A stretch of 64,000 nucleotides of DNA from Trichoplax sp. H2 (Eukaryota), in assembly GCA_003344405.1 (NCBI GenBank), contig NOWV01000130.1, positions 1 to 64,000 of the forward strand, read 5' to 3'. Below, piece by piece: positions 1 to 64,000 of this stretch. The notes beneath the pieces are model-generated. The model did not search any database and was not told the origin of the DNA. It saw nothing but the letters and a program-made list of their open reading frames with translations. The translations under genes and the position numbers were made by a program. Positions within the stretch are counted from its first letter, which is position 1; the number at the start of each line of letters is the position of its first letter.

Positions 1-339
1 TAAATTAGTGGTGATCAAAAAGCACTGTTTTCTATTTGTATGATAATATATTGTAAGTAACTTATGAATTAATCATAGCCAATTATTTAAGAGGCAACGT
101 AGAAAAATTTTACTATTAACGCTTTATCTGAATTATCTGAGTTGTTGTTTTATAACTGCAGTAAATTATAACTACATGTTACTAAAAATCTGGCTGGTAT
201 ACCTTTATGATGCTGTTATTGAATATCGCAAGAGCTTAGGAAATAATAGCCAACATCATCAGGCAATATCGCTGAAATTGTTTAATTTAATTTAGGCTAT
301 TCTAGCAACAGTAGTCTACATAGTAATTACGGAAAGTAA
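1..339. repeat. Near-identical copy of 7579-~7916 (left flank of a TE insertion site)
   Basis: TAAATTAGTGGTGATCAAAAAGCACTG...GGAAAGTAA is repeated at 7579 with only a few substitutions. Confidence 0.9.
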
Positions 340-1797
340 TGTAATGAAATGAAATTTGTAGAGATCAAGCTACGAAACTTTATTTAACTTTGATTCTACT
401 TTCATTGCACTCCGGTCGACTTAACGCTAATACTTTGACACCAAATAAAATTTGGGGAAGTAACCGAACAACAATTTATTTCAAAACAAAAACGGAGAGA
501 AGTATAAACCGAACAACCGCACAAATACTTAGCTTTAAGTATTATTAAAATAAATGACAGACTTAAAATCTGTCAACGACCAAACAACCTTTCAAAAAGA
601 AGAACGTTTTAACTTACGATAATTCGACCCCGAAGGCCTTTTAAATTCAACAAGTTCTTCAAATAAAGTCTTCTTCTACTCTCCCTTTAAATTTTCTAAT
701 TGCACTATCATTTATAGGCTTCGTAGAGCCGTCTGAGGTATTTAAAACTAAACATTTGCTAACCAATCGCTCTTAAGATCCGTTTTAGAAAACTACTTTG
801 CACCAATTAAGAAAACAAAAATCATTCAAAGTTCAGACACAATTTACCCTACGATTCCCTTACAAAACACTATAAAAGTAACAAGCTAACTATAAAAATA
901 CATCAAACTTCATTTCTAACATAATTTCTATCATTAATACGCTATAAAAGTCTAAAAATCAACCTTTAAACATCAAGATTTAGTCATAAAAACAACATTC
1001 TACCCATTCTAACTACCTAACAATCAACACAACCTCTGCCAATTTCCATCTTATTTTCTATTTTCCTCACTAAATCTCCTAATGTGACTTCAAGTCACGT
1101 CATAAAATTCCAAAGTTTCAAATTCATAACAAAAAGTCCAAATCTCAAAAATCAACTCTTACGATATTTTTCATGAACAAAAATCCAAAAATTAAAACAG
1201 AAAAATTATAATTCAGACATAAATTAAAAATAAACCCGACCGGTTCCAAAACAGGAAAATTATATCGGACACAAACCCGACCGGTCCCAGAATCCGAAAA
1301 CTATATCGGACACAAATCCGGAAAAATTCGCTTTTTACAAAGATCACAGTAATCGCTTATCAAAAAATTTATATGACTACTACGACTACTTTTCTGACAT
1401 TAGTATCGCTTAGTATTCGCGAGTATTGACAGTTTATGTTTTAGCGTCAGATTGTACTGTAACTGTACGATTATAGACTACATTACAGTACTTTATCGTC
1501 ATGTTATAAATCCCCTTTCTCTAAGGATAGGGTTTTGCTACTAAGTCAAATTCCTTTACGATTTGAATAGACGATCAAACGCCCTTTCTTTAGATTAGGC
1601 ATTTGCTCTATAGGGCTACTTCTATAGTAATCTATATAATACCTTATAAAATAATGAAGAAGAAAAGATGGCGACATGATGATTTGGCAGGGTAAAACTT
1701 AAAGACACTATCACTTTGTAGGTATTTTCTATAGTAAAATAATGCTGATTACATACTAAAAACTACAAAGGACTCTACTTTTAGTCCTTTTACTACA
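340..1797. mobile_element. ~1.46-kb TGTA...TACA non-coding insertion element, probable 4-bp TSD GTAA
   Basis: Absent from the paralogous empty site at ~7913 (GGAAA-GTAA-TGTGATGTTT). Its right end (1620-1797) recurs at 8103-8280, followed by GTAA and the empty-site right flank. Interior is A/C-skewed with ~41-bp tandem units near 1232-1325. Confidence 0.65.
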
Positions 1798-1799
1798 GT

Positions 1800-2211
1800 T
1801 GTAAACATGTTGAAATATCGATAATTTCGATTAAGATACGATGATATCGTTCAGTTAGCCGCAATACTAGCCACAACAGCTGAAAATAAACTACAGATCC
1901 AAGATATTAAGGAAATAATAATGACGCTTCTCGACAATACGAGTGTATGTAATGCTTCAGAAAATGAATCCCGCTTTTTATACGTAAAGATCGATCCAGT
2001 GCAATGATATAAGCAATTGTGGCTGATTCATAAACGTTTTTTACCAGTATCATTTGTAACATGTCCGGACGAATTTCTAGGAAAGACTCAACGAAATACA
2101 CCAATGGAGTCTTCCAATTTAGGTATTGTCGGAAAAAAGGACTAAAACATTACTGAAGACTTCAATAACACCAGCTATATTAAGGAAATTGTCATAGAGT
2201 ATTGGCGGCAT
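1800..2211 (-). pseudogene. Decayed, internally deleted GPCR of the array family
   Basis: ATG at 2211 reads MPPILYDN...AGVIEVFSNVLVL and then hits a stop. A TM3 remnant IAYIIALDR lies in ORF 1907-2104. Cut off by the element ending at 1797. Confidence 0.6.
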
Positions 2212-2431
2212 GGATATTAATGATTACTACTGCATTCATTCCGTATAAAAGAAATGAAGATAATAGGACAATTTACTAATCGGCAGTAAAATATCTAGTT
2301 GAGCATTATACTCGTACTTGCGGCAATACGGAGATAAATTTAAAATTGAAGCATATAACTTTGCAATGAAAAGGTATTATAAAGTTGATTGAAATTTTTA
2401 ACTTCTAAATAATACTGTACAGTAGCAAAAT

Positions 2432-2510
2432 ATAAATTATAATTATTAACCTTCAATTTCATAAATTATAATTATTAACCTTTATTTTCATAAATTGTAG
2501 TTATTTATTA
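2432..2510. repeat. 29-bp AT-rich minisatellite, ~2.5 copies
   Basis: ATAAATTATAATTATTAACCTT(C/T)A(A/T)TTTC repeated. Confidence 0.75.
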
Positions 2511-3074
2511 ATATGATGAAATGTTTTTTGACCTTGACCTTCAATTAGTCTAAAACTATCGAAAAATATATCTAAATAATCATATTAATTTCCTAATTTA
2601 ATTGGGTATAAGAGAATTATATTTGCATAAAATCTTGTGTAATTAATTTCAGAACTCCTGAACTCGGAAGAATTAGGGATAGTTAAATGTTACCACAAAG
2701 CACAGTTAAACTGTTAACATGCAAAAAATCTTATGGTAATTATCTTAGCCTGTATAAATGTGTTACTGTATTAGATGATTATGATACTTTATTCTGTCAA
2801 CACATTGAAAGAACAAATGGCTTTTTAGCGCATGATCGATTGATTAAACTTGATACTACATATAGCTTTGGTTATTTTTATGGAGTCTGATTTAATAAAT
2901 TAGGTTGTGTATTACATTTCACGTTTGTTATTAGTATCATTTTCTAATGATATTGATACCATCATTGATGGCTGTAATGGTTTGCACAGAATATAGTATT
3001 CTAGTGGGCCACGGCTGATAATGAAACGGTGAAGTGCGGTACTTCATTTGCTCTTTGTAAAGATCTCATTTAAT

Positions 3075-3580
3075 TGTAGTAGCACAGTAGGGTGGCTAAT
3101 AGGACGAAACGGCGCACTTGTACTACTGTTTCTAGACTTGGATTCTCCACTTAAGCAAGTATCTAATAGCCAAATAAAGGACTATGAAGACTGTCTTTCA
3201 TATACGAGTTAAAGTATAATTATCCGGTTTATCTTGACCAGGTGTTAAATTGAGCTTTTACAGTCTAAAATTAGTATGTCTACTATAGAATGGAAGCATT
3301 TATTAAGAATAGTTTGTATAGAAGTAATTTGTGTGCAAATTTGTCTAAGTGGTATTATCCGGCTTATCTATATTCCTTTTCGACTATTCTTATGAGGAGA
3401 AGAAATTGGAAATCTTCTCTGACAGACAGGATTACCAATAAACGTTATTGTTCAAGGCTATTTTTTCGGTGTTAGTTTCGTTTATCACATTGAGAAATTA
3501 ATCAATTTTTGTTAACTCAAATTTTGGGTTACGTAGGCGAACCAACAGTAATAGCTGGAGGCTATTACTCGGTCATTACA
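3075..3580 (+). mobile_element. Solo-LTR-like element, family C
   Basis: Homologous to 40381-40912 and ends GGTCATTACA. Internal AATAAA. Left boundary and TSD not resolved. Confidence 0.7.
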
Positions 3581-4599
3581 ATTATTATATCAAGAATCCA
3601 AGTCGGTATAAGACCGTAAATTATTAAGCTATGAACCTAACGTAATAGCGATGAAGTTACTAACGTGACATAAATAATTAAATTTAAGTCGGCTATGAGC
3701 TTTCAATTCGAGAAATCGAATTGTAGCGCACAGATGGACAGAAGAATGCAAGCAGCACTGTGCCTTCCGTTGCAGTAAACAGTTTTTGATACTCTATTGT
3801 GATGAAGTATAGAAATAGCGTAAGAAAATACATTTTTATCCGCAATCAGATCTATAGAATTGAACTTTCAGATCTACGATCATTATAGTTACTGTTAGCT
3901 GATGAAATATTCAATTTTTATTCTAATGTCATCAGATTGTTACGTAATAGCAACAATTACAATAACACTTAGTTTCGACTTCAATTTTTATATTTTAATA
4001 TCACTAAATTATTCAAATGATATATAATGACGATATAAGAAGTCCTTCATTTTGGAATTTGTTTTAGTATTGTTTATTTATGTTGATCAATTAGGTCTAA
4101 AGAAAAATAAAAAGCAAACGGTAGAAGTATAAAGAGAGTGAAAACTTAAGGTCTAATCGCTATATTACTAGTTCAAGAAAACAGACTCGGCTACTTGATT
4201 TCATGGTACTCACTTATTTTGGCCAATTGAAATACAGGCTTTTTATAACATAATGCACCACTATATCTAATTTGACCGAGATTTAATTTCTATTTGATAT
4301 ATAATTCGCAGTAATTCAACTTAATATTAACATACATGCTCTCACTTTTTAATATGATTTTTAAAAATAATTCTTATATGCTAACTTACTTTCAGCACTA
4401 CAATTATCCAGTTATATTAACCAAAGTACTAAAGTAGCTGTAGTGGAGTTGGTGCATAAATATCAAGAAATCTATATTACTGGACATTTATTTAGCTCTG
4501 ACTGTTAGCGTTATAATGCTATGATAACATTATCGTACAATTAGTTTCACAATTTGCTATTCGATGCGTGCAGCAAAGAGGCGAAAGAACGAATTATGG

Positions 4600-5106
4600 T
4601 GTGATGTCTATCAGTCATAATCTCAGCCAATTGCAGTAGTATATTTGTAATGTTTCTAGTATGAGATTGGGATTCTCCAGTTAAGGTCGTAGCTGACAGC
4701 CAAATATAGAATTATATAGACTGTCTTCCACGTAAGAGTGAAAGTATCATTATCCACTTTATCTTAGCCAGGTGTTCAAACGAACTTTGCAGTCTCGAAT
4801 TAGTTTATTTACTATAGAATGGAAGCATTTATTTATATAGTTTTCATGGAAGTGATTTATGTGCAAATTTATCTAAGTAGTATTGTCTAACTCATCTTAG
4901 CCGTTTCCAACCGTTCTTATGAGAGAAGAAAACCAAAATTCTTCTCCAATGGATGGATGTATCAATAAACCTTGTTATTCAAGGCTATTTTTTCGGTGTT
5001 GACCTTCGTATGACATTGGAGAACTACTCAATTTTGCTAACTTAAATTTTGGGTTAGGTAAGGGAACCTACAGTAATAGCAAGAGACCATTACACAGTCA
5101 ATTACG
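4600..5106 (+). mobile_element. Solo-LTR-like element, family C (more diverged)
   Basis: Shares blocks such as GACTGTCTTCCA, ACTATAGAATGGAAGCATTTAT and TTCAAGGCTATTTTTTCGGTGTT with 3075-3580 and 40381-40912. Boundaries approximate. Confidence 0.65.
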
Positions 5107-5579
5107 CTATCTAATATTAGGGATTGCACTAACCTGTTTCATACCAGCTTATAGTTTACTTTCTGCTGATTATTAGTACTGTTGCATATGTAAACAACTC
5201 TTCAGAAATGACAAAATATATTTTTGAAATTATAGAGCCGTTTTACTGGTTGATAGCAATATTACGAATCATTATTAAACTCGACAAATAAAGAGTAAAG
5301 GCTTGAAATGATTTGATATACTACGCTTGTATATTGTCTTCATCTTCACTAGCTGCTCAAACTTAGATTAATACCGTTTTTCCTGCTTCAAGTGAGATAT
5401 AGGTAAGTGATTAGTGTAGTAGTCTTACAATTTACAATTTTTATTCCAATTAGTATGGCTACATCGTACTATGACGATAACTTCAATTGCATAATTTTGC
5501 TTAGGATATAACCGGATATACATCTAACTAAGGTATCATAGTCGTCCATGTATACCGAAATTGATAATGAAAATTTAAT

Positions 5580-6602
5580 TTAACGTAGCTTTCGGCAAGT
5601 TATAGACTTACCGTAAATTGACAATAAAAATATGACTGGATTGATACAGCAGTTACTTTGTAGGAATAACACAAAGATTATAACCAAGCTATAAAAATAA
5701 TCATTAAATTCTGCGAATGTAAAGTCAAAATAGCTAGAAATGCCAACAGCATAGGTAGGCAACATAGCTACAAGATTGGTAAAACTTAAGATAACAGCTA
5801 TAAATAACACTTTGTATTCATATTGAGGATCACAGTATTTGACTCTAGATGTAAATATTCTATTTCTAGCTGATCGCAATTTACACAAGATCATAATATA
5901 GAAAAACATTACCAAACCATACATCGTTCCACCAGAAGTAGACATGATCAATAGTAGAAATCTAGCTGACCAATGCCTTAGATAGTTAATAATACACACA
6001 TTATGATAACGATAGCTTAAACGATATGGCGGCAAGGTGGTATTATAAGCAATAATATTACCTGTAATACCTAATACTATACTTGATAGCCAAGTTATTG
6101 ATATAGCTATTGTAACAGCCTTGATAGACACAGGTGAGACACCAGAAAATGGATAAAACAAACGTACAAATCGATCGCTAGCAATAATTACCGTTATACA
6201 AGTTGATGTATGAATTGAAAGTATGTATAGAAATCTTCCAATATAGCAAAATGGATCATTTATCCAAGCTTCATAGACCATACTAGAATTAAGAAAATTT
6301 CCGAAATGTTTAGATACCGTTAGTGGGATAGATCGATAGTGTAAATCTGCTGCGGCTATAATTAGCAGATAAAACGATCCCAAAGTATCCGAAATAGCTA
6401 AATTAACAATAAGAATATAAAATATTCGATATCTAGACGACAAGATTTTACGATGTCGAATTGATTTTGTCACAGCATTCGCTTTTGGATTGAGGACACG
6501 AATGACTTTAACAAGAACCACTGGATTGGCGATCAGCCCAATAATGCTAAATAACCAGGTAATAGCTAGAGCAGCGTAATTGTTATAAAGTAAAGAAGCC
6601 AT
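5580..6602 (-). CDS. Intronless class A GPCR, LGR-like 7TM without ectodomain (340 aa)
   Basis: Seven hydrophobic segments; TM1 IAN, TM2 NLAISD..YLLIIAAAD, ECL1 W...PFC, TM3 SDRF, ECL2 YHNVC, TM7 NCCINPVIF. Confidence 0.93.
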   Translation of the reverse strand: MASLLYNNYAALAITWLFSIIGLIANPVVLVKVIRVLNPKANAVTKSIRHRKILSSRYRIFYILIVNLAISDTLGSFYLLIIAAADLHYRSIPLTVSKHFGNFLNSSMVYEAWINDPFCYIGRFLYILSIHTSTCITVIIASDRFVRLFYPFSGVSPVSIKAVTIAISITWLSSIVLGITGNIIAYNTTLPPYRLSYRYHNVCIINYLRHWSARFLLLIMSTSGGTMYGLVMFFYIMILCKLRSARNRIFTSRVKYCDPQYEYKVLFIAVILSFTNLVAMLPTYAVGISSYFDFTFAEFNDYFYSLVIIFVLFLQSNCCINPVIFLLSIYGKSITCRKLR

Positions 6603-7578
6603 GAAATACGATGATAGATAAAGCAGATCCTTAATCGCTCTGTAATCTCTATAAATTTATTAAATGTACTAAAGCTTGGTAAATGAATTGGCCGCTTGTT
6701 AATATGAAGTTAAGACTTTTATCCAAGTACATCAGATTAGCAACATATGCTTGTAGGTATTTAAAGGGCCTTACAAAAATGTTTTAGTGTTCACACTTTA
6801 GTTTTTTCGACAATTCTGGTTTCTAAAGTTGATATTAATAAATATCCTCAATCACTGCTTAATAACAAATTGAAACAATCTCTAGTTATAATAATAAAGA
6901 TTTAATGATTTCTATCAGTGTTGAATTTGATTTAGTTTTCGTAACAATCAGAATAAGCAAGCAAAACGTTACTGGGAAAGCTACTGTTATAATTCGATCA
7001 TTAGTTTACTATTAAATTGAATTAATCAAATATTCTCATTGTAAAATCCAGAAGAAGACACTGAAGAGCCCGTTGAATCCAATTTTATAACCGTAAAAGG
7101 CAAAATTTCTTTTTCAAACAATGCCAGTACTGATTTTAAATAGGGATTAAATACCTGCCAATGACGACAAATCTTGTTCTCGTTACGTGAATGAAACAGT
7201 ATCCGAGCAACGGAAATGGATATTTTTAATTCTTTTTAAAGGAATAGAAGACTGTCAAACCCATTATAGCCTAATAATAGCCTATTCAAAAGCTTCAAGT
7301 ATAGATCATATTATAACAAAAATATTTAAAAGAATGACCCCTGTAAATATGAAGAAAAAAATAGTATAAAAGATATTAATACTCTTTAGAAAGAGGATAA
7401 GAAATAACATTGTTCATTAAAATCTACTGCTATATATTTACGATGGAGCTATCAGAAGAATATTCATTACAATATATTTTTCTATAAAGTACAATCGCTA
7501 GATTAAACTATTTTTCCTGAATGCTAGTTACAGTAATGGATGTCACTTACCATTTATCATTTATTAAAGGTTGAGAAT

Positions 7579-8082
7579 AAATTAGTGGTGATCAAAAAGC
7601 ACTGTTTTCTACTTGTATGATAATATATTGTAAGTAACTTACGAATTAATCATAGCCAATTATTTAAGAGGCAACGTAGAAAAATTTTACTATTAACGCT
7701 TTATCTGAATTATCTGAGTTACTGTTTTATAACTGTAGTAAATTATAACTACATGCCACTAAAAATCTGGCTGGTATACCCTTATGATGCTGTTATTGAA
7801 TATCACAAGAGCTTAGGAAATAATAGCCAACATCATCAGGCAATATCGCTGAAATTGTTTAATTTAATTTAGGCTATTCTAGCAACAGTAGTCTACATAG
7901 TAATTACGGAAAGTAATGTGATGTTTAAATAACTGAATAAGTGTTGGGATTAAAATGAATAGTATGAATAACAAACTTGTCTTTGACTTCTTGTAATAAT
8001 GTTCATCCCCGAATGTTGCCGTCTTAGATCATTGTGAACTATTAATTGACCGCACTGATTATTGCAGATCCATTATCTTAAA
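7579..8082. repeat. Empty-site copy: duplicates 1-339 and 8281-~8451; ends at 20-N gap 8083-8102
   Basis: Direct sequence identity with both segments apart from a few SNPs or indels. Confidence 0.85.
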
Positions 8083-8102
8083 NNNNNNNNNNNNNNNNNN
8101 NN

Positions 8103-8280
8103 TTCTATAGTAATCTATATAATACCTTATAAAATAATGAAGAAGAAAAGATGGCGACATGATGATTTGGCAGGGTAAAACTTAAAGACACTATCACTTT
8201 GTAGGTATTTTCTATAGTAAAATAATGCTGATTAAATACTAAAAACTACAAAGGACTCTACTTTTAGTCCTTTTACTACA
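8103..8280. mobile_element. Right end of a second copy of the 340-1797 element
   Basis: Near-identical to 1620-1797, ends TTTTACTACA and is followed by GTAA. Confidence 0.8.
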
Positions 8281-8728
8281 GTAATGTAATGTTTAAATAA
8301 CTGAATAAGTGTTAGGATTAAAATGAATAGTATGAATAACAAACTTGTCTTTTGACTTCTTGTAATAATGTTCATCCCCGAATGTTGCCGTGTTAGATCA
8401 TTGTGAACTATTAATTGACCGCACTGATTATTGCAGATCCATTATCTTAAAATTGTGAACTAGCTCATGTACAGTAAATCTGTTTGTAGGTAGAAAATAT
8501 AATTGATTTTGCTTACGTTTCAGAAATGGCTATGTTTCGTAATAGAAATTTTTCTACTTTGAAACAGTAAAGATAAGGGAGAAATCTCTGGGCTTGTCCA
8601 ATAAAACTATAGTGCTGAATAGTAATCTGTACTCTTCTCATTATAACGCTATATATTGATCAAAGCTAGCGCTTTAAAATGTTATATTCACAAATATCAA
8701 CCAACACGATAACATTCTGACAAATAAG

Positions 8729-9353
8729 AAAATGACCGATGAATTAGAATAAGCAATAGCCTATTAGAAAAATGTGCTTAAATAAATATTTTATCAATAA
8801 CTTCTTCTATAAACTTATAGCGGATACTGCAAATTTTATGCGTCGGTGAACATCCTACAATAGTCAACTAGAGTGGGTCATTGCAGTGATATATACCGAT
8901 CACAAAATTCCAAATTTTAGAAAAAAATAAGGGCTTTATTGAATCTTATAAAAAGATTAACTACACACAGCTCTATTCTAGTTGAATAATACTACTAAAG
9001 ACTTCTAGAACGAACTAACTGAAGTTGCATGCTATTATGCTTTTCGTAGCATTCGCAGCTACAATCCGCATGGCAACCTTTTACCTTATTTTACACATAG
9101 TTAAATTATCCTTAGTAACACCATTCTATTGCGGACCATCATTAATTCGATATGGATATAACTACAGTATTTACGTAGACATTATTCACACCAGCCAAAT
9201 TACAATGAATTAACCATATCCTAATATATGACTTATAGTTCTATTTTTACCTATAACCTTATTAGTAACTCAACACCTTACTGTATATAGTTATCTGTAC
9301 TCTAGCATAGAGTCTATACCACTACAGTCTATAGTTATGGCTACCAAATATCT
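8729..9353. repeat. Duplicated contig end; allele-like copy of 9374-10593 lacking the 590-bp insertion; contains part of a family B LTR
   Basis: Near-identical on both sides of the 20-N gap 9354-9373. Single ATGAC at 9228-9232. Confidence 0.88.
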
Positions 9354-9529
9354 NNNNNNNNNNNNNNNNNNNNAAAATGACCGATGAATTAGAATAAGCA
9401 ATAGCCTTTTAGAAAAATGTGCTTAAATAAATATTTTATCAATAACTTCTTTTATAAACTTATAGCGGATATTGCAAATTTTATGCGTCGGTGAACATCC
9501 TACAATAGTTAACTAGAGTGGGTCATTGC

Positions 9530-10682
9530 AGTGATATATACCGATCATAAAATTCCAAATTTTAGAAAAAAAATAAGGGCTTTATTGAATCTTATACAAA
9601 GATTAACTACACACAGCTCTATTCTAGTTGAATACTACTACTAAAGACTTCTAGAACGAACTAACTGAAGTTGTATGCTTTTATGCTTTTCGTAGCATTC
9701 GCAGCTACAATCCGCATGGCAACCTTTTACCTTATTTTACACATAGTTAAATTATCCTTAGTAACACCATTCTATTACGGACCATCATTAATTCGATATG
9801 GATATAACTACAGTATTTACTTAGACATTATTCACACCAGCCAAATTACAATGAATTAACCATATCCTAATATATGACTGTGACGGAGCTCGCTCCGAAA
9901 TGAATAATATTTTGATCTAATATGTGTAACAATATTATTATGGAGGTTGCCGATCTCGACAACAACCTAGTTGTTAATTGAGTTTTGTTATTAATTATCC
10001 TAGTAATATACAGCGTGGATATGGTGTTAGCAATTAAAATGTCAAGCTGTAAAGATTATTATGTTAGTTAATAAGGTGCTAATTAATAATATTAATTTGT
10101 GACAAGTGATAAGTAACACTCGAGCTAGTCGAATCTATAGTAAGCCTGTTTGGATCTGTATTACACATTCTATAATTTAATGTGAAAGATTAGTACCGAT
10201 CTTATTTGTGTGACATATGAAACTGTATATAAGCTTGATCATTACTTTTTAATCTCAGTTCCACTAAGGCTAACATAGGGTACACTGGTACAAGCGTAGG
10301 CAAGCTAGCAATAAAGATCTTTATTAACCTAAACCTATCGTTTTGACTTGATTACTATAGTATAGGAATAAGTTAGTTTTCCCTTACTGAGGATCTCCGG
10401 AGTTAGTCGGAGAACCATAAGAGTAGATAGACTAGTTTAGGTACGTTCACGAAAGTTGTTTTGTGACAATGACTTATAGTTCTATTTTTACCTATAACCT
10501 TATTAGTAACTCAACACCTTACTGTATATAGTTATCTGTACTCTAGCATAGAGTCTATACCACTACAGTCTATAGTTATGGCTACCAAATATCTCTTAGG
10601 ATAAATATCTACCGTACCTTATACTAAACATTATACTAAACATGGCTAACAGTCTACAATCACATTACTAAGTTATATTACA
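9530..10682 (-). mobile_element. Solo-LTR-like element, family B, interrupted by a nested family A element
   Basis: Homologous along its length to 20222-20797. TTTATT (reverse polyA signal) near its left end. TSD not resolved. Confidence 0.65.
9879..10468 (+). mobile_element. 590-bp solo LTR, family A, perfect 5-bp TSD ATGAC
   Basis: TGTGAC...GTGACA termini. ATGAC at 9874-9878 and 10469-10473; empty site at 9228-9232. TATA-like TGTATATAAGC at ~10225 and AATAAA at ~10310. Confidence 0.9.
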
Positions 10683-11679
10683 CAATCTTATAATATAGGG
10701 CTGTATAAAAATAATTAACGAAAATTTCACGCCGTACCAGGCTGAAACCTATATATTATAACACGTTTACGCTATGTTGATAATACATGAGTTTATAGAT
10801 ACATCACTACCTATTTTGTTGGTATTAGGGCATATGATTTTGATTCTATAAATGTACGGTACATGTTAGCATTACAATCTGTAATGTGTTAGCTATAGCC
10901 TCTCTAATTTAGAAATCCTATTGTTATCAGCCTTTGATGATGTGACTATTGTTTTATAATTTGTGTGAGAAGCATGAATGATATTTAAAGTTAATGTATA
11001 AAGTAATACAGTGGGTTCGGCAACTTATCGCTCGCAAGTAAGAAGTCAGTCAGTCTATATTGTATCTGTCGTAGGATTTTAATAAAAAACTTGTAGCTGT
11101 CACGGAGTACCTTACTAATCGTGATATGTTTTTCAAGATCGAAGATTATCGAATTAAATCAACCCGAATATTTATCGCCAAATTCTATCGTAAAATTCTA
11201 TACTTATTGGTGACATAAAGTAGTAACAATTTTCCAACCATGAAATAGTAAAGTCATTAGTCTAGTCTGATAATTTTGAAGATTACATGAACGTTTTGGC
11301 CTACACCTTAAGATGCGTTTAATTATAAAACATAATTAGCTTAGGGACTAGTATAGAAATGAAATATAAGGATTTGTCAAAAGAATGTTTACAAACATAA
11401 CTACCTAGAAATGAAAGTAATTTTAGACTATAAAGAATTTAATTTAATGCAAATTCAATTTTGCGTTTAGCAAGTACGGTCAAAGTATAATACCGAAATA
11501 TGATTCCGTAGCGAACGATCAGAAATGAGTTCAAGGTATTTTAATTTTTGTAGTTTTTAATATATCACTATGAGACTTATAGTTAAGAATAATAGATGGA
11601 TCCGCATTAGAATCGGTTGCTTAGAATGTATTATCAACCTAACAAAAATCTTTATAGTATCCACTAAAGATAAGCAAAT

Positions 11680-12663
11680 TTATTTTAACTTTCGGCAATA
11701 ATCAATGGATTTTATATAAGCTGTAAGAAAAAGAGTAAAATTAAAGGTGCATGACGAAAGGGGTGCTTATATTCAATAACTTTTATATTAAAGTAAGCAA
11801 AAATATCGATAACGTATATAGGGAGTACGGCCAAAAGATTAGTACAACCCATAGCAATGGCAATGGATATTACTTTTCTTTCAAAACGTCGACTTATAAC
11901 TATTGCTGCTTACGAAGATTCTGTTTCTTATCGAACGTAATTTATATAATATTGCGATATAGAAAACCATTACTAAATTGTACAGTACAATATTAAGCCG
12001 AAAATTGATATGAAAAGTAGCATAAATCTGGCTGACGAATGCTCGAAATAATCAACAATGCATGAATTACGATAATCGTAAGACACCAAATATGGTTTTA
12101 ACTTTGTCATAAAAGCAATAACTTCACTTGAAATAGTGATCAGAGTACCAGTAATCCATAACAATGCTATGGATCCTATAGTGATCTTGGTTGATATAGG
12201 TAGAGGTATGTAATATGAAAAAAATGTTCGTATAAATCGGCTACCAGTAATAATTACTGTTACATAAGTCGACACGAAGAGCGAAAATATATATAGAAAT
12301 CTGTCGATGTAACAGAATGGATCATTTATTCAGAGTTCGTAGATCACACTCGAATTTAGGAAAACACGTGGATGCAGTAGAGTTATTATTGAGATAAATC
12401 GATATCATAAGTAGCTACTGCTATAATTAGTAAATATAATGATCCTAAAATATCTGATAAAGATAAATTTAGAATAAGGAAATGAAGCTTTCGATGTTTC
12501 GACGTGCAATTTTGACGATACTAAATTGCCGTTACAGAAGAAATAGCGCTTGACTTTAGAATATGAATAACTTTAATTAGGACGATAGTATTTGCAATAA
12601 TACCAAATGACCAAGTGACCATAATAGCTATATACTGTAATCGTTATATAGTAAAGATATCAT
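11680..12663 (-). pseudogene. GPCR pseudogene, close paralog of 5580-6602
   Basis: Starts MISLLYNDY. Has NLSLSDILGSLYLLIIA and a TM3-TM5 ORF (11973-12275), and ends CRKLK*. Multiple frameshifts and stops. Confidence 0.85.
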
Positions 12664-13870
12664 GCTGGATTAGGAGCTCATTAATCTTACCAATTAAACT
12701 TTTATTATAAATTGGATCACTCTAAATTAAAATTATGGCCAAAACTATCTCTATGAGAGCCTGCATTCAGTTCAATTTGATTGTATATGATAGTAAGTAT
12801 TCAAAATGCTGCCTATTTTAGACGATTGGAAATTTCTATTAAAGAAAAAGAATTATTGAGGCAATTAGACCAATAGAACGTTAAGGTTTCATATCTATCA
12901 TAAATTAAATGTTAGATACTGTATGTTAAAAACAACCAAAACTATTAACAATCAAAACAAATTTAAAAGAATACAGTGGGTATTGATTCTGACATCAGTA
13001 ACGAAATTAACGTTTTAACATCCTTTCTAAATTTCAAATTATTTTTACATAGACTGAATCATTAAGTATTAGCATTTATCGAATGCAGTCGAAAGCTTCG
13101 AATCTGGATTCGACGTCACTTTGAGGACAATCACTCTGTTAGAACTGTACTTGAAATACCAAAAAGATGAAGCTAAACAAAATCTTAGAATACCGTAACA
13201 AAACCCTTTTCATTTCAACAAATATTATTTGGGCGGCTAACGTAAATATATATTCTAGTCAACGATCAAAGGAAAAAGAAGATAAATAAAATAAAACTAT
13301 CAATTAATAGAAAGTAGCTACTTAATTACTTCGTTTGCTTGGCTACAATGAAAGCAACAAAATAATTTTTAATTCCTTTAATTGGAAAAGAATATGTTAA
13401 TGATACCAATTTCTTTATGAAAAACGATCATGCTGTTCGCCAAAGTCTCGACTTTAATATTAAGTCAATTTTTTTGGCATGGTAGATTGAAAAATGAGTG
13501 ATAAAAACTTCTACATTAATAAACCAAATATAAAACTGGTTTGCAATTTTCTGCACTAATTTTTTTGTCTATTTATTCTGATTACTCCTATCTAGGATCG
13601 TGACATTTAAGGAAAATACCAAATACTGATTGGAAATGGAGTCAATATTAAATCACAAATTATTTTTATGATAAAAATTATTAGATAATTCGGTATATAT
13701 TCTTTACAACATACTTAGAAGTAAACTATTGAAGTGGAAAACAGAAATATAATTGAATAGATACCATAGTTAGTAGAGATCGAAAGGAATTCATACCTGA
13801 AATATCGAAGTAATCTTCCAATCCTTTGTATCAACAGCAATAAAAATTTTATTAGTATTAGTAGTGAAAG

Positions 13871-14895
13871 TCAATTTAATTTTCGATAACAAATCATCGA
13901 TTTACTGTAGCCCGTTATTAAAGAGATCATTGGATTGATACAACATTTAACTTGAAAGAAAAGAATCAAAGTGACGACGAGACTACGAAGATGTGGATTA
14001 TCGCTCAATAAATCTAGTGTTAAAGTAAGCAATGATGCCCATAGCATATGCCGGCAGCATGGCCAAAAGATTCGTAAAACTGATGGTAATGGCTACTAAT
14101 AAGACTTTTCTTTATAGCGCCGATAATTATAACTTTTTCGAGTCATAAAAATTCTGTTTCTAATAGAACGTAATTTATATAATATCGAAATATAAAAACC
14201 CATTGACAAAATATACATAATTCCAGCAAGAAAGTATAATGACAATAAGAGAAGTTTGGCGGACCTATCCGTTAAGTGGTTGATAATACACAGATTATGG
14301 TAGTTATAAGTTTTGCGGTACTGTTTTTTTTTGTAGTATATGCAATTACATTACTTGCCACAGCAAATCCTATGCTAGTAATCCAAACTAGCGCTATAAC
14401 TTTTGCGATAGTCTTGGTTGACATAGGCCAATTAAAAGAAAATAGATAAAATGTACGTATAAATCGACCTCCAGCGATTATTACGGTGATAGAAGTCGAC
14501 ATGATGGACGAAAGTAGGAATAGAAATCTTCCAATATAGCAAAATGGGTTAGTTATCCAAATTTCATAGATCATACTTGAGTTTAAAGAAATTTGAGGAT
14601 CATGGGAAGTTGTTAGAGGATCAAATCGGTATCGTAGGTCCGATACAGCAATGATTAAAAGATAGAATGATCCTAAAATATCTGAAATTGTTAAATTTAT
14701 AACGAGAAGATAAAATATTTGATGCTTCCATAAGAGATTTTGACGATATCGTAATGTGATTCCATTAGCAACATCGCTTGGTTTTAGAACATGAATTATC
14801 TTGCTAAGGACAACAGTATTAGCGATGACTCCAATAATGCTAAATGACTAGGTAAATGTAATAGTGATATAATTGTCGTAAAGTAAAGACGCCAT
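13871..14895 (-). pseudogene. GPCR pseudogene, close paralog of 5580-6602
   Basis: MASLLYDNYITITFT*SFSIIG (Trp to TAG at 14848-14850). WITNPFCYIGRF present; later frameshifts; ends RKLN*. Confidence 0.88.
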
Positions 14896-16068
14896 ACAAG
14901 ACTATGATAAAAGTTTCAAAAATTAATTTTAAACTCAAAATTTCAAACTCTTTCGTGTCAACAAAGAAATTTGATCACCTTAGTTAAAATAGATTACAAC
15001 TAAAGACATTTTCAATAGTTTAAAGAAATAGTATTACATAATGATATAGCATCAAAGTCTTAAAATACGTATATTAATTATCGGGAATGATATTCTTTAC
15101 CATCTTCAACGAAATAGCCCTTTATTAAGTCAAACTGGCCAAGTATTGATGCATCTCATCGAATTAAAGATAGAAAAGTTTTAACTTTAAATCATATATT
15201 GTAATTAGAAAGTCTCAACTTTGGGTGGCTAACACAAAAAATAAATCGGGCAGCTTAAGAAAGCAAAGATTAAATAAGTTGAAAATATTTCATCTCGTGC
15301 AATATCGTATCTTAACGATGAGAATGAGAATAAAATCTTTTTTATACCTTAGGAAGGTAAAATAGAATATAATGATAGCATGGCATAAATTTCGTGACAG
15401 GCAACTTCGATTGATTATAATTATTTCTTTTACGTGAAAAATAAACCACAGCTTTCAAGATAACTCAGGTCAACAGGACCAGTACAGTATCGAATAATAT
15501 CCGCTGACATGCAGATGTATGTGCAGTGACTACAAAGGAGCTTCCCCTTGAATGATATAGTTGTAATTATCTTATAGATTAGAAAGCCGGCACCATGGCT
15601 AAGAAAGGCATTGTTTGTGAAATATGTGCAATCATTTCCTGCTTTTTCTTACTGATATAATACATATATCTCATCAGTTTCTCGTATGACGGTTCTAATT
15701 TTTAATTATCAATTAGTAAAGATAGGAAATTGTAGATAGCTGATTCTGTAATGTACTAAATTTTTATCTGATTTGGCATACTAATAATATACTTCATCGA
15801 AGAAATTGCAGGATAGTATAGTTGTCATAATCAATCGTTCGAAGTCTTTATAATAACAAGCAAGTTATCAAAATCACATTATCAAATACACCTGTATAAC
15901 AAAGACAGATTACGAGTATGTCTCAATTACATTCTAATCTCACTATAAAGTTATACTATTGCATTATGATGAAAAGTCAGCCTTATTACGCTACCTAGGA
16001 AGAAAAAGTTACATGTAGGCTAATTGAAATACTGTAGCTAGTAAATCTGACTTTAATTTTAATGCATA

Positions 16069-16192
16069 TGTCAACGGCAATTTGCGAAATCCGGCATTTT
16101 GCAAAATACCTAAGGCATTAGGCATTTTGCAAAATACCTAAAGAATTTCAGGCATTTTGCAAAATGCCGGATTTCGCAAATTGCCGGTAACA
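16069..16192. mobile_element. 124-bp palindromic MITE, TGT...ACA termini, 4-bp TSD CATA (Ginger-like)
   Basis: ~43-bp imperfect TIRs (CGGCAATTTGCGAAATCCGGCATTTTGCAAAAT core). CATA at 16065-16068 and 16193-16196. Third internal GGCATTTTGCAAAAT unit. Confidence 0.85.
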
Positions 16193-16649
16193 CATATAAT
16201 AAAAAGATCCTCTCTATACGTTCGATATTTACTCCTACTTGGTAAATATTCCTTGATGCGCAGTTTCAACTCCTAATATAAACTACTTCAACAAAGATCA
16301 ATAAGCCTTTCTAAATTATACTGCAGATTGACATCTTAATCATTACTAGTGTACAGAATGGGTTAGTGGGATATAGATTGTTATCTAATCCATAGATTAC
16401 TACAAGAATCTAGTCTAAAATCTAAAGTATTCCGAGCTCAAAGCGAAGTGAAGTCTCTTCTCTCTATGTGAGCTCATCTCTGTAGTTTTTAAATACATTT
16501 CACTAAATCCATTTATGACAGCTTAATTAGTCTACAATCAGACATGAGCCATCACAAAGAATATTTCTTAAATAGAACATCATTATCTTCAACAATTTGA
16601 ATCATTTTATCAAATAAATTCCGATATAATAGCATTTAAATTAATAATT

Positions 16650-17649
16650 TAAACATGATTTGCTTTGAGTTAGCAGAAAAATGTACTTGGATTAATTGCG
16701 CAATTAATTATAAAGCAAGAATAAGCGGTGGAGATACTGTTCGGAATATTTTACTATCGTAAACAATTTCATAGTTAGAAATAATCGCTACCACCAGCGA
16801 AAAGCTGGAAGTCACGTTAGAAAGTTGGTACAACCAATTATAATTGCTGTAAAAATTGCCTTTCCTTCTACTTCATTCTTAATGGTAGGCGATCGTAATA
16901 AAGAGTAATTTTTTCTCATAGTCCATAAACTATACATTACATAAGCGTAGAAATATATTCAAGTAGGATAGATAATTAAGCCTCCTACCGGTACTAGCCA
17001 TAAAAGTGCTTGAACATGATGATATAAATATTGTAATATTAATAATTTTTGATAAAAGGTGAAGGTGTGGTTGAGTAAGAGAACGTAGTACCGATGCTAG
17101 CTAATATTAGACTAATGATCTAAGGTACCACAAAAATGATTATAGAATGCTTCTAAGTTACGAGAAATTTTATAGAATAAGGATATTTTACCTGTAAAAA
17201 TTGATCAGCAGCAATCATGAAGCCAACAGACGTTGATTCATTAATAGTAGCAATCATCAGATATCTTGCCACATGGAAAAATGGACTATGTAACCGACTA
17301 ATTTATATCAATGTTGAATTAGTAGTCGAACTGACAGAAGATGATGCTATGTCTACAAAACGATAACGTGTATCACCTGCAGTAACGATGATCACGTAAT
17401 GTGATTGTAATAAATCTTTAGCAGCCAAATTTATTATCAATATTGTGAACATTTTACTACGTATACGGTATATTATCCTTGCTAGATTATGAGGAAAAAC
17501 TTTATGTAACATAGAGTTAGACTCTTAAATGCTCGATAATCCAGATATAAGAACTAGAATATTGCTTGTAATTATCGCTCTAATCGGACCAATACTGTAA
17601 TCCAAACAAGATATGAGCTGAATAGGTTATTAACTGTATAGATGCCAAA
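16650..17649 (-). pseudogene. Decayed GPCR pseudogene
   Basis: FTILIINLAAKD...AGDTRYRF (TM2), an SPF..VARY remnant and NCAINP (TM7). Start codon lost; many disruptions. Confidence 0.78.
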
Positions 17650-18689
17650 AACGTAGGTTAATATTATGTTGTATATATTTACGATCGTATAATTTACGAT
17701 AGCTGGAATAAGACAGCAATTATTGTTCATATAATAATATTTAAAGGATACTCTTGATATTTATTATTGAATGGTAGAATTTTTCGTGAGGCGTAACCGG
17801 AAAAATTTAACTGCATCAATTATTAAAGAAAACGAAAAAGCCATAATTGATATGTTATTCGTTACCTAAATATATGAGCCATCAATAATTTTTTAGGAAT
17901 ATAGATAAATCAGCACAATAATAACAATATATCTTTAGCTGCCGATAGTAACCTCGCATGAAAAGTTTCTCAAAATAATATGTTCAATCAAATACTACAA
18001 TAATTTTAAAGTGTGTTATCTATAAATATCTGTACTACTTATTATTACAGAAATGATGCCTTTTTAGTCATTTAAACAAACCTTTAAATTTAATGTGAGA
18101 AAATAGGAGTATGAAACATACATACTGTTTAGCAGCAGCTGTTATTATGTCTTATACTTATGTACTTTAGCTCTAAATGTCTCGCAGGTTTACAATTTTA
18201 ACGGATCACTTATTTATCTGATCTTATGCAAATAATTACATCTTAATTTTTTAGTTATAAATAATTTATAATGAAAATCATTCGATCTCCAAATAATATT
18301 ATAGCTTAAATATTTGGTGCAGGGAAATAAAAAGTACACGGTTACAGTAAGGCAGTACGCTATAACTGTGTATGAAAAAATACGATAATATTATGCTCTC
18401 ATAATTAGAAAATAGACTTTAATTATAGTAATAAATAAAATTATACCCTCTATAGTAGATATTGTATTAGCAAAAGTATATTTTGATAACTATGTTTATA
18501 TATACTAAATTAATTGTATTTGCAAACATTTTGTTCTAATATTGTAAAGTTATAACAATAAAAACTAGTACAGTAAAGCACTTATAAGCTACCATGATAA
18601 AATGATCTTTATGGTACTGAATCGCCATGTCTTCTTTTTAATAAAATGATATTTGCTCGTGAATTTAGCTATCTGTTATCTTTGTTAAA

Positions 18690-19200
18690 CCACTTGTTAA
18701 AAATCATATAAAAATAATGAATCGGAAATAATTTATAACTGAATAACAAGATAATGAATAAATTTTCCAAACATAACAGTTAGTATATTATCTTATACTA
18801 TCGAAAAGACTACGGTACATAGCATAAGTGATTAAAGATAGCAAAAGTCGGTAGAAAGGTATAGTTAGCTCCTATCGCAGTTTCAATTTATTGATTGATG
18901 CTTCTATTAATAGCTTAATATTGGCTTAACATACATCATAAAACAAGAATTAGCGCCAAATACGTTCAATATTAATCGTGTAGGTCTTAATTTCACAAAT
19001 TATATTACAAATGTAATACCTTATATTCCGACGGATCAGGCAAATAATACGCCAGGTTATACGCATAGCAATATTTGGATCAATTTTTAGCAATGCTAGT
19101 ATATCGTGCAATACTCTGCTCACCGGAAATTTATTACCGTCCATCATTCACCCTCAATAATAAGTAATATGAAATATTATAGACATTTCTTCAAATACTG
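18690..19200 (-). pseudogene. Highly decayed GPCR fragment (TM3-TM7 remnants)
   Basis: IARY-like remnant near 19105, a DR-like remnant near 19035 and a TM7-like Q...P.IF remnant near 18720. Boundaries approximate. Confidence 0.4.
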
Positions 19201-20221
19201 AATGATTACATTTTAGAAAAATGTACCTGCCCCCGATACGTAGTAGTCACATACGGTATAGTATAAGGAATGATAACGATTTTAAATATCAATATTATTC
19301 CGGGATGATCAATAATATTATTACAAGAGTCGAATAATTTTGATATACAAGTGGATGAATAATTATCGAAAGATCCTTCAATTTCAGCATCTCAAGCTCT
19401 GTCGAACTTAATATACCTCTTAGTGACGTTAAAACACGTACAATTTAGGGGATAGCAATCGTACGTCAACTTTAATGAAGCTCTAAAATTTAGAATCCTA
19501 TTCCAGCTACAACCTACTTTACGTGTTTTATTAAGTTTGTAGCTGCTAAATTATCGTTAAACTTCTATCAAAATTTATGAAATAATAATTAAGGAACTAT
19601 CCATAAATACGTACAAGTCACAATTCTATTATTAACATAATAGGTTTTAGTAGTCATTGTCACGAAAATAGTCTTCGTGATATGCACTTTATTTCTATGT
19701 TACTTTTTATATATGTTTGAATCTCAGAAATGTTTAGTGGTTCACAGTCGATATGTTGGTAATCCTTAATTTAGGATTGGATTGACTAAGACAGTAATAC
19801 CAGTCACTTAAACTGGATTGTATTTACCACCTCTATTGTTGTTAAGGTTCAACGTATGATTTCTAAGTATAGAAGAAATATCTTAGTAGGGTGGTCTAAT
19901 ATGTGTTTGTTAAACTATTATTTGCATAGATTAATTTATTACTGATACAGTAAATTTGATAGGGTTAGACTGCACTTAGCCTTTACAGATAGAGGCTCGT
20001 TAGAGTATTAATTTGATTAATGCTAATGGAAGAGGTGGCTTGTGTAGTTAAACCGGTTCCAGTTCCTGAAACTTATATAACGGCGGCTTCGACGATAAAT
20101 AAATTAGATTATAATTTTCTGATTATTTTGAAAATCTCGTTGTGTTAAATTCTGTCTGCCTAATAAAACCAATTTACTGGTATTGAAAATACTCTCTCGA
20201 CCCTTGTTGCAAGTTAAGGCT

Positions 20222-20797
20222 TATGATATATACTCGATCACGAATATTCCAAGTTGTAGAAAATTAGAACTTTAATAGATCTAATACAAAGACTAGCTAC
20301 ACACAGCTCTACTCTAGCTGAATACAACTACTGAAAGACTTCTAGAAAGAACAATCAGATAATCTAAAGTCTCCGGCTTTTATACTCTCCTTAGCCTTCG
20401 CAGCTACAATCGGTATAGCAGCATTCTACTATAATTTACACGTAGTCAAATTATTAATAGTAACAATATTTTATAGCGGATCATCATTAATCTGATACGG
20501 CAACAACTACAGTATTTCCGTGGATATTATTCTTAGCAGTCAAAGTATGGTAAACTAAGCATATCCTAATACATGTATATGAATTGCAGTTCTATTTTTA
20601 CCTCTAACCTTAATAGTAACTCAACACCTTACTATATATACGGTATAGTCATCTGTACTATAACACAGAATCTACCATTACAGTCCACAACAGCGAGCTA
20701 CCACATACGTCGTTAGATAAATATAAAAAGTTGCACTTCCGTACATCTTATTAAACATAGCTAAAAGTCTACAACCACAATACTAAGTTTCGTTACA
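20222..20797 (-). mobile_element. 576-bp solo-LTR-like element, family B
   Basis: TATGAT (degenerate TG) ... GTTACA termini, flanked by AGGCT/GGGCT (4/5 match). Homologous to 8885-9353, 9530-10682, 33326-33450 and ~35080-35450. Confidence 0.7.
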
Positions 20798-21743
20798 GGG
20801 CTATTCTAAGCTCGTAACTGCCACAAATCCGCTAATATTCGACGTAGTCAATCTATTATGACCGTAATTTGATTGGTTATATTTTATCAAGTAATGAATA
20901 ACCAGGATACAAATGCAATTATAGAGTAAATCATGAACTTAATAAAAAAATTCATTATTAGTTAAAGTTCATGTGTTCTAATGCTTAAAAATTTAACACT
21001 ATTCAAATGGAATTGGATTTCAATCCGAATTCCAAATGAATCTTAAATCTAACATCAGTTACGACATTCTTGAAGCAGTTAATTCATTTAGATAACTGAT
21101 ACTAAATATTCAAAATGATTAACTCGGATGAACGATATTCATTTATTTAAAATTTCGAGCGCTATTACTCATTTGTCTAATTATATAATAATACTAATTA
21201 TATCATCAATTATTATGGCATTAGTACTGTATTGCAATTTTATAGAAATATACTAATGCTTCTCGAGTACAAACTTGGTTTGCTACCGTATCTGTTTGGG
21301 AAATAATATTCAATAAATGTACCAAATTTAGAAAAATGTTCCATTTCGGTCAATTAGCTTCACATTAGATAAATTATGTCCAGATAGCACCGGAATTCCT
21401 TATTAAACTAATATGTATCGTACCTGCTACTGATGTGGTATTCAAACATTTATACGAGCAATTAAAAAGAATATATTTAATCTTATTTAGTCATAGATAA
21501 CTACCAAATATGGTCTTGCTAACGTAGGATACGTCTTCTAGTTTAAAAATAAATATCATGGAAATGTATCTAAAAAAACTAGTATTGTGTTCTAATAGCT
21601 TCGTTTCCGATATATTATACTAAGCCATCTGTTGAAACGATTTATTTAGTCTGCTTAAGTTCTACGTTATGAATTTGCTACATTTTGTTCAAGAATTCAA
21701 TGATCGAATTTAAGTCTTCTATCTACCTCTATCTTATATAGCA

Positions 21744-22771
21744 TCACTTTGTTTTTGCTGAGATCGTAGAAATTGGAAAAATTATAGGATTAATAGCGCA
21801 GTTAAGCTGCAAGCCTAAACTTAGAATGGGGAGTATAACATCTAAAGCTATGTTCATTCGAGTTTCCATCATTACTGAATCATCTACAACAATCATAAAT
21901 ATTACAGCGAGACAAGGAAACCAAAATATAGCATTTGCACATGTAATTATGGCTGCCGTATAGCGTACTTTTTTGCCAGCTTGTTTATTAATTTTTTTCA
22001 ATTTTGTCTTTAACCTGATCCCTCTGGAATATTTAATTTTATAAAATATTAAAACGTAGCTACCAATAACTACTATATAATTAATTGAACCACCAGTTAT
22101 TAGTGCTAGAAGCATCAGTTTGACGCTGATGTAACTCATATTATCGGCTGTGCATAAATTATGATAATGATGAACAACAGCAATCTGTGATGGAAATGTT
22201 ATGTAAGGCACAATGTTACCAACTGTACCTATAGCCGCACTAATTATCCATACAATCATTAACGCTGGAATCAGGCGTTTAGATGTAAAATACAAAGTAG
22301 AAAGATGCAGATAGACAATACTGAAAAGCCGATCTAAAGCCATTATATTCGTGATCATGCTCGTTGCTGAAACTGCAGTAAATGTCAAAAATCTTGCAAT
22401 ATAGCAGAAAGGACTGCGTTGCCAAGTTACAAAAATTTCGCTTGAGTTTAATACAATTGTAAAGTTACCATTATTATAAGAGATTTCATTAGCTTTAAAT
22501 CGATATCGTAAATCAGCAACTGCAACGATAATCAGATAGCATGAACCCCAAAAATCCGATATAGCCAAGTTTCGTATTAGTAAATAAAATTTTTATTACC
22601 ACGAAATATCAAAGATTTGTGAATATTTATCATTTTAGTGAAAATCTTAGGTGAGCGATTACCTTGTTTGGATGCTCGTAGAATTACTAATATATTGCAA
22701 ATTAAGCCAGTTAGTCCACAACTCCACGCCAGACACATAGCTGCAATATTATCACGCAGAATGGATGCCAT
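21744..22771 (-). pseudogene. GPCR broken only by a single 1-nt frameshift (recent pseudogene or sequence error)
   Basis: ORFs 22577-22771 (MASILRDN, TM1) and 21744-22568 (TM2-TM7) span 1028 nt, one short of 343 codons. The shift lies in AAAAATTTT at 22594-22586. Confidence 0.88.
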
Positions 22772-23869
22772 TGGCCGCTACTAGCAAAAAGGTGATATCG
22801 ATAATCAGCTTTTATTAGTGCACTTTTAATTTTATAAATAATCAATTTTGTGCAGAATCATGAATGTGTTTGAATTTCGTTTAATAATCGCTATATAAAA
22901 AGAATTATTGCTACAATCAGCAAGGATGAAATTTCAGACGTAATACACATTTATGTAGCATTAAATTTATTGTAAATACAGTTTGTTATCTACATAATGC
23001 CATATAATAATGAAACGATTTCATTATCATTATTCTTAATATTCATATAGTAGCCTTTCAAACATTTTATTTTGTTTCAAAATTAATAACAACCGATTTG
23101 ACAGAATACATCTAATTCTATTCTTGTATAATTAAATAATTTAATTATAAACACCTCAATATTGAACAATTACTGCGACAAAATGTATTTCTGGTAAATG
23201 TAAAAATTTTCTTCCATTAGAAGTATCATGACATTAATCACCATTTAGCAATATATTACATATTCTGTCTCGAAGATATTCCGTCTATTAGGGCAAACGC
23301 AAAAATTGGAGGATTATCTAAGCTTAAAAATATCTTGTAAGATAATAAAGCTTTACGTAATCGAAGCTTTTAAATTTTTCATTTTCAATTGGGTAGTAGT
23401 TAAGACGTCAAAAATATTATTTAGAAAAGCTGTTCCAATACCGTTAGTATTGTAAAGTGTAAATTTTATGATTTTGGATACTAAAATGTACTTAAGTAAA
23501 AATAGGTCTTAAAATAGGACATTCATGTATTTGGAAGACCCTTATGTATTCACTAATGTACCGACATCTTACTGATACTAAATTCAGTAAAACTATTATT
23601 AGAGAATTATGATATTATGATTATGATAACATGTTTAATATTATAGTCGCCGAAGGTTGTTCTAGACAAGAGTTTTAGAAAAATTGGGATAACGTAGGAA
23701 AATCCGTTCACATATTTATTTACTAGGGTGATGAACACTAAATTAAGAGATAGAGATAGCAATAATAACATGTTTACGCATAGGCATTTTCTACATAACC
23801 AAAGTTTTCTTTTAAAATAAAGATAAGTATTGCTCACGACTTTAGATCAAAACTTGACTTTGTGTCTTA

Positions 23870-24723
23870 AGTTAACTTGTGCTTTTCTTGTTCCATCTAC
23901 TAAGTTATGACAAATACTAATTTCACTTTGCTGAAAAAATTTAATTTAAGCTGTTATAAGCAAGAAACATTAAAAAGTGAAAATTGTACTTATTGATATG
24001 GAACGAGATGGTTATTATTATTTTAAAGTATCTGCATTATGCCATAATTATCAAGATGATCAAAGCATAAAAACTAAATATACTAGTTAGCAACTCATTG
24101 CTTCTGTGCTTTTAGTCCAAGCTGTACCATTTTGATAATGATATGTCATTAAGAATTAATAACCGGTAATTTACATTGTCGCTATAGTATGTTCCAAACT
24201 AAAAGAAAAATCCATAAAAACAGATCGACAGACGATCTATGCTAAGGTGTAGTTACTTAGTTTAAAAAGAAAACATACTAGTATGTAGCCAAATTTGCTT
24301 TTTCTGAAATAACTAAGATTTAAGGAAAAAATGCTAAAATATCAGCTCTGCATATACTGTATAACCGACATGGACAATAAAATTATCTTATTACTCTCGA
24401 ATTTGAGGTGATTTCTTATAGATATCGATTTTCTGCCGCTATTACGAATCGATATTCTAAAACGATTATAGTGATTATTGTTAAATAATATGAGAATAAT
24501 GGCCTGAAATAGCTTACCTAAGTATAGTTTAAGAAAAACTCTATCACTCTTAAAAAGAGTAGAGTTATAGGTAGAAAGTTTATTGTTTTTAAGAAAGTTT
24601 GATGAATTTTTATCGTGTTCCAATAACAACAAGATAACCAATACATCACCAATAATACCACTCAGGCCATGGCTTCTGGCTGAATATATTGGCACATCAT
24701 TATTTAGATAACATTAATGGCAT
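23870..24723 (-). pseudogene. Decayed GPCR pseudogene
   Basis: ATG at 24723; NNDVPIYSARSHGLSGIIGDVLVI (TM1), basic ICL1 and RVFLKL (pre-TM2). Downstream part heavily disrupted; 3' boundary approximate. Confidence 0.6.
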
Positions 24724-25186
24724 TATTCTAGAGATAGAATATAGATTAATGCAAAAAATAATTATAGAACTGATATTCAAAGCAGTTAAGTAAAAAATCA
24801 ATATTCATACGCTAGTATTTGATGCAAAGGGGACTATAATTTAATCTATGCTCTAACATGATCCCTTTAAATGTTGACCATTATATTGAATTATAATAAA
24901 ATCATGTTAAAGATGAATCGCCTATAATAATAACTACTAATCATAGCCCCTGGCCAGATATATTGACGTAACATTATTCATACAAAATAGATGGTATTAT
25001 TCTATAGATAAAATATAGAGTCATGCAAAAAGTAATCATCAGTCTATTTAGTCAAAGTACGTAATAAATTGATATTCGTGTGCTAGTCTTCGATGTAAAG
25101 CAAACTGTGTTTAATCTACATGCTGACACGATGCCATATAATTTTGACCATTATATTGAATTATAATAATATCATATTAAAGCGAT
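24645..25186 (-). repeat. Diverged tandem duplication (~270-bp unit) of a GPCR upstream region plus its first ~25 codons
   Basis: TTGACCATTATATTGAATTATAATAA occurs at ~24874 and ~25145. The second unit reads (I)PSILYE from ~24997 on the minus strand. Confidence 0.7.
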
Positions 25187-26681
25187 TGTACAGGTGTCGT
25201 GCTATTAGTGTACTGTAGAATTTTCACGAGTTTCGCTAGTTGTAATTAATTAATGTAATTAAGGTAAACTAAAGAAATTATGTAGCACGAAACTGTTGAT
25301 TGATATGCTATAATGCTCTAATTGGAGAAATTATCGCATAAAATAATATTAAATTAGATTAAATAGCTTTATGAAATTTTTACAATCATGTTTGATCGAT
25401 TCATGTGAAAACTACTGCAATAAGTATTATTTCTATTCCTACTATGAAACGGCCACTCAATAATTATCTCTAAATAGTAGCAGGTAAAAACAGTTTATTA
25501 CTTAATTTTGTTGTTGAATATTACTGTAGCAAACTTAGACGTCGTAATCTATAGATAGCCCGATTTCAGACTGAATACCCTCCTTAATTCTATATTAAAG
25601 TTATAGCTATCGGTTCCAATTTATGTACTAATAGCACTCGACTATTCTAACGTCCAAAAATCTTGTATCTTTGGCACAATTAGTCTTTTATGGATTGGTG
25701 CCGCCAACTTTACCATTTATCATCGGGCCTTACTTGGAACGTATTTCCTACATTTACCCTCTAATTTTTATAAATAGTAGGTTCTTTACTATTTCACGGT
25801 ATATAACATGTTAAGGAATTTAAGTCATTGCTAGGAGTAGAGGCTACAAAACCTCTATAATAAAGCACTTCCTCTTTCAATGTGGTGCCTTCAGTAAATC
25901 ACGGTATATATTGACGGTTAAAGGTATCTAAACTTATATCATTCATATTGTTTTCATTTCTTGCGCCGAAGTTATAGATTACTTTTCATGGATTTTTGGC
26001 GTTTATAAAGTTGATCCGTGGAGATATTTTGATTTATCAAAGTAATTTGTTTAGTTATAGCCATTCGATTCCGTAACTAGCGATTATATAAACGTGTATG
26101 CTTAGCAAATCAAGAGAACTTGCTCCCTCTAGTCGGTAGTACTTTGGAGCTTTTAGTCTAAATTAAACTATCCTTATTTATTCCAATTCTATGTACTAAC
26201 GGTTAAGATTTCATTTATTATAAATCTAATTCAATTACAAATTCTATACGATTGGAATTGCTTTAAAATATTGAACAGATTTTGATGAACAATTAATATG
26301 ATTAGATGTGCAAAATTTTGCAGTTATTGATAAATTAATAAATACGTAATAATTTCATTAAAGTTGCTGTGCTCTATATAGTTACTTGATTATTACCAAT
26401 AGCATTCGCAATTCCAATGATAATATCACCAGATTAATCAATCACAATCATAGATACAAATATTCAGGGTGAGTGTATAATGATGCAATTCACTTGTCAT
26501 ATTTATTCAATATCTAATGATCATTATTAGTGTTGATTTTTTATCTTATAAAAATCATAGAAACTTGTAGTAAAATAATGAGGTTATTTTTTATGAGAAT
26601 TTGCAATCATGGGGCTTATAGGCAAGATTTCCAGCTTTATAGTATTAATTATAAATTTTAATACCTATAACTAGATGAATT

Positions 26682-27698
26682 TTAACTTTTTCTCATTGAT
26701 AAAAGAAAAACTAGAGGATTAATACTACAATTAATCTGTATGCTTAAACTTGCTACTATCATAGCTATTTTAAATGCCCCATTAGTATATAGCAAGTAAA
26801 ATCTTAGAGTTGCAAGTAAAGATATAGCTAAGGAAGGAATCCAAGCAGCTAGATTTGAGAAGACTACTGTAGCGGTAATAATTAGAATTTTTTTCGCAAT
26901 TCTTTGATCAATACGACTAGATTTCGGTAATTTACTCGTATTTTTGCTACATCGTATTTTGTATGCTATAGCTATATAACAGCATGCTGCAGCTCCATAC
27001 GCTCCTACACCGGCCAGGACTAGTCCGGTGAGAAAAATTCTAATATATTCATTTTCTATATTATCCAAAGTACATAAATTGTGATAAAAATAATTTGTAA
27101 ATTGGTCCTTCAAATTTAATGTAATATAAGCAAAGACAGTACCAATCACAGCTGAACAAATGCCACAAGCCCACGATGAATAAATCAAAATCTGAAGACG
27201 CTTGGTTCTTAAACGCAAAGTCATGCTGTTTGAAGTGAATACACTTATAAATCGATCGACGGCTATTAAAACTGTTAGACATGTCGTAGCGCCAACAGAA
27301 AAGAAGTTAAAAAATCTTGCGATATAACAAGGTGGACTATGCATCCATGTAGCATAAATTAATGTATAATTAAATGTGGATGAAACATTGGAACTATAGT
27401 CACCCAGATTCAGAAATCGATAGTGTATATCCGCTCCAGCAATAATCAATAAGTAAATGCAGCCTATGAGATCAGATATTGCTAAATTAAAAATTAATTT
27501 AAGAAATATTGAACTTCTAGATGAGTTTTTCACCCTACCAGTGGGATACTTTCGAATAAGCTTACTCATGATTTTAGAGGACCTTTTTCCAACCTTAAAA
27601 ATTTTGATGATTACAGATATATTACCAATGGTTCCAATAATACCACAAACCCAAACTAGAGTAATGACGGTAGTATTATTATACAGGATAGACGCCAT
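26682..27698 (-). CDS. Intronless class A GPCR, LGR-like 7TM without ectodomain (338 aa)
   Basis: MASILYNN; GN; NLAISD..YLLIIAGAD; WMHSPPC; VDRF; YHNLC; AWIP; NCSINPLVF. Confidence 0.93.
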   Translation of the reverse strand: MASILYNNTTVITLVWVCGIIGTIGNISVIIKIFKVGKRSSKIMSKLIRKYPTGRVKNSSRSSIFLKLIFNLAISDLIGCIYLLIIAGADIHYRFLNLGDYSSNVSSTFNYTLIYATWMHSPPCYIARFFNFFSVGATTCLTVLIAVDRFISVFTSNSMTLRLRTKRLQILIYSSWACGICSAVIGTVFAYITLNLKDQFTNYFYHNLCTLDNIENEYIRIFLTGLVLAGVGAYGAAACCYIAIAYKIRCSKNTSKLPKSSRIDQRIAKKILIITATVVFSNLAAWIPSLAISLLATLRFYLLYTNGAFKIAMIVASLSIQINCSINPLVFLLSMRKS

Positions 27699-29199
27699 GA
27701 GATGAATAATATCTTTAGTGCTCTAAATTTGGATTTTAGAAAGATTTCCTTTCACCTGATCAGCTGATTATAATTCTCTGTACTATACTAATTCTGATTA
27801 ATTGCACCTTGATTATTTTATGCTTATGATACTGGATAAGTTAAGAAACTGTTAAAATGTTATTTAAAATCGAAGCTTTTCAAACTGTTACATATCCTGC
27901 GTTGAACGGTAAATTTCAAAATTTTATCAACTTAGTACAACAATACTTCAAATAATTAACTTACCTAGATACTTTGTTAATGAATATTCGATTTCAATTG
28001 TTTGGATAATTCCGGTTTTATAAAAAAATTTATTTACCGTCGAAAGACATACCGACAATATCTTTGTTAAAAAACATTAATACTTGGCAATGTATAAAAG
28101 TATGCTGTTTAAGAAGCAATATTTTGAATTTAGATTAGCTTAGTCCTATTAAACACTGTACTACAGGGTATCGCTTACCTGATCGCATACTCTTACTAAC
28201 ATTGAATATCGGTAATTTATAGCATTTAGCTTATATGCTGTATTGTCAAAAGATAACATTATAATCATATCAAAATTGAAGGCGTTTCTCAATAAATATC
28301 AATCGTCTCATTATATAGTTTACAATTTATAAAACGGCTGAGTTAACCTATTGTATATTAATAAGTTAAATAAAATCTAAGAACGTAGGAAATGCCTTCT
28401 AATTTTAGTTTCATGTAGCTATATCAATGGTAAATGATATTATTATGTGATTTAATTAAGAGGAGATAGACGCTAGAAACAAATGTAACCTTTGCTATTC
28501 TGTCTTTTATTTTCGATATTCGCATTGTTGTTGGTTAAAGTAGTATTTTTCCCCATATTCTTACTCAATAACCGTGCAATGCTATGCTTTGTAATTGTAA
28601 GGCCAATAATTAAAGTATAACGTAAAAATATAATTAGACCTTTTGATAGTTATTTTATATTTCTTCAATAGTACGGCAAAACGTAATTGCTTGCCAGTAT
28701 GCTGGTAAGATATGCTATTCTGATTACTGATAACATATATAGCGCGAGTACGCGTGTTTAAACTCTAAGCGTAATAGCGATGATTGCTATGGAGATTTAA
28801 TGGAATATGCGCTCTAATTAGCCAAGAAATTTATAATGACATCGTCTCACGAGCACAAAAGCCCTGTATTTAAACCGGTTGATTGAGGATATACTTTGCG
28901 TCTCAGAGATTCTTACGTACATCTCATGATATTACAATAGTCCGAGATTTATTGTTGCATAGCACGATAAGGGTTTATTAACTTAGTTAGTTGACACTTC
29001 TTGTAAACCTGAATGAATTGACTTCAGAGCACGAAATTAGTTTTATAATGAATGATTCACCATATCTCATCTAATTTCATGATCGTCACATGTTAATAGA
29101 AAATTTAATATACTGATTTGTAAATATGAAATCCCTTTAAACGTTTTTGATTAATTTTACAGGCTAAAACTTCTAGCAGAATAGTCTTCTAAATCAGGG

Positions 29200-30060
29200 C
29201 AAAACTTTCGTACGCCATTGGATTTGAGCTAATAGTATTGACGGTACGACATAAAATTTTTTCTCGCAGTTTTCTAATCAATTTGGCCAGCTCTTGGTAA
29301 TAGCGTTCTATTTTTGATACGTGGTATTTTACAAGCTATAGCTATATAAAAACATGCTGTAATGCAATAGTTTGTTGAACCTGTGAAGACTTGTATGATG
29401 AGAAATAATCTAATCTGTTCATTCCTTATATTGTCTAGGGTGAAAAGGCTATATTCTGTATTTTGGCACTGCAATAGTAGCATAATGTGAGCAAAGATAA
29501 TCTCAAGCACGGCCGAGCAAATATTACCACTCCACACAATAAAAATAAAAAATCTTAAGACACATGCCATTTAAAGCCCAAAGTCATATTAGTTGTATAG
29601 ATTGTACTTAAAATCGATCGACAGAGATTAAAGTTATTAAACCTATCGTAGTGAGGATAAAAAGGAAAGTAAAAAATCTTGTAATGTAACAAGCTTAACT
29701 ACAGATCCATACAGCATAAATTACGGTACAATTAAATCTTAATCTAAAATTAGAGCTATGGTCGCTAAAAATCATAATCGATATTATAAACTTGCTCCAG
29801 CGATATTTAATAAATTTAAACCCATCCTATGAAATCAGATAAAGCAAAATTAAAGAGTAATATAAGAAATATTTGACTGCCTAATAAATTCTTTATTCAG
29901 CGACTTTTGTCGCTTTTAAAAGATTTATCCTTGGTTTAAATGAGCTCCTTCTAACCTTGGAAGTTTCAAGCAACACCTAGATGTTAGCAATCGTTGCAAT
30001 AACACCAACGATCCAAGCTAGAGTAATAATGAGGATATCATTATACAGCATAGGCGTCAT
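29200..30060 (-). pseudogene. GPCR pseudogene, closest to 26682-27698
   Basis: MTPMLYNDILIITLAWIVGVIATIAN; SVDRF; TLDNIRNEQIRLFL, compared with TLDNIENEYIRIFL in the neighbour. Frameshifts; 3' end eroded. Confidence 0.85.
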
Positions 30061-30571
30061 GCAATGGATATTATCTGTACTATAATGAACTTCTAATTTT
30101 AATTTCATAAGCAGTCAATTCTGCGCTAAAATGTGGAATTTACAAAGTCAAGATGTAATGGATATTATCTTTCGAATCACACTAAAAGTTGCTAAATTTA
30201 TTTGCACACTGTAGCTGCGGAAATACCAAAACAAGAAACTTATCTGAAGATATTCCAGCTAAAACCTAAAACGAAAATTTTATCTAGTTGATTAACTAAG
30301 ATTTACTAGTAAATATCTAGTAAAGTACCTACGATGCGTCTCTACTATTAATACCTGTACCAAATTATTAATTATCGTCGCAGAATTGAGCAATTTTTAA
30401 AGCCATTACAGTCTTTATATTCCTACGATTTTCACAAACATAGTTATCATATATAAGTTTTCATCATCACTATTTAATATTTTAATCAGATTTTCGTGAC
30501 GATTATAATGTACCGAAACATTATACTCAATAAACAAGTACACGAAATATCATGAATAGAATGTTTGGGTA

Positions 30572-31172
30572 TGTTACGATACTAGTCACCGTGTTTTGTA
30601 AATTAGGTTGTTAGTCTCTAAAATTGTTTATTACTTGAAGTATTAATTAAAAATATGGATTAATTATTGGCTCCAGTAAGAGTTACTATTAATTAATGTT
30701 GTTAATTAATATAGTGGTGCTGAGCCTCTAGTTGTTAATTAGATATTAATGGTGATAATTGATTGATGGTGTTTACACCCGATCTATATTAATTGATGTT
30801 TTTACACCTTGACTCGAGTCATACTGAGGCATATCATAATTGTAATCCTGTTTCTCATACTAAGTGAGTAAATTGTATTATATGTGTTTCTCTACTTTGC
30901 ACCACCTACGTGTGGCGACTGTATATAAGCCCGAGCAGAAAATATATCGCTCAGTTGATACTTCTCTAGTGTACGACAAGGTACTCTACTCTCGTGGCAT
31001 GACCAGAAGTAAAAACTCATAAACTAATCTTACAACAAGCCGCTTATTATACTTTTGAGGAAGTTGTTAGTCTTGCTTACAGTATCTCTCCATAGTTAGT
31101 TGGTGACTAAGTAGCTAGTTGATCACTCACATTAGAAGAGAGTAGACAGTGGTATTACTCGTGTGAGTGACA
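30572..31172 (+). mobile_element. 601-bp solo LTR, perfect 5-bp TSD GGGTA
   Basis: TGTTAC...GTGACA termini. GGGTA at 30567-30571 and 31173-31177. ACTGTATATAAGC TATA motif shared with 9879-10468. Confidence 0.88.
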
Positions 31173-31224
31173 GGGTAGTTATACAGCTAAAATATAATTG
31201 CACAACAGAACGATCTAACTTATA

Positions 31225-32262
31225 CTAGCGACGAAAGATTTGTATGTTGTTATGGGTTAATAGTAAAAGTACTATTGGATTAATACTGGCACTGCTTTGT
31301 AAGATTAACGCAATTATTACTATCATAAATTGTAAGTTATTATTCGATTCAATAATCTTACCATTGGAAACAGTAATAAAAGTTAATGTTAAAGATGGAA
31401 TCCAGACTAAAAAACTAGTGCAACATATAATAGCGGTTACGAATAAGATTTTTCTTTCAATTCTTTGGTTGATACCAATAGGCCTAGCCAATACCGATGA
31501 AAGACTGGCTTTATTATATCTTAATTTTCTCCATATAGTAAAGTACATGAATAGAATAGAGAAATAATTGATAGAGCCAGATAAAGTCAAGGCCAATAGT
31601 AATATTTTAACGTGTAGATAACTGAGATTATCAACTGAACATAAATTATGGTAGCGAAAACTTCTGTTATGAGACATAAAAGGTATTGTCATCGATGCAA
31701 AAATATCGGCCACGGAAGCAGCTATCATACTGCATAGCAACGATATGGTAGATAAGTGAATAGCACGTTTCGCAGTTAAACGTAAATTTGGAGAAAATGG
31801 ATAAATTACGTTTAGAAATCGGTCCAATGCGATGAGCCAAGTAATCATGGTCGAATGACTTACCGATGTAATATTAATAAATCTTGCTGCGTAGCAACCT
31901 ACGTTATTTAGCCACATAAAATAAATCACTGTATCATTTGTGGAAGAACTGGTAACGTTATTATGATCTGTGCAAATGAACCGATATCTCACATCAGCAA
32001 CAGCGAGAATAAGTAAATATATTGAACCGATAAAATCAGCTATAGCTAAATTAATAACAAGAATGCCAAACGTTTGATTCTTAGCAGTCGGCCTTGCTCT
32101 AGAAACAGCTGTTGCTGTTGATACATCAACACGAACAGCACTGGCTGTTTTACGATATTTTATAGCTTTAAAAAAGATCAAACCATTCGCTAAGAATCCA
32201 ATGATACCAAGAATCCATACCATAGCAATAATAGCAATTTCATTGTAAAGGATTGAAGTCAT
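31225..32262 (-). CDS. Intronless class A GPCR (345 aa from ATG 32262; the ORF-track start at 32331 is a TTG)
   Basis: MTSILYNE matches the family start; NLAIADFIGSIYLLILAVAD; ALDRF; YHNLC; VWIP; SINPIVL. Confidence 0.92.
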   Translation of the reverse strand: MTSILYNEIAIIAMVWILGIIGFLANGLIFFKAIKYRKTASAVRVDVSTATAVSRARPTAKNQTFGILVINLAIADFIGSIYLLILAVADVRYRFICTDHNNVTSSSTNDTVIYFMWLNNVGCYAARFINITSVSHSTMITWLIALDRFLNVIYPFSPNLRLTAKRAIHLSTISLLCSMIAASVADIFASMTIPFMSHNRSFRYHNLCSVDNLSYLHVKILLLALTLSGSINYFSILFMYFTIWRKLRYNKASLSSVLARPIGINQRIERKILFVTAIICCTSFLVWIPSLTLTFITVSNGKIIESNNNLQFMIVIIALILQSSASINPIVLLLLTHNNIQIFRR

Positions 32263-33231
32263 GTTAAAGCTATATCGAGTAATTTGCAAATGTAGGACTT
32301 TTGCCACTGATGGTTCATAAGTTTTATTCAATCAATCAAATGTTGCTTACTCGTTAATACTGTAGAGTGATTCGTAATAGCTAATTTTGCAAATTAAATT
32401 ATTGTAAAATATCAGAATTTCGTTGAGACTAACATCATCGACTTGAAATTAATCACTAAGTAGTAGCACATCATTAGCAATGTTTCTTGATCTTCCATAA
32501 TTTAATTATGACGTCAGAGGAGTCATGGCACTATGTTATATATTTAATCAAATTAATTAGATTAGAATTTATCATCCTCTTAGCTAGATCAACTCACTTT
32601 AGCACTTTTTGATATCTATCCTTACAATGATACTTGATGCCGACGACTCGATTTTAAATAGACTTGTAATAGGTCTACTTAGCTAAATATTTGTATATGA
32701 ATAGAAATGTAAGTTACGAAATACTCCTTCGATTGTAAATAGCGCGGAATAATAGTACTGGACTTGACACCTTGAATGCATCCTTTATATATGAATGTCG
32801 CAAATTTTCTTCTTTGTGAACATTTAACTCCTCTAGTAACTAATATCCTAATGCACTCGGGGTACGTATAGGTAATCAATTACTCGAAAAGTATTCAGGT
32901 AAGAAGTTTATTATATCGCTCAACGAGCCTATATAACTACGGAATTTCGGAGCAACTAGTTGTTGTGAGCTCACTCCTTTTATACTCTCTGGGAGCGGCT
33001 GCTGATGCATTCTAACTAGCTGAGCTCTAATCATTTTCTACGTTTAGTATTACGGGGGCAAGGCACCGTAGCAATGAAGTATAAAAGCTTCTTCTACATT
33101 ATCAACATACTGGTATCCTTGTTATTTACTCCTTTATTGCATACTGTAATCAATAATGGGGAATACCCTTCTTAGGTCTGTAAATATATATTATAGCAAT
33201 ATTTCTTTGTAATAGTATTGGTACTTGGTAA

Positions 33232-33963
33232 ACTTTGTTCAATTTATATTTAATCAAGTAGCGATATATCTAGCTATATCTACCCTTTTATAATAAATAG
33301 TACGTTTAGTTGCTTCTTAGTGGTATTGTGACATGGCCGATCACGAAATTCCTAGTTCATAGAAAATTAGAACTTTATTAGATCTTTTACAAGGATAATC
33401 TATACCACGGTTCTATTGTAACCAAACCCAACTTGTGGAAAGACTTCCAGTTATTTTGGCGTCGAGAAGAGGATTTCTGCTGAGTGTTCTAGTATTATTA
33501 TATATAATATTAAGGTAGATAACTAATGCATATTTAGAATTGTTAGAATGTCTTATGTACCTGTTAAATATATGTACTATCAAGCCTATATAACATAGTT
33601 ATCACGCTTGTTGCTATATAATTGCACACATTTTACGTTGATATAAAACATGCTTTCACGAATGTAATTCATGGATAAGCAGTCTTAATTTGTTGCTATT
33701 TACCCGGATGATTGTTATTTGTGAAAAGTTTGTGGTTTATCCGGGTAGTTCTTTAAAACTATTATAATGTAACATTAATCATTCTCTTACATTCTACCTC
33801 CATTCTGTACTTCTAATTGTCTTACCTTACGATTACATACACTGATTTTAGCTCACAGACTTATATTAATAATTATTAAATCTGCCTCAACTTATTCGTT
33901 ACAGTTTCCCTAACAAACGTTACATTATTTTACACTCTACTGTATACAAGATTCATTACTTGG
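33232..33963. repeat. Duplicated contig end; allele-like copy of 33984-~34608 with a 107-bp indel (33484-33590)
   Basis: Near-identical sequence on both sides of the 20-N gap 33964-33983. Confidence 0.88.
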
Positions 33964-34637
33964 NNNNNNNNNNNNNNNNNNNNACTTTGTTCAATTTATA
34001 TTTAATCAAGTAGCGATATATCTAGCTATATCTACCCTTTTATAATAAATAGTACGTTTAGTCGCTTCTTAGTGGTATTGTGACATGGCCGATCACGAAA
34101 TTCCAAGTTCATAGAAAATTAGAACTTTATTAGATCTTTTACGAGGATAATCTATACCACGGTTCTATTGTAGCCAAACACAACTTGTGGAAAGACTTCC
34201 AGTTATTTTGGCGTCGAGAAGAGGATTTCTGCTGATAACATAGTTATCACGCTTGTTGCTATATCATTGCACACATTTTACGTTGATATAAAATATGCTT
34301 TCACGAATATAATTCATGGATAAGCAGTCTTAATTTGTTGCTATTTACCCGGATGATTGTTATTTGTGAAAAGTTTGTGGTTTATCCGGGTAGTTCTTTA
34401 AAACTATTATAATGTAACATTAATCATTCTCTTACATTCTACCTCCATTCTGTACTTCCAATTGTCTTACCTTACGATTACATACACTGATTTTAGCTCA
34501 CAGACTTATATTAATAATTATTAAATCTGCCTCAACTTATTCGTTACAGTTTCCCTAACAAACGTTACATTATTTTACACTCTACTGTATACAAGATTCA
34601 TTACTTGGATCAAGCAGTACTACGAATCACATGCATA

Positions 34638-35069
34638 TGTAATGACCGAGTAATAGTCTTTTACTATTACTATAGGTTCGCGACCTCTAACTCTTAATCT
34701 GAGTTATTTAAGTTAAGCAAATCCTTATGATATGTAATAAACCGTCACAACCGAGAGAGTAGCTTTAAAACTACGTTTATTATTCCGTCTGTCCGTGAGG
34801 GTGAATTCAATTTTCACCTCTCATATAATCAGTCGAAAACGGCTACGATAAACCGGATAAACGGACTTAAATTATTTTTACAAGCAATCATTTCCATACA
34901 AAATTATATAGCATAAGCTTACATCCTATAGTTAACGTATTAATATAATACTGTTAAAAACCAGAAATTGACCCTGGTCAAGATGAACCGGATAACTTTT
35001 AACGCGTGACTAATAGTTTATCAATATCTATATTAAATAGCAGAGCTTAACATCATTGAAATCATTACA
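34638..35069 (-). mobile_element. 432-bp solo-LTR-like element, family C, reverse orientation
   Basis: TGTAATGA...TCATTACA termini, flanked by GCATA/ACATA. Left end is the reverse complement of the 3560-3580 end. Confidence 0.75.
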
Positions 35070-37714
35070 ACATAATAATTCTAGAAGAAATTGCTGAATA
35101 ATCTGAAGTTGCTCGCTTAAATATTCTTCGCAGTATTCGCAACTTCAATCCACATAGCAACATTCTACCTTTAGTTTATAATTATTTAGATTATCATTAG
35201 TAACAAATTTTTACAGCGAACCATCAATAATCTGATATGATAACTGCTGCAGTACTTAGGTAGACATTATTTCTATCAGCCACAGTGACGCAATACTCCG
35301 CTGTATACAGTGGTCTGTATGCTAACATAGAATCTTCAATTACAGTCTATGGCTATGAGCTACTAAAATAAGACTTACGGTAAATAAAGAAGCTGCTATA
35401 CCGTACATCATACTAAACATGGCTAATCCTACACTAAATTACGCTACGGGCATGTTTTGTAATCATTGCCTGGGCCATAAAATTTATGAAACATCTTAAA
35501 AATAGGGACATCAGACAGGACATAGACAATAATTAACTATTACAGTGGTTTAGTATACTGTAAATCAGTCTTAATGTAAAGTAAATTAATCCTAATTTTT
35601 TTATAAACTAATTTTACGGTACCGCAAATTTAATAATTCACTCAGCCTTAATAAAGAGCAAGGAGCATTCTGAAGTTATGCTACTTCTTTGGAATCTGCA
35701 AAATTTGAAAAGCATCCGCTTGATATTTAAAAGATACGCCTAGATCTAGATACTGTATAAATAAACGGGGCTGCAATAAAGCTATGAACTATTCTGACAT
35801 ATCGGTAATTATTAATATTAATGGTGCAAGAATTAATGAGATTTTTGTAATATACGACTATAGAGACTTTGCTTTCATGTTACTTATTGTGAGTATAATC
35901 TACGACCTGTCATATAATAATTTATAGTGGAAGTATAGCCATTTAAGAATAAGGTAAACAATACGGTCCAATGCATATTCATTTTTGGATGAGTATCATG
36001 TTCTGCAATTTTAATTTCAAGTTGGTTGTTTGCCTGTAAATTTGTCTCCTTATGGTAAGACGTTGTATTATTAAGTCAAATTTATTAACATAGAAACGTA
36101 CTGATAGTAAAACTAGATTTCTTGACCTTATTGATTATTAACTGCTTATAAATAACACTTATTACTTATAATTGCTGCTTACCAATTGCTTATAAATAAT
36201 TCACCTAATGCCTGATCTTACAAATTGCAATCAGGAAATAATTTCACAGTATATGTTTTGGCAATATAGGAGGAATCAAGGAAGAGTTCTATCACAAACC
36301 ATAATAACATTAATTTCAGAGTGCAATAGGCAAATACTGAGCTAGGTAAGCCCGATAGTAGATTCTTAGAGCTTTGATTTCTCTTTATAGATTTTGATTT
36401 ATAACAGCAGCTCAATAGCAATAGTAAATGAGCATGATTTCAAAGGAAAGATAAAAAGGAAAGCATTTAATTTCTAACCCAATGCTAATTATTTTATCTT
36501 AAGAAGTATCATAAAATATTGTCACACTAGGTATTTTTTTCCGCCTCTGCTGTGAACTTGATGATAGTATAAACATCACACTGTTAGTTCTACAAAATAT
36601 AAAGAGATTCTAATTAAAAACATAATAATTACTCAAAACTTCAATCCAACAGGATATTCAAAAATATACATACAGGCTTTGCATTAATTCATCGATGCAC
36701 TTGGTTAGAGTCAACTCTCCCTACATCCGCCAGTTGGTACTCGTATTGATCACAGCAATGTTAAGTGTTTATTTTTACTAACTCAATAGTTTTCTTAAGA
36801 ATGGATGATTCCAGTGATATAGGGTTTTGGGAAGAAAACACTTTCACACAAAATAAACTCTTAACGCTACGCACTATTTACTTACATGGCACTCGGAAAA
36901 GTGCTAAGAACAGAATAGTTACAAATTATTAATTCACAACATCAGGCTTAGAATAACAACAGATATTTTGTATATTTATGAAATTTAAGACCAAAATTCT
37001 GATCAGCGCGGTCAATTAGATCATACATTGTATGAATTATTAATACGCAACGTAGAGAATACAAAAGTACTAAAAATGATTTTGTTAATTTGATAGTTGT
37101 ATAAGCATAACTTTATTCAGGATTCTCGGAAGAATTATTATTACCGGTATTATTTCTTTTCGAACATAAATAACAATTAGCTTTTTTTCATTAATATTCT
37201 TCACGTAATCTGCTTATGCTACGGAGCAGAAGAGTCTTGTATATTATGCAGGATAAGAATAAGTTTATGACAGTCATTTATGAATTTAAGCTACCGTCTA
37301 TTTGCCGAAAATCTAATAATTCTAATGAATCCTTGAGAAGCTAAAACCTGAGCGAAGAATTAGAAATTTTGTTTGATATAGCAAGTTCCCTAATCGTTAA
37401 ACTTGATAATAGCCTAATGAAGAAATTTCACCTATAAATACAAACTAGTAATGTGTATGGTATAATTTTTAGACTTCGTTCATAGTAATAACGAAAAAAC
37501 TATGTTCTCATTGATGATAGCTGTTAAACATATAGAAATTAAACTAGATATATTATTAATCTATGATTCTAGGTATTAGTTTTAAACTATTTATTAGCTA
37601 TTATTATGAGTATTATAATATTACCATATACAGTAACAGTAAATATGAAATAATTTGGAAAACGAGTAAAGCAATTTGTCAATAAAAGAACCTAAAATTA
37701 AGACGTAATCAAAA

Positions 37715-38719
37715 TCATAACCAATTAGATATCGACAACCAAAATATGATCGGATTAATAATGCAATTTGCTTGAAATATGAATATTAGAGTAGAAGTAA
37801 CGTCAAAAACTAATTTAACTTTTAATATTCCATTGTAATACGTAAAGGCTGCTACTCCTACCCCAATTGCAGGAAACCAAACCAAAAAATTAGTCAGGCT
37901 GATTAAAATAGCTAACCGAATTAATTTCCTTTGGATAGGACTTGGATAATAAAGGCGAACCTCACTATTTCTTCGATATTGTATAAGCTTATAAATAATT
38001 AAAATATACATGGATACTATGTATAGGTATAAGATGAAGGCTACAATTGCTATGGTAAATACATGAATACGGATAAAATAGATGCCAATATTATCATAAG
38101 TACACAAATTGTAGAAATGAAATCGCATATCGAAGGATTGATTTTCGGTTATATATGCATAGATACTAAACATAATAGTTATACTAGCACTGGTAAACCA
38201 TCCAATAATGACTAACATAACTGTTCGTTTCGGTGTAAATCGCTTGTTAGAATGTGGATAAGCAACATTCAGATATCGATCTGTAGCTATTAATGTGGTT
38301 ACAAAAATGGATTGCAGACTGGCTAATATGTTACAACATCGTGCAAGATAGCATACCGGGCTACGCTGCCAGTAGACATGGACATAACTGGAATTATAAT
38401 ATATTGATTCATTTGACCAAGCAGAATATACCACGTTTCGATGATATAATTCTGCTACTCCAATAGTGATGAGATAGATGGCTCCTAAAAGGTCGGAAAT
38501 GGCTAAATTGAGTAGTAGAATTTTAAATGTTCGACTTTTAAATATCATTGCCAGTCTCGACGATTGACTAGATATGGATCTTGCGAATATTCTGCGATTT
38601 ACTTTCTGATTGTGTATCACAATAGCGAAAATAATACTGATATTGCCTATAATACCACCTAAACCAACCACCCAAGATGTACTGATGGCTACATAATTAT
38701 TGTATAAAAGCGATGCCAT
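37715..38719 (-). CDS. Intronless class A GPCR, LGR-like 7TM without ectodomain (334 aa)
   Basis: MASLLYNN; GN; NLAISD; WQRSPVC; TDRY; FYNLC; VWFP; NCIINPIIF. Confidence 0.93.
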   Translation of the reverse strand: MASLLYNNYVAISTSWVVGLGGIIGNISIIFAIVIHNQKVNRRIFARSISSQSSRLAMIFKSRTFKILLLNLAISDLLGAIYLITIGVAELYHRNVVYSAWSNESIYYNSSYVHVYWQRSPVCYLARCCNILASLQSIFVTTLIATDRYLNVAYPHSNKRFTPKRTVMLVIIGWFTSASITIMFSIYAYITENQSFDMRFHFYNLCTYDNIGIYFIRIHVFTIAIVAFILYLYIVSMYILIIYKLIQYRRNSEVRLYYPSPIQRKLIRLAILISLTNFLVWFPAIGVGVAAFTYYNGILKVKLVFDVTSTLIFIFQANCIINPIIFWLSISNWL

Positions 38720-40380
38720 AACCTTAAAAAATTATATCAGTTGATAGGTATGAAAATAAAATAATTGGATTTTGAAGTTCTCTCGACGGTAGTCGCAATA
38801 TTGACCTAAGTAAATTCACCACTAATAAATATCGTAGGTGCTTTATCAGCCAGATGAAGAATAATTCTAAGCCACTAGCTGCAGTGCAGAATAAAATCTG
38901 TTGTTGGATGTTATTTGAATATAGAATTATTCTTCGTATATATGAATGATTTATAGCTGCAAATTGTGGCTCATTATGTAAATCACCGAACTAATCTTTT
39001 CTATTTATTTAATATTTATGGATCCAAAATAAAGGAAACAATGGATAAATTAAAATCTAAGTACTTATGTCTTTTTGAGCTATTATTAACATCGGCATTA
39101 GCATTAAGAAACCACATTTACTAACAATTCCTCGAAATATTTTTTAAACTAAATTAATTAATTAAGTTTTATAAAGTAAACGAATAAATATTTCCTAATT
39201 TCTATCAAACTTTAAAATCTTAATTCATAAGCAAAAAACAATAATAACTGCAATGACAGCAATTAAATATACTCTTATTATATCCTTCATTATTGTTTAA
39301 GTATATTCATAAATAGTTAACAACAGTATGAATGACTTCTCTATGAACGAATTGCAGTTATATTTAGTCCTTAATTTATTAATAAAGCCTTCGTAAATCA
39401 GTAGGTAGCATGTGGCAGTTTCTAAAGGTTGCTTTCTAATAATAATCGATTATGGAAGCTTCATGAAATGAAAATAATCTCAACATGGTTATCTATTTAT
39501 ATCATATCATACTATAAGGCCAAATGGCTTCCTTCTAGTTAATTACCAAATTCTATACTATATTGCCTTACATTTGCGCTTTCAATTTTAAGCTAAACTT
39601 ATATTACGGATGCACATTTTTTATGCAGATAAATGCAAATGTATCAGCAAGGAAATAGCAAAACCTAATTTCTACTTGCATTTATTTCCGAGATTTTGCC
39701 TTTGATGCCGTTCAAAATGATCGACAGACTTGTTGGCAAGTTGCTATTCTATTCAATATTTCTTATCGTACGTTTAATCGAGTTTATCGCCTACGAGGCC
39801 GTTAAATTTAAGAGCATTCAAAATCAAAGGCAATTTACTTGTCAGTTTCGTAAAAAAATAATAAACATCTTCCACATGATATTGACTGACTCTAAATAAT
39901 TTTTTCGATCTCCATTCTGATTTTTATCCAAGAATTAAAATATAGTAACTTAATAATTCATTAGAAGGAGTTACCATATGAATACTATAGTCTCATTAAT
40001 CTCAACTTCATATGGCCCCAATCCGATTTACTGGTTCGAAATTAAAAGATATTGTCCCGTATGTAAATAAGATTGTCTAAAATTAATTTTGTGTATATAG
40101 TACAATATTTAATAGCTCTGGTATCGTAAAGTTCCGTCCTTCGGGTAAAATAGTAAGTAAAAAAAGATTACGTCTATGACTAATACCGTTAGTATCAGTA
40201 GGTATGGTTTCGGTATTATTACAAGTTTTAGTACGTTCTAAAGTTAGATAAAATTGTACAAGTTGGCTATGAAATATGCATGTTGTTAATAAATTTTTTT
40301 TATTTGGACTTACGCCCAAATATCGTAATAGACATTACCTGCAGCAGCATATTTTATCATCAATATTTTAAGTATTAGTG

Positions 40381-40912
40381 TGTAATGATTTTAGCTAATT
40401 CCAGTAGTGCAGTAGGGTGGCTATTAGGATGAGACGGCACACTTGTACTGTTTCTAGTACAAGCATGAGATCTCCGCTTAAGGCCGTATCTGATAGCTAA
40501 ATATTATAGGATTATGCAAACTGTCTTCCATATAAGAGTTAAAGTATAATTATCCGGTTTATCTTAGCCAGGTATTAAATCGAGCTTTTACAGGGGTGAA
40601 TTAGTATGTCTACTATAGAATGGAAGTATTGTATTTATTAGTATAGTTCGCATAGAAGTAATTTGCGTGCAAATTTGTCTAAGCGATACTATTCAGTTCA
40701 TCTTTAGTCGTTTTCGATTGCTCTGATGAGGAGAAGAAATTGGAAATCTTCTGCGACAGACAGCCGTATCAATAAACGTTATTTTCAAGGCAATTATTTC
40801 GGTATTGACCTTCGTGTATCACATTAGGAAATTATTCAATTTTCGTAAGCTCAAATTTTGGTATGTAAGCGAACCAACAGTAATAGCAGGAGGCTATTAC
40901 TGGGTCATTACA
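40381..40912 (+). mobile_element. 532-bp solo LTR, family C
   Basis: Perfect 8-bp terminal inverted repeat TGTAATGA/TCATTACA, flanked by TAGTG/TACTG. AATAAA at 40771. Confidence 0.82.
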
Positions 40913-41962
40913 TACTGTTATATTATTTCTTTCGCCTTTACTAAGGGTTAAATTTCGGTGTTCGATACCATACATCAGCAACATTATAACTCATAAATGC
41001 ATAATTATTTTCTTCTTAATTGCTAATATAATTTCAACGATTGGATACCTATTGCAATTGAAATAGATAACTAAAAAGTTCAATACTACAATTTGGTATA
41101 AGTTCTATGATTAAAACTTAGTAACTTAAACTTCTTAACGGCAAGCACTTAGTTTCTATCTACGGTAAATTTGGCTAGAAATAATGCTTTAAACAAAGTA
41201 TTAAATATGCTTTGTAACATTTAAACGGTAATTAACTCGATGCACGAAAACAAATTTTTAATAATCTCGATCACCAACTCTCTATCTTATATAGTAATTC
41301 TTATTATGGCGGTGTATGTATAAATCGATGAAATAGCGAAAGTTTCTCTCGAATGTAAAACTTTTATGGCTTAAATTATTGATTGAAATTAATAAACATA
41401 GTAGTGAAATATAATTATTCCCCAATTCTATTCAGATACCTCTTCATATAGTATTAGCAGATTACCAAAACATCTCAACTTAACTGTAATGGATTAAATC
41501 ACCCAGATTTAGTTAATCCAGGATTAAAAACAATCGCGAGGAAACTATCCAATCATAAAAAATAGCAATATAGCATAATTTTAAATGGAGTATCAAGATA
41601 TTTATATGGCTGAATTTTGATTTCGCCTTAAAATGATGCATAATATAGGAAGCATTCCTATTTAGCTTTTCTTCAAAGAATTCTTATTATAATCATCTAA
41701 AAATTAAGCGGTTTTTTCCTTGCAGACTCTAAGATAGATCCTTTCGACAAGTCAGGAGCTGCACTTTTTGTTTTATTAAAATAACCAAATTGACTAGGAT
41801 ATAGATTAATGTAATATCAATGCTATAAGTGACTAATAAAGCAACCTAATATTAAAGTAATTATTTTCTTTCCAATAAGTAAATGAGTCATTAATAGTTC
41901 TCTAGATACTCTTAACATTGAAAAAATAATAACATCAAATACGTTCATAATATGAAAACGTG

Positions 41963-42378
41963 TGTTACGATGCGTAAGCTCGTCCTAATTATTGAGTAAT
42001 ATTAAATATTGTTTATAACTTTAAAAGGATAGTTTTATTTTATGTGTACCAGGAGTTTCTGACAAGACTATAAAAGGCTGGTGCCTGAAGATTCCTTGTT
42101 AGTTAGTTAGTCGGTTGGATAGTCAACTAGTTTTTCAATTGATATTTAATTGTAAAGACTATAATCTTGGGTGCCGAGATTTCTTCAGTATTAAATGATA
42201 GTAAATCTCTGACTTTCTCGTCTACACTATCTGTGACGCTATAATTATACCACAGTATTCGGTCTTTGGAACTGAATTATTTGGTGATATAGCTAATCTC
42301 GCCTCTTTAAGTTAGTAAGTGGCGTTCTCCGCAAGGATTGGCGTGTGTAGACTACTTTGTCACTAGTGGTGTGTGACA
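41963..42378 (+). mobile_element. 416-bp solo-LTR-like element
   Basis: TGTTACGA...GTGACA termini like 30572-31172, flanked by ACGTG/ACATG. CTATAAAAGG at ~42068. Confidence 0.72.
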
Positions 42379-43910
42379 ACATGATATTACTAGCTTAAAG
42401 AACAATTGATAATCAATGGTGACTGAAGATAGTGAATAACGGTAAATGTTTGTAGATGATATTACTTCGAAATAATTTAAAATGTAGATAATAGTCTTTA
42501 GAAATTATACAGTCATCGATGATGAAAATAGAGATTTGAATTAATATTGCTTTACAATCGAAATAAAATTAGCGACTAATTTTGCTATGCTACAAGTTAT
42601 CATGACTTTTATAATAAGGGTATATCGTTGACAAAGTTATTAAAACCGAAAATTTATTATAAGCCAATTCCAGTCCTTTCCTAATCATTAATTTTTTAAA
42701 GGCAACTATGCAGTCTTTGCTTTTCCCTATGTATTATTACTTCGCTGGAATACTAGACATAACGAGACAATAATCGCTTTCTCTCTCCAAATTCTTAAAT
42801 TCGAGTTATATAAAGGTAGTCACAGATTCAAAAGATAATACGAATGTATGAGCCATACAAACTGAAATTACTTTCTAGTCAAGAGTTTTGATAAAAGAAA
42901 TTAAAAAATCAATAACCAAATATATAAGAATATCGTTTCACATAGCATGATTCGCTAAACTGAAAGCACTACACTGAAACTATATCATGCCTAAAAAGTT
43001 TAGCTATTAAAACGTACCATAATACAGCAATATTTGATACAAATCCTTCCCAAAATCAACTTGATCTTCTCCTAAAATGACTAGATGGTATACTTTGCAA
43101 TAATTTTATTTACTTAAGATTTGATTTTAATAATGCAATTACAGGCTTTAAAAATGGAAGCTACCTGAGTTTATTGTAGATAGTAACTCATGCAAACGAA
43201 TTTACCAATTTCTTTAGCAGAAAACTTTCAATCCATAATAAGCCCAATTCAATAGTTTTCTTACCAGTAGACGCATAAATAAACTAATAAAGCCATCGCC
43301 TAATTTGATAGAGCACGAACATCAACTAATAAGTATCTGCACTTGTAGATATCATTGGAAAGAATAGTATTAAGAAAGCTTCGTACCCCTTGAAAATTAC
43401 CTGAACAGATCTATGCTGGTAATTAGTTATTTGAAACGAAAAGATGCAACTGCTACGCGATAATGTTTATAGTTACGAAGATAAATATCAAAATTCTTAT
43501 TACAGTGTATATGAACGCTACCGTAGGCGAAATCGGCCCGTTCATATACAGTGTTACAGTACTTTTATTTTACAGATACTTACGATCTCCTTAATTGTAA
43601 CTTCTGCTGATGACCGTTCTTGCAGTATTAGAAATTCTTAATTTAGGAATAGTTTAATCAAGAAATGGTAGCTCCAAAGAACATAGTTTAATCAGCGTAT
43701 TAATCGCCGTGATGACATTAAATCTGGAACTATAACTTCTAAGTTTAAATAAAATTTTCTATCGCGATAACTCTGTACATAAAAAATTTTCAAATGATAT
43801 TAAAGGTAGATTAGTTTAACAATAAGATCTAGAATTTAAAAGGATTTAGGCTGCATTTAAAATTGGTATGAATGTAGTATCTTTTACGCGTTTAATTAAT
43901 ACATGCATAC

Positions 43911-45410
43911 ATGGTATGCCTACTGTGATGGAGGGTTCGATATCTCAGAGGATTGAGATTTAGTCGCCATTTACAATTATTACAACAAAGGGTTTATAAA
44001 AGTTATGTTTTATTGTAGGTTAGTAATGTGAAGTACAGTGAGGTAGTTACGGTAGATCAGCGTGCAAGCTGTCGTGAGTAACGAGTAGAAGTATTAGACT
44101 GTGAGATACTAACTAGAAGACTAATTGAGAGGCTAACGAACTCTGAGGTAGAAATCGCCGGTATTTATAGTTTTAAAGATAGAGCATATGCAGAGAATAG
44201 GATTGTGGAATTAGATACAACATATACCATAACAGGTTACAAAATAGCAGATGGTTGTAGAAAACAACGAGTACCGTAATAACTAAATACAGTAGTCTAT
44301 ATATGAATGTAGAGTAAGCGGATTGTAGATCTGCCTAAATATAAGAGCAATACAGTTATTAAGAGTAGAATATAGTTACAGTATATTCTAAATACACTAC
44401 ACCTACATAATATACTTCGCCATTGGAGTGTCTTGAATACTAAGTTTAAGTGGTATTTTGGGAAATTTATATGTCGTTTTCTTTATCGTATCCTACTTTA
44501 ACAAATCTAAAAGGATGCTCATATTCAAAAAGCAGTCAAGTTCTAAATTCAAGATAAACTCAATCATTAGGAATCGACGATTTATTGTTCTCCTATTAAA
44601 CTTAGCTTGTTCTGATATTTTAGGAGCGACATACTTTCTAATTATCGCTTACGCTGATTTACATTATCGGATAGAACCATCTGCTCATAATAACGCTACA
44701 ATTCGAAATGGTAATAATACATTTACCTTTTGGCTGTGTAGCCCATTCTGCTATATCACCAGAGGTTGCAATATAATTGCTACATTTCAATCAATCTATC
44801 TTACAATACTCATTGCTATAGATAGATATCTTGAAATAACTCATCCTTTTTCGGCTATAGCAATACTGACAATAAAACGCCTTTCAATACTAATCGTCAA
44901 AGGCTAGTTCATTACATTTCTTATCGCTGGCGTATTTAACCTTTATGCGTATTTACTATTCCAAGGTATTTGACATCTTACTCATATTATCATAACTTAT
45001 GTGGTTACGATAGTATTGGCACTTATTTATGTTCGTTTAAGCCTGTTTATCATGTCATTTAGCAGCTCCCCATTTTATCTAGCTATTCTAGTTATTTATA
45101 CATTAATCTTTCATAAATTACAACGGATTCGAATGAACCTAATTATAAACAGAAGAAGCAACTTTATTGAAAGGAAGGTACTAAATTTCGCTATCTTTAT
45201 TAGATTAAGTAATTTTCTTATCTGGTTTCCAGCTATTTCTGCAGCTATCACCACTTTCATTTACTACGAAAGTGCTTTAAGTGAATCAACCTTTTGCATA
45301 TTTGCCACAACGTTATTTTTAAAGCAAATCCTGCAATTAATCCCCTTATATTTTTAATTATGATATCAGGCTGGTTTATTCTCGTTCCAAGGCTGTTTAT
45401 TGGCGGATAG
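43911..45410 (+). pseudogene. Inverted GPCR pseudogene with an LTR inserted at about codon 4-5
   Basis: ATG at 43911, resuming after the LTR as FAIGVS*ILSLSGILGN (TGA 44434-44436). NLACSD, WLCSPFC, AIDRY, NFLIWFP and AINPLIF present; further stops and frameshifts. Confidence 0.85.
43924..44401 (-). mobile_element. 478-bp solo LTR, perfect 5-bp TSD CCTAC
   Basis: TGTGAT...ACTACA termini. CCTAC at 43919-43923 and 44402-44406. Reverse-strand TATAAAT (~44165) and AATAAA (~44011). Confidence 0.85.
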
Positions 45411-45891
45411 TATAGGATTTTTAATGGATATTAGGTAACTTTGTGCTGGTATAATGATAGTTTGCACCTGCTTTGATAATTAACACTTCAGTAAACCTAT
45501 TTTTAAATTACACCTATTTATGTTCTACTTTATATATTTAGTTTGGATGTTAAATTTTACGGTTACGACGGCCGCAGTTCTACGTTTTTCGTAAACTATC
45601 TAATACAATTCTTACTTTCTAAAATGATAGAGCGTCACTCTAAGCTTCGTAAACTGTGTGAACTTTTAATCTTATACTATTTATATTATTGTCTTATTTG
45701 TTGCTTGATCACTACTTTTCTCTCCACTTGATTTATTTACTAGCTAATTTTCATATTAATATATTTACTTATAACAATTTAAAAGAGTCTTTACTACACG
45801 GTCTCTTTGTACCTTTGCTATTTTTCTTATGCTGTTTATATACTAGATTATGTCAACATAATAAAGTATAAATGGAAATATAAGTGTTATG

Positions 45892-45921
45892 GTAGTAGTA
45901 GTAGTAGCAGTAGTAGTAGTA
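45892..45921. repeat. (GTA)n microsatellite, ~10 units, one interruption
   Basis: GTAGTAGTAGTAGTAGCAGTAGTAGTAGTA. Confidence 0.85.
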
Positions 45922-48514
45922 TCTAGAGATGATATATTTAACAATGTATGGTATTACATCCATGTGGCTATATCGATGTACTATGTTTGGGCGGCTATTC
46001 TTACAAAACCTTTATCATGCACTTATGATAGCCGCATTTCCATTGAAATTGTCGTAGCTGCCTTCATCAAAAAATTATTCATTTCCAATTCTACTATTTA
46101 CTATAACCACATAACATTGTAAATCTAGTGCACGAAAGGTTTCTATCCAAAATCACATTTCAAAGCAGATCTATATATGCGAGGTTTATTCTATTTTTGG
46201 AATCTACACAAATGAGATAGAATATCGAGAATTATAAAACAAACGGCAGAATCAGTAATACGAAGCACTGTAAAATATATAATGTGCCTTTAAAGCAGGG
46301 AATAGCAATGAATAACTAAACAAGTTACGCGCTAACTTTTATAGTTTCGCTAATTTATGTTTACATGTAAACTACAATAACTATTAATATAATTACGCGT
46401 ATATTTAATAATCTTTGAATTCTACTCCAAAATAACTTTCGTGAAGATATCGTAAATGATAATAAAGTATACTATGCATCATATTCAAGTTCTTACACTA
46501 TAACTTCATAACATCCTTAAAGATATAAAAATTAGTCTGGTAATTTCTGAAGTTAAGATTTGTTTATGCTGATGCAGAGTGCAAATTGTTACTAAGATAA
46601 AATGAAAGTCTATTCATTTCTATGTTATTGACATAATACAGCATTTACTAAAATCTTAGATAGCTACAAAGAAACTTTAATTTTTTCGCTGAGTTTAATT
46701 TAGTAAAACTCTGAATGATATAAGCGTAAGCGAAATCATTAAAGTATTCATTATGGATCGAGCATAGTCATATCATCTACACGATATAATATTAATACAC
46801 TTTACATTGGACGATCTGAAAAGAATATTAAATTTTAATTACCGTGTCTAAGATAGGTATTGGAATGGTCTTCCGTAAACAGCTATTATGGTGCATATAG
46901 AAAAGTATTCCTCCCTCTATTCTTAAGATTTAAGCAATGTATAATCCTAGAGACAATTTCCAATATGGCTTATCTATCTCCTCACTAATTTACCTTTAGA
47001 AAAAAAATGTGTAACTTGTATTTCATACTGCTATGATGTGATATTTATTGCTGATGCAATGACTAACGTTAGTATTAATTATTAAGATTTAGACGTAGTT
47101 CTTTATACAGTGTACTTGTCTTAAATTATTAATTTTTACTTGAATATAACTCCATCAAATCAACGGTATTTAAGACAGTACAAACTACGATTAGAGGGAG
47201 AGAGCTAGGAAGATCGTAAAGTTATTGATGAAATTCGATTTTAGATTTGATCTTTTTGCTCGTTGGTAGTACATCAGTTTTGGTTTAATTTATGTTTAAT
47301 TGCTCGACAGCAACTTTTAGTTTTTCCTAACTAAACAATTTGGATTTATTGACGGATCTACAAGACTAATCATTATTAATTACTGTATCTCGATACTTAT
47401 TGCTTAAAAGGGTGGCAAGAATAAAGCTTGCATACGCATAGATTACAATTGTTTCGCAAAACATTGTGATAATAATATTTTATTTCATAACGAAATAGAA
47501 AGTAGCAAAAAGGAATGGGATGAATATTTTAGCAATAATTTGTGATAAATAGTAAATTACCGTAAATATATCCATTTGAGGTAAATTAAAATAATAAGAT
47601 GGAAAACTTTCAATCCAATGAAATCTAGCCCCTATTTTCCTTATTTAAAATGCTGATTTGCGATAATCCTAGGGCCAGTCCAATTCTCATTGGTACAGAA
47701 CTGACGTTATAAACAAACTGTTTCCGTCAAATTGTACTATCAAATAGTGTAATAATGAGACTTTTCGAAAGTTTATCATGGTCTGGCAATAAAAAAGTGA
47801 AAGTTGATCACTAATTCAACACTTTAATCTTCATTATCCAATCCTGTCGTAGTGCTAACTTATAAAAAATTATTAGAAAGTCCATTAAGGCCTTGCACCT
47901 GTCACTTACTAAATTCAACGAATGCAACATTGCTTTGTCTTAAATCGAAAGACAGTTAATAAGATCTTGCAATAATAGATAGGTTCCTAGATTTTAATAG
48001 TACGTAATAATGCCCATAACTTACGTTACGACTTCTATGCAAGTGCAACACATTAGGTGAAAATGAATGTTAAGAAGAATTATTTGCGATTAGATGTTAT
48101 CGTTCAATATTCTTGATTCGAATTTAAATCTACATCTTATTCATTTTAAGGTTTAATATCTTGATAGTAAATCAGCTTAAGAATTTTAAACATAAGAGTG
48201 TGAACATTCATTTCGTATACGATTACAGAGTACACTCAGAAGAATTAAAATATACGTAGCTTCCATAAAATAATTCATATTCTAATATTATTAAAAGAAA
48301 TAGTTTTGCATCTTGTAGGGAAATATCTTCTATCTTTACCTATTCCAAGCAGCGCAGGTATTATGGTTAATTTCATATAAATAATATATGATATCTATGA
48401 TCTCAATAATCATACCTGCTTCATAGCAAATAAATTTTATAAGCCAAATATTACCTTAGACCCAGAAAAAGTGATTCGCTACGTCAAAGCAATTAGACAG
48501 ATTTTAAGAGAACC

Positions 48515-49591
48515 TCAAGTCCGAGTCCAGAAGAACTTACGCTTATAGTTTGACAGATTTTGAGAGATATTAAAGATGTAAATAATGGGATTAATTGTGC
48601 AGTTAACTTGAAATAATAGCAAGACATTCGGTGCGGTATCCAGAAAACGAATATTGTCGATAGATAAACGATAATTAATAAATATTGCTGTACCACAAGC
48701 AAGCGAAGGAAACCAAGCCACAAGATTAGTAATACTAATACTGGCGGCAATTTTTAACGTTTTCCTTTCAATGTTTTGGTTGAAGGTCTTGCTAACTTTA
48801 ATTTTGGCTGCTATATGCTGTAGTTTAAGATATGTCCCCATATATAAGGATAATGTAAAAATATAACAAATAAACCCGATGACGCTCAAAAGTAACAGTG
48901 AAAATCTAACGAAATTAACGGATACATCAGCAAATGTACATAAATTGCTAAACCGATAACTAATTGACTTAGCGGGTGGAAAAGTTATATAGGAAAACGC
49001 CGTAAACATACTTGCAGTGGCAATTCCAATACTCCAACCACCAATGGAAATCATTTTTGCTTTCTTAGGAGTTATTTCTAAGTTGTTCGAAAATGGAAAT
49101 GCTACGCTAACATAGCGATCAACGGCAATAATCGTAATGATGAAGACAGATTGAAATGAAGATAAAACATTTAGATACCTAGCTGTAAAACAGAATGGAT
49201 TGCCGATCCAATCATGATAAATATTCGATGAATTGATTAGTGACTCTGCCATACTACCATTATTGTAAGGATTAATTTGCATAAACCGATAACGAAGATC
49301 AGCTGCTGCTAAAATAAGTAAATATAATGAGCCAGCTAAATCGGAGGCAGCTAGATTGGCTATCAGGATAATAAATGTTCGATTGCCAACGTATCTGGCT
49401 GTAAATTGGTTACTCGTAATTTCTGATTGCCGGCTATGATCAGAGCTTACTTTAGAAAAGATAGTGCGATTGCTACGTTTCTTTAGAGCCAAAATAATCT
49501 TAAAGACGTAGTAATTAGCGATTATGCCACAAACGCCAAAACACCATGTCAAAGTGATAGCTATCGGGTTATTATAAAGAATTGATGCCAT
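48515..49591 (-). CDS. Intronless class A GPCR, LGR-like 7TM without ectodomain (358 aa)
   Basis: MASILYNN; NLAASD..YLLILAAAD; WIGNPFC; VDRY; FSNLC; AWFP; NCTINPIIY (canonical NPxxY). Confidence 0.94.
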   Translation of the reverse strand: MASILYNNPIAITLTWCFGVCGIIANYYVFKIILALKKRSNRTIFSKVSSDHSRQSEITSNQFTARYVGNRTFIILIANLAASDLAGSLYLLILAAADLRYRFMQINPYNNGSMAESLINSSNIYHDWIGNPFCFTARYLNVLSSFQSVFIITIIAVDRYVSVAFPFSNNLEITPKKAKMISIGGWSIGIATASMFTAFSYITFPPAKSISYRFSNLCTFADVSVNFVRFSLLLLSVIGFICYIFTLSLYMGTYLKLQHIAAKIKVSKTFNQNIERKTLKIAASISITNLVAWFPSLACGTAIFINYRLSIDNIRFLDTAPNVLLLFQVNCTINPIIYIFNISQNLSNYKRKFFWTRT

Positions 49592-51612
49592 AACCCTTCC
49601 ATCAAGGTAAACTTATATATTTTATGAAGCCAACTGCCTTGAAGAGCAAAATAAAATAGGTTTAAATGCAATTATTCTATTCATAATATTCATATTCTAA
49701 AAACTGCTTACCTTAGCACCCCTAATTCAGTATTATTGCTCTGCATTATTTTATCTTATAGTATTGAATTTATTATATATGATTTGTATTTTTCAAGTGT
49801 TACTTCAATGCTACAACAATAATATAAGCAACTATTTTAATTAATAACGCACAAATAATTATATGTAAAATAAAAATATTGCAATAAAATAATAAATTAA
49901 TGAATATCGTATAAACTATAATAGGAAGAGATTGTTACATTGGATCATACATAATACATGCGTACTGTATAACAATTGCTCAAAGTTTAAAATATTATCA
50001 TGTAAAATCTATTGCTAAATATCGGTATTCGTGCTTATAATTCACTGATGGTTAAATGTATTGGTTCTCACATTTGTTAGGATCAACATAAAAACCAAAA
50101 ATTTTATTGGAATAATATCACAGTCTTTTCTAATGGTTTTTATCATGGTACTAAAGTCCAAAGTGATTCAGACATCATCAAAATTATTACATGCTCAAAA
50201 TTTAAACATAAGTCGTAAGGAATATCACCATAAAATTCTAAACCATGATTACACCAAAAGAAGTAGGTTTGAAGTCTACTATCGCCCTTGGCATGAATAT
50301 TAATAGCGATATCGGCATGGAAATTAAGACAAAATAACAAATACAGCTATGCTTTTATTTGCCAATTTGAAATAGCTATAATCAGATGTAAAGTTATAAA
50401 AGCGAAAATAAAATGTTAATGGGGTAAATAATCATATTTATTTTCTTTAAAATTCTATTTTTATTTGCAGCTCTAAAATAGCAGAATTATTAAGGAACTA
50501 GCAAACGTTATTAGACTGTTTCCTCTTTAGTACAAATGTAGCGCAGGAACCCTCTATATTTTAATGTATGATGCTGCTGCATTTGAGCTTCATTAACTAA
50601 ATGAATGTTGCATCTCCAACCAATCTGATTAATACACCCATCACCAAAATATTTTGGATTACTATCAGTATATGTCCTTAACTCTCTTTTTAACCCTATA
50701 GTACTTGAATAAAAATCGGCTAGCCGGCTTAAAAATCATCAATTTAGTGCGGACTAAGCTATTTGTTAAGATATTTCACAATCAGTATAATAACGGCTAT
50801 AAATCATCGTACATAAATACCATATTATTATAACTATAATGGAGCGTGAGGTGGAAAAATTGCAATCCTGACATTATTATATACTAGCTTATACGGGCCT
50901 TCAATTTTAAATACTGTAACAAAGCAGATTTTCACCTTAAGTTTTCGTTGGTCTAACTTTATTGTGAATTAGTCAACTTAGATAGAATAAGATATAGTTT
51001 TCCGCTTTACAATAAATAACCTTCACTATGATTCGATTTCATAAATTTATATTCCATTGATATAAGATAAAACTTTAAATAAAAGTATTTAACAATTCTT
51101 GTTGAGATCACAACTAAAGATTTGATACGATACGTTATAAAATTGTCTAGTCACATCAAGAGATATGCAAATATTGGCATCCAATATAATAGCGAACATA
51201 TTTAATTGATCGCTGTACTGTTAAAATAGCTGCTCAATATTAATTGTAACTATAATTAATTGAAAGAAATAATTCTAATATAGCCACCTATTAACAATTA
51301 ATGCATAAAAAAAATGCTTTACTCTAATTTTCACTTTTATTAATACTGGATTATTCTAAATCATAAGTTATGGAGTGAAAAATACCTGATCATTCATTAA
51401 ATTGACTACAAGTAAATAAACCAAACGCCAAATATCTAGTAATTTTTGGATATAAAATAGTCCAACAAAGACTGCATTACATCATAAGTTAATGCTAGTA
51501 ATTCACATGTCAATCCTTACATCAAATTTTCTGTTAAAATGCGTAGGATTTTCTCACTTTCTTTCATAAAGAGACGAGTCACTGTGATAAGCAAACTGAC
51601 AGCGCTAAGCTA

Positions 51613-52746
51613 CTATTTATACGAATGATTATTTTTACAATTGCCAAGTAGCCTACAGGAATGGCAAAGGTTTAATTCCGTCGTAAATGTTATCAACGTA
51701 ATAGGATTTAAAACACAATTGATTTGAAATAACAAGAGTGAATTCGTAGCAGCATTTCGAAATAGATTATTCACAAGAAATATAGGATGATAGATATAAG
51801 CAACTATGCCACAGATAAAACCAGGAAACCAAAAGAAAAAATTTGTTGAGACGATTATCATAGCAATTTTTAAAATTTTCCATTCAGCTCGTTTACTCCC
51901 AAATTTGTGATTAGGATGTATGCTTATCGACCTTTGTCGAATTTTATAATATATTCCAGCATAAACCACCAATATGACTGTGTAGACAAGTATACCAATT
52001 ATTAAAAATAGCAATACCAATAACCTCACTTCGTAATCTGCATAGTCCTCGAAACTGCACAAGTTATGGTAATCATAACTAGGCGCAGGGGCTGGAGGAA
52101 ATGTAATATAAGCAGCTACAGTAAATGTTGTACCAACACTCATCGCTATTAACCATCCCAATAAACATAGGAACTTCGCTCGTCTTTGTGTTAATTTCAA
52201 GATTGCTGAGAATGGATAAGCAACGCTAATGTAACGATCGATGGCAACAAGCATCATGATATAAGCGGATTGAAAAATAGATACACAATTTATAAATCTT
52301 GCTATATAGCAAAATGGATTACTAATCCAATTTAAATAACTGACTGAAGAATCTGTAAAATGAGTCTGATTGTGTTTATCATGAGCTAATCTGTGATGGA
52401 GATCGGCTGAAGCAATAATTATTAAATACATTGACCCGAGCAAATCAGAGCCAGCGAGATTAATAAGTAGAATCGTAAATGTTCGATTAATGGTTGTTTT
52501 AGTTGGCTTAACAGTTTGATTAAAACGCAATAACTGCTCCTGACGATATATTGAACGAGAAATAATAGCTCGAACACGCTGTAGAGTTGGAGAATTTAAA
52601 AACTTAAGTAGAACCATATTAGCAATGATACCCGCTAGGCCAAATATCCATGATATTAATATTACTGACAGGTCGTTTTCGATTCTGATAGTCACTGACA
52701 TATTGAATGCGGCTATCGGCGACAGCTTTAGTTTTGATTCAGTCAT
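51613..52746 (-). CDS. Intronless class A GPCR (377 aa; alternative start at the second Met, 52701)
   Basis: NLAGSD..YLIIIASAD; WISNPFC; IDRY; YHNLC; FWFP; NCVLNPITL. Confidence 0.93.
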   Translation of the reverse strand: MTESKLKLSPIAAFNMSVTIRIENDLSVILISWIFGLAGIIANMVLLKFLNSPTLQRVRAIISRSIYRQEQLLRFNQTVKPTKTTINRTFTILLINLAGSDLLGSMYLIIIASADLHHRLAHDKHNQTHFTDSSVSYLNWISNPFCYIARFINCVSIFQSAYIMMLVAIDRYISVAYPFSAILKLTQRRAKFLCLLGWLIAMSVGTTFTVAAYITFPPAPAPSYDYHNLCSFEDYADYEVRLLVLLFLIIGILVYTVILVVYAGIYYKIRQRSISIHPNHKFGSKRAEWKILKIAMIIVSTNFFFWFPGFICGIVAYIYHPIFLVNNLFRNAATNSLLLFQINCVLNPITLITFTTELNLCHSCRLLGNCKNNHSYK

Positions 52747-55700
52747 TTTTAAACTGTTTTATTGAAATGGATATCAAATTTAGCCAAGTGAAGGACTTTT
52801 CGTGCTATAACAGATCTAACAAACAAAGTCAAATCTTACTGACGTCATGATGTATTAATGATCCTTTTTGCTTTCTTGAGTCTTTTTAGATCAATATTGA
52901 AGCCAATTAATCAACTTTAATCTAATTAGGTGCAGCTATGAAAGTCAATACCTGAATAAAATAAAAGAACTCTGTAGAAACCTTATGATATTGATTTTTA
53001 GTTTATCTATCTTATTGAAAGGTTCCATACACATGAAAAAGAACCGAATGATCTGGCTAAACTTATTCAATTCATTACCGTATGCTCAGTTATTATCTAA
53101 AAATATCAATCTGATTGTATCACAGAATTAGATGCCGTGTCTTCTTCTTCTATTTCTCTTAGTTTATATCGACGAATATAAACTGAGACAGCAATATTCC
53201 TTATTTAGCCGCCTTAATTAATTATATTATCGGTCATTAATTTTATGACGCTTAATTAATAAATTAGGGAGGCAACTTGCTCGACTTGATCATTAGAAGG
53301 TTTTACGTTTCATCTTAAAATATTCTAATAATTATAATCTATTTGCTAACATAAAATAAAACCATTTTATGCGTATGTGACGATGATGTTGTTGATTGCT
53401 ACAATTTAAATCCTCACCAAGGTTACTATTATTTAAATCACAGCCAGTATTTTCACAACATCGTATTTGTCAATTATGAGCCATGCCTTTACTGTCAACG
53501 TTTCTATTTTGATTAATTCAAAAGCAGTAATCGATTTAAGCACTATTCATTTTCGGGAACATATAAATTGTCAGTTACTTATTATGAATTAGTCAGATAA
53601 GAACTTCTTTGCTCTTGGTCACATTTTGTAATCATTTCCTAAGGCATAAGCTTTATATTCAATCTCTTACAATTGTTAATATCATTTCCGAATACAGTGA
53701 GTCCAATAGCCGTAACAGTCAATTATAAATTCATCGATTAATGATAAAATCGTTTATTTTGCTATTGTTATTGATATATTTGCTATAATATATGTTGAAG
53801 AGCTAGATTCTGCTGGAATCGTAACTACGTAGATATTGCGGTATTTAGAGAGCAATTTACCTGAATTAGATTGACGTTAATAGAAGTGGAAAGAAAATTT
53901 GTTCAAGAAATTCAGAAATCAAAATTTAAGTTAGAACATGGAATGAAGAATGCACAGTATTCAACTCTGTCATAGATTAGAAGGAGACCTAAGTAATGTC
54001 TAAGTGCTTTTCGCTCCTTATTTTCATTTAGAATTTTATTGTAGCACCAGGTATGCGAACAACTACAGTACTTCAAGACTCGTCGGATTTTATAATACCT
54101 TATGCATTAACAGTATAGAATAATATCATAACTTTAGAGGATATGAATCGAGCAAGCATGTACCCTTGCTTAGATTTCACCTACTGTAGCTATATATTAG
54201 GCGAGAGACGCCAATATTGCTACTAATCGTTGTTATATAGTACTAGTGCAACCTATCGATCGGAAAATAGATAGATAACTTGTAACGTGGTCGAATGGAT
54301 TACTGATGAAACCTGAGTAGGCGATCAATGAATTATAATACGATTCTCATAAATTGATTCCTTCATATGTGAATAATATTTAATAGATACTGGCACTACA
54401 GACTATACAAATAATAAAACAGAAGCTTGCTTCACTGCCAGAAGTATTCCTTTATACTACAGTGTATTGGCTTTAAAGTTAAATAATAAAATGATTTATT
54501 TGTGGTAATATGTACAGGAATTTGAGCAAATAAGTTGTTAAGTTTTGCTATATCTACACCTGTAAATACTACAACATCGTCTTTCATAACATTTTACAAT
54601 AACTATTTTGAATTATCAAAGTAACGTCATGTCGAATAGTATGCCAGCTTCTACGGATTCTTTTATGATAAATAGTATTTCAAAATTAATGTACAATGTA
54701 TAATTTTAAGAAATACAATGTATTAAATGCAAAATTTGTAGTGCAAACATATAATTTAGTCTAAGTTCACTTTAAGTGATGTCTAGATACGGTTAAATGA
54801 GCAAATAATTACTGGCTTTAATATTAGCTTGCAAAGTGAAAAGTTTTCTGAATTTATGCATATCATCCATTTTTTAATAAGTGATGATTATAATTATGTC
54901 TAGTAGTAATATCACAAAATAATATATGCTTGGAATGTTCATATTTATCATTTGCAGTACCTATATTTGTCATAATTGCTGTAAATGTAGCCCTTGATGG
55001 ATATATTTATATGTGACTTGACGTCAAGTTACTCCGGTAAAGACTCAGATGAAGTAATACTTGTGTAATCTCCACAAGTTAAATTTATTAACTTCTATCC
55101 AAATAGAATTAGAATTACTCTTAGCAAGGTAAGAGTTTATATACGACTAATGTTCTTTACAATTGATATCTCAAGAACTTCGCTACCTTAGCGAGTATCT
55201 CTTGACACTAAAATCCTTGAATGACCGATAGCACGATGTGCACAGTTATAAGTATGTAGTCTTTCGGCTACTGGTTGATTACAGATAAGTTAGTTCAACT
55301 GACTGGATATAGTTCTCTTACGATAACACGTACCAATACAGTTATCCTATCTTATGTAGTACTGTACATATTCTGTAAATAATACCAAATTACGACAATA
55401 ATGTGACTTTACGTATTAGCTAAAATTAAGATTTATTTTCGATTTTTAATATAAATTTAGTCTATTTTATTTCTTAATACAGTTATTCTCACATGATCAA
55501 TATCTTTGTAGCATTTTTGTTCATCATATCTATCATGGTACATGGAGCTTACGTGATTGTATGTTGATGTAACGAAGTGACTCCAAACTGTACTTTCTCT
55601 GGAGAGAGTGAGACATGCAGTAATTAACGGCGAAAGGAGTATATACATAGGTCTCTTATTATAGAAAATTACCTGCTACATATTAAAGCCATGCATTTGC

Positions 55701-55769
55701 GGTCAATTTCGTACAATTGATGCAAAAACTGTAATAACGAATGTATGGGATCACGTTATATGCACTAGT

Positions 55770-56700
55770 CGTGGTCTACAGTACCGTCTACTATCAGGAA
55801 CGTCCAGGGACTTCTAGAAGTCTTCTAGAAAGTCCCTGACACCATCCGACTAAGTGCCTACGTGCTCTGGCAACTTTAGTTACCTCGGATTAAAATTCGT
55901 TCATACGATCGAATGTAAACGGGTATTTCTCGTTGTATTTTGGTCCAGTCCCGGCCTAACGAGACATCCATCGATGTATCGATGAAAATATAAAAATTTA
56001 TATTTTAGCAAATTTTTGTCGATGTGGTTGTGTCTCGTTATAATATTCGTCGTAGTAAATTACTGAGATGCGAGTGTTGAGGTACAGTACAACCAGAACG
56101 AGAATCTGACGTTCTCTTTCTGAACTCATCTTGATCGTATGAACGTAACTTTAAGATTAAGTATCTACTGTATGTGCTCTAGCGACATTAGTTCCCCCTG
56201 ATTGGGCGGCTATGATTTGCGCAGTTTCTCGATTAGCGATAATATATAGAAATCACTAAGAAAAGGGTAAGTTCAGACAGTTCCTATGTCCGGGATATGA
56301 TATTTGCCCTACAACCCAGTATTGCATTGCTCTGAGTGCATGTATCCACTAAGACCTAGTGATTATGTGCTCTGGCAACTTCAGTCCCCTGACTCTCCTC
56401 CAGCGTACAGCGTGACCATTTCACGAAATGCTGCTCCCCGCCAAACATTGCTTTTCAACTATCGGCAATGCAATTACTAAGAAAGGGTAAGTCTGCACAA
56501 ATTCCATGCCGGGAATATGATATTTGTCCCTATGACAACTCAGTATGTATTGTTTTTGAGTGCATGCATTCACTAAAGACTAACATAAGTGGCTATGTAC
56601 TCTGGCAACTTCAGTCCTCTGACTCGCCTCTGAACATTGTTTTTCTAGTAACGGTAATATACTGTAATCACTAAGAAAATATGACAACAGTTACTGTAGT
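55770..56700. repeat. Repeat-structured element: hairpin plus two diverged ~150-bp direct repeats and partial copies
   Basis: CAGGGACTTCTAGAAG/TTCTAGAAAGTCCCTG inverted repeat at ~55805-55838. ACTAAGAAA(A)GGGTAAGT...CTCTGGCAACTTCAGTCC units at ~56252-56400 and ~56472-56630. Confidence 0.6.
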
Positions 56701-58184
56701 ACGCTGTTTTAAATCTATATATAAACATGCTGTGACACGAGTTTTAAAGTTATTAATGAATTTCGTAAATAAAGCGCTTTCATTATGATTATTACATAGT
56801 TTGTCAACTTCTTGTCAATAAATAGCCGATTAAACGAACGAGGCTCAGCACGCTATTCGCACGTTACCGGAACTTCGCGGCGGGTGCTAAGGTGACGCCA
56901 ATATTAGTATCTATAAAGATTATACTAATTAATTTCAGAACAAGCTTACACCTTGATTGTCTAGCAAAACTATACGCGACTAATATTCATAGTTACTCTT
57001 TACCGTATTGCCATTAGCTACATAACGAAATCTACTTAATTAACATGTACGGTGCTTTACTCCGTAACAATTGTATGTAATGAAGTATTGAATTGTGAAC
57101 GAAACTAAATGTTGGTGCCTACAAACACTAATCATTATTATATATTCAATATTATCTAATAAAAGGATAATTTCCCACAAAGTAGTCTGTAAATTTACAA
57201 GGTGTACAACTAAATACAGAACCGATACAATAGTTCAATACGAGATGTATGATCTTGTTCTCTGCATGTGCGCTATTTCTAAAATTATAAATACCACCAA
57301 TTTCTACCTCAGAATTTGTTGGGTACAATAGTCACAATGTTAGTATTTTCCACGTTACTTCACGACAGTTTACGTACTGCTCTACCGTAACTACCATATT
57401 GTACGCAATTTTATAATACAACAAGTTATCTGTTCTTACTAAAAAAAATTGTATATTTCTCTGTGTGGTAATAAATCCGCTGCAGCTGACTTATCGAACT
57501 CCCCATCACATACAGATATATGTATACGGCTAATGCCAACACTGATTAAACGATATTGATCGAAGTTAGTAAACTCACTAGATGTAAAGCGCAGATACTC
57601 ATTGGTAGATCAGATAAGATTATATTACAAGCACATATTGAGGGAGTTTAAATGATTTATAGAAATATTTTTATCTAAGCATCAGAGATTAACAAAAATA
57701 GAAGTACTTGTCAATTAATTTAGGTTTTATAGTGCAACGTAATTGTAATTTTTCACTAATAATGACGGTATTTAATATTTTTATAACTAGAACTACAATA
57801 GTCTTTACATAGTATGTAACAGGCAATAAATAATCTAACCTTTTTAAATTTTTATTTTAGAATGCACATAATGTACATCAATAAACATATAGAGCGGCTC
57901 TACAATTTAAGATATCATACAACCGGTGAAACGATAAATTTTACAAACAGTACCGGAATATAGTAAATTACGAAAAGGTTTTCCACAAAAGAAATAGCCT
58001 GATATATCGAATTAACGGCAATAAAATATAAAATATATGAAGACATAAATAATTCCAGCACTGATATAAATAAGATGCAAACTTACAAATCATAAGATAG
58101 GTCAGATCGTGTAAGCATGTATATTACTGTGTATGATAAGCTATAATACAGGCGTTCAGTAGCAATTCTGTTTAAATAACAAGG

Positions 58185-60082
58185 CTACAAATTCGAAACA
58201 TCCATTTCATCAGAAGTCAACTTCATTTTTTTACCAATGGCTATATTTCTTCTTATTGCAAGACAAATCATATTATTCCCCAAATAATAATTGGATGTAA
58301 CGATATTCATCTGAACTTTGTTCAGCTCATTAGATAACCAATCATCGATTTTAGGATTGATTTTATTACTTAGAGTTTGAATACTAAAAGGAATTTGGTT
58401 ATTAGTTGCATCAAATGTTGTAAACTCTGAAATAGAAAGACTTTTGTTATCAGTACGATAATAATCTTTAAAATGGATAAATAGTTTCTTTTCTCTTTCA
58501 ATTAGAATTATTGGTTTAACTGAGTGTATTGGACCCCAAACCAAGTCACTGTCTTGATACTTTGAACTACAATTTATTTTATTGTACGATGTAAGGATTC
58601 GTGTGTTATCTTTCCAAAGCGTTGCCAATACCTTGCCTGCGTAGGATTTTGGCATCGCATATCCTTTCAACTTGTCCAATATAACATCTAACAGATTATC
58701 GTGGATCGTATCTTCATCAAAATCATAAAAATCTACAAAATGTATGATTAATACCTCATTTATATTTCTTGCGGCAAATGTCTTAATCGTGTGTAGAAAT
58801 GATGTTACTGAAATTTTCGAAAGCCATTTGTTATGACTAAGCCAAAATTTTGTCTTAAACGATGGCAAATATCTTACTCGTAAATCGAAATAACGTATTC
58901 CATCACGTAATTGATTCGCTATATTTTCTGTTTGAGTTTGCGACCATGGTGTCAGCATCGGAGCCGACATATTATAACAGGCTGAACAATAAGTTCCAGG
59001 AATGACCAGATCTTGCAGTCGTAAATTTTGCAAAGAATGTTTATATTTAGCCATCCAATTAGTAAAATTGTGAAATTTAGCTACTTCACTTATCATAAAT
59101 CTTGCTTCTTTGGAGCTGTAGGTAATATATGCTACGTAATAGTGTCGATTACGTGCAAACTCTACTACAGTATTGCAAGAATTATTATAATTTGCTACCC
59201 AACACCACTGCCCTTGAATATAATTACTTACATTCCTTGGATAATGGCGATAAATAGCTACATAGTCCCATGTCAATGCCTTATCACCACGAAACCATTT
59301 TAGATCAAATGTTAAGCTTTTATCAATTCCATACTTAAAAGTATACTGGCCGGATGCAGTTAGGTAAGGATTATGCCGATATCGTGTAACGTTATGAATT
59401 CGCTTCGTATTTTCCATGTTTACCTCTATCGGAGGGATTAACGGATGAGGTCTTTGGGCATAGCCGTAACCATCATCTTCTGGAGTTAATGAAGGTGAGA
59501 CAGTTTTGAATGATTCAAATTCTTTGATTAAAAATCCACATACCTTGGTTTTATTACACGAGTATGTATAATACACGATATAGTAAGTGTAATCCTTGTC
59601 GTAACCTAAATTCGTTACAATTCTATCGGAGAGACGCATATTTAGCCAATGCTGATAACACGATTGGTAAATTGCTTCGCTCTTTTTCTTGCATAATATG
59701 GCAATGTAATCATACGCGTTAGGCATAACACCAGCTACCCACGAAATTATAATGTAAGTGTTATTATACGGCATCGCCCATCTTTGCAATCGCATTTTCA
59801 GTTTGACATAACTTTTTTTCATTGCTGTTCGATTTAATTCCGCAGGTTGAAACTTTTGTATTAGTACTTTCAGTGCTACTGGATTTATATTAGCTAACAG
59901 TCTTGTCTTCATCGCAGGAATTAGATTTATGTTCGCGATTTCAGGGTCTGTTATGCTTGCGTTGTAATAAAATGAATAAAAATTTATTATAGGGTTATTT
60001 CCGGCATAGATAAGTAACTCCAATTGCTTATATTTGTTGGTTGTCATTATTGTTATAGACGGCTTCGGTTGCAAAGTGAATT
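58185..60082 (-). CDS. Coding exon 5: end of GH31 N-domain, linker, two Ig/SKICH-like repeats, PI-PLC X (PLCXD-like) domain
   Basis: AATCTAG|AA FTLQPKPSITIMTT...LELLIYAG; WM...LQDLVIPGTYCS; TQ...I.NQL.DGIRYFDLRV; FWLSHN; NEVLII; MNIVTSNY. Confidence 0.88.
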
Positions 60083-61515
60083 CTAGATTGTATAAAATGG
60101 TCATCTACTAAGTTATGTACACTGCAATCATACAAATGAAAATTACTAATCGCTCGAGTATATTAATATATCATAACGTTATTATTAATAAAAGACAGCA
60201 ATTACGGGTAAATTAAGTGATAACCCAAAATGTTTTATCTTACTTGTAGTTTGGTGACCACGCAGCGCTACGATATAATAATCATTATTATCCTCTTTGA
60301 CAATATATCCTGGGAAATGGAACTTATCGGTACCGATGGCATCCTTCATAATATAAACAATGCGATATGAGTATTTCTTTTTAATGTAACTACTGGTTAC
60401 TACTCAAACAGGTTCCATGCTTACTTGAGATAATTTCGGAGTAAACGTTTTCCAAGTCTTCCAGTTAAATATCTTTCCAGAGGGAGAATCACCCTCTAGC
60501 CCAAAGATATCTTTCGATCCTAGCTTAGATGACAATTGCACTAAGTCATTCTCAAAAATAAATCCACCTGTAGAGGTATCAAACCTAAGGACCAATAATA
60601 TGCAATACATATTTTAATAACATATAAAAAGATGCAGCCTATATTTATAGTTCCTACATATATCTACATATCTTCCACGCTGTAATGCATAATTAATCTG
60701 ACGCACATTGCTTTACCGGTCGACCTTCGTATAACCTTTAATGCAAACGGGTTATGATTACAATAGATGTAAAAGTCTCCCGCACCGTAATTATTGCTAG
60801 GTTGTTTCGAGAAATTGGATGGATAATATCGAGGGTCATAAAACTAAAATTCGTAATAAGGCCAATAAGATCAATCAGTGACTGATTGTACAATAAAGGA
60901 TGCTTTATTGTATATGTAGAAAGGACACATTTTGAGCGCCGTTGTAATAAGAGCACGACGTATCTTATTTCACTACGTAACATCTTAAGTTACCTTAATC
61001 GATAGCATTGCTGGACGATAATGTTCGATAGTAACCATGATATCAGTTAATGCCTTGCTGCTGTAATAAGGAGTATCACAACGGCGTAACTTTGCAATGA
61101 AATCTTTACTAGTTATTTCAGTGCGATTACGAATTTGATATCCGTAATTAACCGGAAAATAGCATGATGGAACAGCATTGCCGCTTGAAGCTCCCCAACA
61201 ACATCCCCGTTCCTTGCATCCTTTCTCTGTTGCTAGCCCAACCGGGTAGCAATCAATTCTATCTTCCACGTCATCACTGCAAACTACATCGTTTTTACCG
61301 CAAACAAATTTTGCAGTGGTAGAAGAAGGAGACGTTATGATCCCAGCAGTAGTTACAGTTTTAGGTAATAGCTTTGGTGTATCAATTTTTTCATGATGAT
61401 TCGAGTGTGAAATAATTTGCAGATTGGACCGATTGATGTGATATATAATTACCAACGTTGCTATAATTACAATTACTAAAGGCACTATTCGTTTACGTCC
61501 ATGGCCGGTAAACAT
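58185..61515 (-). CDS. Predicted 5-exon chimeric gene (~938 aa): GH31 N-terminal half fused to 2 Ig/SKICH-like repeats and a PI-PLC X domain
   Basis: join(61515-60994,60843-60707,60584-60425,60343-60244,60082-58185) = 2817 nt with an open frame. All introns are GT-AG, with phases 0,2,0,1. Confidence 0.8.
60244..60343 (-). CDS. Coding exon 4 (not in ORF track): divergent GH31 HPFY..ED region
   Basis: TGAAG|DAIGTDKFHFPGYIVKEDNNDYYIVALRGHQTT(A)|GTAAGA. 100 nt, phase 0 to phase 1; weaker AAG acceptor. Confidence 0.75.
60425..60584 (-). CDS. Coding exon 3: GH31 N-terminal beta-sandwich
   Basis: CCTTAG|G FDTSTGGFIFENDLVQLSSKLGSKDIFGLE...NWKTWKTFTPKLSQ|GTAAGC. Confidence 0.88.
60707..60843 (-). 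CDS. Coding exon 2 (not in ORF track): GH31 N-terminal domain
   Basis: TTTTAG|FYDPRYYPSNFSKQPSNNYGAGDFYIYCNHNPFALKVIRRSTGKA(AT)|GTGCGT. Matches the GH31 pattern PF...V.R.S.G. Confidence 0.85.
60994..61515 (-). CDS. Coding exon 1: type II signal anchor, S/T-rich stalk, trefoil (P-type) domain, start of GH31 N-terminal domain
   Basis: MFTGHGRKR-IVPLVIVIIATLVIIY; C...RIDCYP....EKGCKERGCCW......VPSCYFP; ends MLSIK|GTAACT. Confidence 0.9.
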
Positions 61516-64000
61516 GATCAATCCAAGCCAAATGAGCTACATTTGTATATTATTAAAAAGGCAAGATGTATTATGATTAGAGTTGCTAACCTAGTTATCA
61601 TGATAAACAGGACGTAAACATAAAGTATCCTATTTAAAATTTAGCAGAATTGAAAAGTCGAAAGCACGAAAGATCTCGTTTAAAACGGCTTTACTGTATT
61701 GATTTCTATACATCCGCGATATTATATGATGTGTATGAAGTCAGGTCTAACTATAGTCTTATGTTTTTACTGATTAGGATACATATAAGCTAGATATTCC
61801 AGAACAGGCTAACAAGGTAAAGGATATTCGTTTTTGTATTAATCTTTTAAGCGACCTTAAAACTAATTAACTATAATGGACTATAGTTCAACTGATATCC
61901 AACGAAGCCTAGCTCGTACATTATTATCAAATTATAGGAAACGATTAAAACGATAAAATAATAACGTAATAGTTTATTAGCAAATAATCTTCAGGTACGG
62001 TTGAGTTTATTGGTTAGTAGATGCGAAATCTGTTATATCCTCATCGAGAGGCACAATACCTTACCGTCTATTAAATTTCGAAATACCGATGATCTAAAGT
62101 AAATAAAATAGTCCAATCAAGCAGGACGTAATTTTTCTTAAGAATCAAATTTTACAGCTAAACCTGTATTTTGACCTAGGAAGCAAGAATTTAATTAATT
62201 AATTTAGTCTAATAAAAGTTCCATAGCATTCATTGATACATTTAAGAATTCGCTATTAATAATGTTATGTTATTAATTAATTACAGCAAATTGTTCTTCA
62301 AAATCCTAAAATGAATTTCCTTTAACAGTACGACAGCGTAATGTATGCTCAAAAACAAGTATCAAATGTATGCGGCCTTGGCTGTAAATCATTTTAATAA
62401 TAGTAGATAATTATAATGATTTCGTCTGATTGATGATAAACATGTGTGTCCGCAAAAATGGCATAGCTAGTCTGGTACTATAATTCGTTAGTGAACTTTA
62501 GAAATCTTAACGATTATTAAAATATTGCAAGTCTTGGGTATTTGCCTGGTACCCTTTGACTCTTCAAATTAAGGAAAATAAGATTGAATTAAATCAACTA
62601 CTGTATGTGCAGTAAAGTACAGTGTCATCATTGTATTGTACAATTCATACGTGGTAAAGTAGCAATGGAACAATGTCGCGCCATCTTATTACAGTATCGT
62701 GTAAAATAGATGCCCAAAAACAGATTGATGATTTCTGTCTGAATAATAATAAAAACTGTTTATGATTAACTGTTATTTCATCCTTTACGCAAAATTAATC
62801 AATCCACCATACGTACGTTACGTAAGTAGATCTTAGCTACGAATAAATCGAAAAACTGTACGCATATTTATTCTATGTTATTTGCTATAAAGCTTGTAGA
62901 TTGCCTTTTCGAGTTTACTGTTCAAGTGTAAATTAATGTAACAACTTTTTGAGTTGTTGCGAGATAGCCATCATCCGGTATCCACTGTTGGTAGTTTTAA
63001 AGTGATAAAGAAAAAATTAACATATTAATCTCCCTACCTATTCGTCATTCTCGGTAGTTAGTTTAGGTATCTGCAATACCGTGCCAAAATTAGATTATGC
63101 TTGTACAGTAGGTTCGATTAGATTACACTGTACTGTATTGTACAGTATACATGTACTGTATGTACTAAGTTCGGCAATTAGGCCTGAGTGGACTGTAAAA
63201 CTGAACTGTATCCATTTTACAATAGGCATTTCGAAGCTAGTATTAATTAATTAATTTTAGATTGCGTACAAATAGCATCATTGTAGCGTTGGCCTATAGT
63301 GCTATACAATACAATATTGTACTTGTAAGATATTAACAATAATTAAGTCATCATGATTGTAGGTTTTATGCAAATTGAAATCCAAATTAAGTGGCAGGCA
63401 ATATAAAGAATGAGCCTTACCGTAATGACATCCCTTGCAAGTTAATCAGGATTGAAAAATATCAGCAAACTAACCGTAGACAACTAAACAATGAGCAATA
63501 CAGTATTGTGGTGTAAAAGTATTCATGCTTGAATCTTTACGAACAACGTCTAGTTCGCTAGCCTATGCCTATACTATGAACCGATCATGCTGTACATTAA
63601 TCTTTTAAGCAACTTTTCATTCTTCTTGATGATACCTTTTAATCGCTAAATATTTTCAACATACAAAATGACACAATAGGCGTACTCTGTATGAATTATC
63701 ATAATAACTACATCTTGAAACATGATCGTAGCAAAGCATCCAGGAAAGACATACGTATACGAGTAGTACAGATATTACAACCAATTTCTACGTGTACTTC
63801 CTTACCGTTTGTCAACGTTTATCGACGTGTAAATCGGCCAGTCTTGACAGCTACTTTCTCATGGTAAAGGTGAGTAGTACAGTAAAATTTTAATTATAAC
63901 GAACGTCGTCTATGGAAACGATAGATTAATTAGTTATAGCATGTATTTGCTGCAATAGCGTATCAATCAATGCTTAATAGCGGTACTTACCAATTTTACG

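Follow-up and report, generated by a model that had tools for sequence, protein, structure and literature searches.

The locus analysed here raises the question of whether a GH31 glucosidase-like front half and a PI-PLC domain, listed as separate open reading frames (ORFs), are parts of one real gene, and what a protein built in this way could still do. The initial annotation of the window (the whole 64-kb stretch of DNA from Trichoplax sp. H2) had proposed that the glucosidase barrel was exchanged for a PI-PLC barrel in a membrane or luminal protein of unfamiliar architecture. We examined the gene model, the domains on either side of the fusion point and the catalytic residues of the barrel.

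Gene structure and transcripts

The gene lies on the minus strand, on which all coordinates of the initial annotation hold. Five coding exons join into a 2817-nt frame with one terminal stop, encoding 938 amino acids, through four GT..AG introns of 150, 122, 81 and 161 nt in phases 0, 2, 0 and 1 (Table 1). The join, originally proposed from the DNA letters, translates to exactly the sequence of P0001, an NCBI/UniRef entry of 938 aa from Trichoplax sp. H2.

The RNA evidence consisted of assembled contigs from three runs on record as RNA-seq (X11-X13), all from one study. In each of the three runs, a single contig crossed all four junctions at exactly the predicted places and covered the region around 59960, where a misassembly had been considered; among the joints listed for these contigs, none other than the four was present, and no alternative splicing was seen. 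The junctions 60843|60994 and 60582|60705 were joined in all three runs, and record 6 of X12 (2797 nt) extended without interruption between 57743 and 61053, covering exon 5 completely. Since the contigs carry no transcript-start information, an extra internal start for a barrel-only isoform may exist.

Beyond 61537, the contigs of all three runs carried 29-138 letters with no match to the adjoining genome sequence. A 29-letter consensus of these contig ends mapped once, to 62066-62094, with no chance matches in 100 shuffles, and these loose ends imply the join of a further exon (exon 0) to exon 1. The last letters of exon 0, '...TAG ACG', precede a gtaagg donor and place an in-frame stop ahead of the ATG. 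At the other end of the gene, no canonical AATAAA was seen at the end of the 3'UTR, and the position of that end is therefore approximate. These results indicate that the gene has six exons, the first of them non-coding, and that it is spliced and expressed. The non-coding 5' exon is new to the picture drawn initially, as is the loss of three catalytic residues described below. The gene and its architecture are almost certainly real.

Table 1. Positions of the gene's features in the window, with the basis or content of each.
Feature	Position	Strand	Basis or content
Exon 0, non-coding 5'UTR, 3' part	62065..62094	-	RNA contig ends mapped to the genome
5'UTR intron, 528 nt, GT..AG	61537..62064	-	donor GT 62064-62063, acceptor AG 61538-61537
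Exon 1	60994..61536 (coding 61515-60994, ATG at 61515)	-	predicted signal anchor, stalk, trefoil, start of GH31 beta-sandwich
Predicted signal anchor, residues 6-29	61429-61500	-	Kyte-Doolittle
P-type trefoil, six-cysteine, residues 79-121	61153-61281	-	Pfam Trefoil
Exon 2	60707..60843	-	GH31 N-terminal beta-sandwich; aligns to MGAM/SI
Exon 3	60425..60584	-	GH31 N-terminal beta-sandwich; GH31-protein tblastn matches 60583-60422
Exon 4	60244..60343	-	GH31 N-terminal beta-sandwich; PDB alignment, RNA contigs
Exon 5	60082-58185	-	GH31 tail, linker, fn3-like pair, PI-PLC barrel, stop
Exon 5 start, last 30 residues of GH31 beta-sandwich (308-337), ending '...AGNNP'	59991..60082	-	alignments
Linker, residues 338-369 (32 residues), holds fusion junction	59895..59990	-	GH31 end at 337, P0004 homology from 370
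Two fn3/Ig-like beta-sandwiches, residues 370-640	59082..59894	-	AF2, Foldseek
PLCXD / bacterial-type PI-PLC TIM barrel, residues 641-938	58188..59081	-	Pfam, phmmer, profile, Foldseek
Tyr671-Cys672 codons, at catalytic His32-Asp33 of Bacillus PI-PLC	58986..58991	-	'IPGTYCS' vs 'IPGSHDS'
Asn904 codon, at catalytic Asp274	58290..58292	-	profile alignment
Stop codon	58185-58187	-	
3'UTR, to RNA contig limit	57693..58184	-	X11 record 2 (from 57693), X12 record 6 (from 57743)

Domains on the two sides of the fusion point

The N-terminal segment is predicted to be a membrane anchor. The 19-residue Kyte-Doolittle maximum, 2.49, falls within the segment listed in Table 1, which is the sole one in P0001 above 1.8, is preceded by the basic residues GRKR and overlaps a helix in the AF2 model (residues 10-35). 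An orthologue fragment, P0008, has a hydrophobic segment at 9-28, and none was found by hydropathy in the unfused paralogues. The hydropathy and the modelled helix thus predict a type II (signal-anchor) membrane protein, in agreement with the original proposal. Behind the anchor, 10 of the 26 residues at positions 45-70 are Ser or Thr, forming a stalk. The trefoil that follows scored 39.8 bits against a Pfam cut-off of 21 (E 4e-10) and fold-matched the SI and MGAM trefoils with an rmsd of about 2.1 (Foldseek). In the trefoil region, all seven cysteine positions are conserved; the fused copies hold 10 and 9 cysteines, versus 3-5 in the unfused paralogues.

Residues 77-337 aligned to MGAM (E 1.6e-56), SI (1.2e-29) and GAA (about 2e-12) in phmmer searches of the PDB, with identities of 26-34% in the GH31 part, and these alignments all ended at residue 336-337. 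In the AF2 model built with a clean alignment, the GH31 part had pLDDT values of 84-94 (residues 70-250) and 77-90 (280-345); the matches listed for it by Foldseek were all GH31 enzymes, among them SI, MGAM and GAA (E 7e-18, 275-296 columns). These results indicate that the N-terminal beta-sandwich of P0001 is that of an SI/MGAM/GAA-type GH31 protein. Pfam Trefoil and PI-PLC-X were found and the GH31 barrel was missing, as the initial annotation expected, but the Pfam N-domain models that should have accompanied them had no listed score in P0001.

The catalytic barrel of GH31, which carries its nucleophile and acid/base (PF01055), had no Pfam match in P0001 at E <= 10, and scored 326-368 bits in three ordinary GH31 relatives. 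Likewise, the proximal/distal C-terminal domains (PF21365) had no Pfam match in P0001 and were found in the ordinary relatives P0019, P0027 and P0037. With six full-length GH31 queries (tblastn, E <= 1), the only match in the 64-kb window was 61284-59991, and no barrel-coding sequence was found there. The alignment of P0001 with each of three single-unit GH31 enzymes ended 15 residues ahead of the start of the Pfam barrel (307/322, 312/327 and 282/297). No placozoan GH31 donor gene was found, the 14 nearest nameable GH31 matches being all bilaterian. Because P0001 lacks both the GH31 catalytic barrel and the C-terminal domains, its automatic database name, 'sucrase-isomaltase', is misleading.

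The start of the PI-PLC ORF had been described as GH31-like in itself. Taken alone, the 33-residue exon-5 tail was colinear in 26 of the 52 testable GH31 matches, compared with 0-2 of 52 per shuffle in 20 shuffles, with none of the 26 alignments significant singly at i-E < 0.01. The fusion point is inside exon 5, one open exon that holds the GH31 tail, the linker and the PLCXD-type unit, so the view that it falls within a continuous frame stands. The linker residues, 338-369, have no detectable relative.

The remainder of the protein, past the linker, is a full single copy of a placozoan PLCXD-type unit of 571 aa: residues 3-567 of P0004 align to residues 370-927 of P0001 (E 1e-127, 35% identity). 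The barrel swap envisaged at first therefore holds in that a PI-PLC barrel follows the GH31 half, but it is not barrel-for-barrel, since a linker and the entire unit, with two fn3-like sandwiches, were added. In these sandwiches, pLDDT was mostly 63-91 (AF2, residues 400-640); Foldseek matched tandem FnIII pairs (PTP-delta Fn1-2, DCC, LAR and neogenin) at E about 1e-4, and likeness in the Atlas was generic (TM < 0.5). An assignment of this middle region to SKICH (PF17751) was rejected: residues 501-640 gave E 0.51, below the 23.4-bit cut-off, the best values in relatives (E 0.0013 and 0.019) were still under 23.4 bits, and no SKICH was among the Foldseek matches listed.

For the barrel, Pfam PI-PLC-X (PF00388) matched residues 685-803 (28.8 bits, cut-off 23.1; E 1e-6), and comparison with the PDB gave E about 1e-7 to 6e-9 by phmmer and 6.6e-25 by profile. 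Its AF2 model (pLDDT 85-98) matched 3ptd at 6e-11 and 1aod with a TM of 0.75 on the target, the bacterial targets giving TM 0.66-0.75 (Foldseek). The nearest named barrel-only relatives were arthropod PLCXD1/3-like proteins.

Among the matches listed from 1.84 billion representative proteins, no other combined both halves of P0001. The claim of a novel architecture is upheld to that extent; the protein itself was already public in NCBI/UniRef, and what is new is only the recognition of its architecture. The GH31-PLCXD architecture is thus not widespread, and is a lineage-restricted, domain-shuffled variant.

Catalytic residues and divergence of the barrel

PMC9572076 gives His32, Asp33, Arg69, His82 and Asp274 as the key catalytic residues of PI-PLC. 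Three of these five are replaced (His32 by Tyr, Asp33 by Cys and Asp274 by Asn), and only in P0001 and its 61%-identical orthologue. Of the 45 relatives with a located motif, 43 have retained the first catalytic His, and among the 44 other rows occupied in its column of alignment A1, 41 have His. At the position of Asp274, the family's 'DF' aligns to '...QDYINEK' of B. cereus, ending at residue 279; this column of A1 holds Asp in 41 of the 48 other occupied rows, including the four unfused paralogues, and Asn in P0002. Conversely, the equivalents of Arg69, which binds phosphate, and His82, the general acid, are kept in P0001 as R708 and H723, together with the family-conserved Q690, R703 and D706.

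According to bioRxiv 10.1101/677229, His32 is the general base and also coordinates the substrate, and the H32A protein is inactive while still associating weakly with membranes and competing for PtdIns. The H57L/H132L mutant of PLCXD2 is likewise described as inactive (bioRxiv 10.64898/2026.09.13.750855). With three of the five catalytic residues replaced, the barrel of P0001 is probably not a phospholipase and, judged from its residues, most likely no longer cleaves phosphatidylinositol. This loss favours the earlier suggestion of binding over catalysis. Since His32 coordinates the substrate, its absence may weaken inositol binding, and the ligand, if any, may be of another than the inositol type.

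The orthologue is known as two separate ORF fragments on short contigs, P0002 and P0008, which may belong to different genes or organisms. P0002, a single ORF, starts at query residue 320 and spans both the GH31 tail and the PLCXD unit. Identity to the two fragments is even over the parts of P0001, at 58-69%, with 67% for the GH31 tail and 66% for the linker in P0002; the barrel, at 58%, is the least conserved folded domain. The paralogue pairs of the orthologue's lineage are 68-78% identical. In the tree, all six placozoan-type units formed one clade (100/99) of three pairs, and the stem of the fused pair was 0.74 compared with 0.28 and 0.20 for the other pairs. The older T. adhaerens model of one unfused paralogue, P0005, has an unexplained N-terminal extension.

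The RNA contigs showed 11 coding differences, 6 synonymous and 5 non-synonymous, and all 5 of the latter lie in the barrel, in codons 684-926. This pattern could reflect relaxed constraint on the barrel instead of a maintained binding site.

Interpretation and comparison with known systems

We propose that an old fusion, predating the split of two placozoan lineages, would have joined a break within a GH31 exon to a copy of a PLCXD-type paralogue, which now lies in a single exon. In this way, a module whose unfused versions are soluble and probably cytosolic would have come to lie downstream of a membrane anchor and so have reached the cell surface or lumen. There the barrel would have lost the general-base pair (His32 to Tyr671, Asp274 to Asn904) and Asp33 (to Cys672), keeping the equivalents of Arg69 and His82, and it would now bind a ligand, of the inositol-phosphate or another type, without catalysis, and be displayed alongside the trefoil and sandwich, which are of a carbohydrate-binding type. 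Taken as a whole (a real fused gene, an old fusion and a non-catalytic displayed barrel), we regard this explanation as fairly probable; for the surface-binding role itself, as judged from the residues, the chances appear about even.

The barrel might instead have stayed enzymatic, but with a changed chemistry or a different substrate. It could, for instance, be an ecto-phosphodiesterase that uses Tyr671 or Cys672 in catalysis and whose substrate would be GPI anchors, inositol-phosphoceramides or some other phosphodiester, the GH31 front doing no more than anchoring and targeting it. The retention of R708, H723, Q690, R703 and D706, the confidently modelled fold, the polar Tyr-Cys...Asn set that is conserved and not drifting in the orthologue, and the long stem expected of a change in function are all consistent with such an enzyme. 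It is nevertheless unlikely, because the equivalents of His32, Asp274 and Asp33 were lost together, the His is nearly always kept in the relatives, and both the H32A mutation in Bacillus and the double-His mutation in PLCXD2 abolish activity in the sources above. The same losses would suit a functionless evolutionary accident, a transcribed and translatable relic heading for decay, as would the low identity of the barrel, its share of the non-synonymous differences, the branches of the fused pair, longer than those of the paralogues, and the lack of a known function. However, the 2817-nt frame is intact over five coding exons and every intron is spliced in RNA; all parts, including the GH31 tail and the linker, are 58-69% identical to fragments from a lineage with paralogue pairs at 68-78%, the seven trefoil-region cysteine positions are conserved, and synonymous differences are not outnumbered (6 versus 5) though non-synonymous sites are far more numerous. 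A decaying relic is thus very improbable.

It is hardly credible that the chimera is an artefact, be it from an assembly error near 59960, from the merging of gene models or from RNA contigs that are themselves chimeric. The RNA evidence does come from contigs assembled in one study and not from single molecules, and the extension of P0005 shows that gene models in the PLCXD-type family can be doubtful; but three runs each gave a contig over the four junctions and the 59960 region with no break or loose end, the fusion point lies within one open exon, and an independent contig of the 61%-identical relative carries the same junction in P0002.

Returning to the non-catalytic displayed barrel, one extension would be that the dead barrel took the place of the glucosidase barrel against the trefoil and sandwich, giving a composite binding site for a GPI-type inositol-glycan or glycolipid in a receptor or lectin on the feeding epithelium, directed at prey, microbes or the animal's own GPI-anchored proteins. 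We consider this distinctly unlikely; if true, the composite site would be a natural conversion of two enzyme scaffolds into one surface receptor.

The locus provides a clean, transcript-supported case of domain shuffling in an early-branching animal, in which a brush-border-type glucosidase supplied its non-catalytic front part as a predicted membrane-display scaffold for a phospholipase-like unit. P0001 is a natural experiment on the GH31 trefoil and N-domain without their barrel, as well as a candidate extracellular pseudo-phospholipase, though for now a curiosity confined to one small phylum. Under its present name, it would wrongly be counted as a digestive glucosidase in comparisons of placozoan feeding.

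In SI and MGAM, a signal anchor at the N-terminus is combined with a Ser/Thr-rich stalk. P0001 resembles them in both, the anchor being a predicted one, and shares with SI, MGAM and GAA a P-type trefoil followed by the N-terminal beta-sandwich, the order described for GAA as a trefoil and then a beta-sheet domain in PMC5653652. It differs from all three in lacking the (beta/alpha)8 barrel and the proximal/distal C-terminal domains. In MGAM, the 'N-loop' of the N-domain helps to form the active-site pocket (PMC12805851); in P0001, such a loop would find no barrel to contribute to.

On the other side of the junction, the unfused paralogues P0003-P0006 match both the middle and the barrel segments of P0001, and P0004, named 'PI-PLC X domain-containing protein 3' in Trichoplax sp. 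H2, matches the 571-aa unit end to end. In contrast to the fused protein, these paralogues have no anchor, keep the catalytic His and the Asp274-equivalent Asp, hold fewer cysteines and lie on shorter branches. P0001 has the X-domain-only TIM barrel of PLCXD1-3 and of the bacterial PI-PLCs (Bacillus, Staphylococcus and Listeria); those proteins are soluble or secreted and active via the His32/His82 pair, whereas the barrel of P0001 follows GH31-derived domains that would tether it, and the equivalents of His32, Asp33 and Asp274 are missing from it. A precedent for a catalysis-less PLC-like protein that acts by binding is found in PRIP / PLCL, in principle and not by descent. PRIP, a cytosolic protein of the PLC-delta type, differs from P0001 in belonging to another branch of the family and in having neither GH31 parts nor a membrane anchor.

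Gene structure, transcripts and neighbouring genes

Both open reading frames on which the initial annotation had based the gene were present on the minus strand, as were the two small exons proposed between them, and every proposed boundary was that of a GT..AG intron of the predicted length. The five-exon join, made by script, yielded 2817 nt with one terminal stop and a 938-aa product identical to P0001, the fused protein on record, so that the reconstruction from sequence alone matched the annotators' model exactly. P0001 is listed in NCBI, UniRef and EukProt as 'Sucrase-isomaltase, intestinal [Trichoplax sp. H2]' or 'P-type domain-containing protein', and the name 'sucrase-isomaltase' is wrong for this chimera. 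The window is AT-rich (GC about 30%), and its source, according to the best database match, is Trichoplax sp. H2, a placozoan. Searches of the window by tblastn with P0001 and two unfused placozoan paralogues, P0004 and P0005, returned this locus alone and no further paralogue.

Of 24 sequencing runs listed, 20 contained the stretch in question or part of it, and the RNA-seq on record comprised three runs from one study (X11–X13). In each of these, one contig skipped exactly 161, 81, 122 and 150 nt where the introns had been predicted (CT..AC on the plus strand), and no joints other than these four were listed in the X11–X13 contigs. A misassembly near 59960, raised earlier as a possible source of the fusion, was not seen, as X12 record 6 runs unbroken from 57743 in the 3'UTR across all of exon 5, the region of 59960 included, and into exon 1. 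This transcript evidence consists of assembled contigs from one study, and contigs cannot reveal transcript starts. Run X1, which contained 96% of the sampled words and served as a DNA-like contrast, was uninformative, with no more than two aligned pieces (24 and 19 letters).

A loose end at 61537 was present in all three RNA runs, and its 29-letter consensus maps uniquely to a site (see table) at which the minus strand reads '...TAG ACG', followed by gtaagg. The mapped consensus and the gtaagg donor indicate that a non-coding exon, exon 0, precedes exon 1 and is separated from it by an intron of 528 nt in the 5'UTR. The ATG at 61515 is closely preceded by an in-frame stop, and no polyadenylation signal was recognised. 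The 5'UTR intron was also covered at low depth (61508-62000) by genome-colinear contigs of the RNA libraries, namely X11 record 4 (61508-62000) and X12 record 8 (61730-62000, opposite orientation), which could reflect intron retention, pre-mRNA, carried-over DNA or a different transcript.

Elsewhere in the window, between 5580 and 52758, lies a cluster of nine ORFs with matches to rhodopsin-type GPCRs (Pfam 7tm_1), most of them apparently intronless and on the strand of the chimera. Seven of the nine exceeded the 7tm_1 cut-off (E 1e-13 to 4e-25); the other two, short or partial, fell below it.

Coordinates of the open frames, the exon 0 consensus and the GPCR-type ORFs in the window
Feature	Position	Strand	Basis
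Chimera, open frame	58185-60104	minus	initial annotation
Chimera, open frame	60985-61536	minus	initial annotation
Exon 0 consensus	62066-62094	minus	RNA runs X11–X13
GPCR-type ORF	5580-6656	minus	Pfam 7tm_1
GPCR-type ORF	14272-14847	minus	Pfam 7tm_1
GPCR-type ORF	21744-22592	minus	Pfam 7tm_1
GPCR-type ORF	26682-27722	minus	Pfam 7tm_1
GPCR-type ORF	31225-32331	minus	Pfam 7tm_1
GPCR-type ORF	37715-38731	minus	Pfam 7tm_1
GPCR-type ORF	44437-44907	plus	Pfam 7tm_1
GPCR-type ORF	48515-49612	minus	Pfam 7tm_1
GPCR-type ORF	51613-52758	minus	Pfam 7tm_1

The GH31-derived front half and the PLCXD-type back half

The sole hydrophobic segment of P0001 (residues 6-29) lies within the first 35 residues, with basic residues ahead of it, and Ser/Thr account for 10 of the 26 residues in 45-70. 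Pfam identified the trefoil in P0001 and assigned none of the GH31 N-domain families, and the proposed GH31 likeness of the front half was therefore tested directly. Residues 77-337 matched MGAM at E 1.6e-56, in both its N- and C-terminal units, which bears out the proposal, and also matched SI (1.2e-29), NtMGAM (3e-28) and GAA (about 2e-12). In the first AF2 run, which used the mixed alignment A1, residues 166-375 were poorly modelled (pLDDT 22-39), an alignment problem that was solved with A3, which contains GH31 N-terminal fragments only. With A3, residues 70-250 and 280-345 were confidently folded, the model being uninformative beyond residue 350, and Foldseek of the front-half model retrieved SI, MGAM and GAA at E values down to 7e-18, all hits listed being GH31 enzymes. 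The loop 251-279 of this sandwich (window ~60343-60467, exons 3-4) had a pLDDT of ~41-46 even in the confident-domain model; correspondence of this loop to the 'N-loop', which in complete GH31 enzymes lines the active site, is conceivable.

The alignments to MGAM, SI, NtMGAM and GAA all stop at P0001 residue 336-337, and for three conventional GH31 enzymes with a single unit the P0001 alignment stops 15 residues ahead of the start of the Pfam barrel model. An extension of GH31 homology beyond residue 337 was rejected, as the BLASTP alignment of P0142 reaches residue 385 with almost no identities past 337. The start of exon 5, as had been suggested, is GH31-like: the tail 308-340 alone was colinear in 26 of 52 testable GH31 hits versus 0-2 per shuffle (n = 20), with no single alignment significant and with redundant cluster members in the hit set. 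The GH31 barrel, described as missing, was found neither in P0001 nor in the 64 kb window when six full-length GH31 proteins were used as queries (E <= 1).

In the back half, residues 3-567 of P0004, an unfused Trichoplax paralogue of 571 aa, align with P0001 residues 370-927 (35% identity, E 1e-127). This near-whole alignment indicates that the entire paralogue unit, more than a barrel, is attached. Of the barrel swap envisaged in the initial annotation, the succession of a PI-PLC barrel to the GH31 part stands, whereas a simple barrel-for-barrel exchange does not, because the whole 571-aa unit has been added. The fusion junction lies within a 32-residue linker (338-369) for which no relative was detectable. 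AF2 with A1 modelled residues 400-930 well; by Foldseek, the last ~300 residues matched bacterial PI-PLC barrels (E 6e-11, TM 0.66-0.75 on target) and the middle region matched tandem FnIII pairs (E about 1e-4). The closest named relatives that match the barrel only are PLCXD1/3-like proteins of arthropods. When the halves of the middle region were compared with each other, the best BLASTP E value was 0.017 over 32 residues; the predicted repeat is supported by fold but not by sequence. An ESM Atlas search with residues 341-640 gave no usable feature hit, and its structure rows all had TM < 0.5.

Sub-threshold SKICH hits were seen before the barrel in P0018 (E 0.0013), P0028 (0.019), P0004 (2.4) and P0001 (501-640, 0.51). 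Assignment of the middle region to SKICH was rejected, since the scores were below the Pfam cut-off in every case. The recurrence of these hits in several distant relatives suggests an early origin and a broad distribution of a 'sandwich + X-barrel' architecture among PLCXD-like proteins of animals.

The unfused T. adhaerens paralogue P0005, an older gene model of 814 aa, has an N-terminal extension (residues 1-249). Its interpretation as a second ecto-enzyme fragment, and hence as a recurrent pattern, was rejected: Pfam gave only a sub-threshold DUF4982 (276-315, E 0.13), and the extension had no solved-structure match at E <= 1. The P0005 model may have been merged or mispredicted.

Replacement of catalytic residues in the barrel

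PMC9572076 names His32, Asp33, Arg69, His82 and Asp274 as key catalytic residues of PI-PLC. In a pairwise alignment, 'IPGSHDS' of S. aureus PI-PLC corresponds to 'IPGTYCS' in P0001, and in the barrel profile the family-conserved 'DF' aligns to B. cereus Asp274, where P0001 has Asn904. Among the other A1 rows with a residue, position 671 is His in 41 of 44, position 672 is Asp in 29 and Asn in 11 of 43, and position 904 is Asp in 41 of 48. The four unfused paralogues all have His at 671 and Asp at 904, with Gln, Asn, Asp and Asp at 672. The Tyr-Cys...Asn combination is common, among the A1 rows, only to P0001 and P0002, an orthologue fragment. A pattern scan recovered both motifs from 45 of 64 barrel-bearing proteins and failed in the other 19; within these 45, His was present in 43 and Tyr-Cys in two (P0001 and P0002). 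R703, D706, R708 and H723 are retained in P0001.

According to bioRxiv 10.1101/677229, His32 is the general base of PI-PLC, and the H32A mutant, although inactive, retains weak membrane association and still competes for PtdIns. PLCXD2 H57L/H132L is described as inactive in bioRxiv 10.64898/2026.09.13.750855. From the replaced residues together with this mutant literature, we infer that the standard mechanism of PI cleavage does not operate in the P0001 barrel; ligand binding is a putative function of the barrel.

Distribution and divergence of the chimera

In an exhaustive HMMER search of 1.84 billion representatives, 1376 hits passed E <= 1e-3, the best 150 being listed, and 153 proteins were scored against the GH31, middle and barrel segments of P0001. 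The GH31 segment only was matched by 89 proteins, the barrel only by 53, the middle plus barrel by 10, and all three by one, P0001 itself. Since a protein containing both halves would score on each and stand high in the ranking, this architecture cannot be a common one; it is unusual in that no other protein among the best 150 of the 1376 hits matches all three segments. A word-index search with residues 60-340 returned P0001 as the sole match among 687 candidates, reflecting a limit of the method. Targeted literature searches found no paper on Trichoplax PI-PLC, placozoan PLCXD or Trichoplax sucrase-isomaltase, and among the listed papers on Trichoplax and trefoil, judging by titles and abstract openings, there was none on P0001.

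P0002 (621 aa, 61-62% identical) begins at query residue 320, within the GH31 tail. P0008 (177 aa, 55% identical) extends as far as the donor of exon 1 and shares with P0001 its anchor and its seven cysteine positions. These two fragments look like candidate pieces of an orthologue from a more distant placozoan. Identity to them is even across the parts of P0001: 68% in the trefoil, 67% in the GH31 tail, 66% in the linker, 63% and 69% in the sandwiches and 58% in the barrel.

In a maximum-likelihood tree (29 rows), the six placozoan-type units form one clade (100/99) with three well-supported pairs, and the stem of the fused pair is 0.74, compared with 0.28 and 0.20 for the other two. The fused copies contain 10 and 9 cysteines, about double the 3-5 of the unfused copies, which have no hydrophobic segment; these features are consistent with relocation to the extracellular or luminal side. 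The RNA contigs differ from the window at 11 coding positions, six of them synonymous. All five non-synonymous differences lie within the PI-PLC barrel (window 58225-58952, codons 684-926), and the three differences in the GH31-derived exons (60548-61054) are all synonymous, a hint, on small numbers of differences, that the barrel may be under looser constraint. The 14 nearest named GH31 relatives are all bilaterian SI/MGAM-type enzymes, with no placozoan GH31 donor among them.

Overall, these results confirm that the locus is a real, expressed, lineage-restricted chimera, and confirm its reading, at the level of sequence and predicted structure, as a brush-border-type glucosidase display scaffold carrying a complete, putatively catalytically disarmed PLCXD-type unit. 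The chimera is a case of domain shuffling and, as predicted here, of pseudo-enzyme formation in an early-branching animal.
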